DNA of 64,000 bases from an uncultured delta proteobacterium (lineage in GTDB: Bacteria; Desulfobacterota; Desulfobacteria; Desulfobacterales; JAHEIW01): positions 192,001-256,000 of the forward strand of contig CAVPNL010000015.1 of NCBI GenBank assembly GCA_963706575.1, given 5' to 3'. Shown here one piece after another: positions 1-64,000 of this stretch. A model generated the notes under the pieces. The model had not been told where the DNA came from, searched no databases, and saw nothing but the letters and a program-made list of their open reading frames with translations. The first letter of the stretch is position 1, and every line of letters starts with the position of its first letter. The position numbers were made by a program, and so were the translations under genes.

Positions 1-870
1 TTTATCCACATAGCATTCCACTGCCTGCTCTCCGGCAATAATGAGCGTCAGGGGGCATTCGGGGGTCGCGCACATGGAACCCGCAAAAACCTCATAGCAT
101 TTTCTTCCGACGGCATCCGCCTCGTTTACACTGGTCATGTTCGCAAAGGTCCTGTTAATTTTGAGAACATTAAAATCACGGTCGACCACCCGCATACCCA
201 CCGAAGCGGTCTGAAAAATCTGATCCAGTTCGGCATGGGCCAGCTGCAGGTCCTGTTCCATTTTTTTGCGGTCGCTCAGGTCAAAAAACGCCTCCAGCAG
301 ATGGTCTTTTCCGTTATATTTAACATGCGTCACGCTTTTAAGTATAGGCAGATTTTCGCCTTCGGCGGTCAGCAGTAATCGCTCCGATTGGTCGATGGTC
401 TTCCCAAGGTCCAGCACCGGGCAGCTGCCTTTGTCGGCCGGGCACAGGTGTTTGTGGCAGACATGGCCTTCAATGGACTGCTTGGTGGAACCGATCATCT
501 TAAGGGCGTTGGTGTTAACCCAGCTGACCTTTCGATTCTGCGAATCGACGAGCATTATCCCGGCGGGGTTGTTTTCCAGGATCTCGCTGAGCTCCTTTTC
601 ACGTTCGTGCAACTCGGCTTCAGCCCGCCGGCGCATGCTGATGCTGTACTGGGCGTAGATGCTGAAGACGATCAGAAGGGTGACCACCAGAACGCGCTTC
701 CAGGTTTCATGCAGGTCGGGATTCAGTATTTGGGAAACGAGGTTGCCTTCCTGAAAAAAAATGACATGGATCCAGGATTCGAGAAACCAGTAGAACAAAC
801 CCAGGCCGATGCCGATCCATATAAAATTTTGGGTCGATACCAAGGGGGTTGATTTAGCGGGGTAATGCAT
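1..870 (-). CDS. Membrane-anchored multi-PAS sensor protein (runs off the window start; output domain not visible)
   Basis: Not in the ORF track. Manual translation from ATG 870 (SD AGGAGG at 877-882) is open to base 1: MHYPAKST..., two hydrophobic helices, then two PAS repeats (ILENNPAGIMLVD..., IFQTASVGMRVVD...) each with a Cys cluster. Confidence 0.85.
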   Translation of the reverse strand, partial: MHYPAKSTPLVSTQNFIWIGIGLGLFYWFLESWIHVIFFQEGNLVSQILNPDLHETWKRVLVVTLLIVFSIYAQYSISMRRRAEAELHEREKELSEILENNPAGIMLVDSQNRKVSWVNTNALKMIGSTKQSIEGHVCHKHLCPADKGSCPVLDLGKTIDQSERLLLTAEGENLPILKSVTHVKYNGKDHLLEAFFDLSDRKKMEQDLQLAHAELDQIFQTASVGMRVVDRDFNVLKINRTFANMTSVNEADAVGRKCYEVFAGSMCATPECPLTLIIAGEQAVECYVDK

Positions 871-1193
871 TTTTACCCTCCTGATTGGCGACGGAATTCG
901 GCGCATTTTATTTTAAGCCGACCCCGAGCCGGCTTCTTCTATCTTGGAGCATCTCTAGAAAACAGGGAAAGGTCAGCGACTGAATGCATTGTTCCGTTCA
1001 ACAACGTCAACCATTACGTGGCGGGCACAGAATCATCTGCTTTATCGTTGCCAAACTACGTCAAACGACGCTGGCGTGTCAAGCCTAAACGCGTGTGATT
1101 CCGGAAGCTTAAATATTAACGATCTCAGAATTCAAAGATAAACGGTGGAATCCCCCCTTGCAGTAAGCGGCAAGTGCTTGATCCAATACCTAA

Positions 1194-1208
1194 CCAAAAA
1201 GCATGCCA
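1194..1208 (-). promoter_or_regulatory. Candidate sigma54 promoter (non-consensus -12)
   Basis: Minus strand TGGCATGCTTTTTGG = GG-N10-GG, facing the PAS sensor gene. Confidence 0.4.
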
Positions 1209-1319
1209 CCGGTCGCCGGCGGTGTTGGTCTTGATGTCGAGTAAGTATTTTTTATAATGATTTTAATAATTTATTGTTTTATTGCATTGGGGAAGACAAC
1301 CGGGACCTATCGCCGGAAG

Positions 1320-1367
1320 TGTGTCATGGCACAAAGTGTGACGACATACTGTGTGTCATGACACACA
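1320..1367. promoter_or_regulatory. Pair of palindromic operator/UAS sites
   Basis: TGTGTCATGGCACA (1320-1333) and perfect 18-bp palindrome TGTGTGTCATGACACACA (1350-1367), centres 32 bp apart. Confidence 0.6.
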
Positions 1368-1925
1368 ATGTGCATTCTTCGGGTGACATTGACAAAAAGC
1401 TGAAACGTGGGCAATACAAAAGGGGAACAATTGAAGACCTCGGTGTATCCGATCGGTTTGATCCGGCCACCGGCCTTTTTCCTGGTATAAATACAATCAA
1501 TTTAACATGTTATTTTTGTGGATAAGCATCACAAATCCAGAAAAAGTGAGAAATAGCGATTAAGGACATGCCCAATTTGGATACTTGCATATTTTTGTGG
1601 ACTTGCACTTGCAATATGCAGTTGGTCACTGGCCGGACTATGGTCGGAAGTGCTCTATTGTATAATACGGATATTGACCGAGGACTATTGGCAAAAGTTT
1701 TTAGCGAAGTAGAGAGGATACCGCCAGTATCTTTGAGAACCTCTCGAACCAAGGATAATGCAAGTATTCGTAACTTTTCGATTCGTCTAAAAAAGGCTAC
1801 TGGCAGATGAAGTCATGGGTACAGTTAAAAATTTTACGACCCAACAATCATACCATTATTGAACAGATTAAAATTGATACAAATTAACCAATGAAGTTAT
1901 CATCTGTGAACGATTGAAATAGGAG

Positions 1926-1967
1926 TTGACTGAAAAGAAACTTAATGTTAATAGAAAATGATTATTA
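1926..1967 (+). promoter_or_regulatory. perR promoter region with Fur/PerR-type 7-1-7 box
   Basis: TTGACT at 1926-1931; AGAAAATGATTATTA at 1953-1967 resembles TGATAAT-N-ATTATCA, just upstream of the start. Confidence 0.5.
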
Positions 1968-1988
1968 TTTAGGATAAAGAGGCTTCAG

Positions 1989-2432
1989 TTGGCAGACCAT
2001 AAAAAAAGATTTGAAATCATCATCCAAAAATTAAGGGATAATGGCCACAGGATAACGCCTCAGCGGCTGGCTATCGTTAAAATTCTTGCCAAAAGTGAAG
2101 GCCATCCCAGTGTTGAAAATATCCATGTCCAGATAAAAAAAGACTTTCCGACAATGAGTCTTGCCACTGTATACAAAAATATTGTATTAATTAAATCAGT
2201 TGGTGAAGTTCTTGAGTTAGGGTTCCCGGATGGGAGCAACCGATATGATGGAAACAGGCCTAACCCCCATCCACACGTCGTCTGTATCAGGTGCAAAAAA
2301 ATTGTCGACCCAGATCTGGATAACCTGGATGAAATGGAAAAAGAGGTCGCATTAGAGACTAATTTTAAAATTCTGAATCATAGGTTGGACTTTTTCGGTA
2401 TATGCAGCAATTGTATGGCAGAGCAAGTTTAA
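1989..2432 (+). CDS. perR: Fur-family peroxide-responsive repressor
   Basis: RITPQR, HPS, SLATVY, RYD..HPHVVCIRC and C-terminal CxxC; directly upstream of katG; TTG start. Confidence 0.85.
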   Translation: MADHKKRFEIIIQKLRDNGHRITPQRLAIVKILAKSEGHPSVENIHVQIKKDFPTMSLATVYKNIVLIKSVGEVLELGFPDGSNRYDGNRPNPHPHVVCIRCKKIVDPDLDNLDEMEKEVALETNFKILNHRLDFFGICSNCMAEQV

Positions 2433-2549
2433 TACAGATTTTGCGCTCAAAAAATGGTGCGATGTTGTTCTAACGATCCTTCAAGTCCGCTAAAGTTAAT
2501 TAGATAGATGGGCACCGACGCACGATATTCATAGCAGCACGGTGCCTAA

Positions 2550-4787
<2,238 letters not shown>

Positions 4788-4915
4788 TCGTAGCAAAAAC
4801 GTCTTCGAGGGCTCCTGAAGCGTATTCTGAACTGTAAACCGGATGATCAGGAAGCGATAACCGCCACGAATTGACGGATGTTTTGAACATACACGGAGGC
4901 TACTAACAACATATA

Positions 4916-4957
4916 AGGGCGGCGTTTCAATACAATCTGAAACGCCGCCCTCTCTTT
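4916..4957 (+). terminator. Intrinsic terminator after katG
   Basis: 14-bp stem AGGGCGGCGTTTCA / TGAAACGCCGCCCT with 8-nt loop, followed by CTCTTT. Confidence 0.75.
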
Positions 4958-4999
4958 AGTCCCTTACAGTCTGCCGGTCACATAATCGGAGCCAAAAAC

Positions 5000-5067
5000 A
5001 CATAACAAGCGCCTCAAGGGTGACACCTTCCGCGCTGCTCAAGGCGCGCCTTAGGCGAGCGTTCAAG
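5000..5067 (+). mobile_element. Solitary integron attC-like site
   Basis: ACATAAC-AAGCG-CCTCAAG ... CTTAGG-CGAGC-GTTCAAG: R/L box geometry with 5-nt spacers and an unpaired extra C in the left L box. Confidence 0.65.
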
Positions 5068-5176
5068 GATTATTATCCTAAGCGCAAACTCTTGACACTT
5101 TGAAAAATTCAAGGATACCAGATGCTATACTTAACTTGCCCCGGTTGGAAATTGAGTTTAAGATTTTAGCCTGGAT

Positions 5177-5338
5177 CTATCGGATGCGAAGCGTGAATTG
5201 TTGAAAATACCACTCTTTTTCTGATTGTATGGCCATACCATATATTGAGGTGCTGGTCTGGCTTTGTTGGACAAAATCAGGAAGGGTAAAATTTTCTTCG
5301 GCCCAAGGGTCTTGATATCGAAAATCCAAAAGGATCAT
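5177..5338 (-). CDS. Small hypothetical protein (53 aa)
   Basis: Below the track cutoff; SD AGGAGG at 5345-5350; MILLDFRYQDPWAEENFTLPDFVQQSQTSTSIYGMAIQSEKEWYFQQFTLRIR. Confidence 0.4.
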   Translation of the reverse strand: MILLDFRYQDPWAEENFTLPDFVQQSQTSTSIYGMAIQSEKEWYFQQFTLRIR

Positions 5339-5514
5339 TTTCTGCCTCCTTTTCTGTTTTAATAGAAATATCAGGCAGATAATGACCCTTTCTACCTCTA
5401 AGAGTCAATCATCATTTTGTTACGGGTACTGGCTATGCTTCCACAATAGCTATATTTTATAGATAGCTTACCAAAATCTAAAATAAATTGCCTATTAGAA
5501 TCTCCTGTAGATCG

Positions 5515-5811
5515 CTATTTTAATTTTTCTTTGACCGACGCCACTTTGCTTTTCAGGCGGCCGGAAGGCCCTTTACGATAGTCGGCTTTCAACGACAGGT
5601 TTATCCGGCCACTGTCTTTCTGCATCTCCTGAAAACATCGATCCACCAGGGCCATCACCTCGCTCCATTCGCCTTCCACACAGGTCCCCATGGGATTGAG
5701 CTCGTAAGGCAAACCGCTAGCTTGAATCGTTTTAAGCGCCCGGGCGACATACGGGCTCAGGCTTTCACCTTTGTCCATCGGAAAAATTGAAAACTCAACA
5801 ATTACGCTCAT
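5515..5811 (-). CDS. MTH1187/YkoF-like thiamine-binding family protein (DUF77)
   Basis: EFSIFPM..ESLSPYVA..SGLPYELNPMGTCVEGEW; start moved to 5811 by SD GGAGG. Confidence 0.9.
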   Translation of the reverse strand: MSVIVEFSIFPMDKGESLSPYVARALKTIQASGLPYELNPMGTCVEGEWSEVMALVDRCFQEMQKDSGRINLSLKADYRKGPSGRLKSKVASVKEKLK

Positions 5812-5898
5812 GGGAACCTCCCTCATATCGAATTATGAATTTACGGGTTTAATTTGTCCTTATAGAGCTAGAAGTACACAGTGGTCAAAATCCGGTTC

Positions 5899-6001
5899 GT
5901 TATTTGTTAATCGCTATTCGTTATTGGTATTGACAGGTATGAAACTAAAACAAATGACAACAACGCCGCACTCTAATTACAGATAACTAATAACCAATAA
6001 C
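5899..6001. repeat. Inverted array of 7-bp tandem repeats (GTTATTN / NAATAAC)
   Basis: gttattt gttaatc gctattc gttattg gtatt ... aattac agataac taataac caataac. Confidence 0.75.
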
Positions 6002-6076
6002 TGTTTCTGAAAACCGCCTCAGTTCACTCATGAAAAAGGTAATTCAAAAGTACAGAACCCCGGTCATCTCCAATAT

Positions 6077-6105
6077 TTGACAGGCTCTGCTTATTTCTTT
6101 ATACT
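6077..6105 (+). promoter_or_regulatory. sigma70 promoter of the aminopeptidase gene
   Basis: TTGACA-N17-TATACT. Confidence 0.7.
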
Positions 6106-6184
6106 TCTCACCTTTTTAAAAATACATTTTACGTCAGCTGTCAATAATATCTCTTTTCCAATCACTGGCCTCGAGGAGGAAACC

Positions 6185-8668
6185 ATGGAGCAGGTCGCAT
6201 CTAAAAACTACCGGATACATTTGATTCCCGATATGACGAATTTTACGTTCGCCGGCAAGGTAACGCTTCTGGTTGACGCCCCCGCTGCTATTGAAGCACT
6301 GGGTTTAAACATCCTCGATCTTGCTATTTTAAGCTGTGCCGTCGAACAAAATCACGATTGGGTTGAATGTGCATTCGAAACGGATGTTGAAAAAGAAGAA
6401 TTGCAGATTTTGCTTCCTCATCAAATGCAAGGGGCCATCCGGATAGAGATTCGCTATGAGGGTCAAATTAACGACAAAATGGCCGGTTTTTATCGGAGTC
6501 AATATACCCATTCGGGCAAAACCCAATATATCGCAGTAACCCAATTTGAGGAAAGTGATGCCAGAAAAGCGTTTCCTTGCATGGACCACCCCGCCAAAAA
6601 GGCGACCTTCGATATCATCATGGACATTGACCGGGATCTGGTGGCAATTTCCAATGGTGCCATCGCCCAGGAAACTTTACTGGATAACGGAAAAAAGCGG
6701 GTAACCTTCGAACAGACTCCTAAAATGTCCACTTATTTGGTGTTTTTCGGGATCGGTGAGTTTGAATTTACCGTGGACAAAGAAGACCCGCGGGTTCGGG
6801 TGGCCACCTTGCCCGGAATGAAGCCTTACGCAACGTTTGGCCTGGAGTTTGGTCGCAAATCCCTGGCATTCAGCGAGGATTACTACGGCATCCCCTACCC
6901 GCTTCCCAAAATGGATCTGATTGCGATACCTGATTTTGCCTTCGGGGCCATGGAAAACTGGGGGGCGATTACCTTTCGTGAAAATTTGCTGCTGCATTAT
7001 CCGCAGATTACCTCTAAATCCGGCGAAGAACGCATATGTGAAGTCATCGCCCACGAGATTGCCCATCAGTGGTTCGGCAATCTGGTGACCCCTGCGGACT
7101 GGAAATATTTGTGGTTAAATGAAAGTTTTGCCACCTATTTCGGCAATGGCGTTGTTGCTTATTATTATCCGCAGTGGGAAACCTGGCAGCAGTTTTTATG
7201 GGTAAATACCGGCAGTGCCATGGCGCGGGATGCGCTGTTGGAAAATTTCGCCATTGAGATCCCGGGAGGCGAGCATGTGATTATCAATGTCAGCACGGCT
7301 CCGATTATTTACAGCAAGGGCGGCAGCATATTGCGGCAAATCGAAGGCTATATCGGCTCGGAAAATTTTAAGCAAGGTTTGCGACAATACCTCAAAACCT
7401 ATGAATATGCCACCGCCACCAGTGAGGATCTTTGGAATTCTTTAGAAAAAGTGTCCGAGCAGCCCATCGGCATCATGATGAAAAGCTGGATCGAGCAGCC
7501 GGGATTTCCCATGATCTCGGTCGAACAGAAGGGCAACAAGCTGCAATTGACCCAGCAGCGTTTTAGCTATCTACCGGCTGATTCCGACCAGATTTGGCAG
7601 GTGCCCGTCACCGTTCGGTTTTTTTCAGGCGCCGCAGAGACTGAGCGGCTGACATTTTTGATGAACAGCGCCCAGCATGAAATTGAACTCCCAAACCAAG
7701 CGGACGCCTATAAACTCAATGACCAACAAACCGGTTTTTATATCGTTCGTTACCAGGACACCGAAAATCTGGCAGCCCTCGGCCAACGGGTCGGTGATCA
7801 ATCGCTGGCACCCGAAGACCGCTGGGGCCTGCAAAACGATCTTTTTTCACTGTGCAAACGCGGCGACGTCCCGTTCAGTGAATATCTGGATTTTCTGGCC
7901 TTTTACCAGGATGAAAATGCATTTTTACCGCTGGTCAGTATTTCAAACAACCTGCAGCATGCCTACCTGGTGCTCGACGCTGAGAAGAAAGAAAAAATAT
8001 CGTCGCTCGTTCGCCCCTGGTTTGAAAAAGTACTTAAACATATCGGATTCGAACCGGGGCCTGATGAAAAACATACCAACGCTATCCTCAGGGAACAGTT
8101 GCTCTGGCATGCGGCACTGAGCGGCTCCCAAAGTGCAATTGAGTTTGCCGGCGTTCAGTTTGCAGAGTGGATGCAGGATAAACCAGTGCATCCGGATATC
8201 GTCAAAAGCGTCCTGCAGATCGCAGCATTGGGCGGCGATCAACAGACCTTTGCGTGGCTCGATCAGCGTTTTCAGTCATCGCAGATCGAACACGAACGTA
8301 TGAATATACTGGTGGCGCTGGGCTGCTTTAAAGAAAAGGTTTCGCTTCAAAACGCCCTGCAATACATTCTGGATACGGTACCGGCCCGCAATAAATTTGT
8401 GCCGGTTGTAGCGATGGCGTCCAATCCGTACGCCGTCCCCCTGCTGTGGGAATGGTATGTGTCAAATCTGGAGCAAGTCGAGCAATTTCACCCGATGTTT
8501 TATGAAAGAGTTGTCGCGGCGATTGTCCCCGTAGCCGGAATGGATAATCCAAAAGCGGTAAACAAATTTTTTGAAGATTACATGCAAAAGACCGACACCG
8601 CCAAAGATGTGATCAAACTGTCCCTGGAAAGATTAGAGATAAACCTGCGCATGCGCGCTGCTAATTAG
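6185..8668 (+). CDS. M1-family zinc aminopeptidase with ERAP1-like C-terminal domain
   Basis: GAMEN motif and HEIAH-x18-E; start reassigned to ATG 6185 (SD GAGGAGG). Confidence 0.93.
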   Translation: MEQVASKNYRIHLIPDMTNFTFAGKVTLLVDAPAAIEALGLNILDLAILSCAVEQNHDWVECAFETDVEKEELQILLPHQMQGAIRIEIRYEGQINDKMAGFYRSQYTHSGKTQYIAVTQFEESDARKAFPCMDHPAKKATFDIIMDIDRDLVAISNGAIAQETLLDNGKKRVTFEQTPKMSTYLVFFGIGEFEFTVDKEDPRVRVATLPGMKPYATFGLEFGRKSLAFSEDYYGIPYPLPKMDLIAIPDFAFGAMENWGAITFRENLLLHYPQITSKSGEERICEVIAHEIAHQWFGNLVTPADWKYLWLNESFATYFGNGVVAYYYPQWETWQQFLWVNTGSAMARDALLENFAIEIPGGEHVIINVSTAPIIYSKGGSILRQIEGYIGSENFKQGLRQYLKTYEYATATSEDLWNSLEKVSEQPIGIMMKSWIEQPGFPMISVEQKGNKLQLTQQRFSYLPADSDQIWQVPVTVRFFSGAAETERLTFLMNSAQHEIELPNQADAYKLNDQQTGFYIVRYQDTENLAALGQRVGDQSLAPEDRWGLQNDLFSLCKRGDVPFSEYLDFLAFYQDENAFLPLVSISNNLQHAYLVLDAEKKEKISSLVRPWFEKVLKHIGFEPGPDEKHTNAILREQLLWHAALSGSQSAIEFAGVQFAEWMQDKPVHPDIVKSVLQIAALGGDQQTFAWLDQRFQSSQIEHERMNILVALGCFKEKVSLQNALQYILDTVPARNKFVPVVAMASNPYAVPLLWEWYVSNLEQVEQFHPMFYERVVAAIVPVAGMDNPKAVNKFFEDYMQKTDTAKDVIKLSLERLEINLRMRAAN

Positions 8669-8830
8669 GATAGCATTTTAATTAACCGCAGACGCACGCA
8701 GACACACGCAGATTTTTTTTCCTTGGCCGACCTCCGCGATAAGGCTTTGCCTTCCTCGGGAGAATCTGCCAACCGAAGATACCATAATAAATATTAATAT
8801 CAAATATTTAAGCAGTCGTGCAGTTTTCCC

Positions 8831-8899
8831 GTCATGCCCGCGTCAGGCGGGCATCCAATCTTTATCCCTGCGCAGAGCCTGCCCCCATGAAGATGGGGG
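8831..8899. repeat. REP-like palindromes
   Basis: GTCATGCCCGCGTCAGGCGGGCATCCA and CCCCCATGAAGATGGGGG hairpins. Confidence 0.5.
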
Positions 8900-9071
8900 G
8901 ATCAAAACTTAAAAAAAATGGGTATATATCCAATGGGGTGTATCGAACCGTAAAATAAAGTGTTCACCCCATTAACAGGCGGGTTCTTTTATATTAAAGA
9001 ATTTATAAGCGATATGAATTTGCAGAGAACTTAAATGCTCAGATCTTAAGCCGGGTAAATCTCATACAAGC

Positions 9072-9125
9072 TTGACAAGCAGAGCTCAATTTTCCTATAA
9101 AAGCAATCTTAGGAACCATTCCGAA
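9072..9125 (+). promoter_or_regulatory. sigma70 promoter of the act-cco operon with downstream inverted-repeat operator
   Basis: TTGACA (9072)-N18-TATAAA (9096); TTAGGAA-CCA-TTCCGAA at 9109-9125. Confidence 0.6.
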
Positions 9126-9223
9126 TTAGGGACTGCATCCCGCATGAATGATTAATGCTTTCGGGATTATCAAAGTAAAAGTCATTTTTTCACCAACCGA
9201 TCCTTCTTTTTCTGCTCCAGGAG

Positions 9224-12175
9224 ATGCTATTCGATATGAATCGGCGAACCTTCCTCAAGATTGCGGGTATGGGCAGCATTTCCCTGGCAGCAGGCTGCAG
9301 TCCTCCTGAAAAAAACCTGTTTTCCCTCGTTCACGCACCCGACGACATGGTAACCGGCAAAGCGACCTGGTATGCATCGACCTGCCGCGAATGCCCGGCC
9401 GGATGCGGCATTCTGGCTAAAAATCGCGAAGGGCGCGTTATCAAAATCGAAGGTAACCCCCTGCACCCCATCAACAACGGCAAGATCTGTATGCGGGGCC
9501 AGGCTGCGTTGCAGGCCATTTACAACCCCGACCGCATCAAAACCCCCTTGCTGAGGGAAAAAGACAAATGGCAACCCATTTCATTTTCAAAAGCGCGGTC
9601 CATTTTAAAAAATAAAACCCAGGAGGCTTCCCAAAAAGGACCTGATCACATCCGCATGTTGACAGAGGTCGTGGGGGAAAGCCTGCTGGCGCTCTTTTCG
9701 GATGCGCTCAATCGATGGAACGCGCGCGAACCGATGGTATATGAGCCCTTTTCCTATGAATCCCTAAAAACTGCCAACGAAAAAGTTTTCGGGCAAAACG
9801 GCCTGGTTTCCTATCATATGCAGGAGGCGGATATACTGGTTTCTTTCGGGGCCGATTTTCTGGAAACCTGGTTATCACCGGTTGAATACGCTCATAAATT
9901 TAAGTCCATGCATGCTTTCAAAAACGGCCAAAAAGTCTCATTTTACCATCTGAGCCCGGTTCAATCCCTGACAGGAGCCAACGCCGACTCCTGGTTGGCA
10001 TGCAACACCGGCAGCGAGGCCAGCATCGCCCTTGGGCTGGTTCGTCAGGCGCTTGATATCCGTAAAGGCAAAACACTGCCATGGTCTTTCCGTAAAGCGC
10101 TGCTTGAAGCGACAGCCCCTTATACCCAGGATCGAGTGCTGCAATCATCCGGCTTATCTTTGGCGCAATATGAAAAACTCATTATTAAGTTGATGGGTGC
10201 CCGCAAACCTCTGGTACTGGGTACCGGCACCGGCGCGGGCGATTTAAACGGCCTGCAGACCAACATCGCGGTAAATTTATTAAACCTGCTGCTGGACCCG
10301 GATTTAACGCTGCTGGATTTCAACCAGCGCCACCGTGTGGAAATTGCAGCCAAACGGTCTGCTGTGCTGCAATTTTTTGATCGCCTGAAAACGGATGCGG
10401 TTGAAGTCTTGATACTGAACAATGTCAATCCGGCTTTTAGTATAGCGCCCAAAAGCGGCGTGAAGGAGGTGCTAGAACAGGACGACTTGTTTGTGGTCAG
10501 CTTCAGCAATTTCATGGATGAAACTTCAGCGCTGGCTGATCTGATTTTTCCGGTCGCCATGCCACTTGAAACCTGGGATGAATATAGCGGCTGGCAATCG
10601 GTTACCTCCACCCTGCAGCCGGCCATGGGCAGATTAACCCGGTCGACCCATATCGGCGATGTTATCCTGGACACCGCTTTTAAAAATGAAAAGCCGTCTG
10701 AAAATTATAAAACCTATCTATTTTCCAGACTGGTGGCCGAGCGCAAAATTGAAGATGAAAAAGGGTGGGTGCAGCTCCTCCAGGTGGGCGGCGCCATCGA
10801 TTCACCTGCGGCCGCCGGTTTAGCGAAATTGGACCTGGAACCGCAAAAAATAACCGATCACCTGTCGCAACCTGCGGAAACCGCTGCGGCTGAGCTGATA
10901 TTCGGTGCCATTCCGTCTATCCGGTTCTTTGACGGCAGGGGTGCCAACAGGCCCTGGTTGTGTGAAATTCCGGATCCGCTGACGCGGGTGGCCTGGCAAA
11001 GCCCGGTCAGCATGCATCCTGACACGGCCAAAAAACAAAATATCGCCCAGGGTGATATCATCCAGATTGAATCGAAATGGGGCAGTTTGGAAGCACCGGT
11101 TTACGTGAACGGATTTGTAAAACCGGGGCTGCTGGTCATGAATATCGGCCAGGGGCATCACGCTTACGGGCGCTACGCGGAAAACCAGGGTGTCAATCCG
11201 ATCGTCATCTTACCGCCTGATGCGAATCCGGATTCAGGGGGTCCGCTTTTTTCCACGGATCAAATAAAGATTCGCCCAACCGGCCGGAAGTTGAAACTGG
11301 CCAACACGGACGGCAGCCGAACCCAGCACGAACGGACATTTGCGCTGACCGTCGGCCTGACGGAATTGAACCTGGGGAAAATGCCCAAAAGGGCCGGTCT
11401 GACCATGGAAGATTTTCCCTTAACGCTGCCGATTCCCGAAGGTTATGATCCCAAACGGGATTTTTATCCGGCCCATGATCACGAAAACTACCGCTGGGCA
11501 ATGGTGATTGATCTGGATCGCTGCATCGGATGCGGCGCCTGCTCGGCCGCCTGCTATGCCGAAAACAATGTCGGCATTGTGGGTGAAGAACGGGTCATCC
11601 AAGGACGGGAGATGACCTGGTTGAGTATCGAGCGCTATCAAGACCCGGACCACATGCAAAAGGTAACCTTTTTGCCCATGCTCTGCCAGCATTGTGATAA
11701 TGCCCCCTGCGAATCGGTTTGCCCGGTGTATGCGCCACACCATTCAAAAGAAGGGCTCAACAACCAGATTTACAATCGCTGCATCGGAACCCGTTTTTGT
11801 GTCCAGAACTGCCCGTACAAAGTGCGGCGATTCAACTGGTTCGACTGGGAATGGCCCGAACCCATGAATGTGCAGCTCAATCCCGATGTCACCGTTCGCA
11901 GCAAGGGGGTGATGGAAAAATGCTCCTTCTGTATTCAACGCATCAAGGTCGCTCACAGCAACGCCAAGAACGAAAAGCGCATGATCCGTGACGGTGAGGT
12001 CATCCCGGCTTGCGTGCAAACCTGCCCGACCGATGCCCTGGTCTTTGGCAGTTTGATGGACAAACACAGCCGGGTCAGGCAAATGGTGGATGACCCCCGG
12101 GCCTATCAGGCCCTGGGCTATTTGAACACCAAACCGGCGGTGATTTATCTTAAGAAAGTTTTGCAGGAAATATAA
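9224..12175 (+). CDS. actB: Alternative complex III subunit B (molybdopterin-oxidoreductase-like domain fused to NrfC-like Fe-S domain)
   Basis: Tat motif NRRTFLK plus lipobox LAAGC; C-terminal CIGCGAC, CQHC..PC..VCP, CIGTRFC (3Fe-4S type), CSFC..CVQTCP. Start may be 9236. Confidence 0.88.
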   Translation: MLFDMNRRTFLKIAGMGSISLAAGCSPPEKNLFSLVHAPDDMVTGKATWYASTCRECPAGCGILAKNREGRVIKIEGNPLHPINNGKICMRGQAALQAIYNPDRIKTPLLREKDKWQPISFSKARSILKNKTQEASQKGPDHIRMLTEVVGESLLALFSDALNRWNAREPMVYEPFSYESLKTANEKVFGQNGLVSYHMQEADILVSFGADFLETWLSPVEYAHKFKSMHAFKNGQKVSFYHLSPVQSLTGANADSWLACNTGSEASIALGLVRQALDIRKGKTLPWSFRKALLEATAPYTQDRVLQSSGLSLAQYEKLIIKLMGARKPLVLGTGTGAGDLNGLQTNIAVNLLNLLLDPDLTLLDFNQRHRVEIAAKRSAVLQFFDRLKTDAVEVLILNNVNPAFSIAPKSGVKEVLEQDDLFVVSFSNFMDETSALADLIFPVAMPLETWDEYSGWQSVTSTLQPAMGRLTRSTHIGDVILDTAFKNEKPSENYKTYLFSRLVAERKIEDEKGWVQLLQVGGAIDSPAAAGLAKLDLEPQKITDHLSQPAETAAAELIFGAIPSIRFFDGRGANRPWLCEIPDPLTRVAWQSPVSMHPDTAKKQNIAQGDIIQIESKWGSLEAPVYVNGFVKPGLLVMNIGQGHHAYGRYAENQGVNPIVILPPDANPDSGGPLFSTDQIKIRPTGRKLKLANTDGSRTQHERTFALTVGLTELNLGKMPKRAGLTMEDFPLTLPIPEGYDPKRDFYPAHDHENYRWAMVIDLDRCIGCGACSAACYAENNVGIVGEERVIQGREMTWLSIERYQDPDHMQKVTFLPMLCQHCDNAPCESVCPVYAPHHSKEGLNNQIYNRCIGTRFCVQNCPYKVRRFNWFDWEWPEPMNVQLNPDVTVRSKGVMEKCSFCIQRIKVAHSNAKNEKRMIRDGEVIPACVQTCPTDALVFGSLMDKHSRVRQMVDDPRAYQALGYLNTKPAVIYLKKVLQEI

Positions 12176-12179
12176 AAAA

Positions 12180-12354
12180 GAGCGTCTCGCTGAAGGCGAG
12201 ACTTTAGGAGCGGCCGTAAGGGCCTTAAGGAGCGTTCCGCTTCGCGGAACTTTAGGTTGGATTTAAAAAGTTTTGCCTCAAGCGAAGCGCTCCTCAAACA
12301 CAGCGCAAAAATTGCGCGGAGTGCTCCTCTAGTTTCGCTAAAAGCGAAACGCTC
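12180..12354. repeat. Inverted array of hairpin-containing units
   Basis: Three units GAGCG-[hairpin]-CTT(T/A)AG followed by three reverse units ending GCTC. Confidence 0.65.
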
Positions 12355-12429
12355 GGCTCATCACGAGAAAAATGATCGTGACTGAAAACCTAAATGATTG
12401 GTTTGTAAATTAACCTTTGGAACATTGAT

Positions 12430-13746
12430 ATGAGCCAACTGACGTACGCGAGCATTGACCAAACGGTACTGAACACCTTGAGTACGCCCAAAAAATACTA
12501 CTGGGCGATCGTGGCGGTTTTGTTTTTAGGCGTGCTGGTCGGTGCTGCCTGCTGGACCTATCAGATTTTTGTCGGTATTGGCGCCGGCGGTCAAAACAAC
12601 CCGGTGGGCTGGGGCACCTATCTGATCAACTTTGTCTTCTGGGTGGGAATTGCCCATTCAGGAACCCTGATTTCGGCCATCCTGCACCTGTTTCGGGCCG
12701 GATGGCGCAACCCCATTGCCCGGGCTGCTGAAACCATGACCGTTTTTGCGGTTTGCATTGCCGGGCTTTTCCCCTTTATCCATCTGGGGCGCGTCTGGCA
12801 GGTCTATTATATGTTGCCGATACCCAGTCAGCGACTCCTGTGGCCCAATTTTCTGTCACCGCTGATGTTTGATGTGATTGCCATCAGCACCTATCTGACC
12901 GTCAGCAGCCTATTCTGGTACACCGGGCTGTTGCCGGATCTGGCTGCCGTCAGAGATCGTTCCCGGGGCACCCGTAAAAAAATCTTTAACATCCTGGCGC
13001 TGGGATGGACCGGCGCCCACGAACAGTGGCGCCATTACACCCGCGGCTATCTGTTCTTTGCCGCTCTGGCGACACCCCTGGTGATCTCGGTGCACAGTGT
13101 CGTGTCCTGGGATTTTGCGCTGGGAATTGCACCCGGCTGGCATACCACCATATTTGCGCCTTACTTTGTGGCCGGTGCCATCCATTCCGGTTTAGCCATG
13201 GTGCTGACATTGATGATCCCATTGCGTAAAATTTTTAATTACCAGAAAATCATTACCAAAGAGGTCCTGGAAAATGTGGCCAAAACCATCGTTTTTACCG
13301 GTTTGATTGTCGGCTTTGCCTACGCCACCGAATTTTTTATCGCCTGGTACAGCCAGAATTCGGTTGAAATAGAGCAATTTCGCTGGCGGGCATTTGGTGA
13401 TTACCGCTGGGGATTTTACTTCATGGTATTGTGCAACACCCTGACACCGCTGCTGTTCCTGTTTAAAAAAATACGGACCACCGTCGCAGCCCTTTTTATT
13501 ATTTCGCTGATTGTCAATTTTGGAATGTGGTGGGAACGATTTGTCATCATCGTCGGCGGCGTGGCGCGCGGCTTTTCGCCCCATGCATGGGGATTATACG
13601 CGCCCACCCTGATCGAATACGGCATTATGCTGGGCAGCTTCTGCCTGTTTTTCTTCTTTTTTCTGTTATTTGCCAAGCATCTGCCGTCGGTCTCGATGAC
13701 AGAAATGAAAGAAACCCTTGATCATGGAGGCAGCCATGCAGGGTAA
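12430..13746 (+). CDS. actC: Alternative complex III subunit C (NrfD/PsrC family quinol-site subunit)
   Basis: NFVFWVGIAHSGTLISAIL, RAAETMT, HLGRVW, WPNFLSPLMFD, VHSVVSWDFA, PGWHTTIFAPYFVAGA. Confidence 0.93.
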   Translation: MSQLTYASIDQTVLNTLSTPKKYYWAIVAVLFLGVLVGAACWTYQIFVGIGAGGQNNPVGWGTYLINFVFWVGIAHSGTLISAILHLFRAGWRNPIARAAETMTVFAVCIAGLFPFIHLGRVWQVYYMLPIPSQRLLWPNFLSPLMFDVIAISTYLTVSSLFWYTGLLPDLAAVRDRSRGTRKKIFNILALGWTGAHEQWRHYTRGYLFFAALATPLVISVHSVVSWDFALGIAPGWHTTIFAPYFVAGAIHSGLAMVLTLMIPLRKIFNYQKIITKEVLENVAKTIVFTGLIVGFAYATEFFIAWYSQNSVEIEQFRWRAFGDYRWGFYFMVLCNTLTPLLFLFKKIRTTVAALFIISLIVNFGMWWERFVIIVGGVARGFSPHAWGLYAPTLIEYGIMLGSFCLFFFFFLLFAKHLPSVSMTEMKETLDHGGSHAG

Positions 13747-14242
13747 AAAATACATTATGGGGCTTTTTAAAAATGAAGACCAGGTAGTTTCAACGCTGGC
13801 GGCGCTGAAAGAAACTGCCTACAAATTTCAGCGGGTTCACAGCCCGATTCCGAGTCATAAGATTATGGCTGCTCTCGACTTAAAAAAAAGCAAGGTCGGC
13901 TGGTTTACCCTGGCCGGCGGTATCCTCGGATTCATCAGCGGATTCGCCCTGGCCATATTTTGTTCAATTCAGTGGAATTTGATTGTCAGCGGAAAGCCGA
14001 TCATATCGCTGATTCCGTTTTTCATAGTTGGATTTGAATTTACCATCCTCTTTGCGGTTTTTGGCAATATCATCGGCCTGCTCACTCAGACGCGATTGCC
14101 CAGCTTTAAGAAAATGGAATATTACGACCCGCGTTGCTCGGGTGAACATTTCGGCGTGCTGGCAGCGTGTGATCCCGTGCATCAGGATGGCTTGAAAGAA
14201 TTTTTTCAGCAAAACGGAGGGGAAGTAAAGGTTTTTGAATAA
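13736..14242 (+). CDS. actD: Alternative complex III subunit D (DUF3341)
   Basis: HSPIP, two TM helices, VSGKP..FEFTILF, YDPR; start 13736 after SD GGAGG. Confidence 0.85.
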   Translation: MQGKKYIMGLFKNEDQVVSTLAALKETAYKFQRVHSPIPSHKIMAALDLKKSKVGWFTLAGGILGFISGFALAIFCSIQWNLIVSGKPIISLIPFFIVGFEFTILFAVFGNIIGLLTQTRLPSFKKMEYYDPRCSGEHFGVLAACDPVHQDGLKEFFQQNGGEVKVFE

Positions 14243-14244
14243 AC

Positions 14245-14327
14245 GTTTTATTGGTTTGATTGGTTTCATTGGTTTCATTAGTTTGACGCAAAGGCAAAAA
14301 AAATTAAACCAATTTAACCAATTCAAC
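14245..14327. repeat. Inverted array of 9-bp tandem repeats (ATTGGTTTC / AACCAATT)
   Basis: Four forward units then reverse-complement units, between actD and actF. Confidence 0.75.
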
Positions 14328-14343
14328 ATCCAGGCAAATTAAT

Positions 14344-15564
14344 ATGGCACCCAACGATACGAATACCGATAAGCCAAACAAATCACCGGCGAGGTGGATA
14401 TTTTTCGTCCTGATCATCATCGGTATGGCGGCTTTTATCCACGGCATTATGAGTCCCCATCCGGAAAAAGCCTGGCAGGCCTATTTAATTAACTTTCTAC
14501 TGTGGTCTGCAATCGCCCAGGGGGCGGTTCTCTTTTCAGCAGTGATGCATATGACCAAGGCCCGCTGGAGTGGTCCGCTATCCGCATTATCTGAATCCTT
14601 TGCGGCCTTTTTCCCGCTCTCATTCGTGCTGTTTCTGCTGCTATTTTTGGGACGCGCCCATATCTTTCCGTGGCTGCATGAGGATCTGCACGGCAAAGAA
14701 GTCTGGCTCAATATCCCGTTTCTTTTCACACGGGATTGCATCGGCCTGCTGGTGCTCTATGCCATTGGATTTGCCTATCTCTATAATGCGCTGCAGCTGC
14801 GATCTGACGCGAATCAAGCTCAGGGCGCATTTCGCCAAATGATTTACAAAGGCTGGATCCGCAACAACCGCAGCCCCAAAAAGGTAAAGAAAAAAATGAC
14901 CATCTGGGCCGGTCTTTATATTCTGGCATTCACGCTCGTGCTGAGCCTGATCGGCTATGACCTGGTGATGAGTATGGACCCCCACTGGATATCGACCCTG
15001 TTCGGGGGCTACACCTTTGTAAAAGCCTTTTATGTCGGATTGGGCGCCTTAATCATTCTGGCGGCCATCACCCGCATCAAAAGAGGCAAAGCCTCCGGTT
15101 TGGAGCCATCCCATTTTCATGATATCGGCAAACTGTTTTTTGCATTTTGCCTGCTGTGGGCCGACTTTTTCTATGTCCAGCTAACGGTCATCTGGTACGG
15201 CAATATACCAGAGGAAACCCATTATGTTATTGAACGCACCGTATCAGTCCCCTGGAACACATTGGCCTGGACCATTTTTGTGATCTGTTTCATTATTCCG
15301 TTTTTGATTCTTTTGAATAAAAGGGTGAAATCGATGCCGGTATTTATGGTGATTTTATGCAGCTTTATTATCATCGGATTCTGGCTGGAGCACCTTTTGC
15401 TGTTGGCGCCTGCGTTGAGCCATGATGTTCATTCGCTGTCGTTAAGTGTTTTTGATGGGTTGATAACGGTGGGCTTTTTAGGGCTGATGGCCGCTGCGGT
15501 AAGTTTCTTTTTAAAACACTTCCCGGAAATTTCCAGGCCGGCAGCGGTCGGCCCGTCGGGTTAA
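14344..15564 (+). CDS. actF: Alternative complex III subunit F
   Basis: Polytopic; WLNIPF..R, DLVMSMDPHWISTLFG, HDIGKLFFAF, QLTVIWYGNIPEET. Confidence 0.88.
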   Translation: MAPNDTNTDKPNKSPARWIFFVLIIIGMAAFIHGIMSPHPEKAWQAYLINFLLWSAIAQGAVLFSAVMHMTKARWSGPLSALSESFAAFFPLSFVLFLLLFLGRAHIFPWLHEDLHGKEVWLNIPFLFTRDCIGLLVLYAIGFAYLYNALQLRSDANQAQGAFRQMIYKGWIRNNRSPKKVKKKMTIWAGLYILAFTLVLSLIGYDLVMSMDPHWISTLFGGYTFVKAFYVGLGALIILAAITRIKRGKASGLEPSHFHDIGKLFFAFCLLWADFFYVQLTVIWYGNIPEETHYVIERTVSVPWNTLAWTIFVICFIIPFLILLNKRVKSMPVFMVILCSFIIIGFWLEHLLLLAPALSHDVHSLSLSVFDGLITVGFLGLMAAAVSFFLKHFPEISRPAAVGPSG

Positions 15565-15596
15565 AAGAAACAATTGTTTAACAAGGTATTAAACCA

Positions 15597-16110
15597 TTGA
15601 GTAAAAATGCAATCGCCATTTTAACAACCCTGGGGACCGCTCTGTTTATTGCGGCATTTATTTTCTTTTTCTATACCCCGCCGCAAGCCCAAATCGGGCC
15701 GGAACAACCGATCCCATTCAGCCATAATGTCCACAGCGGTGTTAAACAAATCCAGTGCCAGTATTGTCACCCCTATCGTGGCCTATTCCAATCATCCCGG
15801 AATACCGGCCGTGGGAAAATGCCTGCACTGCCATAAATATATTATTGCCAACCATCCCTGGATCAAGAAGGAACACGAATACTTTAACGCCAATACACCA
15901 ACGCCCTGGGTAAAAGTCAATTATGTGGCCGAACACGTGCTGTTTAATCACCAGCGTCATATTAACAATAAAATTGCCTGTACCGAATGTCACGGACAAG
16001 TGCAGAACCTTCAGCGCTTACCGCAAAAAATTTGGCGTATGGGTGAGTGCGTCGCGTGTCACCGAAAGAAAAATGCCAATCTCGACTGCTGGCTGGCGTG
16101 TCATAGTTAA
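15597..16110 (+). pseudogene. actA: Pentaheme cytochrome c ActA, interrupted by one extra base near 15777 (real frameshift or assembly error)
   Basis: Frame 1: TM anchor, PEQPIPFSHNVH, CQYCH; frame 2: CLHCH, FNHQRH, CTECH, MGECVACH, CWLACH. Removing one base from CCC TAT C GTG gives a continuous 170-aa protein. Confidence 0.85.
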
Positions 16111-16113
16111 TTA

Positions 16114-16191
16114 GCATAGCGCATGGAGCATAGAGCATGGCGTTTATTAACGGATGTTTTTTCGCTCTGCGCTTTGCGCTCTGCCCTATGC
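16114..16191. repeat. Inverted array of 7-bp tandem repeats (GCATRGM)
   Basis: gcatagc gcatgga gcataga gcatggc ... gctctgc gctttgc gctctgc cctatgc. Confidence 0.8.
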
Positions 16192-16215
16192 AAAGCGAAA
16201 AAGGGAGTTTAGATT

Positions 16216-17595
16216 TTGTCGACTGAAGTCACTGAAAATGTGCCATCAAACAATCCGACAGCCAAGGCATTCACGTTGACATCCGCATTTTGGTTTGCCG
16301 CGGCAACCTCTCTTGGCATGATCGGCGCGGGTTACCTGATTGCGCCGGATTTCCTGGCCAACATTGAATATGTTCACTTTGGTCGAGTAAGACCGATGCA
16401 CATCAATGCCGTGTTGTTCGGGTTTGTCACGCCGGGTTTATTGGCTGTGGCTTTTTACTATATCCCCAGACTTTTGCGAACTGAACTGTTCAGCCACAAA
16501 CTGGGTGTGTTCAGCGCCATTTTCTGGAACATCACGGTGGCATCCGGCCTCATTGGCATCAGCCTCGGTTACACCCAGGGACGCGAGTATGCCGAATTGC
16601 CCTGGCCGGTTGATATTATGGTGGTTATCAGCTTCTCTTTGGTTGTATTCAACATTTTAATGACCGTCCGGCAACGAGAAGAACGAATTTTGTATGTATC
16701 CATCTGGTATACGACCGCCGCTGTCATTCTGACATCCATCACCTATTGTCTGGGCAACGTCATCTGGAAACCGGACACCGGCGCCCTGGTGGGTATCCCG
16801 GATGCTATTCTCCTGTGGTTCTACGGCCACAATATTTTCGGGCTTCTACTCACGCCCATGGGATTAGGGGTGGCCTATTATGTGCTGCCAATTGCCACGC
16901 GCAGTCCGCTATACAGCCACTCACTGTCGCTGCTGGGATTCTGGTCTTTGATCATTGTCTATACCCACATCGGCACCCATCACCTGCTGCAGGTGCCGGT
17001 GCCCACCTGGCTGAAAACCATATCGATTGTCGACAGTATCGCCATGGTGATCCCGGTGATGATTGTATTGATCAATCTGTGGTACACCATCAAAGGCAAG
17101 CTGGGAGAGATTCATGCCAACATCGGCGCCAAATTCGTGCTGACCGGCACCATTTATTATTTCTTTGTCAATATCCAGGGCTCGATGATGGCCCTGCCGC
17201 ATGTGCAGCGCATCACCCACTTCAACAACTGGGTGGTCGGCCATGCACATATCGGTGTGCTCGGATTTGCCGGCATAACGGCTCTGGGGGGACTGTATTT
17301 CATTTTGCCCAAAATTACGGGCAAACCCCTGTACAGCAAATTTCTGGCCGACGTCCAATACTGGCTGGTGCTGATCGGCGTCACGGGCTTTGCGATCGTT
17401 TTGACCATCGCGGGGTTAATTCAGGGCAATGCCTGGTACAATGGTGAAACCCTTTATCGGACGTTACCCATGATTCAACCCTATTACATTTTAAGAGCGT
17501 CGCTGGGGGCCTTTATTATGATTGGCGCATACATCGGATTATACAACGTGATTCGATCGTTATTTTTTAATCGTGGAGCTGCAACATGCGAATGA
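16216..17595 (+). CDS. ccoN: cbb3-type (C-family) heme-copper oxidase subunit I, divergent
   Basis: GRVRPMHINAVLFGF, GREYAELPW, WFYGHN, helix VII Y..IGTHH, WVVGHAH; TTG start with SD AGGGAG. Confidence 0.88.
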   Translation: MSTEVTENVPSNNPTAKAFTLTSAFWFAAATSLGMIGAGYLIAPDFLANIEYVHFGRVRPMHINAVLFGFVTPGLLAVAFYYIPRLLRTELFSHKLGVFSAIFWNITVASGLIGISLGYTQGREYAELPWPVDIMVVISFSLVVFNILMTVRQREERILYVSIWYTTAAVILTSITYCLGNVIWKPDTGALVGIPDAILLWFYGHNIFGLLLTPMGLGVAYYVLPIATRSPLYSHSLSLLGFWSLIIVYTHIGTHHLLQVPVPTWLKTISIVDSIAMVIPVMIVLINLWYTIKGKLGEIHANIGAKFVLTGTIYYFFVNIQGSMMALPHVQRITHFNNWVVGHAHIGVLGFAGITALGGLYFILPKITGKPLYSKFLADVQYWLVLIGVTGFAIVLTIAGLIQGNAWYNGETLYRTLPMIQPYYILRASLGAFIMIGAYIGLYNVIRSLFFNRGAATCE

Positions 17596-18518
17596 CCCCG
17601 ACTGTCATATTCACGGGCATCCTGGCGCTGCTGACGGCCATCACACTGATTGTCGTCTATTGGCCCTACGCCACCCGTGATACGACACCATCAGATATTT
17701 TTCGCTCGCGCACGGCGATTGAAAATGCGGGTCGCAAGATTTACCTGGAAAACGGGTGTGTTTACTGTCACAGCCAGTCTATTCGGGCGATCGATTGGGG
17801 CCACGGGGCACAACGCATTGCCCAATCCGGTGACTATATTGCCGATGAACCCGTGGCGCTGGGATCCCAGCGCACCGGTGTGGATCTGTCGCAGGAAGGC
17901 GGCGAGCATCCGGACGACTGGCACATTGCCCATTTTATCAACCCTCGCTACACACGGCCCAGCTCGATCATGCCGCCTTTTAAGTGGCTGGGTACGCAAC
18001 GCATCGATACGCTGACCCAGTACATTCAAAGTCTGGGATTCAAGGATGCCGACCGGCGCATGCAGCGCCAGCGTTACTGGAAAGAGGAATCCATCAGGGC
18101 TTATGAAGCCGGGCCCGATGTGAACGCCCGCTGGCTGGCGGAAATCGTTCCGGAGGGATGGCGCAACATACCGAATCCGTATCCGACCACTACAGCCAGC
18201 CTGCAACGGGGCCATAAAATTTATCAGAATTTTTGTATAGGCTGCCACGGCCCGATCGGTGACGGCATGGGACCGGCCCAACCCTGGATATACCCGCCGC
18301 CGTTGAATTTCACCATTTTAAAGGGCAGAGAAATATCCGGCGGGATCATATACTATCAACTGATGAACGGCATTACCGGCACCGCTATGCCGTATTTTAA
18401 ACGCGATCTGGAATCGCAAAAAATCTGGGAAGTCGGTGACTACATCGCGGTTTATTTTATCAACCAAAGCGATGCCAATACCGAGCCGCGCGGTATCGAT
18501 TCTGCGTGGGAACCCTAA
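17586..18518 (+). CDS. ccoO: cbb3 oxidase subunit II fused to a second class I cytochrome c domain
   Basis: GRKIYLENGCVYCHSQSIR, GSQRTG.DL, SIMP; second domain IPNPY..CIGCH..GTAMP. Start may be 17592 (ATGA overlap). Confidence 0.88.
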   Translation: MRMTPTVIFTGILALLTAITLIVVYWPYATRDTTPSDIFRSRTAIENAGRKIYLENGCVYCHSQSIRAIDWGHGAQRIAQSGDYIADEPVALGSQRTGVDLSQEGGEHPDDWHIAHFINPRYTRPSSIMPPFKWLGTQRIDTLTQYIQSLGFKDADRRMQRQRYWKEESIRAYEAGPDVNARWLAEIVPEGWRNIPNPYPTTTASLQRGHKIYQNFCIGCHGPIGDGMGPAQPWIYPPPLNFTILKGREISGGIIYYQLMNGITGTAMPYFKRDLESQKIWEVGDYIAVYFINQSDANTEPRGIDSAWEP

Positions 18519-18522
18519 AGGA

Positions 18523-18612
18523 GTTTGATTGGTTTCATTGGTTCAATTGGTTAAATTGGTTCGGCACCAAACGAATAAAACAAATAAAACCAATCCAACC
18601 AATTAAACAAAC
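18523..18612. repeat. Inverted array of 9-bp tandem repeats (same family as 14245)
   Basis: gtttgattg gtttcattg gttcaattg gttaaattg ... cgaataaaa caaataaaa ccaatccaa ccaattaaa. Confidence 0.8.
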
Positions 18613-18622
18613 GATAGTAAAC

Positions 18623-18886
18623 ATGTACTACCCTTATTTCATCGCATACATGGCCGCCGGTTTTATCATCAGCCTAGTGGTGTTCTTCTGGGCCCTGAAC
18701 AGCGGTCAGTTCAAAGACCAGCAGCGGGCGCGCTTTCTGCCGCTGCAAAATGATCTGCAAACCAGACCGGCAAAGGTACCGCGATTTGCACGCATTCAAA
18801 CCGCTGTCCTGTTTACGCTGGTCTGCTTATGCCTGGCAAGCGCGGTGGCGGTGGTAATCTTTTCCCTGATGAAGGGCCTCAAATAA
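18623..18886 (+). CDS. ccoS: cbb3 oxidase assembly protein CcoS with extra C-terminal TM helix
   Basis: FFWALNSGQFKD motif; the longer track ORF merely reads through the repeat. Confidence 0.8.
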   Translation: MYYPYFIAYMAAGFIISLVVFFWALNSGQFKDQQRARFLPLQNDLQTRPAKVPRFARIQTAVLFTLVCLCLASAVAVVIFSLMKGLK

Positions 18887-18937
18887 TACCCGTGCGTGTA
18901 TAAAGCGCCGGTTAAGACACGAAAAAGGAAAGCGGTT

Positions 18938-19213
18938 ATGAGATATTTTCAGTTATTGGGCATTCAACATTTTGCCTTGTATCTGTTCCCGGCCCTGGCA
19001 ACGATTGTGTTGTTCATCATCGGTCTGGGATATTACTATATTGGTCGTAAAGACTCGGAGGAGCGCAAAACCCGCATCATCGAGCAGTATCCCGGTGGCA
19101 TCGAAGGTCGCAACGCGCCGTTTCCCTTGTTTGTGGTTCTCATTCTTGTCGGAACCATCGGCTGGTCATTGGCATATATTATCTTAATCGGCGTTTTAGG
19201 AGTGAGAATCTGA
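18938..19213 (+). CDS. Small two-TM membrane protein resembling the CcoQ/CcoP N-terminal region
   Basis: TM - YPGGIEGRNAPFP - TM resembles the DGIxExxNPxP motif of CcoP N-termini; SD AAGGAA. Confidence 0.6.
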   Translation: MRYFQLLGIQHFALYLFPALATIVLFIIGLGYYYIGRKDSEERKTRIIEQYPGGIEGRNAPFPLFVVLILVGTIGWSLAYIILIGVLGVRI

Positions 19214-19497
19214 TGGAACATCCGGTGCACGAGGCATCCGCATTCAAAACCTGGCTCCTTGTATTTTTATGTGTCGCCATCGTGGTATTCCAGGGCTGGC
19301 TGGCATTTACCGTAATCGGTGATCTCGGCCAGCCCGATTGGGACTACCGGCCAATCGCAGACGTTCCCGGAGAATCTGCCTTTGCGGTCTACGATCCCTA
19401 TCATCCGCTGCCTTACGCGCAGCATGTGCTCAAAGAGCAGGGCCAGGAAGAAAATCCAAAGCATTTGTATGTGTTGCCTTTTGAAGGTGTTGAATAA
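19213..19497 (+). CDS. Small single-TM hypothetical protein
   Basis: Translationally coupled (TGATG) within the operon. Confidence 0.7.
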   Translation: MEHPVHEASAFKTWLLVFLCVAIVVFQGWLAFTVIGDLGQPDWDYRPIADVPGESAFAVYDPYHPLPYAQHVLKEQGQEENPKHLYVLPFEGVE

Positions 19498-20016
19498 ATG
19501 AAAAAAATAATCGGACTTCTACTTGTCGCTCTGGTTTTAATTCTGGGTGCCTACCATCTGTTGATATTTTATGACAATAACTTCCGTTACGGTCGCATGC
19601 GTGAAACGCCGGCCGTGCGGCCGTATGAAGAACCACTTCTGATCAAGGAAGCCGGTCTTGTTCCGATCAACGGTGGCGAAGCTATCTACCGCGTATCAAG
19701 CGGAACCGAAATACAGTCACCCATTGATATGGCGCAACCGACCGTCATTAACAGAGGAGAAGCCGTATACCTAACCTATTGCGCCCAGTGCCATGGCCAC
19801 AATCACGATGGCAAGGGCACCGTCGGTCAGAGTTTTGCCCCGCTGCCGACCGATCTGCGCAGCGCCAAAGTCCAGGAGAGCCCTGCGGGGGTGCTTTTCC
19901 GAAATGTCAGCTACGGCGTCCCCGATGGCCGGCAGCCTCCTTTGCACGCAACCATCGCAGTTAAAGACCGCTGGAAGGTTGTGGCCTACGTCAAGTCCCT
20001 TGGCACCCGTGAATAA
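19498..20016 (+). CDS. Membrane-anchored monoheme cytochrome c, ActE-like
   Basis: TM anchor, MRETPAVRPYE, RGEAVY..YCAQCHG..DGKG.V, DRWKVVAYV. Confidence 0.75.
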   Translation: MKKIIGLLLVALVLILGAYHLLIFYDNNFRYGRMRETPAVRPYEEPLLIKEAGLVPINGGEAIYRVSSGTEIQSPIDMAQPTVINRGEAVYLTYCAQCHGHNHDGKGTVGQSFAPLPTDLRSAKVQESPAGVLFRNVSYGVPDGRQPPLHATIAVKDRWKVVAYVKSLGTRE

Positions 20017-20069
20017 ATCTCCGCAAACCCAAATTCCATTTTTTTTATACCTTATTCATAATAACCTTT

Positions 20070-20251
20070 GGTTTCAGGTGTCGGGTGTCAGGTGTCAGTT
20101 TTAGAAGACAGAGGTCAGGCAACTGAGGACAGATGGTGAAACTGAAGGACGAAGCACTTTATTTGTTCTCGATTCGGCTGAGCTCGCAGCAGGCGGTTTT
20201 CTGTTTTCCGTCATCTGTTTGCTGACCCCTGAAACCTGACACCTGACACCT
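20070..20251. repeat. Nested inverted arrays of 7-bp repeats (CAGGTGT outer, ACAGAGG inner)
   Basis: tcaggtg tcgggtg tcaggtg tcag ... ctgaccc ctgaaac ctgacac ctgacac, with an inner gacagag / ctgtttt array. Confidence 0.8.
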
Positions 20252-20290
20252 TGATTAAAGGAATTTATTATTTAGAATTTACCTGGATTC

Positions 20291-22897
20291 ATGAATAAAC
20301 ACCCTAACCCAGAAACAACCTCCCAAACATGCAACCTGTGTGGTCTGCCGTTGCGTTATGGAACCGTTAATTCGGTATTTTCAGGAGACACATATGCTTT
20401 TTGCTGTAACGGCTGCCGGCAGGTGTTTACGATTTTAATGGAGTCCACGGATTCGCCGAATCCTGAAGCTTTTCGTGAAACCGACCTGTTCAGACAATGC
20501 CGGGCCAGGGGCATCATTCCCGGCTCCGAAGAAGAACTGACCGGGGGGGACAATACCCATGCGCAAGCCGCACTGCTGCCTTCAGCGGTAGACCGGGACA
20601 ACGTTCTGACGCTCAGGCTGCGGGTCAGCAACATGTGGTGCCCGGCCTGCGCCTGGATCATCGACGAATCCTTGAAAAAAACCCCGGGCGTTGTCGATTC
20701 AGCCTGTAATTTTTCCACGGATCGGCTTCAGGTGGTTTACGATCCTGTCAAAGTCACCTCCCATCAGATCATCAAATCGATCGGCAAACTCGGTTACCGG
20801 ACGGCAGCGCCCGGTGAATCCGAAAAAACAACCGAACGCCGCAGGGAATTTGTTCGATTTGTCGTTTCTGCTTTTTTGACCATGAACGTCATGATGTTAT
20901 CCTTTGCCCTGTATACGGGGTTTTTTACGGATCTTTCTCCTGAAAATGCGGCTAAAATTTCCTGGCCCATGTTCGTCATGGCGACCGCCGTTTTAATCTA
21001 TGGCGGATATGATTTTTATAAAAAAGCCTGGGCCGGATTACGCAATGCCGCTTTCAGCATGGAAACCCTGATCATCATCGGTGCTTTGAGTGCTTACCTT
21101 TTCAGCACCTATAATCTTTTTGCAAGAAGCATTCATCTATATTACGACACCGCTTCGATGCTCATCACGCTGGTGCTCTTAGGCAAAACCCTGGAGCGCC
21201 GCGCCAAAGGAAAAGTTTTAGAAGATTTGGAAAATTTCTTTGCGTTGATGCCCACCAAGGTCAGAATATGCAGCGGCGATTTCCCCGAGGGCCGCTATGT
21301 GGCCATTGAACAGCTGATTGCCGGCGACATCTTTCGGGTAAGCGAAACGGAAATTATCCCGGCAGATGGCCGGATCCTTTCCGGCAACGGCAGCGTGGAA
21401 GAATCGTCACTGACCGGTGAGCCCTTACCGGTTACCAAAAAACCGGGTGACTTTATCAGAAGCGGTGCCCGGGTTCAGCAGGGCCGTTTTAAAATCAAGG
21501 CCGAAAAGGTCGGCACCGATTCTACGCTGGGGCAGATGATGCAGATCATCGAAAAAACACTGCTGACCAAAATGCCCATCGAGGGTAAAACCGATGTTAT
21601 ATTGCAGTGGTTCGTTCCCGTCATTCTGGTGCTGGCGGCAACCACCGGCATGGTGTGCGGGTTCATGGGATTATCGATAGAAACATCGATCCTGCGAGCC
21701 GTAACCGTGATGGTCATCTCCTGCCCCTGCGCCCTGGGAATTGCCATCCCTCTGGCCCGGGTGGCCGGTATCTCCATTGCCGGGAAAAAGGGTATCCTGG
21801 TGCGCAATTTCACTGCATTTGAACTGGCCCGCCGCATTACCGCATTTGTCTTTGACAAAACCGGAACCATCACACACGGCAACTGGACCCTGCAAAAAAT
21901 TGTGGCGTTCGCGCCTTATGATGAAAACCAGGGGCTTAAATGGGCGGCGGGGCTGGAGCAAAATTCAGATCATTTTATCGGAAGGGAAATTCTGCGGCAG
22001 GCACAAAAACGAAATATTGAACCCGCAACCATAGACGATATTCAGACGGAAGAAAATGGTGTAATCGGCCGCTTCGCGGGTGACATCCTGAAGATCGGAT
22101 CGGCGGACTTTCTGAAGGACACGACGGTAAAATTCAATCAACTTCCAGAGTCAACGACCACCCGCACAGCGGGTGGCTTGGATTTTTCCGCCATAGGCGG
22201 GAAAATACAGGGGCGCGAAGTGCCCCAATCGTGGCGGGTGGAACCGGGTGCGAAGCACCCGGTTTGGAAAACCCAATCCGATGGCAACCAACAGGGATCC
22301 GCATATTCGTATGTATATATGAGCATCGCGGATCGGCCCGCCGCCGTATTTGTTTTCGGAGACAGGATTCGAAACGGTGCCAGGGCAACCGTTGAAAAAT
22401 TGCATCAGCAGGGATTTAGGCTGGCATTGGTTTCCGGAGACGGAATTGAAACCACCCGGGCCATCGCAAAGGATCTCGGCATCCATGATGTTCACGGCGG
22501 TCAGATGCCGCAGGATAAGGTCGCAATTGTCAAAACCCTGCAAGGCCAGAACCATCCGGTGGCCATGGTGGGCGACGGTATCAATGACGCCCCCGCCCTC
22601 GTTCAGGCCGATCTCTCCCTGGCCGTACATTCCGGAGCGAATCTGGGGGAAGAAGTGGCGGATGTGACCCTGATGCGCGCAGAACCTGAACAACTCATTG
22701 ATTTTTTTAGATTTGCCGGCGCTGTTAATAAAAAAATAAGCCAAAATCTAATCTTCACATTTGCCTACAATGTGATCAGCATCCCCATGGCCATGAGTGG
22801 CCTGCTGACCCCGCTGGTGGCTGTGTCGGCCATGCTCTTGAGCAGCATCAGCGTCATTGGAAATACCCTGATGCTGGTACGGTCAGAGGACAGATGA
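20291..22897 (+). CDS. ccoI: P1B-type Cu ATPase, CcoI/FixI-like
   Basis: N-terminal CxxC..FCCxGC, HMA domain MWCPAC, LTGE, CPC, DKTGT, GDGIND, YN, M..SS. Confidence 0.9.
22150..22266. mobile_element. Multi-hairpin element inserted in-frame within ccoI (ends approximate)
   Basis: Four consecutive hairpins; starts GTCAACGACCACCCGCACAGCGGGTGGCTTG; adds about 40 residues between GSADFL and SYVYM. Confidence 0.6.
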
Positions 22898-22944
22898 AAA
22901 CAGCAGCCTGCTCTTTGTTTTCTGTCTTCTGTATTCTGTTTTCT
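22883..22944. repeat. Inverted array of 7-bp repeats (CAGAGGA / TCTGTNT) overlapping the ccoI stop
   Basis: tcagagg acagatg aaaacag ... tctgtct tctgtat tctgttt tct. Confidence 0.6.
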
Positions 22945-23136
22945 AAAAAATGAGCACTTTTATGCTAAAAATTGCCATATCACTTGCCTCTCCTACCGCA
23001 TCATCTGCAGAATCGGGTTTCAGGCCTTGAAACAGCAAAACTTTTCGCTATTAAAAAATAATATATTCCAACTACTTACACCGTTTATCGGAAGCACTCA
23101 AAATTAATGCTCTAAAGCGCATTTTTATGAAACCAA

Positions 23137-23152
23137 TGGTACTGTTTTTGCA
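23137..23152 (+). promoter_or_regulatory. sigma54 promoter of the prkA cluster
   Basis: TGGTACTGTTTTTGCA = GG-N10-GC with TTGCA. Confidence 0.65.
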
Positions 23153-23422
23153 TCTATACATATAGATGTGTTGTAAGGCTCGGCGTTGATATTTCGACAA
23201 TACAGGGGTTAAGGTATTGCCGGGCAAAACATATTGTGCTCGAAAAATGCAGATAATCGTAGAATTTCGACGTTTGGCCTTAATTTTTAAGATTAATTAA
23301 AGTAAACAACGATAAGTTTTTCATTTGAAAATCAGCTCGATAGAAAAATAACGCTGCCATAAATTAGGCGCCTAACGTCAAAAAATCGTTAAATTTTTAC
23401 CACAATTGCAAGGGGAGGAAAA

Positions 23423-25480
23423 ATGCCTAAAAAATCAATCACCCTTCACCAGCACCTGACGGCTGTCAAAGACGGCAAGCTGCGGTTTGAAAACGCCTTC
23501 CAGGGGGTCTCTCGCATGGTCCTGGAAAGCGAAATTGAAAAAGTGGTGGTGAACGGCAAGACAACCTACGATTTTAAGATCTTCCGCAACGGTTCCAAAC
23601 ACATCATCGGCATGTATGAGGAGATCAACAGCCTTGTTTCCTATGTGAAAGATGCGGCCGAAGGCGGTTCTTCCCAGGAAATGGCCTTTGTCCTTGTCGG
23701 TGAACCGGGAAACGGCAAAACCTTCCTCATTGAATTTCTGGCCAGCAGATATCGCAACTTCCTGTCTATAGAAAACAATCGCAAGTATACGTTTAAGTTC
23801 CTGAATCTGGACAGGGTCGGCAACTACGGCAAGATTACTGCAATTGAGTCCCAGACCTACGAAGATCCCATGCTCCTGGCCATGAATCTGTTTGATGATT
23901 CGGATAAAAATAAGGAATATCTGGCGAAACAGATCGGCTTTTCCGATAAGGATATTGAAAAACTCTATGAAAATTACCGTCCTTTAGGCGCTTGCAGCGG
24001 CTATATCTGGAATGATATCCTGACGCACTGTGACGGAAATATCGATGAAACACTTAAATTTGTCGAGATCACACCGGTACCGTTGACCGAAAGCCTGGGC
24101 ACGCTGACCGGAAAATATCCGGCCAAAGACAAAATCACCTCCTCGGCCGTGGACCTGCTGGGCGAAGAGTCCATCCAGCGCTTGCTGCATATCACTGATA
24201 CCAACAACCCCTACCGTTTTGATTTACGGCGCGGCGCCCTGGCGCGGGTCGCCGGCGGTGGAATCCATTTCAGTGACGAAATCTTCAAAAACAAAAAAGA
24301 TCTGGTTCAGGTTTACCTGGGAGTGATTCAGAACCGCAGTATCGAGATCGACGGTTTCAAATGGCCCATTGACACCTTAATTGTTGCCACCAGCAACAAC
24401 TCCGAGTTCCACCGCTTTTTGTCGGAAAAAGAAGAGGCGCCCATCGTCGATCGCTGCAGGATCTGCTATGTGTCCCACAACACCAACTACAAGCTCCAGA
24501 AAGAGCTGACCAATTATGCCATCGGCAGTGAAACCCGCACCACCCTCACCCACGAAGATCTGCACCAGGATCCGAATATGAATTATGCTTCCTCGGTGGC
24601 CGCTGTTTTAAGCCGACTGCCGCGATCTGAAAAACTGACACCGGTGGAAACCATGAAACTGGCGGCCGGAGAGGTCGCCGGCGAAAAAAGCATTAAAACA
24701 TTGGCGGAGGTCATCGACACCCTTAACCAGGATCCGGACATCATCAATCGCTTTGGCCAGAAAGGTCTTGGGCAACGGAATCTGGGCCGGGCCATCCAGT
24801 TGTTGATTGAAAGTTCTGAAACCAATGAAGGCCGGTGCATGTTCGCTTATGATATCTTTAAGGCGTTGGAGCGCATTGTTCTGGATTATGTTACCGAAGC
24901 CAACGATCGGGCCAAATATCTTGAAGATCTCAAAACCGGCAAAGGCTTGTATCGCGAACGGATTATGACCGAAATGTTCAACGCCTATATGGATGAGCCC
25001 TACGCCATTCGCAAGGACGTCATGAACTATGTGAACATGATCATCGGAATTGATGCCGAAAACTTAGGCGCCGATAAGATGTGGAAATACAAAGACCCGC
25101 AAAACAGCGAGCTGAAGGCCTTGAAAATCGATGAACGCTATATCAACAGTGTGGAAGAACGGCTGGGGCTTAAAACCGAAGAACAGCGTGAGTCCTTTCG
25201 AACTTCGATCCGCAAAATATACGGCCAGAAGATTTCAGTTGATCCGGATTACGATTTTATGGACAACCTGGAACTGGTCAAAGCCGTGACCGATGTTCGC
25301 CTCAAATCCGATATCGCCGGTGCCGGCAGCCTGATCGGCGCGCTGGCCAACCGCACCAATGAGGAAAATCAGAAGCTGTATGATCGCATGATCGAAACCA
25401 TGCTCAAAAAACTGGGCTACTGCCGCACCTGCGCCCAGAAGACAATCGAGTACTTCTGTACCCAGGAAGACGAGAAGTAA
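23423..25480 (+). CDS. prkA: PrkA/YeaG-family AAA+ protein (serine protein kinase family), copy 1
   Basis: Walker A GEPGNGKT, Walker B-like IHFSDE, IVATSN..E, IVDR; C-terminal GYCxxCA; SD GGAGG. Confidence 0.85.
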   Translation: MPKKSITLHQHLTAVKDGKLRFENAFQGVSRMVLESEIEKVVVNGKTTYDFKIFRNGSKHIIGMYEEINSLVSYVKDAAEGGSSQEMAFVLVGEPGNGKTFLIEFLASRYRNFLSIENNRKYTFKFLNLDRVGNYGKITAIESQTYEDPMLLAMNLFDDSDKNKEYLAKQIGFSDKDIEKLYENYRPLGACSGYIWNDILTHCDGNIDETLKFVEITPVPLTESLGTLTGKYPAKDKITSSAVDLLGEESIQRLLHITDTNNPYRFDLRRGALARVAGGGIHFSDEIFKNKKDLVQVYLGVIQNRSIEIDGFKWPIDTLIVATSNNSEFHRFLSEKEEAPIVDRCRICYVSHNTNYKLQKELTNYAIGSETRTTLTHEDLHQDPNMNYASSVAAVLSRLPRSEKLTPVETMKLAAGEVAGEKSIKTLAEVIDTLNQDPDIINRFGQKGLGQRNLGRAIQLLIESSETNEGRCMFAYDIFKALERIVLDYVTEANDRAKYLEDLKTGKGLYRERIMTEMFNAYMDEPYAIRKDVMNYVNMIIGIDAENLGADKMWKYKDPQNSELKALKIDERYINSVEERLGLKTEEQRESFRTSIRKIYGQKISVDPDYDFMDNLELVKAVTDVRLKSDIAGAGSLIGALANRTNEENQKLYDRMIETMLKKLGYCRTCAQKTIEYFCTQEDEK

Positions 25481-25483
25481 AAA

Positions 25484-25555
25484 GCATGGTGCATGGCGCA
25501 TGGCGCATAGCGTTCGAGAGCTTTGACCCCATGCCCCCTGCCCCATGCTCCCTGC
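25484..25555. repeat. Inverted array of 7-bp repeats (GCATGGC family)
   Basis: gcatggt gcatggc gcatggc gcatagc ... cccatgc cccctgc cccatgc tccctgc. Confidence 0.8.
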
Positions 25556-25572
25556 CGTAATGGGGAGCTATT

Positions 25573-26955
25573 ATGGATCCAAAACTTGTAGCGCTTTATG
25601 AACGTTTGAAGGAAAAAGGACTGACGCCCGAGCAGGAGCGCAAGATTCTTGCTGAGATGGAAGCAGCCGGCTCCCATACTTTACCCGATAGCGGCAGGCA
25701 CGGATCCTATAAATCATTCCGTAAGTATCAGAATATTTACAATTATGATGACCTGTCATTTTTGCAGGGCATCACCGCGATGCAAAGTACCCATAACACC
25801 AGCCTGCGATCCATCGATGAGCTGCTCGAAAGGGATGCGCAGCGCGAAGAAGACGGGTTCCCGCGTAAAATAAACGTGGGCCGCTTGATCAAGCCGGGTA
25901 AAGCGGGCAAAGACAAGGTTGTGGTCGTTCCTTCGACCGTTGAAGAAAAATTTATTCATGACCCCACATTGCAAACCGCCGAAGAAGAGTCCTCCGGCGG
26001 ATCCGGCGATGGGGAAGAAGGCGATGTGATCGGTGAGCAGCCGGTCCATGCGCCGGATCAAGACGGGGGCACCGGTCCGGGACAGGGGGAAGGCGCTCAG
26101 CACGAAATGGAATCCAACGCCTATGATCTGGGCCGGATCCTGACCGAAAAATTTCAACTGCCGAACCTCAAGGACAAAGGCAAAAAGCGTTCCCTCACCC
26201 GTTACACGTATGATCTCACCGATCGACACCGCGGCTTCGGCCAGCTATTGGATAAAAAAGCCACCCTGAAAAAAATTGTCGAAACCAACATTCATCTCGG
26301 CAACCTGCATGATATTAACGCCATTGATCCTGCCGAATTTCTAGTTTCACCGGCGGACATGGTCTATCGGGTACTGTCGCGTGAAAAGGATTTTGAGTCT
26401 CAGGCGATGGTCTTTTTTCTGCGGGATTATTCCGGTTCGATGGCCGGCAAATCAACGGAACTGGTCGTCACCCAGCATGTGTTGATATACAGCTGGTTGC
26501 TATATCAATATGCCATGCAGGTGGAAACGCGTTTTATTCTGCATGACACCGAAGCTTCTGAGGTAAAAGACTTTCACACTTACTACAATTCGGCGGTGGC
26601 CGGCGGCACCCAGGTATCTTCCGCATACCGCCTGGTCAATGAAATTGTTGAAAAAGAAAACCTGGCCCGGGACTATAATATTTACATTTTTCACGGCACC
26701 GATGGAGATGATTGGGACACGGATGGAAAAGAATCCTTACCCCTGCTTGAAAAAATGTTGAGCTACGCCAATCGGGTCGGTATTTCCATCGCCGAACACA
26801 CTCAGGACACCACCCACAACACCGAAGTCGAAAAATATTTAAAAAAATCCGGACTGCTGACGGAAAAGCCGGATTTAGTCAGGCTGGACGTCATGAATCA
26901 AAGCGCCAACGAACCGCGGCTGATCGAAGGCATCAAGAAACTTATATCGGAGTAA
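25573..26955 (+). CDS. yeaH: YeaH/YhbH (DUF444) vWA-domain protein
   Basis: Gly/acidic linker GSGDGEEGDVIG, LPNLKDK, MIDAS DYSGSM, GGT..SSAY, FHGTDGDDW. Confidence 0.85.
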   Translation: MDPKLVALYERLKEKGLTPEQERKILAEMEAAGSHTLPDSGRHGSYKSFRKYQNIYNYDDLSFLQGITAMQSTHNTSLRSIDELLERDAQREEDGFPRKINVGRLIKPGKAGKDKVVVVPSTVEEKFIHDPTLQTAEEESSGGSGDGEEGDVIGEQPVHAPDQDGGTGPGQGEGAQHEMESNAYDLGRILTEKFQLPNLKDKGKKRSLTRYTYDLTDRHRGFGQLLDKKATLKKIVETNIHLGNLHDINAIDPAEFLVSPADMVYRVLSREKDFESQAMVFFLRDYSGSMAGKSTELVVTQHVLIYSWLLYQYAMQVETRFILHDTEASEVKDFHTYYNSAVAGGTQVSSAYRLVNEIVEKENLARDYNIYIFHGTDGDDWDTDGKESLPLLEKMLSYANRVGISIAEHTQDTTHNTEVEKYLKKSGLLTEKPDLVRLDVMNQSANEPRLIEGIKKLISE

Positions 26956-27011
26956 GGCAACATGAATTAAAGCGCGCTTTTAACATATCAATCTTCGGCA
27001 TCAAATTAAAC

Positions 27012-27136
27012 AAATTGAAAATGCCTAAAATGAGCTAAAATGCCTAAAATTTAGGAAGACTGCCATTTTATAAAAAAATTGAGCGCAGCGACGCCATAAT
27101 TTTAGGCATTTTAGGCATTTTAAATTTTAGTCATTT
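27012..27136. repeat. Inverted array of 9-10 bp repeats (AAAATGCCT / AGGCATTTT)
   Basis: aaaatgcct aaaatgagct aaaatgcct ... ttttaggca ttttaggca tttt. Confidence 0.8.
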
Positions 27137-27200
27137 GTCTGGCGAACCTAGGTCTTAATCTAAAACACTTACAAGTATGGGTCACGGTTAGGTTGCCCGA

Positions 27201-28886
27201 ATGGAATTAATAAACCAGCATACCAAAAAGATAATGGAAGGGTGCAAAGAGCGGGCCCGGGAAGCCGGGCTGCAATTTCAGGATGAAACCCTGGAGTATA
27301 TCGTCACCAACCGCGATTTGCTCGAACTGACACCCAAACTGATGATCCCGACCCTTTATGATTACTGGGTTCACGATGTAGAAGTCCTCAAAGAAAAGGG
27401 CCGCTACGAGCTTTATCCCAGCAATCCTTATGAGACGGTGATCAATACGCGGCCGGCGATCTCATACTACAATGACAATAATCCGGACTGGATGAATGTC
27501 ATGATTTTTTACCACGTGCTGGCCCATATCGATTTTTTCCAGAACAATTTGTATTTTCGGCACACCTGGGATTATGATTTCACCGGCCGCGCGCTTTCGG
27601 ATAAACGCATGATCGCTAAATTCAGATCCGAAAAGGGCCGCTGGCTGGATTATGTCATTGAGTTTGCCCGCGGCATCGATAATCTGGTGGGATACCACAA
27701 TGAGCTTTCAGCCTTAAACCGGCCGCCGGTAACGACCAAATCGAAGATGCTGGATTTTTATTTTGATGAATTTTTGCAAACCCTTAAAAAAGCAAAAATA
27801 ACTGAATATATAAAAGAAATCGAAAGATACAATGATTGCATCAAAACCAGCAAAGCCCACGGTGAAAAAACCTTTTTTGCGGAAGTGCTCCGAAAATATC
27901 CGGAGTTTGATGCCATTTACAAAAAAAGCCTCACGCAAAATTCCAATCAACAGCTGGATTTGATGCAGCATATCCTGGAACATTCCGATTTTTTAAATAA
28001 AGAAGAAAACCGCTGGATGAAACCGGTTATTGAGGTGATTCGCAAAACCTCTTTGTTTTTCCAGCCCCAGATTCGAACAAAAATCATGAATGAGGGCTGG
28101 GCCAGCTACTGGCACGAAAAGCTGTTTCTGCAGGATGACCGCATCGAAGGGCACGAGGTGGATTTTGCCCGCACTCACGCCTTTGTCACCTCATTGCCCA
28201 GGGTGGGGATGAATCCCTATGCGCTGGGAATGCGGATTTTTCATTACATCGAAGAGCTGGCGGATAAAGGCAAGTATTCAATTGAGTTTAAACGGTTGCT
28301 GGATGCCAGGGAAAGAGAAAAGTTTGATGCCAACACCGGAAGCGGCAAAGCCTTTGCTTATAAAGTTCGCGAAAATTTAAACGATTTTATGTTTATCAAC
28401 ACATTTGTGGATCAGGATTTTATCAACCGTACCAAGCTGTTTGTGGCCGCAAAGCGGCTCAACCAGAACAGGGGTGTCTGGGAGTATTATGTCAAAAGCC
28501 GCAAAGCAAGAGATTATCGCCAGATGCTTTTTGACAGTCTTTATCATCCACCCCACATCAGCATTAATCCTGAAAAAACCAAAAACGGCGACCTTTATTT
28601 ATTCCACCACTTCGAGGGCAAACCGCTGGTTAAAGAATTTATTGCCAATACGATGATGGGAATTGAGTATCTGTGGGGAGCGCCGGTTAAGCTGGAGACC
28701 AGCGAAGTCGAAAAAGTCGAATCCCGCCAAATACGCATTCCGATTCCCGGCCTGGCAATGCCATCGGAGGATGATGCCAAACAAACGGAAATAAAATGGC
28801 AGCGGGCATTATACACCATGAAAGACCGCAAGCTTTCCAGAGTGGCCTTAACGAATTCAGATGTTCATCAACCTGCAGCAAGCTAA
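27201..28886 (+). CDS. spoVR: SpoVR/YcgB family protein
   Basis: YETVIN..P, HVLAHIDFFQNN, FQPQIRTKIMNEGWASYWH, NPYALG, YLWG.PV.LET. Confidence 0.92.
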   Translation: MELINQHTKKIMEGCKERAREAGLQFQDETLEYIVTNRDLLELTPKLMIPTLYDYWVHDVEVLKEKGRYELYPSNPYETVINTRPAISYYNDNNPDWMNVMIFYHVLAHIDFFQNNLYFRHTWDYDFTGRALSDKRMIAKFRSEKGRWLDYVIEFARGIDNLVGYHNELSALNRPPVTTKSKMLDFYFDEFLQTLKKAKITEYIKEIERYNDCIKTSKAHGEKTFFAEVLRKYPEFDAIYKKSLTQNSNQQLDLMQHILEHSDFLNKEENRWMKPVIEVIRKTSLFFQPQIRTKIMNEGWASYWHEKLFLQDDRIEGHEVDFARTHAFVTSLPRVGMNPYALGMRIFHYIEELADKGKYSIEFKRLLDAREREKFDANTGSGKAFAYKVRENLNDFMFINTFVDQDFINRTKLFVAAKRLNQNRGVWEYYVKSRKARDYRQMLFDSLYHPPHISINPEKTKNGDLYLFHHFEGKPLVKEFIANTMMGIEYLWGAPVKLETSEVEKVESRQIRIPIPGLAMPSEDDAKQTEIKWQRALYTMKDRKLSRVALTNSDVHQPAAS

Positions 28887-28901
28887 AACCGGAGACACCT
28901 C

Positions 28902-31322
28902 ATGGGCAAGGTAAAAAAAGCCATACGCGCTTTGAAAAAGGAGGAAAAGGAGGAACAGGCCGCCAAAGAAGAGGTCAGCGCCGAGGACAGTATCCAAAAG
29001 GCCATGCTCAATCTCAACCAGAACATGAGCACACAGGAGCAGCGCACCTCGATTCCCTTTGAGGAATTTCTCAATGAACTGGTTGCCTATCCAAAAACGG
29101 TGACGCGCAATATTTTTCAGGTGTTTCACGACATGATGAAAGCCTATGTCGGAGAAGGCGTTGATGAATACCTCGATGATCCCGAATCCATCCAATATGC
29201 CAACTACGATTGCAGCAAACTGTTTGTGGAAGGAACAGACAATCCGTTTTTTGCGGACAGATTGTTTGCGAACCGGTTGGTCAAACTGGTAGAAGCCCTC
29301 AAGCGCGGCACCCAGCAAAACAAGATCTATATTTTTAAAGGCCCGCCAGGTTGCGGCAAAAGTACATTTTTAAACAATATGCTCACCAAGTTTGAGGAAT
29401 ATGCCAATACCGATGCCGGCTTGCGCTTTGAAACCGTCTGGCGCTTTGATCGCAAGATATTCGGCCAATTCAGAGATTATGAATCCCATCCCGTACTCAA
29501 GCAGCTATCCAGCCTGCTGGAGGGTTCCGCCCCGGATCTGAATGATTCTGACGGCAACAAAAGCTTGCTGGATTCGCCCGGCAACGCTGAAGAAATGCTC
29601 AATGATTCTCAAGCATCTTATATGGCGGAAGCCTATGTTGAAATCCCCTGCCCGAGTCACGACAATCCCCTGCTGATGATTCCCAAGCATTATCGGCGGG
29701 AATTTTTCGACGATTTATTCAAAAACGATAAATTCAAATGGCAGCTTTCCACCGAAAAAGAATTTGAGTGGGTGTTCAGGGATCAGCCCTGCACGATTTG
29801 CAGTTCACTGTATGACGCGCTTTTATACCGGCTCAAAAGCCCGCAAAGGGTCTTTGAGATGCTGTATGCGCGGCCGTATCGCTTCAGCCGGCGCCTGGGC
29901 GAGGGCATCAGTGTGTTTAACCCCGGCGATCAGCCCTTAAAGCAAAATGTGATGAGCAATATGATGCTCCAGCGGCGGATCAATAATTTACTGAGAGACA
30001 GCAACCGGGTCAAATACATCTTTTCCCAGTATGCCAAAACCAATAATGGGATTTATGCCCTGATGGACATCAAATCTCACAATACCGAGCGCTTAATTGA
30101 GCTGCACAACATTATCAGCGAAGGCATTCATAAAGTGGAGGACATCGAGGAAAACGTGAATTCCCTGCTGCTGGCGGTAATGAACCCTGAAGATGAAAAA
30201 AACATCCAGGGTTTTCAATCCTTCCTGGACCGCGTGGAATACATCAAAATTCCATATGTTATGGACCTGTCCACCGAAGTGGAGATCTACCGCAATATTT
30301 TCGGCCGGCACATTGATGAACGCTTTTTACCACGAGTGCTTCACAATTTTGCCCGGGTCATCATTTCCACCCGTCTGAATGCCAAATCCGACGCGATGCT
30401 GGACTGGATCAGTGAGCCGGCGAGTTATCGTCTTTTTTGTGATGAGAATTTACAACTGCTTAAAATGGAAATCTACACCGGATATATCCCCCCCTGGCTG
30501 TTGAGAAAAGACCGCAAGCGTCTGACCGCCAAGCGGCGGCGTAAAATTATTGCCGAATCGGAAACTGAAGGCGAGAAAGGCATCTCCGGACGGGATTCCA
30601 TTAATATTTTCAATAGGTTTTTCTCGACCTATGCCAAAGAAGACAAACTCATCAATATGTCGGACCTGTGTAACTTTTTCACCAAAGCCCGCAAAGAAAT
30701 TAGAGATTTTATACCCCAGGGATTTTTGGATTCACTGCTGCGGATGTATGATTACACGATCTTACAGGAAGTCAAAGAATCTCTCTATTATTACAATGAA
30801 GAGCAGATTGCCAGAGAGATTAAAAACTACCTGTTCGCAATTAATTTTGAAATTGGCTCGACTGAAACCTGCACCTACACCGGGGAGAAACTGGAAATTA
30901 CCGAAGAATTTCTGGAAAATATTGAAGGCAAGTTGTTGGGTCCCAAAGCGGAACGAAGTCAACGCCTCGTATTTCGGGATGAAACCCAGAAAGAATACAC
31001 CACCAAGACGCTGACCCAGGAGATCATGGTGGAGAACGTTCCAATAGCAGAAACAAAGATTTGTCAGTCCATGCACGACCGTTATGTGCACAACTTGAAG
31101 GAAAAAGTGCTGGATCCCTTTCTTAAAAACGAAAACTTTCGCCGCGCCATCAAAGATTACGATCAAGAGGATTTTAAAACCTACGATAAGCGGATCAGAG
31201 ACGATGTCACCTATCTGATCAATAATTTATGCGAAAAATGCAGATATACGGAACAGGGCGCCAAGGAAATATGCATTTACGTGATTGACAACGACCTGGC
31301 AAAGAAGTTTGCCGAAGCCTAA
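28902..31322 (+). CDS. prkA: PrkA/YeaG-family AAA+ protein, copy 2
   Basis: Walker A GPPGCGKS, CPSHDNPL, AVMNPED, FLDR..YIKIPY, EGEKGISGR. Confidence 0.82.
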   Translation: MGKVKKAIRALKKEEKEEQAAKEEVSAEDSIQKAMLNLNQNMSTQEQRTSIPFEEFLNELVAYPKTVTRNIFQVFHDMMKAYVGEGVDEYLDDPESIQYANYDCSKLFVEGTDNPFFADRLFANRLVKLVEALKRGTQQNKIYIFKGPPGCGKSTFLNNMLTKFEEYANTDAGLRFETVWRFDRKIFGQFRDYESHPVLKQLSSLLEGSAPDLNDSDGNKSLLDSPGNAEEMLNDSQASYMAEAYVEIPCPSHDNPLLMIPKHYRREFFDDLFKNDKFKWQLSTEKEFEWVFRDQPCTICSSLYDALLYRLKSPQRVFEMLYARPYRFSRRLGEGISVFNPGDQPLKQNVMSNMMLQRRINNLLRDSNRVKYIFSQYAKTNNGIYALMDIKSHNTERLIELHNIISEGIHKVEDIEENVNSLLLAVMNPEDEKNIQGFQSFLDRVEYIKIPYVMDLSTEVEIYRNIFGRHIDERFLPRVLHNFARVIISTRLNAKSDAMLDWISEPASYRLFCDENLQLLKMEIYTGYIPPWLLRKDRKRLTAKRRRKIIAESETEGEKGISGRDSINIFNRFFSTYAKEDKLINMSDLCNFFTKARKEIRDFIPQGFLDSLLRMYDYTILQEVKESLYYYNEEQIAREIKNYLFAINFEIGSTETCTYTGEKLEITEEFLENIEGKLLGPKAERSQRLVFRDETQKEYTTKTLTQEIMVENVPIAETKICQSMHDRYVHNLKEKVLDPFLKNENFRRAIKDYDQEDFKTYDKRIRDDVTYLINNLCEKCRYTEQGAKEICIYVIDNDLAKKFAEA

Positions 31323-31413
31323 CGAGGGTGGTATTATGGAGTCTTATAATTCTGAGATTAGAACCTAAAAAAAATTGTAGTATATCTAATATCGATTGAG
31401 TCCTTCCTTTAAA

Positions 31414-31546
31414 AAATTCCCAAGCACCAAATAACAAATATCAAACAATATCCAAATTCCAATCTCCAATGATCCAAACATGTTTTAGATTTGATTCATT
31501 GTATTTTGAGATTTGTTTGGAATTTGAGTTTTGTCATTTGGGATTT
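31414..31546. repeat. Inverted array of 7-bp repeats (CCAAATN / ATTTGG)
   Basis: caagcac caaataa caaatat caaacaa ... atttgtttggaatttgagttttgtcatttgggattt. Confidence 0.7.
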
Positions 31547-31553
31547 AGCAAAT

Positions 31554-31733
31554 TCATTTGTTTTGTATCTGCGCTTTAAGACAGTCGCAGTATTCGTCGA
31601 AAATAAAATACATACAGCGATGTTCATAGCTTGATTTTTCAAAAAAGCTGCACTTTTCCTGTTGTTTGGAATCTTCAGCGCTGCAGATGGACATTTTTTC
31701 CTTTTTGCAGTAGTTGGTTTCAGATCTGCTCAT
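31554..31733 (-). CDS. Small Cys-rich hypothetical protein (59 aa, 6 Cys)
   Basis: Below the track cutoff; SD AGGAGG; MSRSETNYCKKEKMSICSAEDSKQQEKCSFFEKSSYEHRCMYFIFDEYCDCLKAQIQNK. Confidence 0.7.
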   Translation of the reverse strand: MSRSETNYCKKEKMSICSAEDSKQQEKCSFFEKSSYEHRCMYFIFDEYCDCLKAQIQNK

Positions 31734-31781
31734 CTCGGCCTCCTGATCCAGGCTTCGTAACGGTTATTACCATATCTAAAA

Positions 31782-31798
31782 AGCAGAATTCATGCCAA
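31782..31798 (-). promoter_or_regulatory. sigma54 promoter of the small Cys-rich ORF
   Basis: Minus strand TTGGCATGAATTCTGCT = GG-N10-GC, about 50 bp upstream of the ATG; palindrome GTCAA-N4-TTGAC at 31897-31910 is a possible UAS. Confidence 0.7.
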
Positions 31799-32071
31799 TT
31801 TGTTCAGCAATCCGAATCTTTTTTATTTCACGAATAAGTGCGACAGGTTAGCTAAATTCAGGGTTGGGATAGCCTTTGCAGGATTGGCTAAATGTTGTCA
31901 AATCATTGACCATCACGGGTATCGGCGCATGAAAGCGAGTTAATCCATCGTTTGTGGGTAACAATGCCCGAACGCTGAAAGTCGATACTTCAGGTTGAAC
32001 TTTAACGTTAATCTGATTATGTTATCCTTAATTCCGGCAAATTTTACCGCTTATTAAACCTGAATCTTGCA

Positions 32072-32168
32072 CGAGTCGGAGGCTTTCATATGCAAGGCAC
32101 TTAAGGGCGCAGCCATAGTAAACTATTGCAAGCCCTTAATAACGCAGCAGATGGAAGACTCCGGCTCG
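32072..32168. repeat. Long imperfect hairpin element (MITE-like)
   Basis: CGAGTCGGAG ... CTCCGGCTCG outer stem, inner TTAAGGGC / GCCCTTAA and ATAGT-AA-ACTAT. Confidence 0.6.
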
Positions 32169-32342
32169 CCCATCGGGTGAAAATTAATGACATAAAATGA
32201 TTTTTATCCATTATAATTGGTTAGGATTTTGGTTTGTTTCAGAAGATTGTTTAACTTGTTGTTATTAAATGTAATTTTAATTTCTCATTAATTTTCATGC
32301 ACGATACAGGTTGAATATATTTTCTCATAGGATGGGAAAAAG

Positions 32343-33137
32343 ATGGAATGGCTTGAAGAAAAAAAGCGCCAGGCGCAAATTAACAACATCCCCAAAAATG
32401 CCGAGAAGGCCTACTTCGGTTATGAGCGCATTAACACCGTGGATAAAACCGATCGGGTTTTACAGCATTTTAGCTCTGTCGCCCGTCATTATGATTTTAT
32501 GAATACCCTGTTAAGTTTCGGTATTCATTACGCCTGGAAGCGTACCGCCGTCAGAATGTTAAAATTGGCTCCCGGAGACCGCATACTGGACGTGTGCGGC
32601 GGAACCGGTGACCTGGCAATTCTGGCCGCCAGAGTGATCGGTCCGGCGGGCCGCGTGGTTATTTACGATATCAACCGCGCTATGATCCAGGCCGGCATAC
32701 ATAAAGTGATCGACACCAAAATTAAAGATCGCCTGGGGTATATACAGGGAAACGCCGAGTCCATTTCTTTTCCCGACTGTCATTTTGATACCGCAATGGT
32801 GGGATTCGGTATCCGCAATGTCACCCATATGAAAAAGGGATTTGAAGAAATGTACCGCGTGTTAAAGCCCGGTGGGAAAATGATGTGCCTGGAGTTTTCC
32901 AAACCGATCTGGCCGGTTTTTCGCTGGCTATATGATTTTTACTCATTTTATATCATGCCGTTTCTGGGCCAGCTGATTGCCGGCAACCGGAAAGCTTACA
33001 CGCATCTGCCGGAATCCATTCGTATGTTTCCGCTGCCGGATGAATTGTCAGAAATACTCAAAAAAATCGGTTTTTCGCAGGTAACCTACCGCAGCCTGAC
33101 CAACGGAATCGCCGTCATTCATCTGGCAGTCAAGTAA
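32343..33137 (+). CDS. ubiE: UbiE/MenG demethylmenaquinone methyltransferase
   Basis: YDFMNTLLSFGIH..WK, LDVCGGTGD, FGIRNV, RVLKPGG..CLEFS, Y.HL.ESI..FP. Confidence 0.92.
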   Translation: MEWLEEKKRQAQINNIPKNAEKAYFGYERINTVDKTDRVLQHFSSVARHYDFMNTLLSFGIHYAWKRTAVRMLKLAPGDRILDVCGGTGDLAILAARVIGPAGRVVIYDINRAMIQAGIHKVIDTKIKDRLGYIQGNAESISFPDCHFDTAMVGFGIRNVTHMKKGFEEMYRVLKPGGKMMCLEFSKPIWPVFRWLYDFYSFYIMPFLGQLIAGNRKAYTHLPESIRMFPLPDELSEILKKIGFSQVTYRSLTNGIAVIHLAVK

Positions 33138-33159
33138 GCGAGGTTTTCAACCAAGGCGA

Positions 33160-33223
33160 ATCGCGGCCGGAGGCCGCTCCCACAGGCGAATGAGAGGCTG
33201 TGGGAGCGGCCTCCGGCCGCGAT
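33160..33223. repeat. REP doublet (perfect 26-bp inverted repeat)
   Basis: ATCGCGGCCGGAGGCCGCTCCCACAG-N12-CTGTGGGAGCGGCCTCCGGCCGCGAT. Confidence 0.85.
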
Positions 33224-33252
33224 CGAATAAAAAACCGAGAGAACTGAAAAGA

Positions 33253-33903
33253 ATGAAACTGAGCTTCTCCGAACGCTGGTTTGTAAACAGCCCGGCAAGA
33301 CGAATCGGGCAGCATCTGGTGATGCAGTGGTTTAAAAGAACGGTGGCTTTAAAGGCCGGTACCACAATATTAGAAGTGGGTTGCGGCCGCGGTGTCGGCG
33401 CCAAACTCATTTACGAAACCTACCAGCCCGCCCAGCTTCATCTTCTGGATTTAGACATTCGAATGATCAAAAAAGCCGCCCGGCGGTTAAACGGCGAAAA
33501 TGAAAAGCCCATCTCTTTTTGTGCCGGAGATGCCGCCAGACTACCGATAAGAGATGATTCTTTAGACGCGGTCTTCGGTTTTGGGTTTTTGCATCACGTT
33601 TCGGCCTGGCGGGATGGCCTGGCTGAAGTCGCCCGGGTGCTGAGACGCGGCGGGGTCTATTTCATGGAAGAATATTACCCCAGCCTTTATCAAAATTTTA
33701 TTACCAAGCATATCCTGGTCCACCCGGAGGTTGATCGCTTTAACAGCCAGGATTTACATCAGGCATTTCAAAATGCCAGCCTGACCTTAACGCATACCTT
33801 TGAATTAAAACGCATGGGAATCCTGGGCGTGGGCGTCAAGGCTGACAGCCGGTCCATCTCCTGCAAGCAACATGAAGATGCCTGTCAGGTGGTCTTAGAC
33901 TGA
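33253..33903 (+). CDS. Class I SAM-dependent methyltransferase
   Basis: LEVGCGRG, GDA..LP, D.VF.FGFLHHV, RVLRRGG; start moved downstream of the REP. Confidence 0.85.
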   Translation: MKLSFSERWFVNSPARRIGQHLVMQWFKRTVALKAGTTILEVGCGRGVGAKLIYETYQPAQLHLLDLDIRMIKKAARRLNGENEKPISFCAGDAARLPIRDDSLDAVFGFGFLHHVSAWRDGLAEVARVLRRGGVYFMEEYYPSLYQNFITKHILVHPEVDRFNSQDLHQAFQNASLTLTHTFELKRMGILGVGVKADSRSISCKQHEDACQVVLD

Positions 33904-33982
33904 GCATATGCCGGATGCCTGCTCAATGCCCAGAACCCTGTGATGCTTATTTCATATCTGCAAAATTGGTAGGGAGGAAATT

Positions 33983-35491
33983 ATGATTATCGGCAGACTG
34001 CTCAATAGACACGCAAAATTTCGCCGCAAACATCCGGCACTTATTTTCGGCGACGAACGACTCACCTTTGGATCTTTGAATTCCCGTGTCAACCAATTGG
34101 CCAACGGTTTCTTAAAATTGGGTATAAAAAAAGGAGACAAAGTCGCGACCGTTTTAAATAATTGCGTTGAACTTCTGGAAGTTTTTTGGGCAACTGTCAA
34201 AATCGGTGCGGTCGCTGTTCCGCTAAGTCCACTTCTTCGCGGAAAGGGTCTTTCGAGCCTGATTCGGGATTCGGATGCGGTTTTGGTCATTACCGAGTCC
34301 GAGGCTGCAGAAATTTTAAACGCCGTAAAGCCGGATCTGTCCCATATTCCTTCGGAGCGTTATTATACCGTTTCCGGTGAGCATCCCGGTTACATGGATT
34401 ATCAGACCCTCAAAGTCGGTTCGAAAGACATCGAACCGGAGGAAATAGAAATTCTTCCGGATGATCCAGTCAACATCATTTACAGCAGCGGCACCACCGG
34501 ACTGCCCAAGGGAATCGTCCATACCCACTATATTCGAGGACTCTACTGTTCGACCTTTGCCTCGTCGTGGCGCATGAGCCCCGAGTCTATCTGTTTGCAC
34601 ACGGGCTCGGTCATCTTCAACGGTGCGTTCATGCTTATGATGCCCGCTATGTACCTCGGTTCAACTTTCATTTTTGGACGTCACTTAGACGGCCCACAGC
34701 TTGTCGAAATTGTTGAAAAAGAAAAGATAACTCATGTTACAACTGTTCCAGCCCAAATGATTGCCATGCTCAATGCACCTAATTTTTCTGCTAAAGCCCT
34801 GTCTTCAATAGAAGCGATTTGCTGCATGGGCGCCCCGCTCCATAAAAAGCACAAGGAAATGTGGGATCGGCGATTGCCCGGCACTTTTTACGAAGCCTAT
34901 GGATTAACGGAAGGATTTTTTACCGTTCTGGACAAATACGATTATGAAAAAAAGCCTGATTCCGTTGGATGCCCAACACCTTTTTCGGATATTAGAATTG
35001 TTGATGATCAGGGGCAAGAAATGCCGGCCGGGGAAGTGGGCGAAATCATCGGTCGTGGTCCTCTCGCAATGGCGGGCTATTATAAACAGCCGGAGCTTAC
35101 CAGCCAAACCATTATAAATGGATGGATCTACAGCGGTGACTTAGGCTTCACGGATGATGAGGGTTACCTGCATCTAGTGGATCGAAAGAAGGACATGATC
35201 ATTTCCGGTGGTATCAACGTCTATCCAAGAGATATTGAAGAAGTTATTATTCAGCATCCGTCTGTTCGAGAGGTTGCGGTATATGGCGTTGCCAGCGAAA
35301 AATGGGGGGAAACACCGGTAGCGGCAGTGATTTTGCAGCAGGAAGCGACAGCCGCCCCCCGAGAACTCCTGCAATGGGTTAACGAGCGCGTAGAGGCGCG
35401 TTTTCAGAAAGTAAAAGAAGTCGTCATAGTCGATGAATTCCCGAGGACCGCAACCGGCAAAGTTCTCAAACGGACCCTGCGCGATATGTAA
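33983..35491 (+). CDS. AMP-forming acyl-CoA synthetase
   Basis: YSSGTTGLPKG, YGLTE, SGDLG, DRKKDMIISGG, PRTATGK; SD GGAGG. Confidence 0.92.
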   Translation: MIIGRLLNRHAKFRRKHPALIFGDERLTFGSLNSRVNQLANGFLKLGIKKGDKVATVLNNCVELLEVFWATVKIGAVAVPLSPLLRGKGLSSLIRDSDAVLVITESEAAEILNAVKPDLSHIPSERYYTVSGEHPGYMDYQTLKVGSKDIEPEEIEILPDDPVNIIYSSGTTGLPKGIVHTHYIRGLYCSTFASSWRMSPESICLHTGSVIFNGAFMLMMPAMYLGSTFIFGRHLDGPQLVEIVEKEKITHVTTVPAQMIAMLNAPNFSAKALSSIEAICCMGAPLHKKHKEMWDRRLPGTFYEAYGLTEGFFTVLDKYDYEKKPDSVGCPTPFSDIRIVDDQGQEMPAGEVGEIIGRGPLAMAGYYKQPELTSQTIINGWIYSGDLGFTDDEGYLHLVDRKKDMIISGGINVYPRDIEEVIIQHPSVREVAVYGVASEKWGETPVAAVILQQEATAAPRELLQWVNERVEARFQKVKEVVIVDEFPRTATGKVLKRTLRDM

Positions 35492-35717
35492 TGGAAATAC
35501 TTCGTCTATCTGTACTATTGGTATTTTTCAGGTATTCTCAATGTATCTATATTTTGATGTATCGGGTATCGGTGATTTATGGTAGATGTAATTTGCGCTC
35601 AGCAGAGTTTTTAGGAAATTAGAAGGTCACAAATTTTTTGCTATATAAAATCTATGATATTGAATATCGTAGATTCCGCCTACTCTATGTTAGATTTTTG
35701 AAGAAGAAATAAATCAA

Positions 35718-36023
35718 ATGAAAATCTCAGACTGGCTAGATGAAAAAGAAGCAGAAAACGTGGATGTATCTCAAATTGAATTGCCCAAAGATATTTCTTT
35801 TGATGCTGTCCCAGATGAAACTCTTTATTTCAAAGAAGATAATCCTTGTGGGTTTCTCTGTACAGATGACCATCCCTTTTCTAAGGTCGAACGATTTGGG
35901 CATTGGTTTTTAAGCAAAGGTCAAGACAGGCAAGCAGGTATTCATTCATCAAAGATGAAGTGGCGCTTGTTTACAAGGGACAAAGCGCTAGCTCTCAAAA
36001 CGGCTAAAGAACACATAGAATAA
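35718..36023 (+). CDS. Hypothetical protein in a putative gene cassette
   Basis: AT-rich 101-aa ORF between GTTAGAT (35689) and an attC-like site. Confidence 0.65.
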   Translation: MKISDWLDEKEAENVDVSQIELPKDISFDAVPDETLYFKEDNPCGFLCTDDHPFSKVERFGHWFLSKGQDRQAGIHSSKMKWRLFTRDKALALKTAKEHIE

Positions 36024-36038
36024 AAATGCGAATAAGAA

Positions 36039-36092
36039 TTCTAACCAGTTAATCCAGCAGGTGCTACCCCTCCGCTGATTAATCTGATCATT
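36039..36092 (+). mobile_element. attC-like site
   Basis: TTCTAAC-CAGTT-AATCCAG ... CTGATT-AATCT-GATCATT; extra C in the left L box. Confidence 0.55.
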
Positions 36093-36168
36093 CTCGATAC
36101 CTCCAACATATCAACGGTTTTGGATCATCAAAATTGCTGTGATATTCGATTTTAATCACAACTCAGAG

Positions 36169-36202
36169 AGGGTAAATCCGAACCTGTGGATTTGCCCTTT
36201 TT
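36169..36202 (+). terminator. Intrinsic terminator
   Basis: AGGGTAAATCC-loop-GGATTTGCCCT-TTTT. Confidence 0.6.
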
Positions 36203-36296
36203 GATAGGGAAACTGAATGGGGTAGCAGTCATGAAAGTATGCATCTCTTTCTGATAAATTCAGTTATGCTTGTCCAGTGATAAAATAAATCCTTGC

Positions 36297-36366
36297 CAGT
36301 TCATGGCGGAAAACGACGACTCATGACTCCAGAGGGACAGTTCATGGCGGAAAACGACATCTCATG
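36297..36366. repeat. 29-bp direct repeat, two copies, 41-bp period
   Basis: CAGTTCATGGCGGAAAACGAC(GA/AT)CTCATG at 36297 and 36338. Confidence 0.8.
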
Positions 36367-36570
36367 TGGAGCTTAGCAGCAACATAAGACAAAACAATTC
36401 TTTAAATTTTAAAATAAAACCCATAAACAGGCGCGAGAATAATTTGAAAAGACCAAACCGGCTTTTAGGGCTTTAGATCTTGTTCGAGGGCTCCCGCCAA
36501 AAGCGGGATTTCACGTCTTGATTTAATATATTAAGGTGTTCAAAAGGCGCGAAAATAATTTGACAATACT

Positions 36571-36714
36571 AAAATCGTTTCTGAACGCTTAGATTTTGGT
36601 TCAGGGTAAGGCGTCCCGTGAATTGAAAACGGAGCGTACACGGAGTACGTGAGTATTTCAATTCGCGGGACAACGCAGCCCTGTGCCAAAAGATGAGCGT
36701 TCAGAAACGATTTT
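36571..36714. mobile_element. MITE-like element with 19-bp perfect terminal inverted repeats
   Basis: AAAATCGTTTCTGAACGCT ... AGCGTTCAGAAACGATTTT; interior pairs along most of its length; abuts the stop codon at 36714. Confidence 0.7.
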
Positions 36715-37433
36715 CAGTGTTTTTCCACGGGGAAGGTTAGGAAGGCCCCAAACCAACCAATAACGACCACGATCGGAAACAGAGATAAAACAAGCAGCAA
36801 ATAAATAAGATTGGCTCCCTGGATGGATTCCATCACCTGCGGTACCTTCAAACGCCAGATGAAGGCAATAATCTGGACTGCCAGCAGAATCAACGCGAAC
36901 GTTAACTTTATGTTCACCGCCCGAAGCGGTTTGGCCATGTAGTTAAGCCACCAGGTGTATAATCCGGTAACAATGGCAACGACCGTAAATAATATGCCGG
37001 CGCCCAGACTATGCAGGGCGGTGACCTCCAGTGATTTAATACCGAAAATCAGGTACAGGATAGTGAAAATCGTTGTGGAAAACGAAAACACAATGGGAAA
37101 GTGCACGGTCATGGGATGGGGATGACGCCTGAGCATGGGAACTTTTTCCAACAGCCAGGCCAATGAGCGGGGAATCTCTAACTCAGCAACGTCTGCCGCC
37201 TCTTTTTTAAGCGTACCGACCTGTGGAAATCTTTCCAATACATCGTGTTCATGCGGCGCCCCCTGAATATCGACTGTCATATCCCGGCCCGCATGGTGGC
37301 GTTTCATGTGAAGCCCATTGCGCCATAGTTTGCTGTCGCTAATATCATATACTTTCCCTTTATAAGCAACATAGACGGGCCTTCCGTCGTTACCATCGAA
37401 TTTTTCCAGCTCGGCAATATCAAATTCCTGCAT
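36714..37433 (-). CDS. Cytochrome b5-like heme-binding domain plus DUF2231 membrane domain
   Basis: FDG.DGRPVYVAYKGKVYDIS.S.LW..G.H...H.AG.D..APH; HPMTVHFPI followed by four TM helices; SD GGAGG. Confidence 0.88.
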   Translation of the reverse strand: MQEFDIAELEKFDGNDGRPVYVAYKGKVYDISDSKLWRNGLHMKRHHAGRDMTVDIQGAPHEHDVLERFPQVGTLKKEAADVAELEIPRSLAWLLEKVPMLRRHPHPMTVHFPIVFSFSTTIFTILYLIFGIKSLEVTALHSLGAGILFTVVAIVTGLYTWWLNYMAKPLRAVNIKLTFALILLAVQIIAFIWRLKVPQVMESIQGANLIYLLLVLSLFPIVVVIGWFGAFLTFPVEKH

Positions 37434-37458
37434 AAATGTCCTCCACATAAAGGTTGAC

Positions 37459-38415
37459 TCAAATTATCAGTTTGATGACGACAACAGCAAGAAGCGCCAG
37501 CGGATAATAACTGGCTTTGTTGAAAAGAATCAAAGCATGCGAACTTTCTTCGGATTGATATAACTTGATGGTCGGCATCAACAGAAAATAAAACCCCACA
37601 AAAGCAAAGGCAATTATAAATGGAAGCTCGAAAGTAATCGGGGATAAAATCAGCATGATGCCCGATAAAATAACTGTCAGAATAATGGAACCGAAAATAA
37701 TGACGTTGGCCTCTTCAATCCCGAAGCGAATAGGGACAGTGCGGGCCCCGAAACGGACATCTTCTTCTATATCGATCCAATCATTGGGAACATTCTGGCC
37801 GCCGATTTCCCAGAAGAAGATTAAAAAAAATAAAACAATCAGATAAGGTACAAATGGATTCGGATCGACGGCAAACACAGCAGCGATCGGGCCGGCGGCT
37901 TTAACGACTCCGCTGAGAAGCGTGCGCGAAGGGCTGATGTTCCACATTAAGCAATAGACGGTTTCAAGGATACAGCCGCCAACAAATATAAAAACACATA
38001 TCGGGTTTAACAGATAGGCGCCGATTAAGGCTAAAAGCGCCCAGGCCACTGACCAAACAAGTCCTTCTTTAAAGCTCAGGAGTCCGCGCGCCATCGGGTA
38101 GCGCACAAGCTTCGCATCGAGATCTTCACAATCCTCAATGCCCCGCAAATTTCCCTGTTGGACTTTCTTTTTATCGGAACGGTAGCCGACAACGTCATTG
38201 AGGGCATAAACTGCGGTATAGCCTGCAAAGACCGTAATCAGCCCCAGACCGATTATTTTAAATGAAGGGAAATGGCCCAGCCACAGCAGTGAAGCCAGGG
38301 CAGCGGTGCACATGTCCAGCAGCCCGTGGGGGGTTCTGGAGAGTGCCCAGAAAAGCTTCAGGCGGGCAATGCCTGTAAAATCATACTGGCACGAGGTTTC
38401 GGCCATCGACTTCAT
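37459..38415 (-). CDS. UbiA-family prenyltransferase
   Basis: YALNDVVGYRSD and NDWIDIEED..G..TVP Asp-rich motifs; polytopic. Confidence 0.85.
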   Translation of the reverse strand: MKSMAETSCQYDFTGIARLKLFWALSRTPHGLLDMCTAALASLLWLGHFPSFKIIGLGLITVFAGYTAVYALNDVVGYRSDKKKVQQGNLRGIEDCEDLDAKLVRYPMARGLLSFKEGLVWSVAWALLALIGAYLLNPICVFIFVGGCILETVYCLMWNISPSRTLLSGVVKAAGPIAAVFAVDPNPFVPYLIVLFFLIFFWEIGGQNVPNDWIDIEEDVRFGARTVPIRFGIEEANVIIFGSIILTVILSGIMLILSPITFELPFIIAFAFVGFYFLLMPTIKLYQSEESSHALILFNKASYYPLALLAVVVIKLII

Positions 38416-38423
38416 CCTTGCAG

Positions 38424-38630
38424 TTATTCTTTCAGCTTGCAGTCTTCATCCCATTCCGGGCAGGCAGACTTCATTTCAGCCTTATATTGTTCCATACATT
38501 CACCGCATTCCATGTCAAAATTAGGAACATCACCATATTTTTCTTTGATCTCCTGGGGTGACAGTACGGTTAGCTCGGTACATCCGCATTGCGGACAGGC
38601 GGTTTTAATCCGGTAATTCTCTCTGGCCAT
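38424..38630 (-). CDS. Small Cys-rich (zinc-ribbon-like) protein
   Basis: CPQCGC, CGEC, CPEWDEDC; start moved to 38630 (SD AGGAG). Confidence 0.75.
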   Translation of the reverse strand: MARENYRIKTACPQCGCTELTVLSPQEIKEKYGDVPNFDMECGECMEQYKAEMKSACPEWDEDCKLKE

Positions 38631-38686
38631 ATGGTTTCTCCTTTTTCTTAAAATGGCAAAATCTTTTTTTATAGCAATATTAAGTA

Positions 38687-40069
38687 TTATTCGAATTGGC
38701 CCTTCAGCCATTCGTCGAATTCTTTTTCACTTAGAATCTTTTCTTCAAGTAAAACTTCCCGAATCGTTTTGCCGGATTTATGGGCCTTTTTGGACACCGC
38801 AGCGGCCTTATCGTATCCGATTTTTGGAACCAATCCGGTGGCCAGCGCCAGGCTTTTCTCGATGTAGCCCTTACAGGTATCGACGTTGGCGCTTATGCCG
38901 TCAATACATTTCTTGGCAAAGGTATCAGCCGCTGACGCCAGCAGGTCAATGGATTGTAAGAGATTGTAAGCCATTACCGGCAGCATCACGTTAAGCTCAA
39001 AATTGCCGGCCTGCCCCCCCATCATAACAGTGGTGTCATTGCCCATCACCTGGGCGGCTACCTGAATGACGGCTTCAGGAATCACCGGATTGATTTTGCC
39101 CGGCATAATCGAAGAGCCCGGTTGTAAAGATGGCAGGTTGATCTCGCCGATACCGCACCGGGGACCCGAAGCCAGCCAGCGAATATCATTTGCAATTTTA
39201 ACCAGGCTGACTGCCAGGGTCTTCAAATTCCCGCTGGCCTCTACGGCAGCATCCTGGGCTGCCTGGGCTTCGAAATGATTGGCCGCTTCCTGAAACGCGA
39301 TATTCGTTTCTGATGAAAGCAAAGTAATGACTCTGGCGGCAAATTCCGAATGCGTATTGGTACCGGTTCCCACCGCCGTGCCGCCCAGGGCCAGCTCGCA
39401 AAGCCGCTCTTCGGCAGCAGTTATTCGTTTAATACCCAGTTCGATCTGGCGGGCATAACCGGAAAATTCCTGGCCCAGCAGCATGGGAACCGCATCCTGC
39501 AAATGGGTCCGGCCTATCTTATGAATATTTACAAATTTTTGTGCCTTTTTGGATAGGGACTGCTGGAGCAAATTAAGGGAAGGAATCAGGTGATTCCGGA
39601 TGGACATCAGAGCGGCAATATGGATCACCGACGGAATTACATCATTGCTCGATTGGCCCAGATTGACATGGTCATTGGGATGCACCGGGGATTTGCCGCT
39701 CTTTTTCCCGCTTAAAATTTCATTGGCGCGGCAGGCAACCACCTCATTCATATTCATGTTGGTTGAGGTGCCGGAGCCGGTTTGAAACACATTGACCACG
39801 AACTGGTCGCCAAGCTGGCCGTCAACGATCTCCTGGGCCGCCGCCGCAATCGCATCGGCCAGTTTTGAATCCAGTAATCCCAGCTCCTGGTTTACCCGGG
39901 CAGCACACTTTTTGACCAGCGCCAGGGCATGAATAAAAGATGCCGGAAGCTTTAAATCACCAATGGGAAAGTTCTCGGCCGCGCGCTGAGTCTGGGGCCC
40001 GTAATAGGCGGTCTCCGGAACCAAAACGGTTCCCATGGTGTCTTTTTCTTTGCGATATTTCATGATCAT
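38687..40069 (-). CDS. fumC: Class II fumarate hydratase
   Basis: YGPQTQRA, QTGSGTSTNMN.NEV, KIGRTHLQDA, GSSIMPGKINP. Start may be 40063. Confidence 0.95.
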   Translation of the reverse strand: MIMKYRKEKDTMGTVLVPETAYYGPQTQRAAENFPIGDLKLPASFIHALALVKKCAARVNQELGLLDSKLADAIAAAAQEIVDGQLGDQFVVNVFQTGSGTSTNMNMNEVVACRANEILSGKKSGKSPVHPNDHVNLGQSSNDVIPSVIHIAALMSIRNHLIPSLNLLQQSLSKKAQKFVNIHKIGRTHLQDAVPMLLGQEFSGYARQIELGIKRITAAEERLCELALGGTAVGTGTNTHSEFAARVITLLSSETNIAFQEAANHFEAQAAQDAAVEASGNLKTLAVSLVKIANDIRWLASGPRCGIGEINLPSLQPGSSIMPGKINPVIPEAVIQVAAQVMGNDTTVMMGGQAGNFELNVMLPVMAYNLLQSIDLLASAADTFAKKCIDGISANVDTCKGYIEKSLALATGLVPKIGYDKAAAVSKKAHKSGKTIREVLLEEKILSEKEFDEWLKGQFE

Positions 40070-40120
40070 TTTCCTTTTATCACAACCCCATTGCAGAAGG
40101 AATAGGTTTTTATTCTTTGA

Positions 40121-40200
40121 GGGTTCAGAGTTCAGAGGTTAAAAAGTTCAAGCGTTCTGTTAAGGAGCCTCTGAGCCTTTGAACGCTGAACCTTTGAACC
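40121..40200. repeat. Inverted array of 7-8 bp repeats (GTTCAGA / TGAACC)
   Basis: ggttcaga gttcaga ggttaaaa agttcaag ... tgagcctt tgaacgc tgaacctt tgaacc. Confidence 0.7.
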
Positions 40201-40279
40201 AACCGACTGGCGGCTGCCTCCCCAAACAACAAAATTAAGACGGTAGGACGGCTTTGCAAGGTTAAGCGGCAAGCATCCA

Positions 40280-43200
40280 TCAAACCCCGGGTCGCTCCAT
40301 TTTAATGGCAAACATCAACAGGGACGGGATCACCAGCACCGTAAAAAGAGTTGAAACGGCCAGACCACCCAGGACCACGCTTCCAAGGCCCCTGTAAAAT
40401 TCGGATCCCGGACCTGGAATCAGCACAAGCGGCAACATCCCAAAAATAGAAGTGGCCGCGCTCATGTAAATGGGTCTCAAGCGGGTGCGCGTAGAAGTCA
40501 ACACGGCTTCTCGATGTGACATGCCATTGAGCCGGACGTTATTTAAGGCCTGATGAACAATCAGAATGGCATTGTTGACCACCACACCGACAAGGATGAT
40601 AAATCCCAGCATGGTGAGAATATCAAAAGGCTGAGGCGCAATAAACCAGTTAACCATTTTAAGCCCCACTAGCCCCCCGACCGCTGCCAGGGGCAGAGTG
40701 AACATAATGATTAATGGATAAATAAAATTGCCGAACAAAGCAGCCATGAGCAAATAGGCAATGATGGCAGCCAGGATAAAATCCCACTGCAAGGTTTGAC
40801 GGGTTTCGGTTAGCTTATCGGCCACACCACTTTGGCTCACATCGGTTCCCTGCAACATATCCTGCCCCGCCATGGGGTCGATGACCTTGGTGTTGATCGT
40901 TTCCATGGCTTCCTGCAGCGGGATTGAAAACGGCGGGGTGACCTGGAGAGTAATGGTTCGCTGGCGTTCAAGATGACGGATCTCAGTGATTCCGGTGGTG
41001 CGCTCCAGTTTTGACAGGGAAGAAACTGGAACGATCCGCCCGTCGGGGATGGCGATCATGGAATGATAAAGTTTCTCCGGAGAGTGAATGTCTGCTTCGG
41101 AAGCTTTTAGAATCAAATCGATTTTTTTCTGGCCCTCCTGTTTGAAATCCCCGATGTCTCTGCCGCCCATAAGGACATCCAGGGCAATGCCAAAGTCCCT
41201 GGCGGTCATTTTAACCGCTTTAAGGCGATCCCTGAGAGGTATCAACCGAGCTTCAAGAAATAGTAACTCCAGCGACGGTACCGGCCGTACCTGAGCCTGG
41301 GGAATTTCTTTCATAATGGCGCCATACATGGCACCGGCCACCTGGACGATACGATTTAAATCATCGCCGCTAATGTTGACCTCGATGGTTCGACCGCGTC
41401 CCAGAGAGGTCTGGAACACGCCGGCCTGAATGCTCACTCCGAACATTGCGGGAATCGAAAAAATGGTGCGCCTGAACAGCGGCAGCAGCTCACCGGCCCG
41501 CTGTTCATGGGTGCTGGTGGCGCCAAAGAGCATAATTTGCTCGGCACCCACATAAAACATGCTCTCAATGCCGGGAAACCCATCATTGTCTTTACCGAAA
41601 TAGGGTGCATTGAACCGATAGATATGTTCCCCGATGGCCTTGCGCTCGTCAAATGAAAGACCCGGTGGTGGAATTAACACGTTAATCACCAGATTGCGGT
41701 TGCCCTGCGGCAGGTACTCTGCTTTGGGAAGCAACATCCAGGCTCCCACAATCGAAACTGTGCTGAAAACCAAAATAGTGGCGGTCCGGGTCATCCAATT
41801 CCGGGTGACCCTTTTCACCAAAGTCATAACGCCGTTGACCAGGCGGGTACCGATATTACTGCCGCCCTCTATGCTGGTCTGGCAGGAGTCTTTACTTCCG
41901 GTTAATTCAAAAAGCCGCCTTGATAACATCGGGATCACCGAAACCGAAACAAACAGGCTCAACCCAACGGCAAAGGTGACCGCAATGGCAATATCCCGGA
42001 AAAGCTGTCCAGCTTCTTCCTCCATAAAAATGACCGGCAAAAAAACGGCAATAGTAGTCAGGGTGGATGCCAGAATGGCACCCCAGACTTCCCGGGCACC
42101 GTCATATGCCGCTTGAAAGGCAGGTTTTCCCATGCTGCAATGGCGGTCGATGTTCTCAAGCACAACGATGGCACTGTCAATCAGCATGCCGACGGCAAAA
42201 GCAATCCCTGCCAGGCTGACCACATTCAGATTACGCCCCATCAAATGCATAAAAATGAACGTGCCGATAATACTGATCGGAATGGCGGTGGCCACCACAA
42301 GCGTTGAAATAAAGCTCCTTAAAAAAACCAACAATACGATGATGGCCAGGGTTCCGCCAATGAGAATATTTTGCCGGACCAGTTTAATCGCACCTCGAAT
42401 ATAGGGCCTCTGATCATATACCCACTCGAGCTTGATCTTTTCAGAAGCGAGCTTTTCGTCGTTTAAACGCTTGACGATCGTTTCCAGGTTGTCCGAAAGA
42501 TCAAGGATGTTGGCGCCTGGTTCCGGTTTGACCCCGATGACAATCCCCTCTTTACCCATGTGCAGCATGGCGGTGGCCAATTTTTCATAGCCGAATTCAA
42601 CTGTTGCCAGATCCGAAACCCGTATGCGCTGCTGGCCGGTGGAACGGAGAACGATGTTTTCGATATCGGCTGCCGACCTGAACTCGCCGATGGTCCGAAT
42701 ACGGTAATCCCGCCGGCCGACGCCCATGATGCCGGCGGAAATATTTATATTTTCGGCTCTGAGAATTTCGATCAGCTCGGATATGGTCAAACCAAAGGCC
42801 GCCAATTTTTCCGGTTGAACGATAATGTGCATTTCTTTTTCGGTGCCGCCACCGATGAAAAGATCCGCAACACCGGTGGTTCTTTCCAGATATTGTCGAA
42901 TGTTATTTTCAAAATAGGTCCGATACTGATAAGGCGATCGCTGGTTATCGCCGGTGGTTTTGAGAACCATCCAGATCACCGGTGAAGTGGCGGCACCGGT
43001 AGCGGTGATTATGGGTTTGTCGACATTTTCCGGATATGAGGGAACTTCGTCGAGTTTATTTGAAACCCGCAACAGGGCGTCATCCGAATCGGTGCCGATG
43101 CTGAATCTGAGTGTGACGGTTCCCCGGGAGTTAAATGAGGCGCTTTCCATCTCCACAAGCCCGGGGATACCTTTCAAAACTTTTTCCTGCTCTTCAATGA

Positions 43201-43387
43201 TCTCCCGCTCCACCTCATAAGGGGTGGCTCCGCTCCAGGTTGTCGTGACACTGATCTCTGGCTCGATAACGGTGGGACTTAACTGATAGGGCATGCGAGT
43301 CAGCCCGATGATGCCGAACAGGATAATCAGAAAGACACCCACGATGATGGTAACCGGTTTTTCAATTGAGAATTTTACAGGGTTCAT
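40280..43387 (-). CDS. RND efflux permease (AcrB/AcrD/AcrF family)
   Basis: 1035 aa; GMLIDSAIVVLENI, GVVVNNAILIV, RLRPIYM. Confidence 0.93.
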   Translation of the reverse strand: MNPVKFSIEKPVTIIVGVFLIILFGIIGLTRMPYQLSPTVIEPEISVTTTWSGATPYEVEREIIEEQEKVLKGIPGLVEMESASFNSRGTVTLRFSIGTDSDDALLRVSNKLDEVPSYPENVDKPIITATGAATSPVIWMVLKTTGDNQRSPYQYRTYFENNIRQYLERTTGVADLFIGGGTEKEMHIIVQPEKLAAFGLTISELIEILRAENINISAGIMGVGRRDYRIRTIGEFRSAADIENIVLRSTGQQRIRVSDLATVEFGYEKLATAMLHMGKEGIVIGVKPEPGANILDLSDNLETIVKRLNDEKLASEKIKLEWVYDQRPYIRGAIKLVRQNILIGGTLAIIVLLVFLRSFISTLVVATAIPISIIGTFIFMHLMGRNLNVVSLAGIAFAVGMLIDSAIVVLENIDRHCSMGKPAFQAAYDGAREVWGAILASTLTTIAVFLPVIFMEEEAGQLFRDIAIAVTFAVGLSLFVSVSVIPMLSRRLFELTGSKDSCQTSIEGGSNIGTRLVNGVMTLVKRVTRNWMTRTATILVFSTVSIVGAWMLLPKAEYLPQGNRNLVINVLIPPPGLSFDERKAIGEHIYRFNAPYFGKDNDGFPGIESMFYVGAEQIMLFGATSTHEQRAGELLPLFRRTIFSIPAMFGVSIQAGVFQTSLGRGRTIEVNISGDDLNRIVQVAGAMYGAIMKEIPQAQVRPVPSLELLFLEARLIPLRDRLKAVKMTARDFGIALDVLMGGRDIGDFKQEGQKKIDLILKASEADIHSPEKLYHSMIAIPDGRIVPVSSLSKLERTTGITEIRHLERQRTITLQVTPPFSIPLQEAMETINTKVIDPMAGQDMLQGTDVSQSGVADKLTETRQTLQWDFILAAIIAYLLMAALFGNFIYPLIIMFTLPLAAVGGLVGLKMVNWFIAPQPFDILTMLGFIILVGVVVNNAILIVHQALNNVRLNGMSHREAVLTSTRTRLRPIYMSAATSIFGMLPLVLIPGPGSEFYRGLGSVVLGGLAVSTLFTVLVIPSLLMFAIKMERPGV

Positions 43388-43433
43388 GGTTCAGCACTTT
43401 CATGAGCAAATACGCTCAATGAAAAGTTATTTG

Positions 43434-44513
43434 TTATTGTCCGACTATAGAAACCATCTGCCCGTCACGCAATCGCTCGTTGCCTTTGACAACCACCTGC
43501 ATGCCTTCTGCAAGATCGGAGCTTTGCACGCCGGCAATCAGTGCTTGATAGCCGATAACGTCCACCGGAATCATCCGGACTTTAGCATCTTTAACCACAT
43601 AAACGACGGTTTGGCCAAACGGCGCAATGACGGCATCCCGGGAGACAACCAGCGTTTTGCGGGGGGTTCCGACCGGCAGCACCACTCTGGCCGACATTCC
43701 TTCGATAAGTGCCAGCGTATTCGGCGTTCGGATTTTTACCGGAAACGTCCGGGTGGCGACATCTCCGCGGGGAACCACGGCAATAACCGATCCTGATATT
43801 TCATTGCCGTTGATGGTTGCTTTAACCGGCATTCCGACTTGAATAAAGGGGATAGATTCTTCGGAAACATCCGCGACAATATCGATTACATCATCTTTGG
43901 CCAATATCGCCACCGTTGAGCCTTCCGCAAGCCACTCTCCCCGATCCACCTGCCGTTTGATGACAATCCCGTCAAACGGGGCGCGGATAGTTTTTTTCTG
44001 CAGTTCGATTTCGATGCGCTCAACCTCGGCATTGAGGGATTCAGCATGTTTTTCAATCCCTTTTACCCGGAAGCGGTTTTCGTCATAGGATTGCTCGGAA
44101 ATGGCTTTTGTTTTAAAAAGCTTTCCCCTGCGATCAAATTCAATGCGCGCAATTTCCAACTCGGACAGCACCTGCTCATAGTTGGCTGTGGTTGCCAGCA
44201 GCCTTTTCTTTAGAATATCCGCGTCCAGTTTGATTAGCACCTCATTCTTTTTGATGCGTTGCCCATCCTCAAAGCGCACTTCATCAACCCGTCCACTCAT
44301 CTCAGATGCCACGTCGGAAACCTCCTCATAAAAAACAGTACCGATAAACTCCGCCTGAGGTGTGACCATTCCGGTTTCAACAGTTGATACGGCCACCTTG
44401 GCCGGCGGCGGCCCCTTCGGTTTTTCCTGGCCCCAAAGTGCCGAAACAAACAGGTTCATCAACAATCCGCTCAAAAACAAAAATCGGAAAGATCGTTTTA
44501 ATCTGCCGGACAT
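43434..44513 (-). CDS. RND periplasmic adaptor (MFP)
   Basis: IRAPFDG, TRTFPVK, GMQVVVKG; start moved to 44513 (SD GGAGG). Confidence 0.9.
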   Translation of the reverse strand: MSGRLKRSFRFLFLSGLLMNLFVSALWGQEKPKGPPPAKVAVSTVETGMVTPQAEFIGTVFYEEVSDVASEMSGRVDEVRFEDGQRIKKNEVLIKLDADILKKRLLATTANYEQVLSELEIARIEFDRRGKLFKTKAISEQSYDENRFRVKGIEKHAESLNAEVERIEIELQKKTIRAPFDGIVIKRQVDRGEWLAEGSTVAILAKDDVIDIVADVSEESIPFIQVGMPVKATINGNEISGSVIAVVPRGDVATRTFPVKIRTPNTLALIEGMSARVVLPVGTPRKTLVVSRDAVIAPFGQTVVYVVKDAKVRMIPVDVIGYQALIAGVQSSDLAEGMQVVVKGNERLRDGQMVSIVGQ

Positions 44514-44710
44514 GCCAGCCTCCATCCAAATATGCTCAATGCTTTGATTCACCGCTATGATTGCAATTAAAATTCGGCTAAAAAACAATTAACTAGCCGG
44601 GTTGAGTATGGACTAAGATAATGACATTTGAAGATATGACAAGCAGGTAGGTTACTACGAAGGATACTTCAACTGCAACAATGCATACAGTCTGACAAAA
44701 CAAATAGGAA

Positions 44711-44739
44711 TTGACACTCAAATGTCTTTTCCATATGAT
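44711..44739 (+). promoter_or_regulatory. sigma70 promoter of sucA operon
   Basis: TTGACA-N17-TATGAT; a second candidate TTGACA-N16-TATAAA at 44787-44814. Confidence 0.6.
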
Positions 44740-44848
44740 CGATTTTTGACAAACGCATGACTATCTTCATTTTAATTGTCGATCCATTGACATTTTCACG
44801 GCCCCGATTATAAATAGCAACAAAATTAATTAAGCATTATAAAAGCCC

Positions 44849-44920
44849 ACCACGAAGGACACGAAAAAGAAAGCATTAATATAAATATCTGATCTTCGTG
44901 CTCTTCGTGTTCTTCGTGGT
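44849..44920. repeat. Inverted array of 9-bp repeats (CACGAAGGA / TCTTCGTG)
   Basis: accacgaagg acacgaaaa ... cttcgtgct cttcgtgtt cttcgtggt. Confidence 0.75.
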
Positions 44921-44942
44921 TAAAACAAAAGGTAACAGGGTC

Positions 44943-47693
44943 ATGGATCTATCCACCGCCTGGAATACTGAATTCATCGAGGAGCAATACAACCGATGGA
45001 AAGCAGATCCTGCCAGCGTCTCAAACGATTGGCGTTTTTTTTTCGAAGGATTTGAGCTGGCAGTATCCGGTGCACCTGAAGCCGCCGACGGCTTTGATCA
45101 GCAACAACTGTTAGGGCAATCACGGGTCGAGTCGCTTATTTATCGTTACCGGGATCTGGGGCATCTGCTGGCCTGCCTGGATCCGCTGGCGGCATGCCCG
45201 ACTGAGCATCCCCTGCTTGCGCTGGAAGCCTTTAATTTGACCCCGCAAGATTTGGACCGGGAATTTTTTACCCGCCGCTTTGCAGCATCCGGACAGGCTC
45301 CCTTGAAAGAAATTATTCTGGCATTAAAAGAGACCTACTGTCACGCCATCGGTGTGGAATTCATGCACCTGCAGGATCCATCCGAGCGGCGCTGGCTGCT
45401 AAATCGCATGGAGCCGGTTCGCAACCGACCTGGTTTGGAGCCGGATGCCAAACAGCGCATATTGAAAAGCCTTGTCAGGGCCGCTCTTTTTGAACAATTT
45501 TTGAATAAAAAATACATCGGCGTCACCCGCTTTTCCCTCGAAGGGGGCGAAGCCCTGATTGCGGCCCTGGATTTTTTAATTGAGCATGTGGCCGAAGCCG
45601 GCGCCAAAGAAATCATTCTCGGTATGGCGCACCGCGGACGGTTAAATGTTCAGGCCAACATCCTCCAAAGGCCTTATGAAGACATACTCAGCGAGTTTGA
45701 AAGCTGTTACAATCCCGAGGAGCTCGTCGGCGCCGGTGATGTAAAATATCACAATGGATATCTGGCCGACCTTAAAACCGCCAATAATCAAGGGCTGCGT
45801 ATCTTCTTAATGAACAACCCGAGTCATTTAGAAGCGGTTAACCCGGTAGTGGAAGGATTTAGCCGTGCCCGCCAGGATCTCATTGGCGACAGCAATGGAG
45901 CGCAGGTCCTGCCGCTTTTAATCCACGGCGATGCCGCCTTTGCGGGGCAGGGTATTGTCGCTGAAACCTTGAATATGTCGCAACTGGAAGGCTATAAAAC
46001 CGGCGGTACGATTCACATGATCATCAACAACCAGATCGGTTATACCACGCTTCCCGAAAATGCGCGCTCCACACGATACTCCACCGATATCGCCAAAATG
46101 CTGATGGTACCCATCTTTCACGTGCACGGCGAAAACCCCGAAGCCGTCTTGCATGTCATGCAACTGGCCGCTGATTACCGTAGCGAGTACGGTAAAGATG
46201 TCGTCATTGATCTGGTCTGCTATCGCCGCTACGGGCATAACGAAGGCGATGAACCCTATTTTACCCAGCCCGGAATGTATGACCGCATTCGCCAGCGGCC
46301 TTCGTTGCATCAAATTTACGCAGACCAATTGATTTCCGAGGGTATCGCCCAGCAGGATGATATCGACAAGATGACGGCAGAAATCAACAACCAGTTAGAC
46401 CAGGCCTATGCAACGGTTCACGGCAGTGAGTGCCCCTTTCCCGAATCCCGCTTCTATGAAGCATGGGACGGCATCAGCGCCGCTTACACCCACGAAACGG
46501 TTGCCACCGGTGTCGATAAAGATGTCCTGATTTCGTTCGCCAAGAAATTAAATTCGATTCCTGAAAACTTTAGCCTGAACCCCAAACTGCAACGTCTGCT
46601 TGAAAAACGACTGGCATCGGTTGAGCAGGGCGAAGGCATTGATTGGGCCAATGCCGAGGCACTGGCGTTCGCATCCCTGCTGGCAGAAGGTCTCTCCGTG
46701 CGCCTCAGCGGCCAGGACAGCGGCCGCGGCACCTTCAGTCAGCGCCACAGCACGTTGGTCGACATTCAGAATGAAACGCGCCACTTACCCTTAAATTCAA
46801 TTGATGTCGATCAGGCCCGATTTTATGTTTATGACAGCCTTTTATCAGAGGCCGGTGTGCTCGGCTTCGAATACGGTTATTCTCTGGCACGACCCGACAG
46901 CCTGGTTTTGTGGGAGGCCCAGTTCGGTGACTTCGTTAATAATGCCCAGTCTGTAATCGATCTGTTTATCGCCAGCGGGGAAACCAAGTGGCAGCGTCTC
47001 AGCGGCCTGACCTTGCTGCTGCCCCACGGCTACGAGGGCATGGGGCCCGAGCATTCCAGTGCACGGCTTGAGCGGTTTTTGCAATTGTGCGCCGGCGACA
47101 ACATCCAGGTGAGCAACCCGACCACGCCGGCTCAATATTTTCATTTGTTGCGGCGCCAGGTTAAATCGCGGTTTCGCAAGCCCCTTGTTGTCATGACGCC
47201 CAAAAGCCTGTTGCGGCACCCGCTGGCGGTTTCGAAAATCGAGGACCTGGCTGCGGACCATTTCCAGCCCGTTTTAGATGATCCCGGTAGCGCCAAACAG
47301 GCCAAGACGATTTTGATCTGCAGCGGAAAAATCTTTTATGAGCTGCTGCAAAACCGTAACGAATTGGACAAAACAGACGTTGCCATTGTACGACTAGAGC
47401 AGTTCTACCCGTTTCCGGAATCACAGCTAAAAATTATTTTTCAAAAATATGATCAGGTCAAAAAATGGTTCTGGGTTCAGGAAGAGCCGCAAAACATGGG
47501 TGCATGGCAATTTGTGCAGCCGCGTCTAAACGCCGCTTGCGGGAAATCATTCAGCTATATCGGCCGAAAAGCATCTTCCAGCCCGGCTTCCGGCTTTCCC
47601 GGCCTTGCCAAATTAGAACAGCAAGCAATCGTCGCACAGGCATTGGGACCACCTGCCATCCGTAAAGGGAAAGGCAAAGCCGCCGCGGGGTAA
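44943..47693 (+). CDS. sucA: 2-oxoglutarate dehydrogenase E1
   Basis: RFSLEGGE, GMAHRGRLN, GDVKYH, NPSHLE, HGDAAFAGQG, WEAQFGDF, GPEHSSARLER. Confidence 0.97.
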   Translation: MDLSTAWNTEFIEEQYNRWKADPASVSNDWRFFFEGFELAVSGAPEAADGFDQQQLLGQSRVESLIYRYRDLGHLLACLDPLAACPTEHPLLALEAFNLTPQDLDREFFTRRFAASGQAPLKEIILALKETYCHAIGVEFMHLQDPSERRWLLNRMEPVRNRPGLEPDAKQRILKSLVRAALFEQFLNKKYIGVTRFSLEGGEALIAALDFLIEHVAEAGAKEIILGMAHRGRLNVQANILQRPYEDILSEFESCYNPEELVGAGDVKYHNGYLADLKTANNQGLRIFLMNNPSHLEAVNPVVEGFSRARQDLIGDSNGAQVLPLLIHGDAAFAGQGIVAETLNMSQLEGYKTGGTIHMIINNQIGYTTLPENARSTRYSTDIAKMLMVPIFHVHGENPEAVLHVMQLAADYRSEYGKDVVIDLVCYRRYGHNEGDEPYFTQPGMYDRIRQRPSLHQIYADQLISEGIAQQDDIDKMTAEINNQLDQAYATVHGSECPFPESRFYEAWDGISAAYTHETVATGVDKDVLISFAKKLNSIPENFSLNPKLQRLLEKRLASVEQGEGIDWANAEALAFASLLAEGLSVRLSGQDSGRGTFSQRHSTLVDIQNETRHLPLNSIDVDQARFYVYDSLLSEAGVLGFEYGYSLARPDSLVLWEAQFGDFVNNAQSVIDLFIASGETKWQRLSGLTLLLPHGYEGMGPEHSSARLERFLQLCAGDNIQVSNPTTPAQYFHLLRRQVKSRFRKPLVVMTPKSLLRHPLAVSKIEDLAADHFQPVLDDPGSAKQAKTILICSGKIFYELLQNRNELDKTDVAIVRLEQFYPFPESQLKIIFQKYDQVKKWFWVQEEPQNMGAWQFVQPRLNAACGKSFSYIGRKASSSPASGFPGLAKLEQQAIVAQALGPPAIRKGKGKAAAG

Positions 47694-47716
47694 GTTCAGG
47701 GCCGTTGGCCCTTAAT

Positions 47717-47788
47717 AGGTGTCAGTGTTCAGGTGTCAGGTGTCAGATCTTCGCATTCCTGACACCTGACACCTGACACCCGAAACCT
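47717..47788. repeat. Inverted array of 7-bp repeats (CAGGTGT / CTGACAC)
   Basis: aggtgtc agtgttc aggtgtc aggtgtc ag ... ctgacac ctgacac ctgacac ccgaaac ct; same family as 20070. Confidence 0.85.
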
Positions 47789-47860
47789 AAAACCAGATGG
47801 GCAACAGTATCTAATTAAAAATTTTGCAGCTAAATTAGCGTAAACGAAAAAGAGGGAATT

Positions 47861-49207
47861 ATGGTAGTTGAGATAAAGGTTCCCAGCGTGGGCGAATCCG
47901 TAACAGAGGCCTTGCTGGCCCAGTGGTTCAAAAACGATGGCGATATAATTAAAAAAGACGAGCCGCTTTTTGTTATTGAAACCGACAAAGTCACTTTAGA
48001 GGTCGTCTCCGAGGCCGCGGGTGTCGTCTCCATCCAGGTTCAGGAAGGCGAAACCGTCGCTATCGGCGCTGTGGTCGGCACCATTGACACAGCGGCGGCG
48101 CCCAAACCCGCCGAAACCCCGCCGGCTCCGCAAGCACCTGAAATAGAGAAAGCACAACCGCCGGCCGCAGCGCCCGAAGAACCGCCAGCACCGGCCCCGG
48201 AAGCGCCCGCACAGACCACCCCGGCACCGCCACCGCCGCAACCGGTATCTGCTCCTGCTCAACCGTCGATTCGTACAGTTGACCTGGCGCCTTCTGTGCG
48301 CCGACTGATCGCTGAAAAAAACCTGGATCCGGCTCAAATTCGCGGGACCGGTCCGGCCGGCCGCATCACCAAAGGAGATGTGGTTTTGTTTCTGGAAGGG
48401 TTGCAGGTACCGGCAGCAGCGCCGGCGCCGGCCCAGGGCGATGATACAGTTCAAAAACCCGCCGAAACCCCGCCGCAGCCGTTAGCTGAAACACCAACGG
48501 CCGGTGAAGAAGGGATCACGCGCAAACCCATGAGCCCGATCCGCCAGCGGATTGCCGCTCATCTGCTGAATGCCAAGCAAAATACCGCCATGCTGACCAC
48601 CTTTAACGATGTCGATATGACACGGGTGCTGGCACTGCGGGCGCAATTCAAAGAAAGTTTTAAGGAAAAATACGGTATCTCACTGGGCATGATGTCCTTC
48701 TTTATTAAAGCCTGTGTCGAAGCGCTCAAAGAATTTCCCCAAGTCAATGCCTATATCGATGCTAAGGACATCATCTACCATCATTATTATCATATCGGCG
48801 TTGCCATCGGGTCGGAAAAGGGCCTGGTGGTACCGGTCATCCGGCATGCCGATAAGCTTAACTTCGCCGAACTGGAGCAGGCCATTGTTGATTTTGTCAA
48901 TAAAATAAAAGAAAACCGGCTGGAACTGTCCGATCTTGAAGGCGGCACGTTTACCATCAGCAACGGCGGCGTTTTCGGTTCGCTCTTGAGCACACCGATA
49001 TTAAACATGCCCCAGAGCGGAATTCTCGGGATGCACCGCATCGAAAAGCGGCCCGTAGCACTTGAGGATCAGATGGTTATCCGGCCCATGATGTATCTTG
49101 CGCTCAGTTACGATCACCGCATTATTGACGGCCGTGAAGCCGTCACCTTTCTCAAGCGCATCAAAGAATGTATCGAGAACCCGGAACGCATAATGATGGA
49201 GATTTAG
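47861..49207 (+). CDS. sucB: Dihydrolipoamide succinyltransferase E2
   Basis: Lipoyl ETDKV, Pro/Ala linker, [28 protein letters not shown]. Confidence 0.96.
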
Positions 49208-49209
49208 TT

Positions 49210-50637
49210 ATGGCCCCAAACAACACCTACGATGTGATCATTGTCGGCAGTGGACCCGGCGGTTATGTGGCCGCCGTGCGCGCCGCCCAATTGGATTTGA
49301 AGGTTGCCTGTATTGAAAAAGCGCCGCGCCTGGGAGGCGTTTGTCTCAATGTCGGCTGCATTCCCAGTAAAGCCCTGCTGGACTCCAGTGAATACCTCCA
49401 TCTCGCCAAAACCCAGTTTGCCGATCACGGCATCAAAACCGGCCGCCTCAGCCTCGACCTGGCGGTGATGATGGCGCGCAAGGAAAAAGTGGTTCTGGAC
49501 CTGACGGAAAATGTCAAACGGCTGCTCGAGGGCCATAAGGTGGAAATCATTCAGGGCACCGCCCGACTGGCCGCGGCCGATCAGGTCACCGTGGAAACCC
49601 ATTCGGAGTCATCCAAAAAAAATAAAAGCACCACCTTGTCCGCCAGGGCCATTATTCTGGCCACCGGCAGCGAAACCGTGCCGTTGCCGGATCTGCCTTT
49701 TGACGGTCATCAGATTATCAGCTCGACCGACGCCTTGAAATTGGACACCGTACCCAAACACCTGGGTATCGTCGGCGGCGGCTATATCGGACTTGAGCTG
49801 GGATCGGTCTGGCTGCGACTGGGTGCCAAGGTGAGTCTGTTCGAAATGCTGCCTAAAATCGCCACCGGTCTGGACGGTCAGGTAGGGCGCAAACTGCAGC
49901 GGGTTCTCAAGCGCCAGGGGTTTAAATTTTATATGAATTCAAAAGTCACCCGGGCCAAAGCGATGGCCAAAAGCGTTAAGGTCGAGTTGGAAGCCAAAGG
50001 TAAAAAGGAAACCGTCACCTGTGACAAGTTGCTGGTGAGTGTCGGGCGCCGCCCCTTAACCCGTGATCTGGGCCTGGATCAGGTAGGAGTGGAAACCGAT
50101 CCGGAAACCGGATGTATAAAAGTGGACAGCGCCTATCGCACCAATATCCCGTCGATTTATGCGATCGGCGATTTGATTCCCGGGCCCATGCTGGCCCACA
50201 AGGCCTCAGCCGAAGGAATCGCCGTGGCTGAAATTATTGCCGGGCGTCCCGGTGAGGTCAATTACGATGCCATCCCATCAATCATTTATACCTGGCCGGA
50301 GGTGGCCAGTGTGGGGCTGACGGAAGAACAGATCAAGGAACGCGATATCCCCTATTGTTCGGGAACTTATCCTTTTACCGGCGCGGGACGGGCGCGCTGC
50401 ATGGGCGAGACGGAGGGGTTTGTCAAGGTCCTGGCTCACGAAAAAACCGATCGGATTCTGGGGGTGCATATCATCGGACCGCGGGCCGCGGATATGATTG
50501 CCGAGAGCGTACTGGCGGTTGAGCTCGGCGGCAGCTCAGAAGACATTGCCCGCACCGTGCACGGTCATCCAACATTTGCCGAGGCGCTGCAGGAAGCCGC
50601 TATGGCGGTTCAGAAGTGCTCAATTTACGCTTCATAG
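49210..50637 (+). CDS. lpdA: Dihydrolipoamide dehydrogenase E3
   Basis: GSGPGGY, GGVCLNVGCIPSK, LAHKA..EG, HPTFAE. Confidence 0.96.
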   Translation: MAPNNTYDVIIVGSGPGGYVAAVRAAQLDLKVACIEKAPRLGGVCLNVGCIPSKALLDSSEYLHLAKTQFADHGIKTGRLSLDLAVMMARKEKVVLDLTENVKRLLEGHKVEIIQGTARLAAADQVTVETHSESSKKNKSTTLSARAIILATGSETVPLPDLPFDGHQIISSTDALKLDTVPKHLGIVGGGYIGLELGSVWLRLGAKVSLFEMLPKIATGLDGQVGRKLQRVLKRQGFKFYMNSKVTRAKAMAKSVKVELEAKGKKETVTCDKLLVSVGRRPLTRDLGLDQVGVETDPETGCIKVDSAYRTNIPSIYAIGDLIPGPMLAHKASAEGIAVAEIIAGRPGEVNYDAIPSIIYTWPEVASVGLTEEQIKERDIPYCSGTYPFTGAGRARCMGETEGFVKVLAHEKTDRILGVHIIGPRAADMIAESVLAVELGGSSEDIARTVHGHPTFAEALQEAAMAVQKCSIYAS

Positions 50638-50710
50638 GTCTGAAATATCAAAAAACTTATTCGCTGGATCCCCCTAAGTTTCATTCATGCCTTATTATTA
50701 TGGGAATTTA

Positions 50711-50817
50711 AGCATAGCGCATGGCGCATAGAGCATAGCGTTTGAACAAGAAGAAACAAGGTTCTATTTTTTAACGCTATGCGCTTTGCCCTATGCTCTT
50801 TGCGCTCCGCCCTTTGC
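50711..50817. repeat. Inverted array of 7-bp repeats (GCATRGM family)
   Basis: gcatagc gcatggc gcataga gcatagc gtt ... aac gctatgc gctttgc cctatgc tctttgc. Confidence 0.85.
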
Positions 50818-50836
50818 GACTGCGAAAATTTGACAT

Positions 50837-51766
50837 CTACTCGTCGTCGCTGAAGAGCGGTGTACTGATATACCGCTCCGCCGGGCTGGGGATGATAACC
50901 ACGATGGTTTTGCCGCCGGATTCAGGGCGCTTGGCCACCTCAAGGGCCGCCTTCACCGCCGCGCCGGATGAGATGCCGCAGGCGATGCCCTCCAATTTGG
51001 CGAGCTGACGGGAAGTTTCAAAGGCGTCATCGTTGGAAACGGTCACCACGTCATCCAGCAGCGACTGGTCCAGTACATCCGGCACGAAACCGGCGCCGAT
51101 TCCCTGAATTTTATGCGGTCCTTTTTGGCCGCCGGAGAGCACCGGAGAGTCGGTGGGCTCTACCGCAATGGCCTTAAAAGCGGGTTTTCGCGGTTTGATG
51201 ACCTGCGATACACCAGTGATGGTGCCGCCGGTGCCGACACCGGCGACAAGGATGTCGACCCGGCCTTCGGTGTCGCGCCAGATTTCTTCGGCCGTTGTTT
51301 CGCGGTGAATTCTGGGATTGGCCGGATTTTTAAACTGATTCGGCATAAATGCGTCCTTTTCAGACGCCAGTATCTCCTCAGCCTTCTCAATAGATCCCGG
51401 CATGCCTTTGGCGCCGGGTGTCAAAATCAATTCCGCCCCCATATGCGTTAACAGTTTGCGTCGTTCAGTGCTCATGGTATCGGGCATGGTCAAACACAGG
51501 CGATAATTTTTAGCAGCGCAGATAAAGGCCAGCGAAATGCCCGTGTTACCGCTGGTGGGTTCGACGATGAGGGTCTTGGATGTTATGGAACCGTCTAATT
51601 CACCGGCAGCAATCATCGAGGCCGCAATACGGTCTTTGACGCTTCCCAGTGGATTGAAAAATTCCAGTTTGGCATATATTTCCGCATCCAGGCCTTCATT
51701 AATTCGATTCAGTCGAACCAGCGGCGTTGAACCGATGGTGCTGCTGACAGTGGAATGATATTTCAT
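50837..51766 (-). CDS. cysK: Cysteine synthase A
   Basis: [35 protein letters not shown]. Confidence 0.96.
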
Positions 51767-51799
51767 GACTGACCTCCCTTAAAAAAAACTTCGTTTTTT

Positions 51800-52786
51800 T
51801 TAGTGTGCTGCTTTGAGGGATTGCCTTCGCTGCTTTTGCTTTTTCGATTTATAGATCAATCGCGGCGTCTCGATAACAACGGTGGTGTCCGGCGGCACCG
51901 AATCGGTCAGCCATACATTGCCCCCGATGACCGAACGCGCCCCGATAACGGTTTCACCCCCCAGAATCGTCGCTCCGGAATAGATGATGACATCATCCTC
52001 AATGTTGGGATGACGCTTCTTGCCTCTGAATTCGTCACTGCCGCCTTTGGGAATGGACAAAGCGCCCAGGGTGACCCCTTGATAAATGCGGACGTTGTCG
52101 CCAATTTCGGTGGTTTCGCCGATCACCACGCCGGTTCCATGATCAATGACAAAACGTTTCCCGATTTCAGCGCCCGGGTGAATATCGATACCGGTAATGC
52201 TGTGCGCGTATTCAGTCATAATCCGGGGCAGCAGAGGCACGCCCAGGTTCACCAGAAGATGGGCAATCCGATAAACGGTAATGGCAAATATGCCCGGATA
52301 GCTGAAAATAACCTCATCATAGCTTTTGGCAGCCGGGTCACCGTCGTAAGTAGCGCGCACATCGGCCGCCAGCGATTTTCGAAGGGCCGGAATCGCTTCT
52401 AAAAACTGAAGGGACAGCCGATATCCCTGCTCATCACATTCGCTGCAAGGTTGATCATACCGTAAACAGTCATGCCGGATGCTGCGGCAGATCTGTTCGG
52501 AGAGAAGATCAAACAGGGAAGTCGCGGATTGCCCCACGGCGTATTTCAGATTCACCGGATCAACTTTACCTCGGCTGAAATACCCCGGAAATAGGATCTC
52601 TCTGAGGAGGTTAAGGATATCGATAACGCCTTCTTTGGATGGAATCGGTTCATAATCAATGTGCGTGTAGCACTCCTGATCGCGGCAGCTCTCAACAATG
52701 CCTTCGGCAATCTCTGGCAAACGGGCTTTGATCGAGCTCAGATCCTGGAAATCTATTTTGCACTTATCTTGTTTTTTTTGTTCCAC
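51800..52786 (-). CDS. cysE: Serine O-acetyltransferase (EpsC-like long form)
   Basis: [47 protein letters not shown] start. Confidence 0.93.
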
Positions 52787-52935
52787 CTTTGGCTGACCTC
52801 TTAGTTTGGTAAATGATTAAATTTAAAATAGGTTCAAGATGTTAACAAAAAAGCAAAACGGTTTTGTCCGCTCTGCTTTTTATTGTTAAATCGCTTTGCA
52901 AAAATAGGGCAAAGGCAATAAACACCGGACCGGAT

Positions 52936-53226
52936 TTAAAACTGTAAGACAGCCGCCATGGCATCTTCATATTTTTTCTTCATCTCGGTCTGGGATGCAT
53001 CGATTTCTTGTTTCTGGGGGCCGAATTCCGCAGGGCACTCGGTCTGCAGTGTATTAACAATGCGTTCGATGTCTTCAATATGTTTATGCAAATCGTCGAC
53101 CTGGGCGGAAAGTTTGTCCTTATCGGCGCCTCGAAGCTTATCGACTTTACGGACCATGTTATACATTTTCGACTTCCAGCCGTTAAGCTCTACCTCGATG
53201 GAATGACAATAATCTTTTACATCCAT
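52936..53226 (-). CDS. Hypothetical helical protein
   Basis: SD AGGAGG; own promoter candidate TTGACA-N16-TATTAT (minus, 53308-53281). Confidence 0.8.
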   Translation of the reverse strand: MDVKDYCHSIEVELNGWKSKMYNMVRKVDKLRGADKDKLSAQVDDLHKHIEDIERIVNTLQTECPAEFGPQKQEIDASQTEMKKKYEDAMAAVLQF

Positions 53227-53505
53227 AATTGCCTCCTTTCAGACACTCGGCAAGGTTCATCTCATTTACATAATATATTAATAATAAACCCGATCCCTGT
53301 CATGTCAACAAAGGGATTTAAACTACCCGATCGCCATCCGGGATTTGAGTTTGATGGGTTTTAGATGGTAAAAAAGTATGCTGCCGCATCGTATATTTTC
53401 TGCCCGAAAAAATTTTATTTTTTGCTTGACAGGGGAGTAATTTGCCGCTAATTCATACTAATCTTATATAGATTGTTTAACTCTGAAACCTGGGGGCAGT
53501 GATAA

Positions 53506-53925
53506 ATGAAACTATCCACACGAAGCCGTTACGGAACCAGAATACTGGTGGATCTGGCTCGTAATAAAGACAAGGGGCCGATCCAAATCGGCGAAATATC
53601 AAAGCGCCAGGATATTTCGGTCAAGTACCTCGAACAGCTCATCCGGCCCCTGAAAAAAGCGAAACTGGTGACCAGCGTACGTGGACCCAAGGGCGGGCAC
53701 CTGCTGGCGGAAAAGCCGGAAAATATTTCCCTGGGGCAGATTGTGCGTTTATTCGAGGGGCAATCTGATCTGGTTGAATGCGTCAGTTATCCCGAAAAAT
53801 GCCCCATGTCCGATGATTGCCAGGTTCGCCTGGCCTGGCGCGATGCCACCGAGGTCTTATATGAAAAACTGGATTCTACGACCATCTCTGATCTGATGAA
53901 TGAAAATTGCGCTGGAGAAGATTAA
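53506..53925 (+). CDS. Rrf2-family regulator with three Cys (IscR-like Fe-S ligands)
   Basis: MKLSTRSRYG, IS.KYLEQ, S.RGPKGG, C-x5-C-x5-C. Confidence 0.92.
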   Translation: MKLSTRSRYGTRILVDLARNKDKGPIQIGEISKRQDISVKYLEQLIRPLKKAKLVTSVRGPKGGHLLAEKPENISLGQIVRLFEGQSDLVECVSYPEKCPMSDDCQVRLAWRDATEVLYEKLDSTTISDLMNENCAGED

Positions 53926-54100
53926 GACCCTTGAACCGCGGATTCTTATCAGTGATTGAGCATTGCAATCATCTGTCCGGTGAATCTTTCAATTAATGCC
54001 GTATGCTGCTCGAGCATATTTAAATCAGCGAAAATAAGAAGTGTTCCAACATTTCAACATTCCAATTGGGGCGAAGCCCCTAACTTAACAGGAGGATGCC

Positions 54101-55342
54101 ATGAAAAAAATTGTCATTTTAGGATCAGGGGCCGGTGGAACGATGGTGGCCAGCCAATTGCACAGAAAATTAAACCCCAAAGAGTGGCAGATTACCATCA
54201 TCGACAATGATGAAGTCCACCATTACCAGCCGGGTTGGCTGTTTATTCCATTCGGTGTCTATTCCGCAGCAGATTGCCAAAAACCCAAGCGGGAGTTTAT
54301 CCCCGAGGGCGTTAATTTCGTGCTGGATGAGATCGTCGGACTCGACACGGATAAACGCGAGGTCAAAGCAAAAAAAGGGTCATACAATTATGATTGGCTC
54401 GTTATCGCCACCGGCTGCGGCATTGAGCCTGAAGAAGTCGAAGGCATGATGGATGACTGGCATAAAAATGTTCATGATTTTTACACCCTGGACGGCGCAC
54501 TGGCCCTGTACGAAAAGATGAAATACTTCGACAAGGGCCGGGTGGTGCTCAACATCGCCGAATTGCCGTACAAGTGCCCGGTGGCCCCAATTGAGTTTGT
54601 CTTTATGGCTGACTGGTTCTTTGAGACCAAAGGTGCCCGCGATAACGTGGAAGTTGAACTGGTCACACCCATGGCCGGTGCATTTTCAAAGCCGATTGCC
54701 TCCAGCATCCTGGGCGACATTGCGATACAAAAGAACATTAAAGTCACCCCGAATTTTGATATCGCCCAGGTCAATGCAGATGAAAAAACGATTGAATCGC
54801 ATAAGGGCGAAAAGGTGGACTATGATTTACTGGTGTCGATTCCGCCCAATTTTGGCGCCAAATTCCTGGAAGGCACCGGTCTCGAGGATCCGCTGCGATT
54901 CGTTGAAACAGATCATTTTACCCTCAAAGCCAAAAATGCCGACCATATTTTTGTTGTCGGTGATGCCACCAACGTACCGGCTTCCAAGGCCGGCGCAGTA
55001 GCCCACTATGAATCCGAAACCGTTGTCGAAAATTTAATACGTGAAATCGACGGTCAGGAACCGCACGGGACCTTTGACGGGCATGCGACCTGCTTTATCT
55101 GCTCAGGTCATGAAAAAGCGTTCTTAATTGATTTTAACTACGAATATGAGCCGCTGCCCGGTAAATTCCCCTTTCCGGGCCTGGGTCCCTTCAGCCTGCT
55201 GGGCGACAGCTATATGAATTACTGGGGCAAAATGATGTTCAAGTGGGTTTACTTTAACATGATGCTCAAGGGTGTGGAATTGCCCCTGGAACAACAAATG
55301 ACGATGGCCGGCAAAATGCGCCACGTCCTGACTCAAGCATAA
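54101..55342 (+). CDS. sqr: Sulfide:quinone oxidoreductase-like flavoprotein
   Basis: GSGAGG, HHYQPG, KCPVAP and DGHATCF catalytic Cys pair, GDA....SKAG; followed by DUF1641. Confidence 0.8.
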   Translation: MKKIVILGSGAGGTMVASQLHRKLNPKEWQITIIDNDEVHHYQPGWLFIPFGVYSAADCQKPKREFIPEGVNFVLDEIVGLDTDKREVKAKKGSYNYDWLVIATGCGIEPEEVEGMMDDWHKNVHDFYTLDGALALYEKMKYFDKGRVVLNIAELPYKCPVAPIEFVFMADWFFETKGARDNVEVELVTPMAGAFSKPIASSILGDIAIQKNIKVTPNFDIAQVNADEKTIESHKGEKVDYDLLVSIPPNFGAKFLEGTGLEDPLRFVETDHFTLKAKNADHIFVVGDATNVPASKAGAVAHYESETVVENLIREIDGQEPHGTFDGHATCFICSGHEKAFLIDFNYEYEPLPGKFPFPGLGPFSLLGDSYMNYWGKMMFKWVYFNMMLKGVELPLEQQMTMAGKMRHVLTQA

Positions 55343-55352
55343 GGAGGCCGCC

Positions 55353-56045
55353 ATGACTACCGAAGAACAAATTCTCGAGCGACTCGATCGCATCGAGGCT
55401 CAGCTGGCTCCGGTGTCTGCCTCGGCCAGGGGCCTCAATGAACTCAGAGAAGATTTAATTCCCTTGAGCGGTCAGGCATTTCGACTGCTGATCCGGGAGC
55501 TGGAAGATGTGGAGTCCGGCTTTCAGCTGGAGGACCTGCTGGGGCTGATGAAGCGCTCTTTACGCAGCGTAAAGCACCTGCAGTTCTGCCTTGAACAGCT
55601 GGAAAACATTGTGGACTTTGTGCTCACCATTGAGCCCCTGCTCAAGTCGTCGGTGCCGCAACTCATCAACTATCTGGATGACCTCGAGCAAAAAGGGGTC
55701 CTGCGAATTATTCAATCGACCCTGGATGTGCGTGCCAAGGTTGCCGCATCTTACAGTCCTGAAGATGTCGATCAAATCGGTGACGGCCTGGTCGCGCTGC
55801 TGGGACTGGCCCAAAAACTTAGCAATCCACAGGCCCAGGCCTTTTTGGGAAAAATGGCCGCATTGCCCTCAATGGTCGATCTGGATAAAGCCAAACCAAT
55901 CGGGCCTTTCGGCATGCTGGGGGCTTTAGGCAGCAAAGAGGCCCGACAGGGGCTGGGCGTGCTGATGGAATTGACCAAGGCCATGGGCGGCCTGAAAAAC
56001 GGCAACGGCAGCCCAACAGCTGAAGTGCCAGAACCGATCGCTTAA
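55353..56045 (+). CDS. DUF1641 domain protein
   Basis: C-terminal PIGPFGMLGAL...EARQGLG..ELTKAMG; typical SQR neighbour. Confidence 0.8.
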   Translation: MTTEEQILERLDRIEAQLAPVSASARGLNELREDLIPLSGQAFRLLIRELEDVESGFQLEDLLGLMKRSLRSVKHLQFCLEQLENIVDFVLTIEPLLKSSVPQLINYLDDLEQKGVLRIIQSTLDVRAKVAASYSPEDVDQIGDGLVALLGLAQKLSNPQAQAFLGKMAALPSMVDLDKAKPIGPFGMLGALGSKEARQGLGVLMELTKAMGGLKNGNGSPTAEVPEPIA

Positions 56046-56239
56046 ACACAAAGGTCGGCAGGGTGCCGCTTACCATTTTCCATTACCATTTACCATCTTG
56101 AGTACGGCACCCCGCTGATTTCACAAAAAATGCCTGCAGAGGACTGCGGGCTATTGCGGGCTAATGCCTTATCCAATAGAGCTGGTATAAAAAGCATAAA
56201 AAGAATTGGCTTAGAGCCTAGATTTGCTGGAGAAAGAAA

Positions 56240-56683
56240 ATGGAAAAACAGATGGTTCAATGTGAGGATGGGCGCCGCAGGCAGGCGCGTATTCACGGTG
56301 TTCCTAAAGAAGAAGGCGGTTTCAGGGTTTGGCAGGCCGGTGTTCGGTTAAAAGGCAAACATGTTTCCGGAGAGGCCTGGTACAGCTTTCAAACCAAAAC
56401 CTGGTATTTTATCATCGATCCGGAAGGTAAGCACAGCCACCTGATGGACCGGATCAACGATACCATCCGGGGCGAAAAGATCGGTAAGTTGAAGGACCAG
56501 CTAAAACAGCTGGAATCGCGGCAGCTCATTGAACAAAAGAAGATTGCCCAACATCAAGAAGCCCTGGAAGAAATCGAAAGCGAGATTGTAACGCTCAAAA
56601 AAGACCTCGCCAAAACCGAAAAAGGGATGCCTCTGGAATCCGGTACGTCGCTGCAATATTCCGCGGGGATTAAAAGAAACTAG
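56240..56683 (+). CDS. Hypothetical protein with C-terminal coiled coil
   Basis: SD GGAG; heptad-rich Lys/Glu/Gln C-terminus. Confidence 0.75.
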   Translation: MEKQMVQCEDGRRRQARIHGVPKEEGGFRVWQAGVRLKGKHVSGEAWYSFQTKTWYFIIDPEGKHSHLMDRINDTIRGEKIGKLKDQLKQLESRQLIEQKKIAQHQEALEEIESEIVTLKKDLAKTEKGMPLESGTSLQYSAGIKRN

Positions 56684-56923
56684 AACCCATCTCAAAAATA
56701 GGATTTTGGTTCAAGATCGCGGCGGGGCCGAGCTTTTCCAGGATAATTGGATTCCGCATCGATTTTATTATATTAAGGGGCGTCGCCCGCGTTGCTGGAC
56801 TTCCCGCCTGATTAAATCCTCTTTGTGGGTCGTAAACCGGAGGCATACTGTTGTATGTTGAGGATTTAAAGCGAGGCACCAACAAAGATATTGGGCCAAA
56901 AGACATTTTTGAGATGGGTTCTA
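56681..56923. mobile_element. MITE-like element with 19-bp perfect TIRs beginning and ending in TA
   Basis: TAGAACCCATCTCAAAAAT ... ATTTTTGAGATGGGTTCTA; the left end coincides with the TAG stop of the upstream gene. Confidence 0.75.
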
Positions 56924-56975
56924 ATAACCGCGCTGAGCGTCAGGGCATTGTGCGGATTGATCCCGTTAATAAGGG

Positions 56976-57323
56976 TTACCCCGGTTGATTCGCCAGGCCG
57001 GCGGCAACGGCCTTACCGGCAAGATCATAAGCTGAATGCGACCACATCAAAAGCGGTATCCCTTCTTCATTAGCTCGATCAATGGTCTCCTGATCGGGTG
57101 TCTGCCCCCCGGTGAGGATAATCGCGGCCATTTCATGCAATATGGCCACATTGACAATATTCTGGTGAGTTTGCACCGTAAGCCAGATGCAGCCCGTCGG
57201 CGCATTGGCCATTACGTCACTTAAAAGATCACCGCAATACCCACCTTGAATCTGCCGATCAAGCGCATTTTGCCCAGCGGCCACGTGTAAGTTAAAACGG
57301 TCTACAAATTCTTTGACATTCAC
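56976..57323 (-). CDS. DRTGG-domain protein
   Basis: GGYCGDLLSDVMA, WLTVQTH.NIV.VA; GTG start. Confidence 0.85.
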   Translation of the reverse strand: MNVKEFVDRFNLHVAAGQNALDRQIQGGYCGDLLSDVMANAPTGCIWLTVQTHQNIVNVAILHEMAAIILTGGQTPDQETIDRANEEGIPLLMWSHSAYDLAGKAVAAGLANQPG

Positions 57324-57532
57324 GGCTGAATCACCCTTTCTTTTTCAAATTTTGAAACGCTCACAATAGGTAAAATATAGTTTAGCATAATTCAAGATCT
57401 TTTTGGCGCACCGAATTGAATGCAATTGATTTGTAAGGCCCTTTTCGTTATAGTGAAAACGCAATCTTGCTAAACACATTTTTGAAAATGACCCGGGATT
57501 ACTGTATTTTTTTCCTCTAATTGAATCTGACC

Positions 57533-58624
57533 ATGGTCAAAAAAAAGAACCGCCCTGAAAATGAATCTTCATCAGCACCTACTGCTATTCCAGGCCTGAA
57601 TCTCAATCATTTGGTCGACCATCTCCCCTGCTACGTTTCCATTCAAAACCGCGACCTTCAAATCCTTTTTGTTAATGAAAATTTTAAAAGGGACTTTGGC
57701 GACGGCGTCGGCAAAAAATGCCATACCGTTTATAAGTGCTCCACGGACATATGCCCCAATTGTCCGGTACAAAAAACCTTTGAGGATCGGCGCCTTCATA
57801 TTGCCGAGGAAACCGTACAGATGGCAAATGGCAAAATCTGTCAAATTCTCATTCAAACCTCCCCTATTTTCAATAATAATGGCGACGTCACGGCCGTCAT
57901 TGAAATGGCAACCAACATCACCCAGGTAAAAATAGATCAAAAAGAGTTGGTCACCCTGGGCCAATCCATTGCCCTGTTATCACACGGCTTAAAAAACATA
58001 TTGGAGGGGCTGCAAGGCGGTGTCTATGTCGTTGATGAAGCGTTCAAAGATGGCGATATGGCACTGGCCAGAAAGGGCTGGCAAATTGTCAGCAAAAATA
58101 TTTATGGAGTTGCCGATTTTGTTAAAAATATTTTATATTCTTCTAAAAACCGGCCACTTAAATACGATCTGGCATCACCCGGCCAAATGGCCAAAGATTC
58201 ATTGGTATTATTTAAGGAAAGAGCTGCCGGAATGCATATCCGGCTGAGACATCAAATCAATCCCTATATACCGAATGTTCATTTGGATGTCGCCAGCATT
58301 GGCATGATGTTAAATAACCTGATCTGGAACGCGCTGGAAGCCTGCCTGAATGACAAGCAAAACAAAAATCATTTTGTCAGTGTCAAAACAGATTTTTTTG
58401 ACGATGATCATTTTATGTTTGAGATCACGGATAATGGCAGCGGAATGGATGAAAGGACCCAGCGCAACATCTATGAGGAATTTTTTTCAACCAAAGGCAG
58501 TGCGGGCACCGGCCTCGGCCTGGCGGTGGTGGAAAAAGTTGTCAATAAACACGGGGGCAGAATCGAGATGGCCTCAACACCGGGAAAGGGCACAAAATTC
58601 AAAGTAATTCTTAAGATAAAATAA
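57533..58624 (+). CDS. Cytoplasmic PAS sensor histidine kinase
   Basis: PAS with CHTVYKC...CPNCP; H-box SHGLKN, NLIWNA, DNGSG, FFSTK, GTGLGL. Confidence 0.92.
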
Positions 58625-58761
58625 CAGACGTGCAATCCATATATTCACTTGACGAAATGTTACAATTAATAATATCTATCATAGCGGTTAACTAGGGTAT
58701 AGCTTCAATCGGATCCGAGCCCCAAACATCATCATCATTATTATTTCAAAAGGAGAAACCC

Positions 58762-59238
58762 ATGGCAAAAAACCTCAAAATCGTTATGATCGATGACAAC
58801 ACCGATTTCCTTTTTACGATGGAAACCTTTCTTCAAAGAAATGGTTTTGAGGTGCAAACGGCTGAAGACGGTCAAAAAGGACTTGAGTTAATCAAAAAAG
58901 AGCGCCCCGACCTGATTCTACTCGACATCATGATGGAAACCCTGTTCTCTGGATTTGAAGTTTGCAAGCAGGTTCGGTCCGATGAAGACCTGAAGGATAT
59001 TCCCATCATCGGTATCTCCGCCATGGGTGATGAACTGGACATTAACTACAGCCAGTGGCCGGATTATGAATATTTCCGACCGGACACCTTTATGGAAAAA
59101 CCGGTCGACAAACAGCGGCTGCTGCAGCTGATTCCGGAAGTGATCCAGAAAGCACAGAAGCGCAAACGCAGTCCCAAGTGGAAAAAAGAAATGGAAAAAG
59201 ATTGGGCCCAAAAGGCATCTCAAAAAAAGCGGTCCTGA
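58762..59238 (+). CDS. Single-domain response regulator
   Basis: IDDN, PDLILLDIMM, ISA, EKP; basic C-terminal tail. Confidence 0.9.
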   Translation: MAKNLKIVMIDDNTDFLFTMETFLQRNGFEVQTAEDGQKGLELIKKERPDLILLDIMMETLFSGFEVCKQVRSDEDLKDIPIIGISAMGDELDINYSQWPDYEYFRPDTFMEKPVDKQRLLQLIPEVIQKAQKRKRSPKWKKEMEKDWAQKASQKKRS

Positions 59239-59412
59239 TCTCCCGGAAGGCAATAAGGCCCATTTCTGAATTTTTTTACTTTTTTTAAAAATAGCCATTT
59301 AGCAAAACTTATTTAATTTCACGGCTTAGCATATCATTCTGAACCTCCGGCTCACGCAAAATCTTGACTAAATCTTTCGAGTCTTAAAAAATCATAAGGA
59401 TATCGCCGGATA

Positions 59413-61149
59413 ATGTTCGATTATCTCTTCTACACCTCTCTTGTCATTTTCCTCCTGGGTTTGATCTATAAGGTTTCAACCTGGTTTACCAAGAAGATCG
59501 GTATTTTAGGAAAAGACATCACGACGGCGCAACGATTGCAGTCGGCTGTCAAGGGCATTGCCGGTGTCATTTTCACCTCAAAGATCCTGACCCTCCTTAA
59601 AGCCGTTGTGCTGGATGTTCTATTGCAACGCCGGGTTTTAAAAGAAAGCGTTACCCGCTGGCTGGCACACATGTTGATATTTTACGGTTTCATGCTGCTG
59701 CTGCTCATGCATGCCCTGGAATCCGTGGTATCGGAAGCAATATTCAGCGAATATTATTCCACCATAAATCCATTTTTCTTTCTTAGGGATTTTTTCGGCG
59801 CCATGGTGCTCGTCGGTGTGATCCTGGCGGCGGTTCGCCGTTACTTTGCAAAACCCCGCCGGCTTCGAACCGGCGGCATGGATCATTATGCCATCATGAT
59901 CGTGGCAGTGGTTATGCTGTCCGGAATCGCCCTGGAAGGCCTTAAGATCACATCGCACTCTGAATTTATGCGGATGGTCGAAGACTATGCCGGCCTGGAT
60001 GATGAAGATGAAATTGAAGCCCTCGAGACGCTCTGGGTAAAACAATACGGCACCGTCTCGCCCAAGATCGAAGCACCTTTTGACGAAGAACTGTTAGAAG
60101 CCGGCCGTGAAGTCCACGAGAGCAACTGCATGGATTGCCACGCGCCTGCACGCTGGGCGTTTAACGGCTTTGCCGCGGCCAAACTCATCAAACCGCTGGC
60201 CTTGTGGCTGGACGAAAAAGACGGTGTTACCCTCTTATGGTATATTCATATCATCGCCTGCTTTATCGGGCTGGCTTATCTGCCCTTCAGCAAAATGTTT
60301 CACCTGTTTACCACCCCCTTAAGCCTGATTGCCAACCGGGTCATGGACCCGGCCCGATCCTTGTCGGCCAACATCCTCACCCGCCAGGTGATGGAACTGG
60401 ACGCCTGCACCCACTGCGGAAGCTGCAGCCTGAATTGTTCTGCGGCCATGGTGTTTGAGGCCATCGGCAACGAATACATTCTGCCGTCAGAAAAAATGAC
60501 CCTCCTCAAGAAGGTGGCATCCGGCAAAAAACTGGATGATGAACAGATGCGGGCCATCCAGCAAGGTGTTTATCTGTGCACCAATTGCGACCGCTGCACC
60601 GTGCGCTGTCCCTCCGGCATCCGCTTGAAGGAATTGTGGTACAGTGTCCGCGAGGCGCTTTTGGAAAGCGGGCCGCCGCTGCCGCATGTTTTAAGCCCCT
60701 TTTCTTTCGCCCGGGGATTAATCATTCAGGAGGGACTCTCGGCTGATATATATACCCGGCCGATTGAAAAGGCCAGGCAGGCGGTCGGTGGACGGTTTGC
60801 CGATTTGATGAATCCGGACACCCCCATTCCGCTAATTGCGGAGGACAACGCCGAACCTCAAACGGCCATTAAGGCTAACACCTATACCCATTGCTTCAGC
60901 TGTCAGAGCTGCACAACGGTCTGTCCGGTGGTCGCTAACTATGATGACCCCGAGCAAGTGCTCGGATTGCTGCCCCATCAAATCATGTGCAGCCTGGGTC
61001 TGGGATTAACCGAGATGGCCTGCGGCGCCGGTATGATATGGGATTGCCTGACCTGTTACAAATGCCAGGAAAACTGCCCGCAGCAGGTCGAGGTATGTGA
61101 CCTTTTATATCGTTTGAAAAATACGGCGGTAGCATCGATCGAGCCCTAA
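59413..61149 (+). CDS. NarI/HdrE-like cytochrome b domain with inserted CxxCH, fused to four [4Fe-4S] motifs (HdrC-like)
   Basis: His pairs in WLAH..LLMH and YIH..SKMFH; CMDCH; CTHCGSC..NC, CTNCDRC..RCP, CFSCQSC..VCP, CLTCYKC..NCP. Confidence 0.85.
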   Translation: MFDYLFYTSLVIFLLGLIYKVSTWFTKKIGILGKDITTAQRLQSAVKGIAGVIFTSKILTLLKAVVLDVLLQRRVLKESVTRWLAHMLIFYGFMLLLLMHALESVVSEAIFSEYYSTINPFFFLRDFFGAMVLVGVILAAVRRYFAKPRRLRTGGMDHYAIMIVAVVMLSGIALEGLKITSHSEFMRMVEDYAGLDDEDEIEALETLWVKQYGTVSPKIEAPFDEELLEAGREVHESNCMDCHAPARWAFNGFAAAKLIKPLALWLDEKDGVTLLWYIHIIACFIGLAYLPFSKMFHLFTTPLSLIANRVMDPARSLSANILTRQVMELDACTHCGSCSLNCSAAMVFEAIGNEYILPSEKMTLLKKVASGKKLDDEQMRAIQQGVYLCTNCDRCTVRCPSGIRLKELWYSVREALLESGPPLPHVLSPFSFARGLIIQEGLSADIYTRPIEKARQAVGGRFADLMNPDTPIPLIAEDNAEPQTAIKANTYTHCFSCQSCTTVCPVVANYDDPEQVLGLLPHQIMCSLGLGLTEMACGAGMIWDCLTCYKCQENCPQQVEVCDLLYRLKNTAVASIEP

Positions 61150-61192
61150 GGCTCAATCGATGGTTATTCGTTAATGGAGCCTTCTAATGTTA

Positions 61193-61270
61193 CTCACGCA
61201 AAGGCGCTAAGCCGCTAAGAAAGATAATTTAATCACAAAAAACCTTGGCGACTTTGCGTCTTTGCGTGAG
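61193..61270. repeat. Inverted array of 8-bp repeats (CGCAAAGN / CTTTGCG)
   Basis: ctcacgcaaagg cgctaagc cgctaag ... cttggcga ctttgcgt ctttgcgtgag. Confidence 0.8.
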
Positions 61271-61319
61271 GCATAAAGCTTTAGTTCAATTTAGGCACTT
61301 TTCCAATAGGAAAAACCAT

Positions 61320-62195
61320 ATGAAATTTGCATTATTCCATGGCTGCAACATCCCATCGCGTGTCGAGCAGTACGCCGATGCCACCGTGGCGGTGTGCGCC
61401 CGGCTGGGTATCGCGCCGGTTGAGATGGACACTTTCAACTGCTGCGGATATCCGGTCCGCAATGCGGATCATCGCGCCTATATCCTCTCGGCTGCTAAAA
61501 ATTTAGCCCTGGCCGAACGAGCCGGCCTGGATATGCTGGTGATGTGCAAGTGCTGTTACGGCAGCTTAAAAAAAGCAGCTTATTTTTTGGACCAGGATCC
61601 GGACTTAAAAGCGGACATCAACCGTATCCTGGCAAAAGAAAATCTGGAATATAAAAACACCATCCAGGTCAAGCATTTGCTTTCGGTTTTGTATCATGAT
61701 GTGGGCCTTGAGCGTCTAAAGGAAACAATTTCAAAAACCTACAGCGGCCTGCAGATCGCGGTCAGCTATGGGTGCCATGCCTTGCGCCCGAGCACAGTGA
61801 CGGAGTTTGATGATCCGGTTTCACCGAAAATCTTTGATGAACTGGTGGAGGCCACCGGCGCGTTCAGTGTGGAGTGGGCCCGCAAACTGGATTGCTGCGG
61901 CGCTCCCCTGACCGGTATCAACGATCAGCTGGCCATGGAAATGGCCCAAAAGAAAATTGACAGCGCCCGGGAAGCCGGCGCACAATTTATCTGCACCGCC
62001 TGCCCTTACACCCAGCTTCAGTTCGACGGGGTGCAAATGCGCATGGCCGCTCAATCCAATAACGGCGAGCCGTTGGCGCCCATTTTGTATCCGCAGCTGC
62101 TGGGTTTGTGCATGGGCCTTGATGAAAAAACCCTGGGCATTTCTAAAAGTGAAATTGATCTGTCCAATATTACATCATTCTTAATGACGGAGTAA
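61320..62195 (+). CDS. hdrB: Heterodisulfide reductase subunit B (two CCG domains)
   Basis: FHGC, NCCG, CKCCY; YGCH..RP, DCCG, TACPY. Confidence 0.9.
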
Positions 62196-62197
62196 TT

Positions 62198-64000
62198 ATG
62201 TCGAAAACAGGCACAGGCGCAGTCATGGTGGTCGGCGGGGGTATCACCGGGATGCAGGCAGCTCTGGATCTTGCCGATTCCGGTTACTACGTCTACCTGG
62301 TGGAAAGCTCGAGCTCCATCGGCGGCATGATGTCGCAGCTGGACAAAACCTTTCCCACCAATGACTGCGCGATGTGAATTATATCGCCTAAACTGGTCGA
62401 GGTCGGCCGGCACATCAACATCGAATTGCTGACGCTCAGCGAGGTGCAGCGCATTGACGGCGAAGAGGGCAATTTTGAAGTCAAATTGACCCAAAACCCT
62501 CGTTACGTCGACATGGAAAAGTGCATCGCCTGCAATGCCTGTGCCGAAAAATGTCCCAAGAAAGTTTCCAACGCCTATGACGGCGGTCTGAGCAAACGCA
62601 AAGCCGTTTACGTGCAGTATGCCCAGGCGGTGCCGCTCAAATATACGATCGATGCCGATACCTGCATCTATTTCCTCAAGGGCAAGTGCAAAGCCTGCGA
62701 AAAATTCTGCCCGACCGGCGCCATCAACTTCGAAGATCAAAAAAAGGACATCACCTTAAATGTGGGTGCCGTGGTTTTATCCGCCGGCAGCCAGGCATTT
62801 GATCCGGCTGTTTACGATACCTACGGCTATTCAAACTCTCCCAATATCGTCACCAGCCTGGAATTTGAGAGAATCCTGTCGGCTTCAGGGCCCTACGGCG
62901 GGCATATGGTCAGACCGTCGGATAAAGCCGAGCCTGAAAAAATTGCCTGGCTGCAGTGCGTGGGCTCCAGGGATACCCATCTCGGCGCCCGCGGATACTG
63001 CTCTGGCGTCTGCTGCACTTATGCCGTCAAAGAGGCCATTTTAGCCAAAGAGCATAGCAGCAATGGCCTGGATACGGCCATCTTTTACATCGATATTCGC
63101 ACCTTCGGCAAAGATTTCGAACGCTATTATAACAAGGCCAAAGACGACCTGGGCGTTCGTTTTGTTAAATCGCGCATTACCCATGTCGAGCCCATGGATG
63201 ACAACAGCAAGCACATCATTCGCTATGTCGATGCGGCCGGCCATAGCCGAGCGGAAGGATTTGATATCGTTGTGCTGTCTGTGGGCCTGGGGGCCCAGGA
63301 TCAGGCTGTTTCCCTGGCCCAAAAGCTGGATGTCGATTTAAACCATTATCAGTTTGCCAAAACCGGCGGATTTGATCCGGTCAAAAGCTCGCGACCCGGC
63401 ATCTATGTTTGCGGTGCCTTCACAGAGCCCAAAGATATTCCCACTTCGGTCATCGATGCCAGTGCCGCCGCCGGCAAGGTCGGAACCCGGCTGGCGGATG
63501 CCAGAGGGACCCTGACAAAAACCAAAGAGCTGCCCCCGGAAATCGATGTCAAGGGCGAACCCCCGCGAATTGGTGTTTTTGTCTGCTGCTGTGGCACCAA
63601 TATCGCCGGATTTGTCGATGTGCCCGCCGTGGTAGAATTTGCCAAAACCCTGCCGAATGTGGTCTACGCCGAGCAAAATCTGTTCAGCTGCTCGCAGGAT
63701 ACTCAGACCCAGATTTCAGCAACCATTAAAGAGCATCGGCTCAACCGGGTGGTGGTGACCGCCTGTACGCCCAAGACCCACGAACCCCTTTTCCAGGAAA
63801 CCCTGATTAACGGGGGGTTGAACAAATATCTTTTCGAGATGGCCAATATCCGCAACCAGTGCTCGTGGGTGCACAAAGACGACATGAACAAAGCCACCGA
63901 GAAGTCCAAAGATCTGCTGCAGATGGCGGTGGCCAAGGTCGCACTGCATGAGCCCCTGGTGGAGCCCCGGATGGAAATCAATCAGGCCGCGCTGGTCATC
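62198..64000 (+). CDS. hdrA: Large selenocysteine-containing HdrA-like flavoprotein (runs off the window end)
   Basis: Not in the track. [23 protein letters not shown](62375)-IISP, ferredoxin motifs, TSLEFER, QCVGSRD..YCSGVCC, then a second HdrA N-terminal module [13 protein letters not shown]. Confidence 0.92.
62393..62410 (+). promoter_or_regulatory. Bacterial SECIS hairpin
   Basis: CUGGUCG-AGGU-CGGCCGG begins 15 nt after the in-frame UGA; G-containing apical loop. Confidence 0.7.

Follow-up and report, generated by a model that had tools for sequence, protein, structure and literature searches.

The locus studied here raises the question of whether one gene block of an uncultured delta proteobacterium encodes a complete route from menaquinol to O2, in which an ACIII passes electrons to a C-family oxidase within a single supercomplex. 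The block lies at positions 9224–22897 of the window (the whole stretch of DNA that was analyzed, 64,000 nucleotides) and comprises 12 genes, all on the + strand, in the order actB-C-D-F-A-ccoN-ccoO(diheme)-ccoS-orfX-orfY-cytZ-ccoI:

actB, 9224–12175, + strand, Tat-type fused B1-B2 subunit (an alternative start may lie at 9236)
actC, 12430–13746, + strand, NrfD-family quinol-oxidizing membrane subunit
actD, 13736–14242, + strand, PF11821 protein (143 bits, cut-off 25.7)
actF, 14344–15564, + strand, ActF, to which the four best PDB matches belong
actA, 15597–16110, + strand, pentaheme cytochrome c that carries a membrane helix at its N-terminus
ccoN-like, 16216–17595, + strand, catalytic subunit of a heme-copper oxidase from a divergent branch of the C family
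ccoO, 17586–18518, + strand, diheme protein with a FixO domain and an ActE-like class I domain
ccoS-like, 18623–18886, + strand, protein with weak FixS/ccoS matches
orfX, 18938–19213, + strand, stand-alone N-terminal two-helix CcoP domain without the cytochrome domains
orfY, 19213–19497, + strand, membrane protein with a single helix that belongs to no known family
cytZ, 19498–20016, + strand, membrane-anchored ActE homologue
ccoI, 20291–22897, + strand, P1B-type ATPase

The canonical clusters are actABCDEF and ccoNOQP-GHIS. In the window the act genes run B-C-D-F-A and the actE homologue is displaced. A preliminary description of this DNA had called the gene order non-canonical, with actA adjoining ccoN and an ActE-like gene amid the cco genes; both placements are confirmed by the locus order, and the block is colinear in all 107 related loci compared (L051–L157), which argues against an order that arose by chance. 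All 12 genes are held by 56 of these 107 loci. Most of the others are cut short by the edge of a contig or by a gap, and in a small number a gene is without a match. Apparent order swaps among the loci proved to be artefacts of ORF sorting.

Intergenic spacing within the block ranges from overlaps, such as that of the actD start with the stop of actC, up to 274 bases, and the gaps of 101–274 bases carry repeat-derived hairpins. A promoter scan returned sites at chance level (18, with 18.6 expected), and the terminator-like sites (33, with 21.5 expected by chance) fall in many cases within genes or repeats. Contigs of relatives from four RNA libraries cover 24–30 of 30 bins (matching threshold 88%), but these contigs give neither strand nor a single transcript, come without a silent control and may include DNA, so this coverage is not taken as evidence of expression.

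Within the membrane half we identified the features of an ACIII: a fused ActB with its cluster motifs, the quinol site of ActC, both ActD and ActF, and a pentaheme ActA. The best PDB matches of ActB are four ACIII ActB chains (403–330 bits), and its motifs correspond to three [4Fe-4S] clusters and one [3Fe-4S] cluster, the latter represented by C853-x-G-T-R-x-C859 in 89 of 89 rows. A candidate molybdenum-ligating Ser in ActB was rejected, the position being mostly Ala. ActC scores 461 bits against the ActC of R. marinus (6f0k_C), and H118, D148, and D228 are invariant in 104 of 104 rows. These correspond to R. marinus H139, D169, and D253, which are named as quinol-site residues of ACIII in the excerpt of PMC5928083.

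ActB retains an N-terminal four-cysteine motif of the FS0 type (C54/57/61/89 in 87 of 89 rows, with alignment gaps at this place in the remaining two) that R. marinus ActB is without. The motif is also found in the QrcB of the host, and the best NCBIfam matches of ActB are QrcB and QrcC. These observations could suggest a Qrc-like membrane half that works in reverse, from cytochrome c to menaquinone, with the oxidase as a passenger. The QrcB and QrcC matches lie far below their cut-offs, however (250 < 440 and 230 < 400), and the FS0 motif, which we had considered as a unique mark of the block, is present in 13 of 19 canonical-order ACIII loci. QrcABCD is built of homologous modules and occurs in the same hosts, but it has separate B and C genes, is without ActD, ActE, and ActF, and reduces menaquinone (excerpt of PMC8076601). 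The block has neither separate QrcB and QrcC nor a QrcD; its B1 and B2 parts are fused, and it includes ActD, ActF, and an ActE homologue. The host QrcD falls outside the ActC tree on a long branch, and the host carries a true Qrc on another contig (C8). A reversed Qrc is therefore very improbable. The expectation that the membrane half would group with ACIII rather than with Qrc is borne out by the ActA, ActB, ActC, and ActF matches and by the ActC tree, and by these sequence comparisons the membrane half is a true ACIII, not Qrc.

The actA gene spans 514 bases and is split over two frames in this assembly by one extra base near 15775. Together with a 42-residue insertion in CcoI, derived from a dispersed DNA repeat, this might be read as an operon decaying in this genome. 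Such decay is hardly credible: the extra base is missing from near-identical contigs (runs X2 and X5) and is probably an assembly error, the other 11 genes are open, and the ccoI insertion is in frame and common to a second locus (L049). An intact ActA with five heme motifs was found in 122 of 127 loci (some genomes being counted twice), and the ActA of a relative matches solely ACIII ActA chains.

The catalytic subunit of the oxidase half aligns with solved CcoN structures at 231–239 bits, in an identity class of about 34%. The six His ligands, H62, H205, H255, H256, H343, and H345, are kept together with Y249, the cross-link Tyr of helix VII, in 124–125 of 125 rows. The K-type proton-channel residues T/S213, Y221, S238, N287, Y315, and H335 are likewise kept. 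Six His, cross-link Tyr, and channel residues are thus shared with P. stutzeri CcoNOP (3MK7), as are the CcoO domain with a His/Met heme c, ccoI, and ccoS. Two positions differ. Q321 stands at the position of P. stutzeri E323 (124 of 125 rows have Gln and the remaining one has Arg), which we take to be the Glu regarded as mandatory in cbb3 enzymes. An active-centre Glu is described as mandatory in authentic cbb3 enzymes (PMC5492636). H251, near the CuB ligands, replaces P. stutzeri W253 in 125 of 125 block rows and in none of 13 other ccoN. In an AlphaFold model of CcoN (6-row alignment, mean pLDDT 62) the pLDDT is below 50 around residues 250–263, so His251 is not placeable in it.

We had supposed the exchange of Glu for Gln to be unique to the block, but 9 of the 13 other Desulfobacterota ccoN (L158–L170) also have Gln. 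Most of these nine have a diheme CcoO as well, and in the L158–L170 loci ccoI is usually close by, but their CcoN are 31–35% identical to that of the block, form a separate branch, and are without His251 and act genes. The block differs further from the P. stutzeri enzyme and the ccoNOQP-GHIS cluster in its diheme CcoO, in a CcoP reduced to the membrane domain, and in the additional OrfY and CytZ. The label cbb3-type oxidase, given in the preliminary description, thus holds for the C-family His, Tyr, and channel residues, and not for the Glu or a diheme CcoP. Judged from these residues, the oxidase is a divergent Gln-type member of the C family rather than a canonical cbb3, and O2 reduction is accordingly what we infer for it.

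A terminal enzyme that acts mainly on NO or another small gas, as a quinol:NO or dual O2/NO reductase, was also considered. The Gln at E323 and the invariant His at W253 near the CuB ligands would fit such an activity, as would a branch far from the Glu-type CcoN, an open sixth ligand position in CytZ, and hosts that are mostly dsrA-bearing anaerobes (21 of 28). C-family enzymes are known to react with nitrogen oxides (excerpt of PMC8780969). Nevertheless, the Gln is not special to the block, being shared by 9 of 13 ordinary ccoN loci of deltaproteobacteria, and Y249, the K-channel residues, ccoI, and ccoS are all kept. In cNOR and qNOR, helix VI carries an HxWxE glutamate motif and there is no cross-link Tyr. 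The block CcoN instead has WFYGHN and Y249; the NOR-type HLWVE is absent from it and present in a separate qNOR of the host. We consider a main activity on NO unlikely.

Both domains of CcoO retain a methionine (M129 and M268), and the heme motifs and methionines are invariant in 122 of 122 rows. The ccoS-like protein has a second membrane helix predicted from hydropathy and a dN/dS of 0.13, and copper delivery is the inferred role of CcoI. With these two genes part of the ccoGHIS set is present. The preliminary description had reported ccoP, ccoG, and ccoH as missing, and a search of the whole host genome, which is 92% complete, found no full gene for any of the three above its family cut-off. 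This does not extend to the whole of ccoP, because orfX is its N-terminal membrane domain as a stand-alone gene. At E-values up to 10, OrfX has only five PDB matches, all of them CcoP chains (E 0.028–1.5), and FixP_N is matched below cut-off by 8 of 9 members. The position of CcoP E49 is mostly Gly (71 of 105). The gene is present in 82 of 86 spanning loci and missing from four loci of one family; for diheme CcoP (TIGR00782), neither the host nor any of 28 carriers reached the cut-off.

OrfY has a conserved Gln-His near its C-terminus (H71 in 97 of 104 rows), a dN/dS of 0.10, and is present in 85 of 86 spanning loci. It has 1460 homologue clusters, with no Pfam among the 120 listed, and an ESM Atlas search returned chance-level matches only (0.81 or less). 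For CytZ, four of the five best PDB matches are ActE chains and dN/dS is 0.12. Its axial methionine is replaced, with RQP for xMP and Q146 aligning with CcoO M268: the MP motif is absent from 100 of 100 CytZ rows and present in 12 of 12 canonical ActE, so that the His/Met heme of ActE is not retained. A complex prediction of CytZ, heme, and OrfY scored 0.00, which speaks neither for nor against binding. The dN/dS values support purifying selection on these small ORFs.

A further change was found in ActA, whose last heme motif is CX3CH in 121 of 122 block loci and CX2CH in 18 of 18 canonical-order ACIII. These changes at the exit of the heme wire are specific to the block clade. Taken together, the CX3CH of ActA, the Met-less CytZ, and the ActE-like domain of CcoO that keeps its Met identify a remodelled junction between the two halves, as far as the alignments tell.

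The CcoN clade was carried by 29 of 301 sampled genomes of the phylum. ActC is found in 28 of these 29, and the remaining genome is an assembly of 830 contigs in which the contig with ccoN begins inside actA. The best 28 ActC matches all come from carrier genomes. The act cluster is absent from all 13 other ccoN loci, and the block-type ccoN from all 19 canonical-order ACIII loci. ActC of the block operons forms one clade (support 96 with 46 rows, 89 with 47 rows in a quick tree), and CcoN its own clade (support 99, FastTree). Over 95 loci, the pairwise identities of ActC are correlated with those of CcoN (rho 0.85) about as closely as those of ActB and ActC are (0.87), although this is no proof of physical co-evolution, as kin share gene order and divergence. 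The proposed linkage of the halves is thus upheld as co-distribution and correlated divergence. Among other genomes of the same genus, 4 of 21 were without a match. The carriers are numerous uncultured bacteria of sediments, for the most part sulfate reducers, organisms that are commonly regarded as strictly anaerobic. Among them are lineages from coastal sediment and the Olavius Delta 1 symbiont (L071).

In one locus (L050) and about eight others, the nearest neighbour of the ACIII half disagrees with that of the oxidase half. In L050 at least, the oxidase half seems to have been swapped for a more distant one, which indicates that the halves are exchangeable within the clade. This exchangeability would suit co-regulated genes for a separate ACIII and oxidase, connected through a mobile cytochrome with a membrane anchor, either CytZ or the second domain of CcoO on a flexible linker. 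Gene clustering is no proof of binding, CytZ carries its own membrane anchor, and the longer gaps with their hairpins could permit processing. An ordinary high-potential cytochrome shuttle requires a methionine ligand, however, and CytZ is without it; moreover, the genes of both halves are interleaved, and ActA, ActE, and the oxidase show matching clade-specific changes. We regard two separate complexes as a minor, though appreciable, possibility.

The DNA itself shows which subunits are encoded, that their cofactor ligands are conserved, that the gene order is fixed, and that the ancestry is shared, and on this basis the block probably encodes a menaquinol:O2 supercomplex. In such a supercomplex, menaquinol would be oxidized at ActC (H118/D148/D228), and electrons would pass via the [3Fe-4S] cluster of ActB to the five hemes of ActA. 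They would leave through the remodelled fifth heme to the ActE-like second domain of CcoO (His/Met268), and then move over CcoO heme 1 and heme b to the b3-CuB centre of CcoN, the site of O2 reduction, with protons entering through the K-type channel. As the link, the extra CcoO domain would replace ActE as well as the CcoP hemes; OrfX would serve as membrane scaffold in the manner of CcoP, and the loading of copper and heme would fall to CcoI and CcoS. The Met-less CytZ may have been retained in a structural role or to bind a ligand, and OrfY His71 might, speculatively, be its sixth ligand. Some observations sit less easily with the supercomplex: the Gln in place of E323, the proton-entry Glu of CcoP, whose position is not kept, the discordant loci, the family without orfX, the four genomes of the same genus without a match, and the broken actA of this assembly.

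Supercomplexes of ACIII and oxidase have been shown for aa3/caa3 enzymes (excerpts of PMC5928083 and PMC8552683). Compared with the ACIII characterized in the excerpt of PMC5928083, the block shares ActA, B, C, D, and F and an ActE homologue, the quinol-site residues, the Fe-S motifs, and adjoining oxidase genes; it differs in a C-family instead of an A-family partner, in the order B-C-D-F-A with actE amid cco genes, and in its Met-less ActE, the CX3CH of ActA heme 5, and the FS0-type motif of ActB. According to the same excerpts, ActE is dispensable in F. johnsoniae (PMC5928083; PMC8552683) and not universal in ACIII (PMC8552683). The Act of Pelobacter carbinolicus was rejected as the same system, its arrangement being different in the excerpt of PMC3543383. 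Part of a Desulfofaba supplement lists ccoN and ccoO and, among the matches listed, has no row for the five gene numbers preceding ccoN, which is a hint only. Desulfofaba hansenii is reported to reduce O2 (PMC10116758). The terms 'cbb', 'Cco', and 'complex III' are absent from the main text of the Desulfoconcordia paper (PMC13548325), whose proteomics tables may hold information on expression. No characterization of the block arrangement was found in the literature searched, a search that key reviews fell outside of.

In the host, bc1 cytochrome b was not found, which leaves the ACIII as the only evident electron donor to the oxidase. The role of the supercomplex would be high-affinity removal of O2, possibly with energy conservation, in redox-fluctuating sediment. 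More tentatively, the block may represent a phylum-wide and undescribed supercomplex of ACIII and a C-family oxidase that allows uncultured sulfate reducers of sediments an energy-conserving micro-aerobic respiration. Its heme exit would be rewired, two of its small subunits would be new, and the Met-less ActE and His251/Gln321 would mark a new ligand chemistry, such as gas sensing or the handling of both O2 and NO. The block offers one marker operon and one expressible unit for testing, and an initial way into the function of a large Gln-type branch that databases label simply cbb3. If the supercomplex reading is true, ACIII would form a supercomplex with a C-family oxidase, and about a tenth of the sampled Desulfobacterota (29 of 301) would possess a complete, self-contained quinol-to-O2 chain, which bears on whether O2 yields energy to sulfate reducers or is just scavenged by them.

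The block comprises twelve genes, all in one direction, identified by Pfam, NCBIfam and PDB searches. It is listed here together with the neighboring genes and the repeats within it:

9224–22897, plus strand: actB, actC, actD, actF, actA, ccoN, diheme ccoO, a ccoS-like gene, orfX, orfY, cytZ (encoding an ActE-like cytochrome) and ccoI
1989–4787: perR-like gene and katG, 4 kb upstream of the operon
23423–31322: prkA-DUF444-spoVR-prkA block, downstream of the operon
22150–22278, inside ccoI: palindromic DNA repeat, fold z-score −6.1
12176–12429, 14243–14343, 16108–16200, 18519–18622 and 20017–20290: dispersed repeats within intergenic gaps

The repeat in ccoI is inserted in frame, lengthens CcoI by 42 residues, has copies of 85–91% identity on host contigs C2, C4, C6 and C18, and among 16 aligned relatives is common only to one (L049). 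Several of the gap repeats have 7- or 9-base periodic arms folding as hairpins, and each has 10 to 136 blast matches across the host genome.

The gene identities bear out the order claimed in the preliminary description, which had overlooked a single additional base, near position 15775, that splits actA in the host assembly. This base is absent from near-identical contigs of two sequencing runs (X2 and X5, differing at 2/148 and 4/368 letters, respectively). An intact five-heme ActA is encoded at 122 of 127 loci; of the remaining five, three stop at contig edges and two come from an error-rich assembly. The frameshift is most likely an assembly error, or less probably a private mutation of the host. 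Decay of the operon in its host, split actA included, seems extremely improbable.

Scanning the GTDB species genomes gave 341 confirmed relatives, of which the best 80, all metagenome-assembled, were analyzed, and 27 further loci from a 301-genome sample of the phylum brought the total to 107. In this synteny survey all 107 loci were colinear with the window, and 56 held all twelve genes. Where a locus spans ccoS to cytZ (n = 86), orfY is present in 85 and orfX in 82; everything beyond ccoO is missing at one locus (L123), where the assembly has a gap. The full block is found in a record (L071) titled Olavius sp. associated proteobacterium Delta 1, and one genome (G226) carries two divergent copies. 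In the deepest member (L151) ActC and ActD lie in a single frame and the fifth ActA heme motif is an ordinary CX2CH. At another locus (L032, 5065–5469) a 134-residue ORF resembling a GxxExxY-type protein lies between actB and actC.

The two halves are not independently distributed. CcoN of the block's clade (48% identity or more) occurs in 29 of the 301 sampled genomes, 28 of which have an ActC match, and dsrA is present in 21 of these 28. ActC-like matches occur in 68 genomes altogether, and in the other 40 of these the CcoN clade is absent. All 19 ACIII loci examined from this second group start with actA; none has a CcoN of the clade, and a distant heme-copper gene lies nearby in four. None of 13 ordinary ccoN loci examined has an act cluster. 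One member comes from a record labeled Planctomycetota, so the clade may not be confined to the phylum. We conclude that the twelve-gene feature is real, widespread and coherent.

Its first half is a member of the ACIII family that differs from known ACIII by a changed ActE and by gene order. Row counts from here on come from alignments of 89–125 rows, with about a dozen genomes represented twice. ActC matches R. marinus ActC at 461 bits, and the quinol-site residues that PMC5928083 names are conserved in 104/104 rows. In a quick IQ-TREE analysis (69 rows) operon ActC forms one clade (46 rows at support 96, 47 at 89) adjoining a canonical-order ACIII (L172), with the host QrcD outside the group on a long branch. 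The membrane half therefore sorts with ACIII and not with Qrc, for which the host has a separate cluster (contig C8), and a Qrc-like function is highly improbable. Operon ActB has an extra N-terminal four-cysteine motif, absent from R. marinus ActB and common to 13/19 canonical-order ACIII of the phylum. At 121/122 operon loci ActA has CX3CH as its fifth heme motif, vs. CX2CH in 18/18 canonical ACIII. In CytZ the xMP motif of ActE is replaced by RQP or similar (kept in 0/100 rows vs. 12/12 canonical ActE), with Q146 aligning exactly with the methionine of the second CcoO domain; R. marinus ActE has His/Met ligation (PMC5928083). Purifying selection still acts on cytZ (dN/dS 0.12, six genomes of the genus). 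As judged from the alignments, both changes are operon-specific and lie at the predicted exit of the heme wire.

The second half had been described as a cbb3-type oxidase. It is a C-family heme-copper enzyme, but lacks two canonical cbb3 features, the active-site Glu and a diheme CcoP. In the alignment with P. stutzeri CcoN all six histidines are conserved, as are the cross-link tyrosine, the channel residues and glutamates E124 and E127. The E323 position is Gln in 124/125 operon rows and in 9/13 ordinary ccoN of the phylum, so that Gln marks a broad CcoN branch, whereas His251 replaces W253 in 125/125 operon rows and 0/13 others. Operon CcoN is a clade at support 99, distant from Glu-type CcoN (FastTree, 141 rows, including 82 of 150 listed 50% representatives, the rest being too short or fragmentary). 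Many C-family representatives (P0121–P0270) have lost most histidine ligands, and the intact ones mostly have Gln at the E323 position. CcoO combines a FixO domain with an ActE-like domain, the methionine of both being kept in 122/122 rows. All five PDB matches of OrfX are CcoP chains, with weak E-values; 8/9 members match FixP_N below the cut-off, and the CcoP E49 position is mostly Gly. By these matches OrfX is a stand-alone membrane domain of CcoP. Neither ccoG, ccoH nor a full ccoP was found in the 92%-complete host genome, nor was bc1 cytochrome b; the reported absence of ccoP does not extend to this domain. OrfY has 1460 homologue clusters, none of the 120 listed bearing a family label; its His is kept in 97/104 rows.

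The host, of Desulfobacterales type by the names of near homologues, carries qNOR and also cytochrome bd, with dsrA and dsrD. O2-related genes cluster on the host contig, as the perR-like gene, katG and cydA (G000:C15:266056, ~10 kb past the window end) share it. Elsewhere, prkA also adjoins the operon in several close relatives, and by eye the flanks of several (L033, L034, L044) hold lookalikes of inositol-phosphate synthase, a TIM-barrel protein, ubiG and a prenyltransferase.

Refojo and colleagues reportedly noted cbb3 genes after some act clusters, so a link between ACIII and cbb3 genes is in itself unlikely to be novel. The literature searched, partly available and with some key papers outside it, yielded no description of the block's gene order or of its oxidase branch joined to ACIII. 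According to the texts consulted (PMC5492636, PMC8361435, PMC9386147, PMC8076601, PMC5928083, PMC6431628, PMC10116758, PMC8552683, PMC3543383, bioRxiv 10.1101/328856, PMC10591310, PMC10066037, PMC8780969, PMC13548325), oxygen-reductase genes, in most cases of the A2 type, frequently come after act clusters. One survey gives ACIII in 37% of deltaproteobacterial species (PMC8076601), and Desulfofaba is described as having a cbb3-type oxidase and reducing O2 (PMC10116758).

Sequence comparison establishes the parts, ligands, gene order and shared ancestry of the block. That ACIII and the oxidase form separate complexes is unlikely, and a terminal acceptor other than O2, such as NO, is distinctly unlikely. 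It counts against a supercomplex that related loci have order and divergence in common anyway; the ActC-CcoN divergence correlation of 0.85 fits joint inheritance as well as physical coupling. Also counted against it are nine discordant loci of 95. At one of these (L050, genome G019) ActC is 87% and CcoN 62% identical to the window's and OrfY about 40%, which suggests that ccoN to cytZ were replaced in place. Electron transfer to the oxidase works without ActE in F. johnsoniae (PMC8552683). On balance we favor, with some reserve, an ACIII-oxidase supercomplex: menaquinol would be oxidized at ActC, electrons would pass through ActB and ActA and leave at ActA heme 5 for the ActE-like domain of CcoO, and O2 would be reduced at b3-CuB. 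Three changes fit a single rewiring event: ActE has lost its methionine, an ActA heme is altered, and the oxidase has acquired an intact ActE-like domain.
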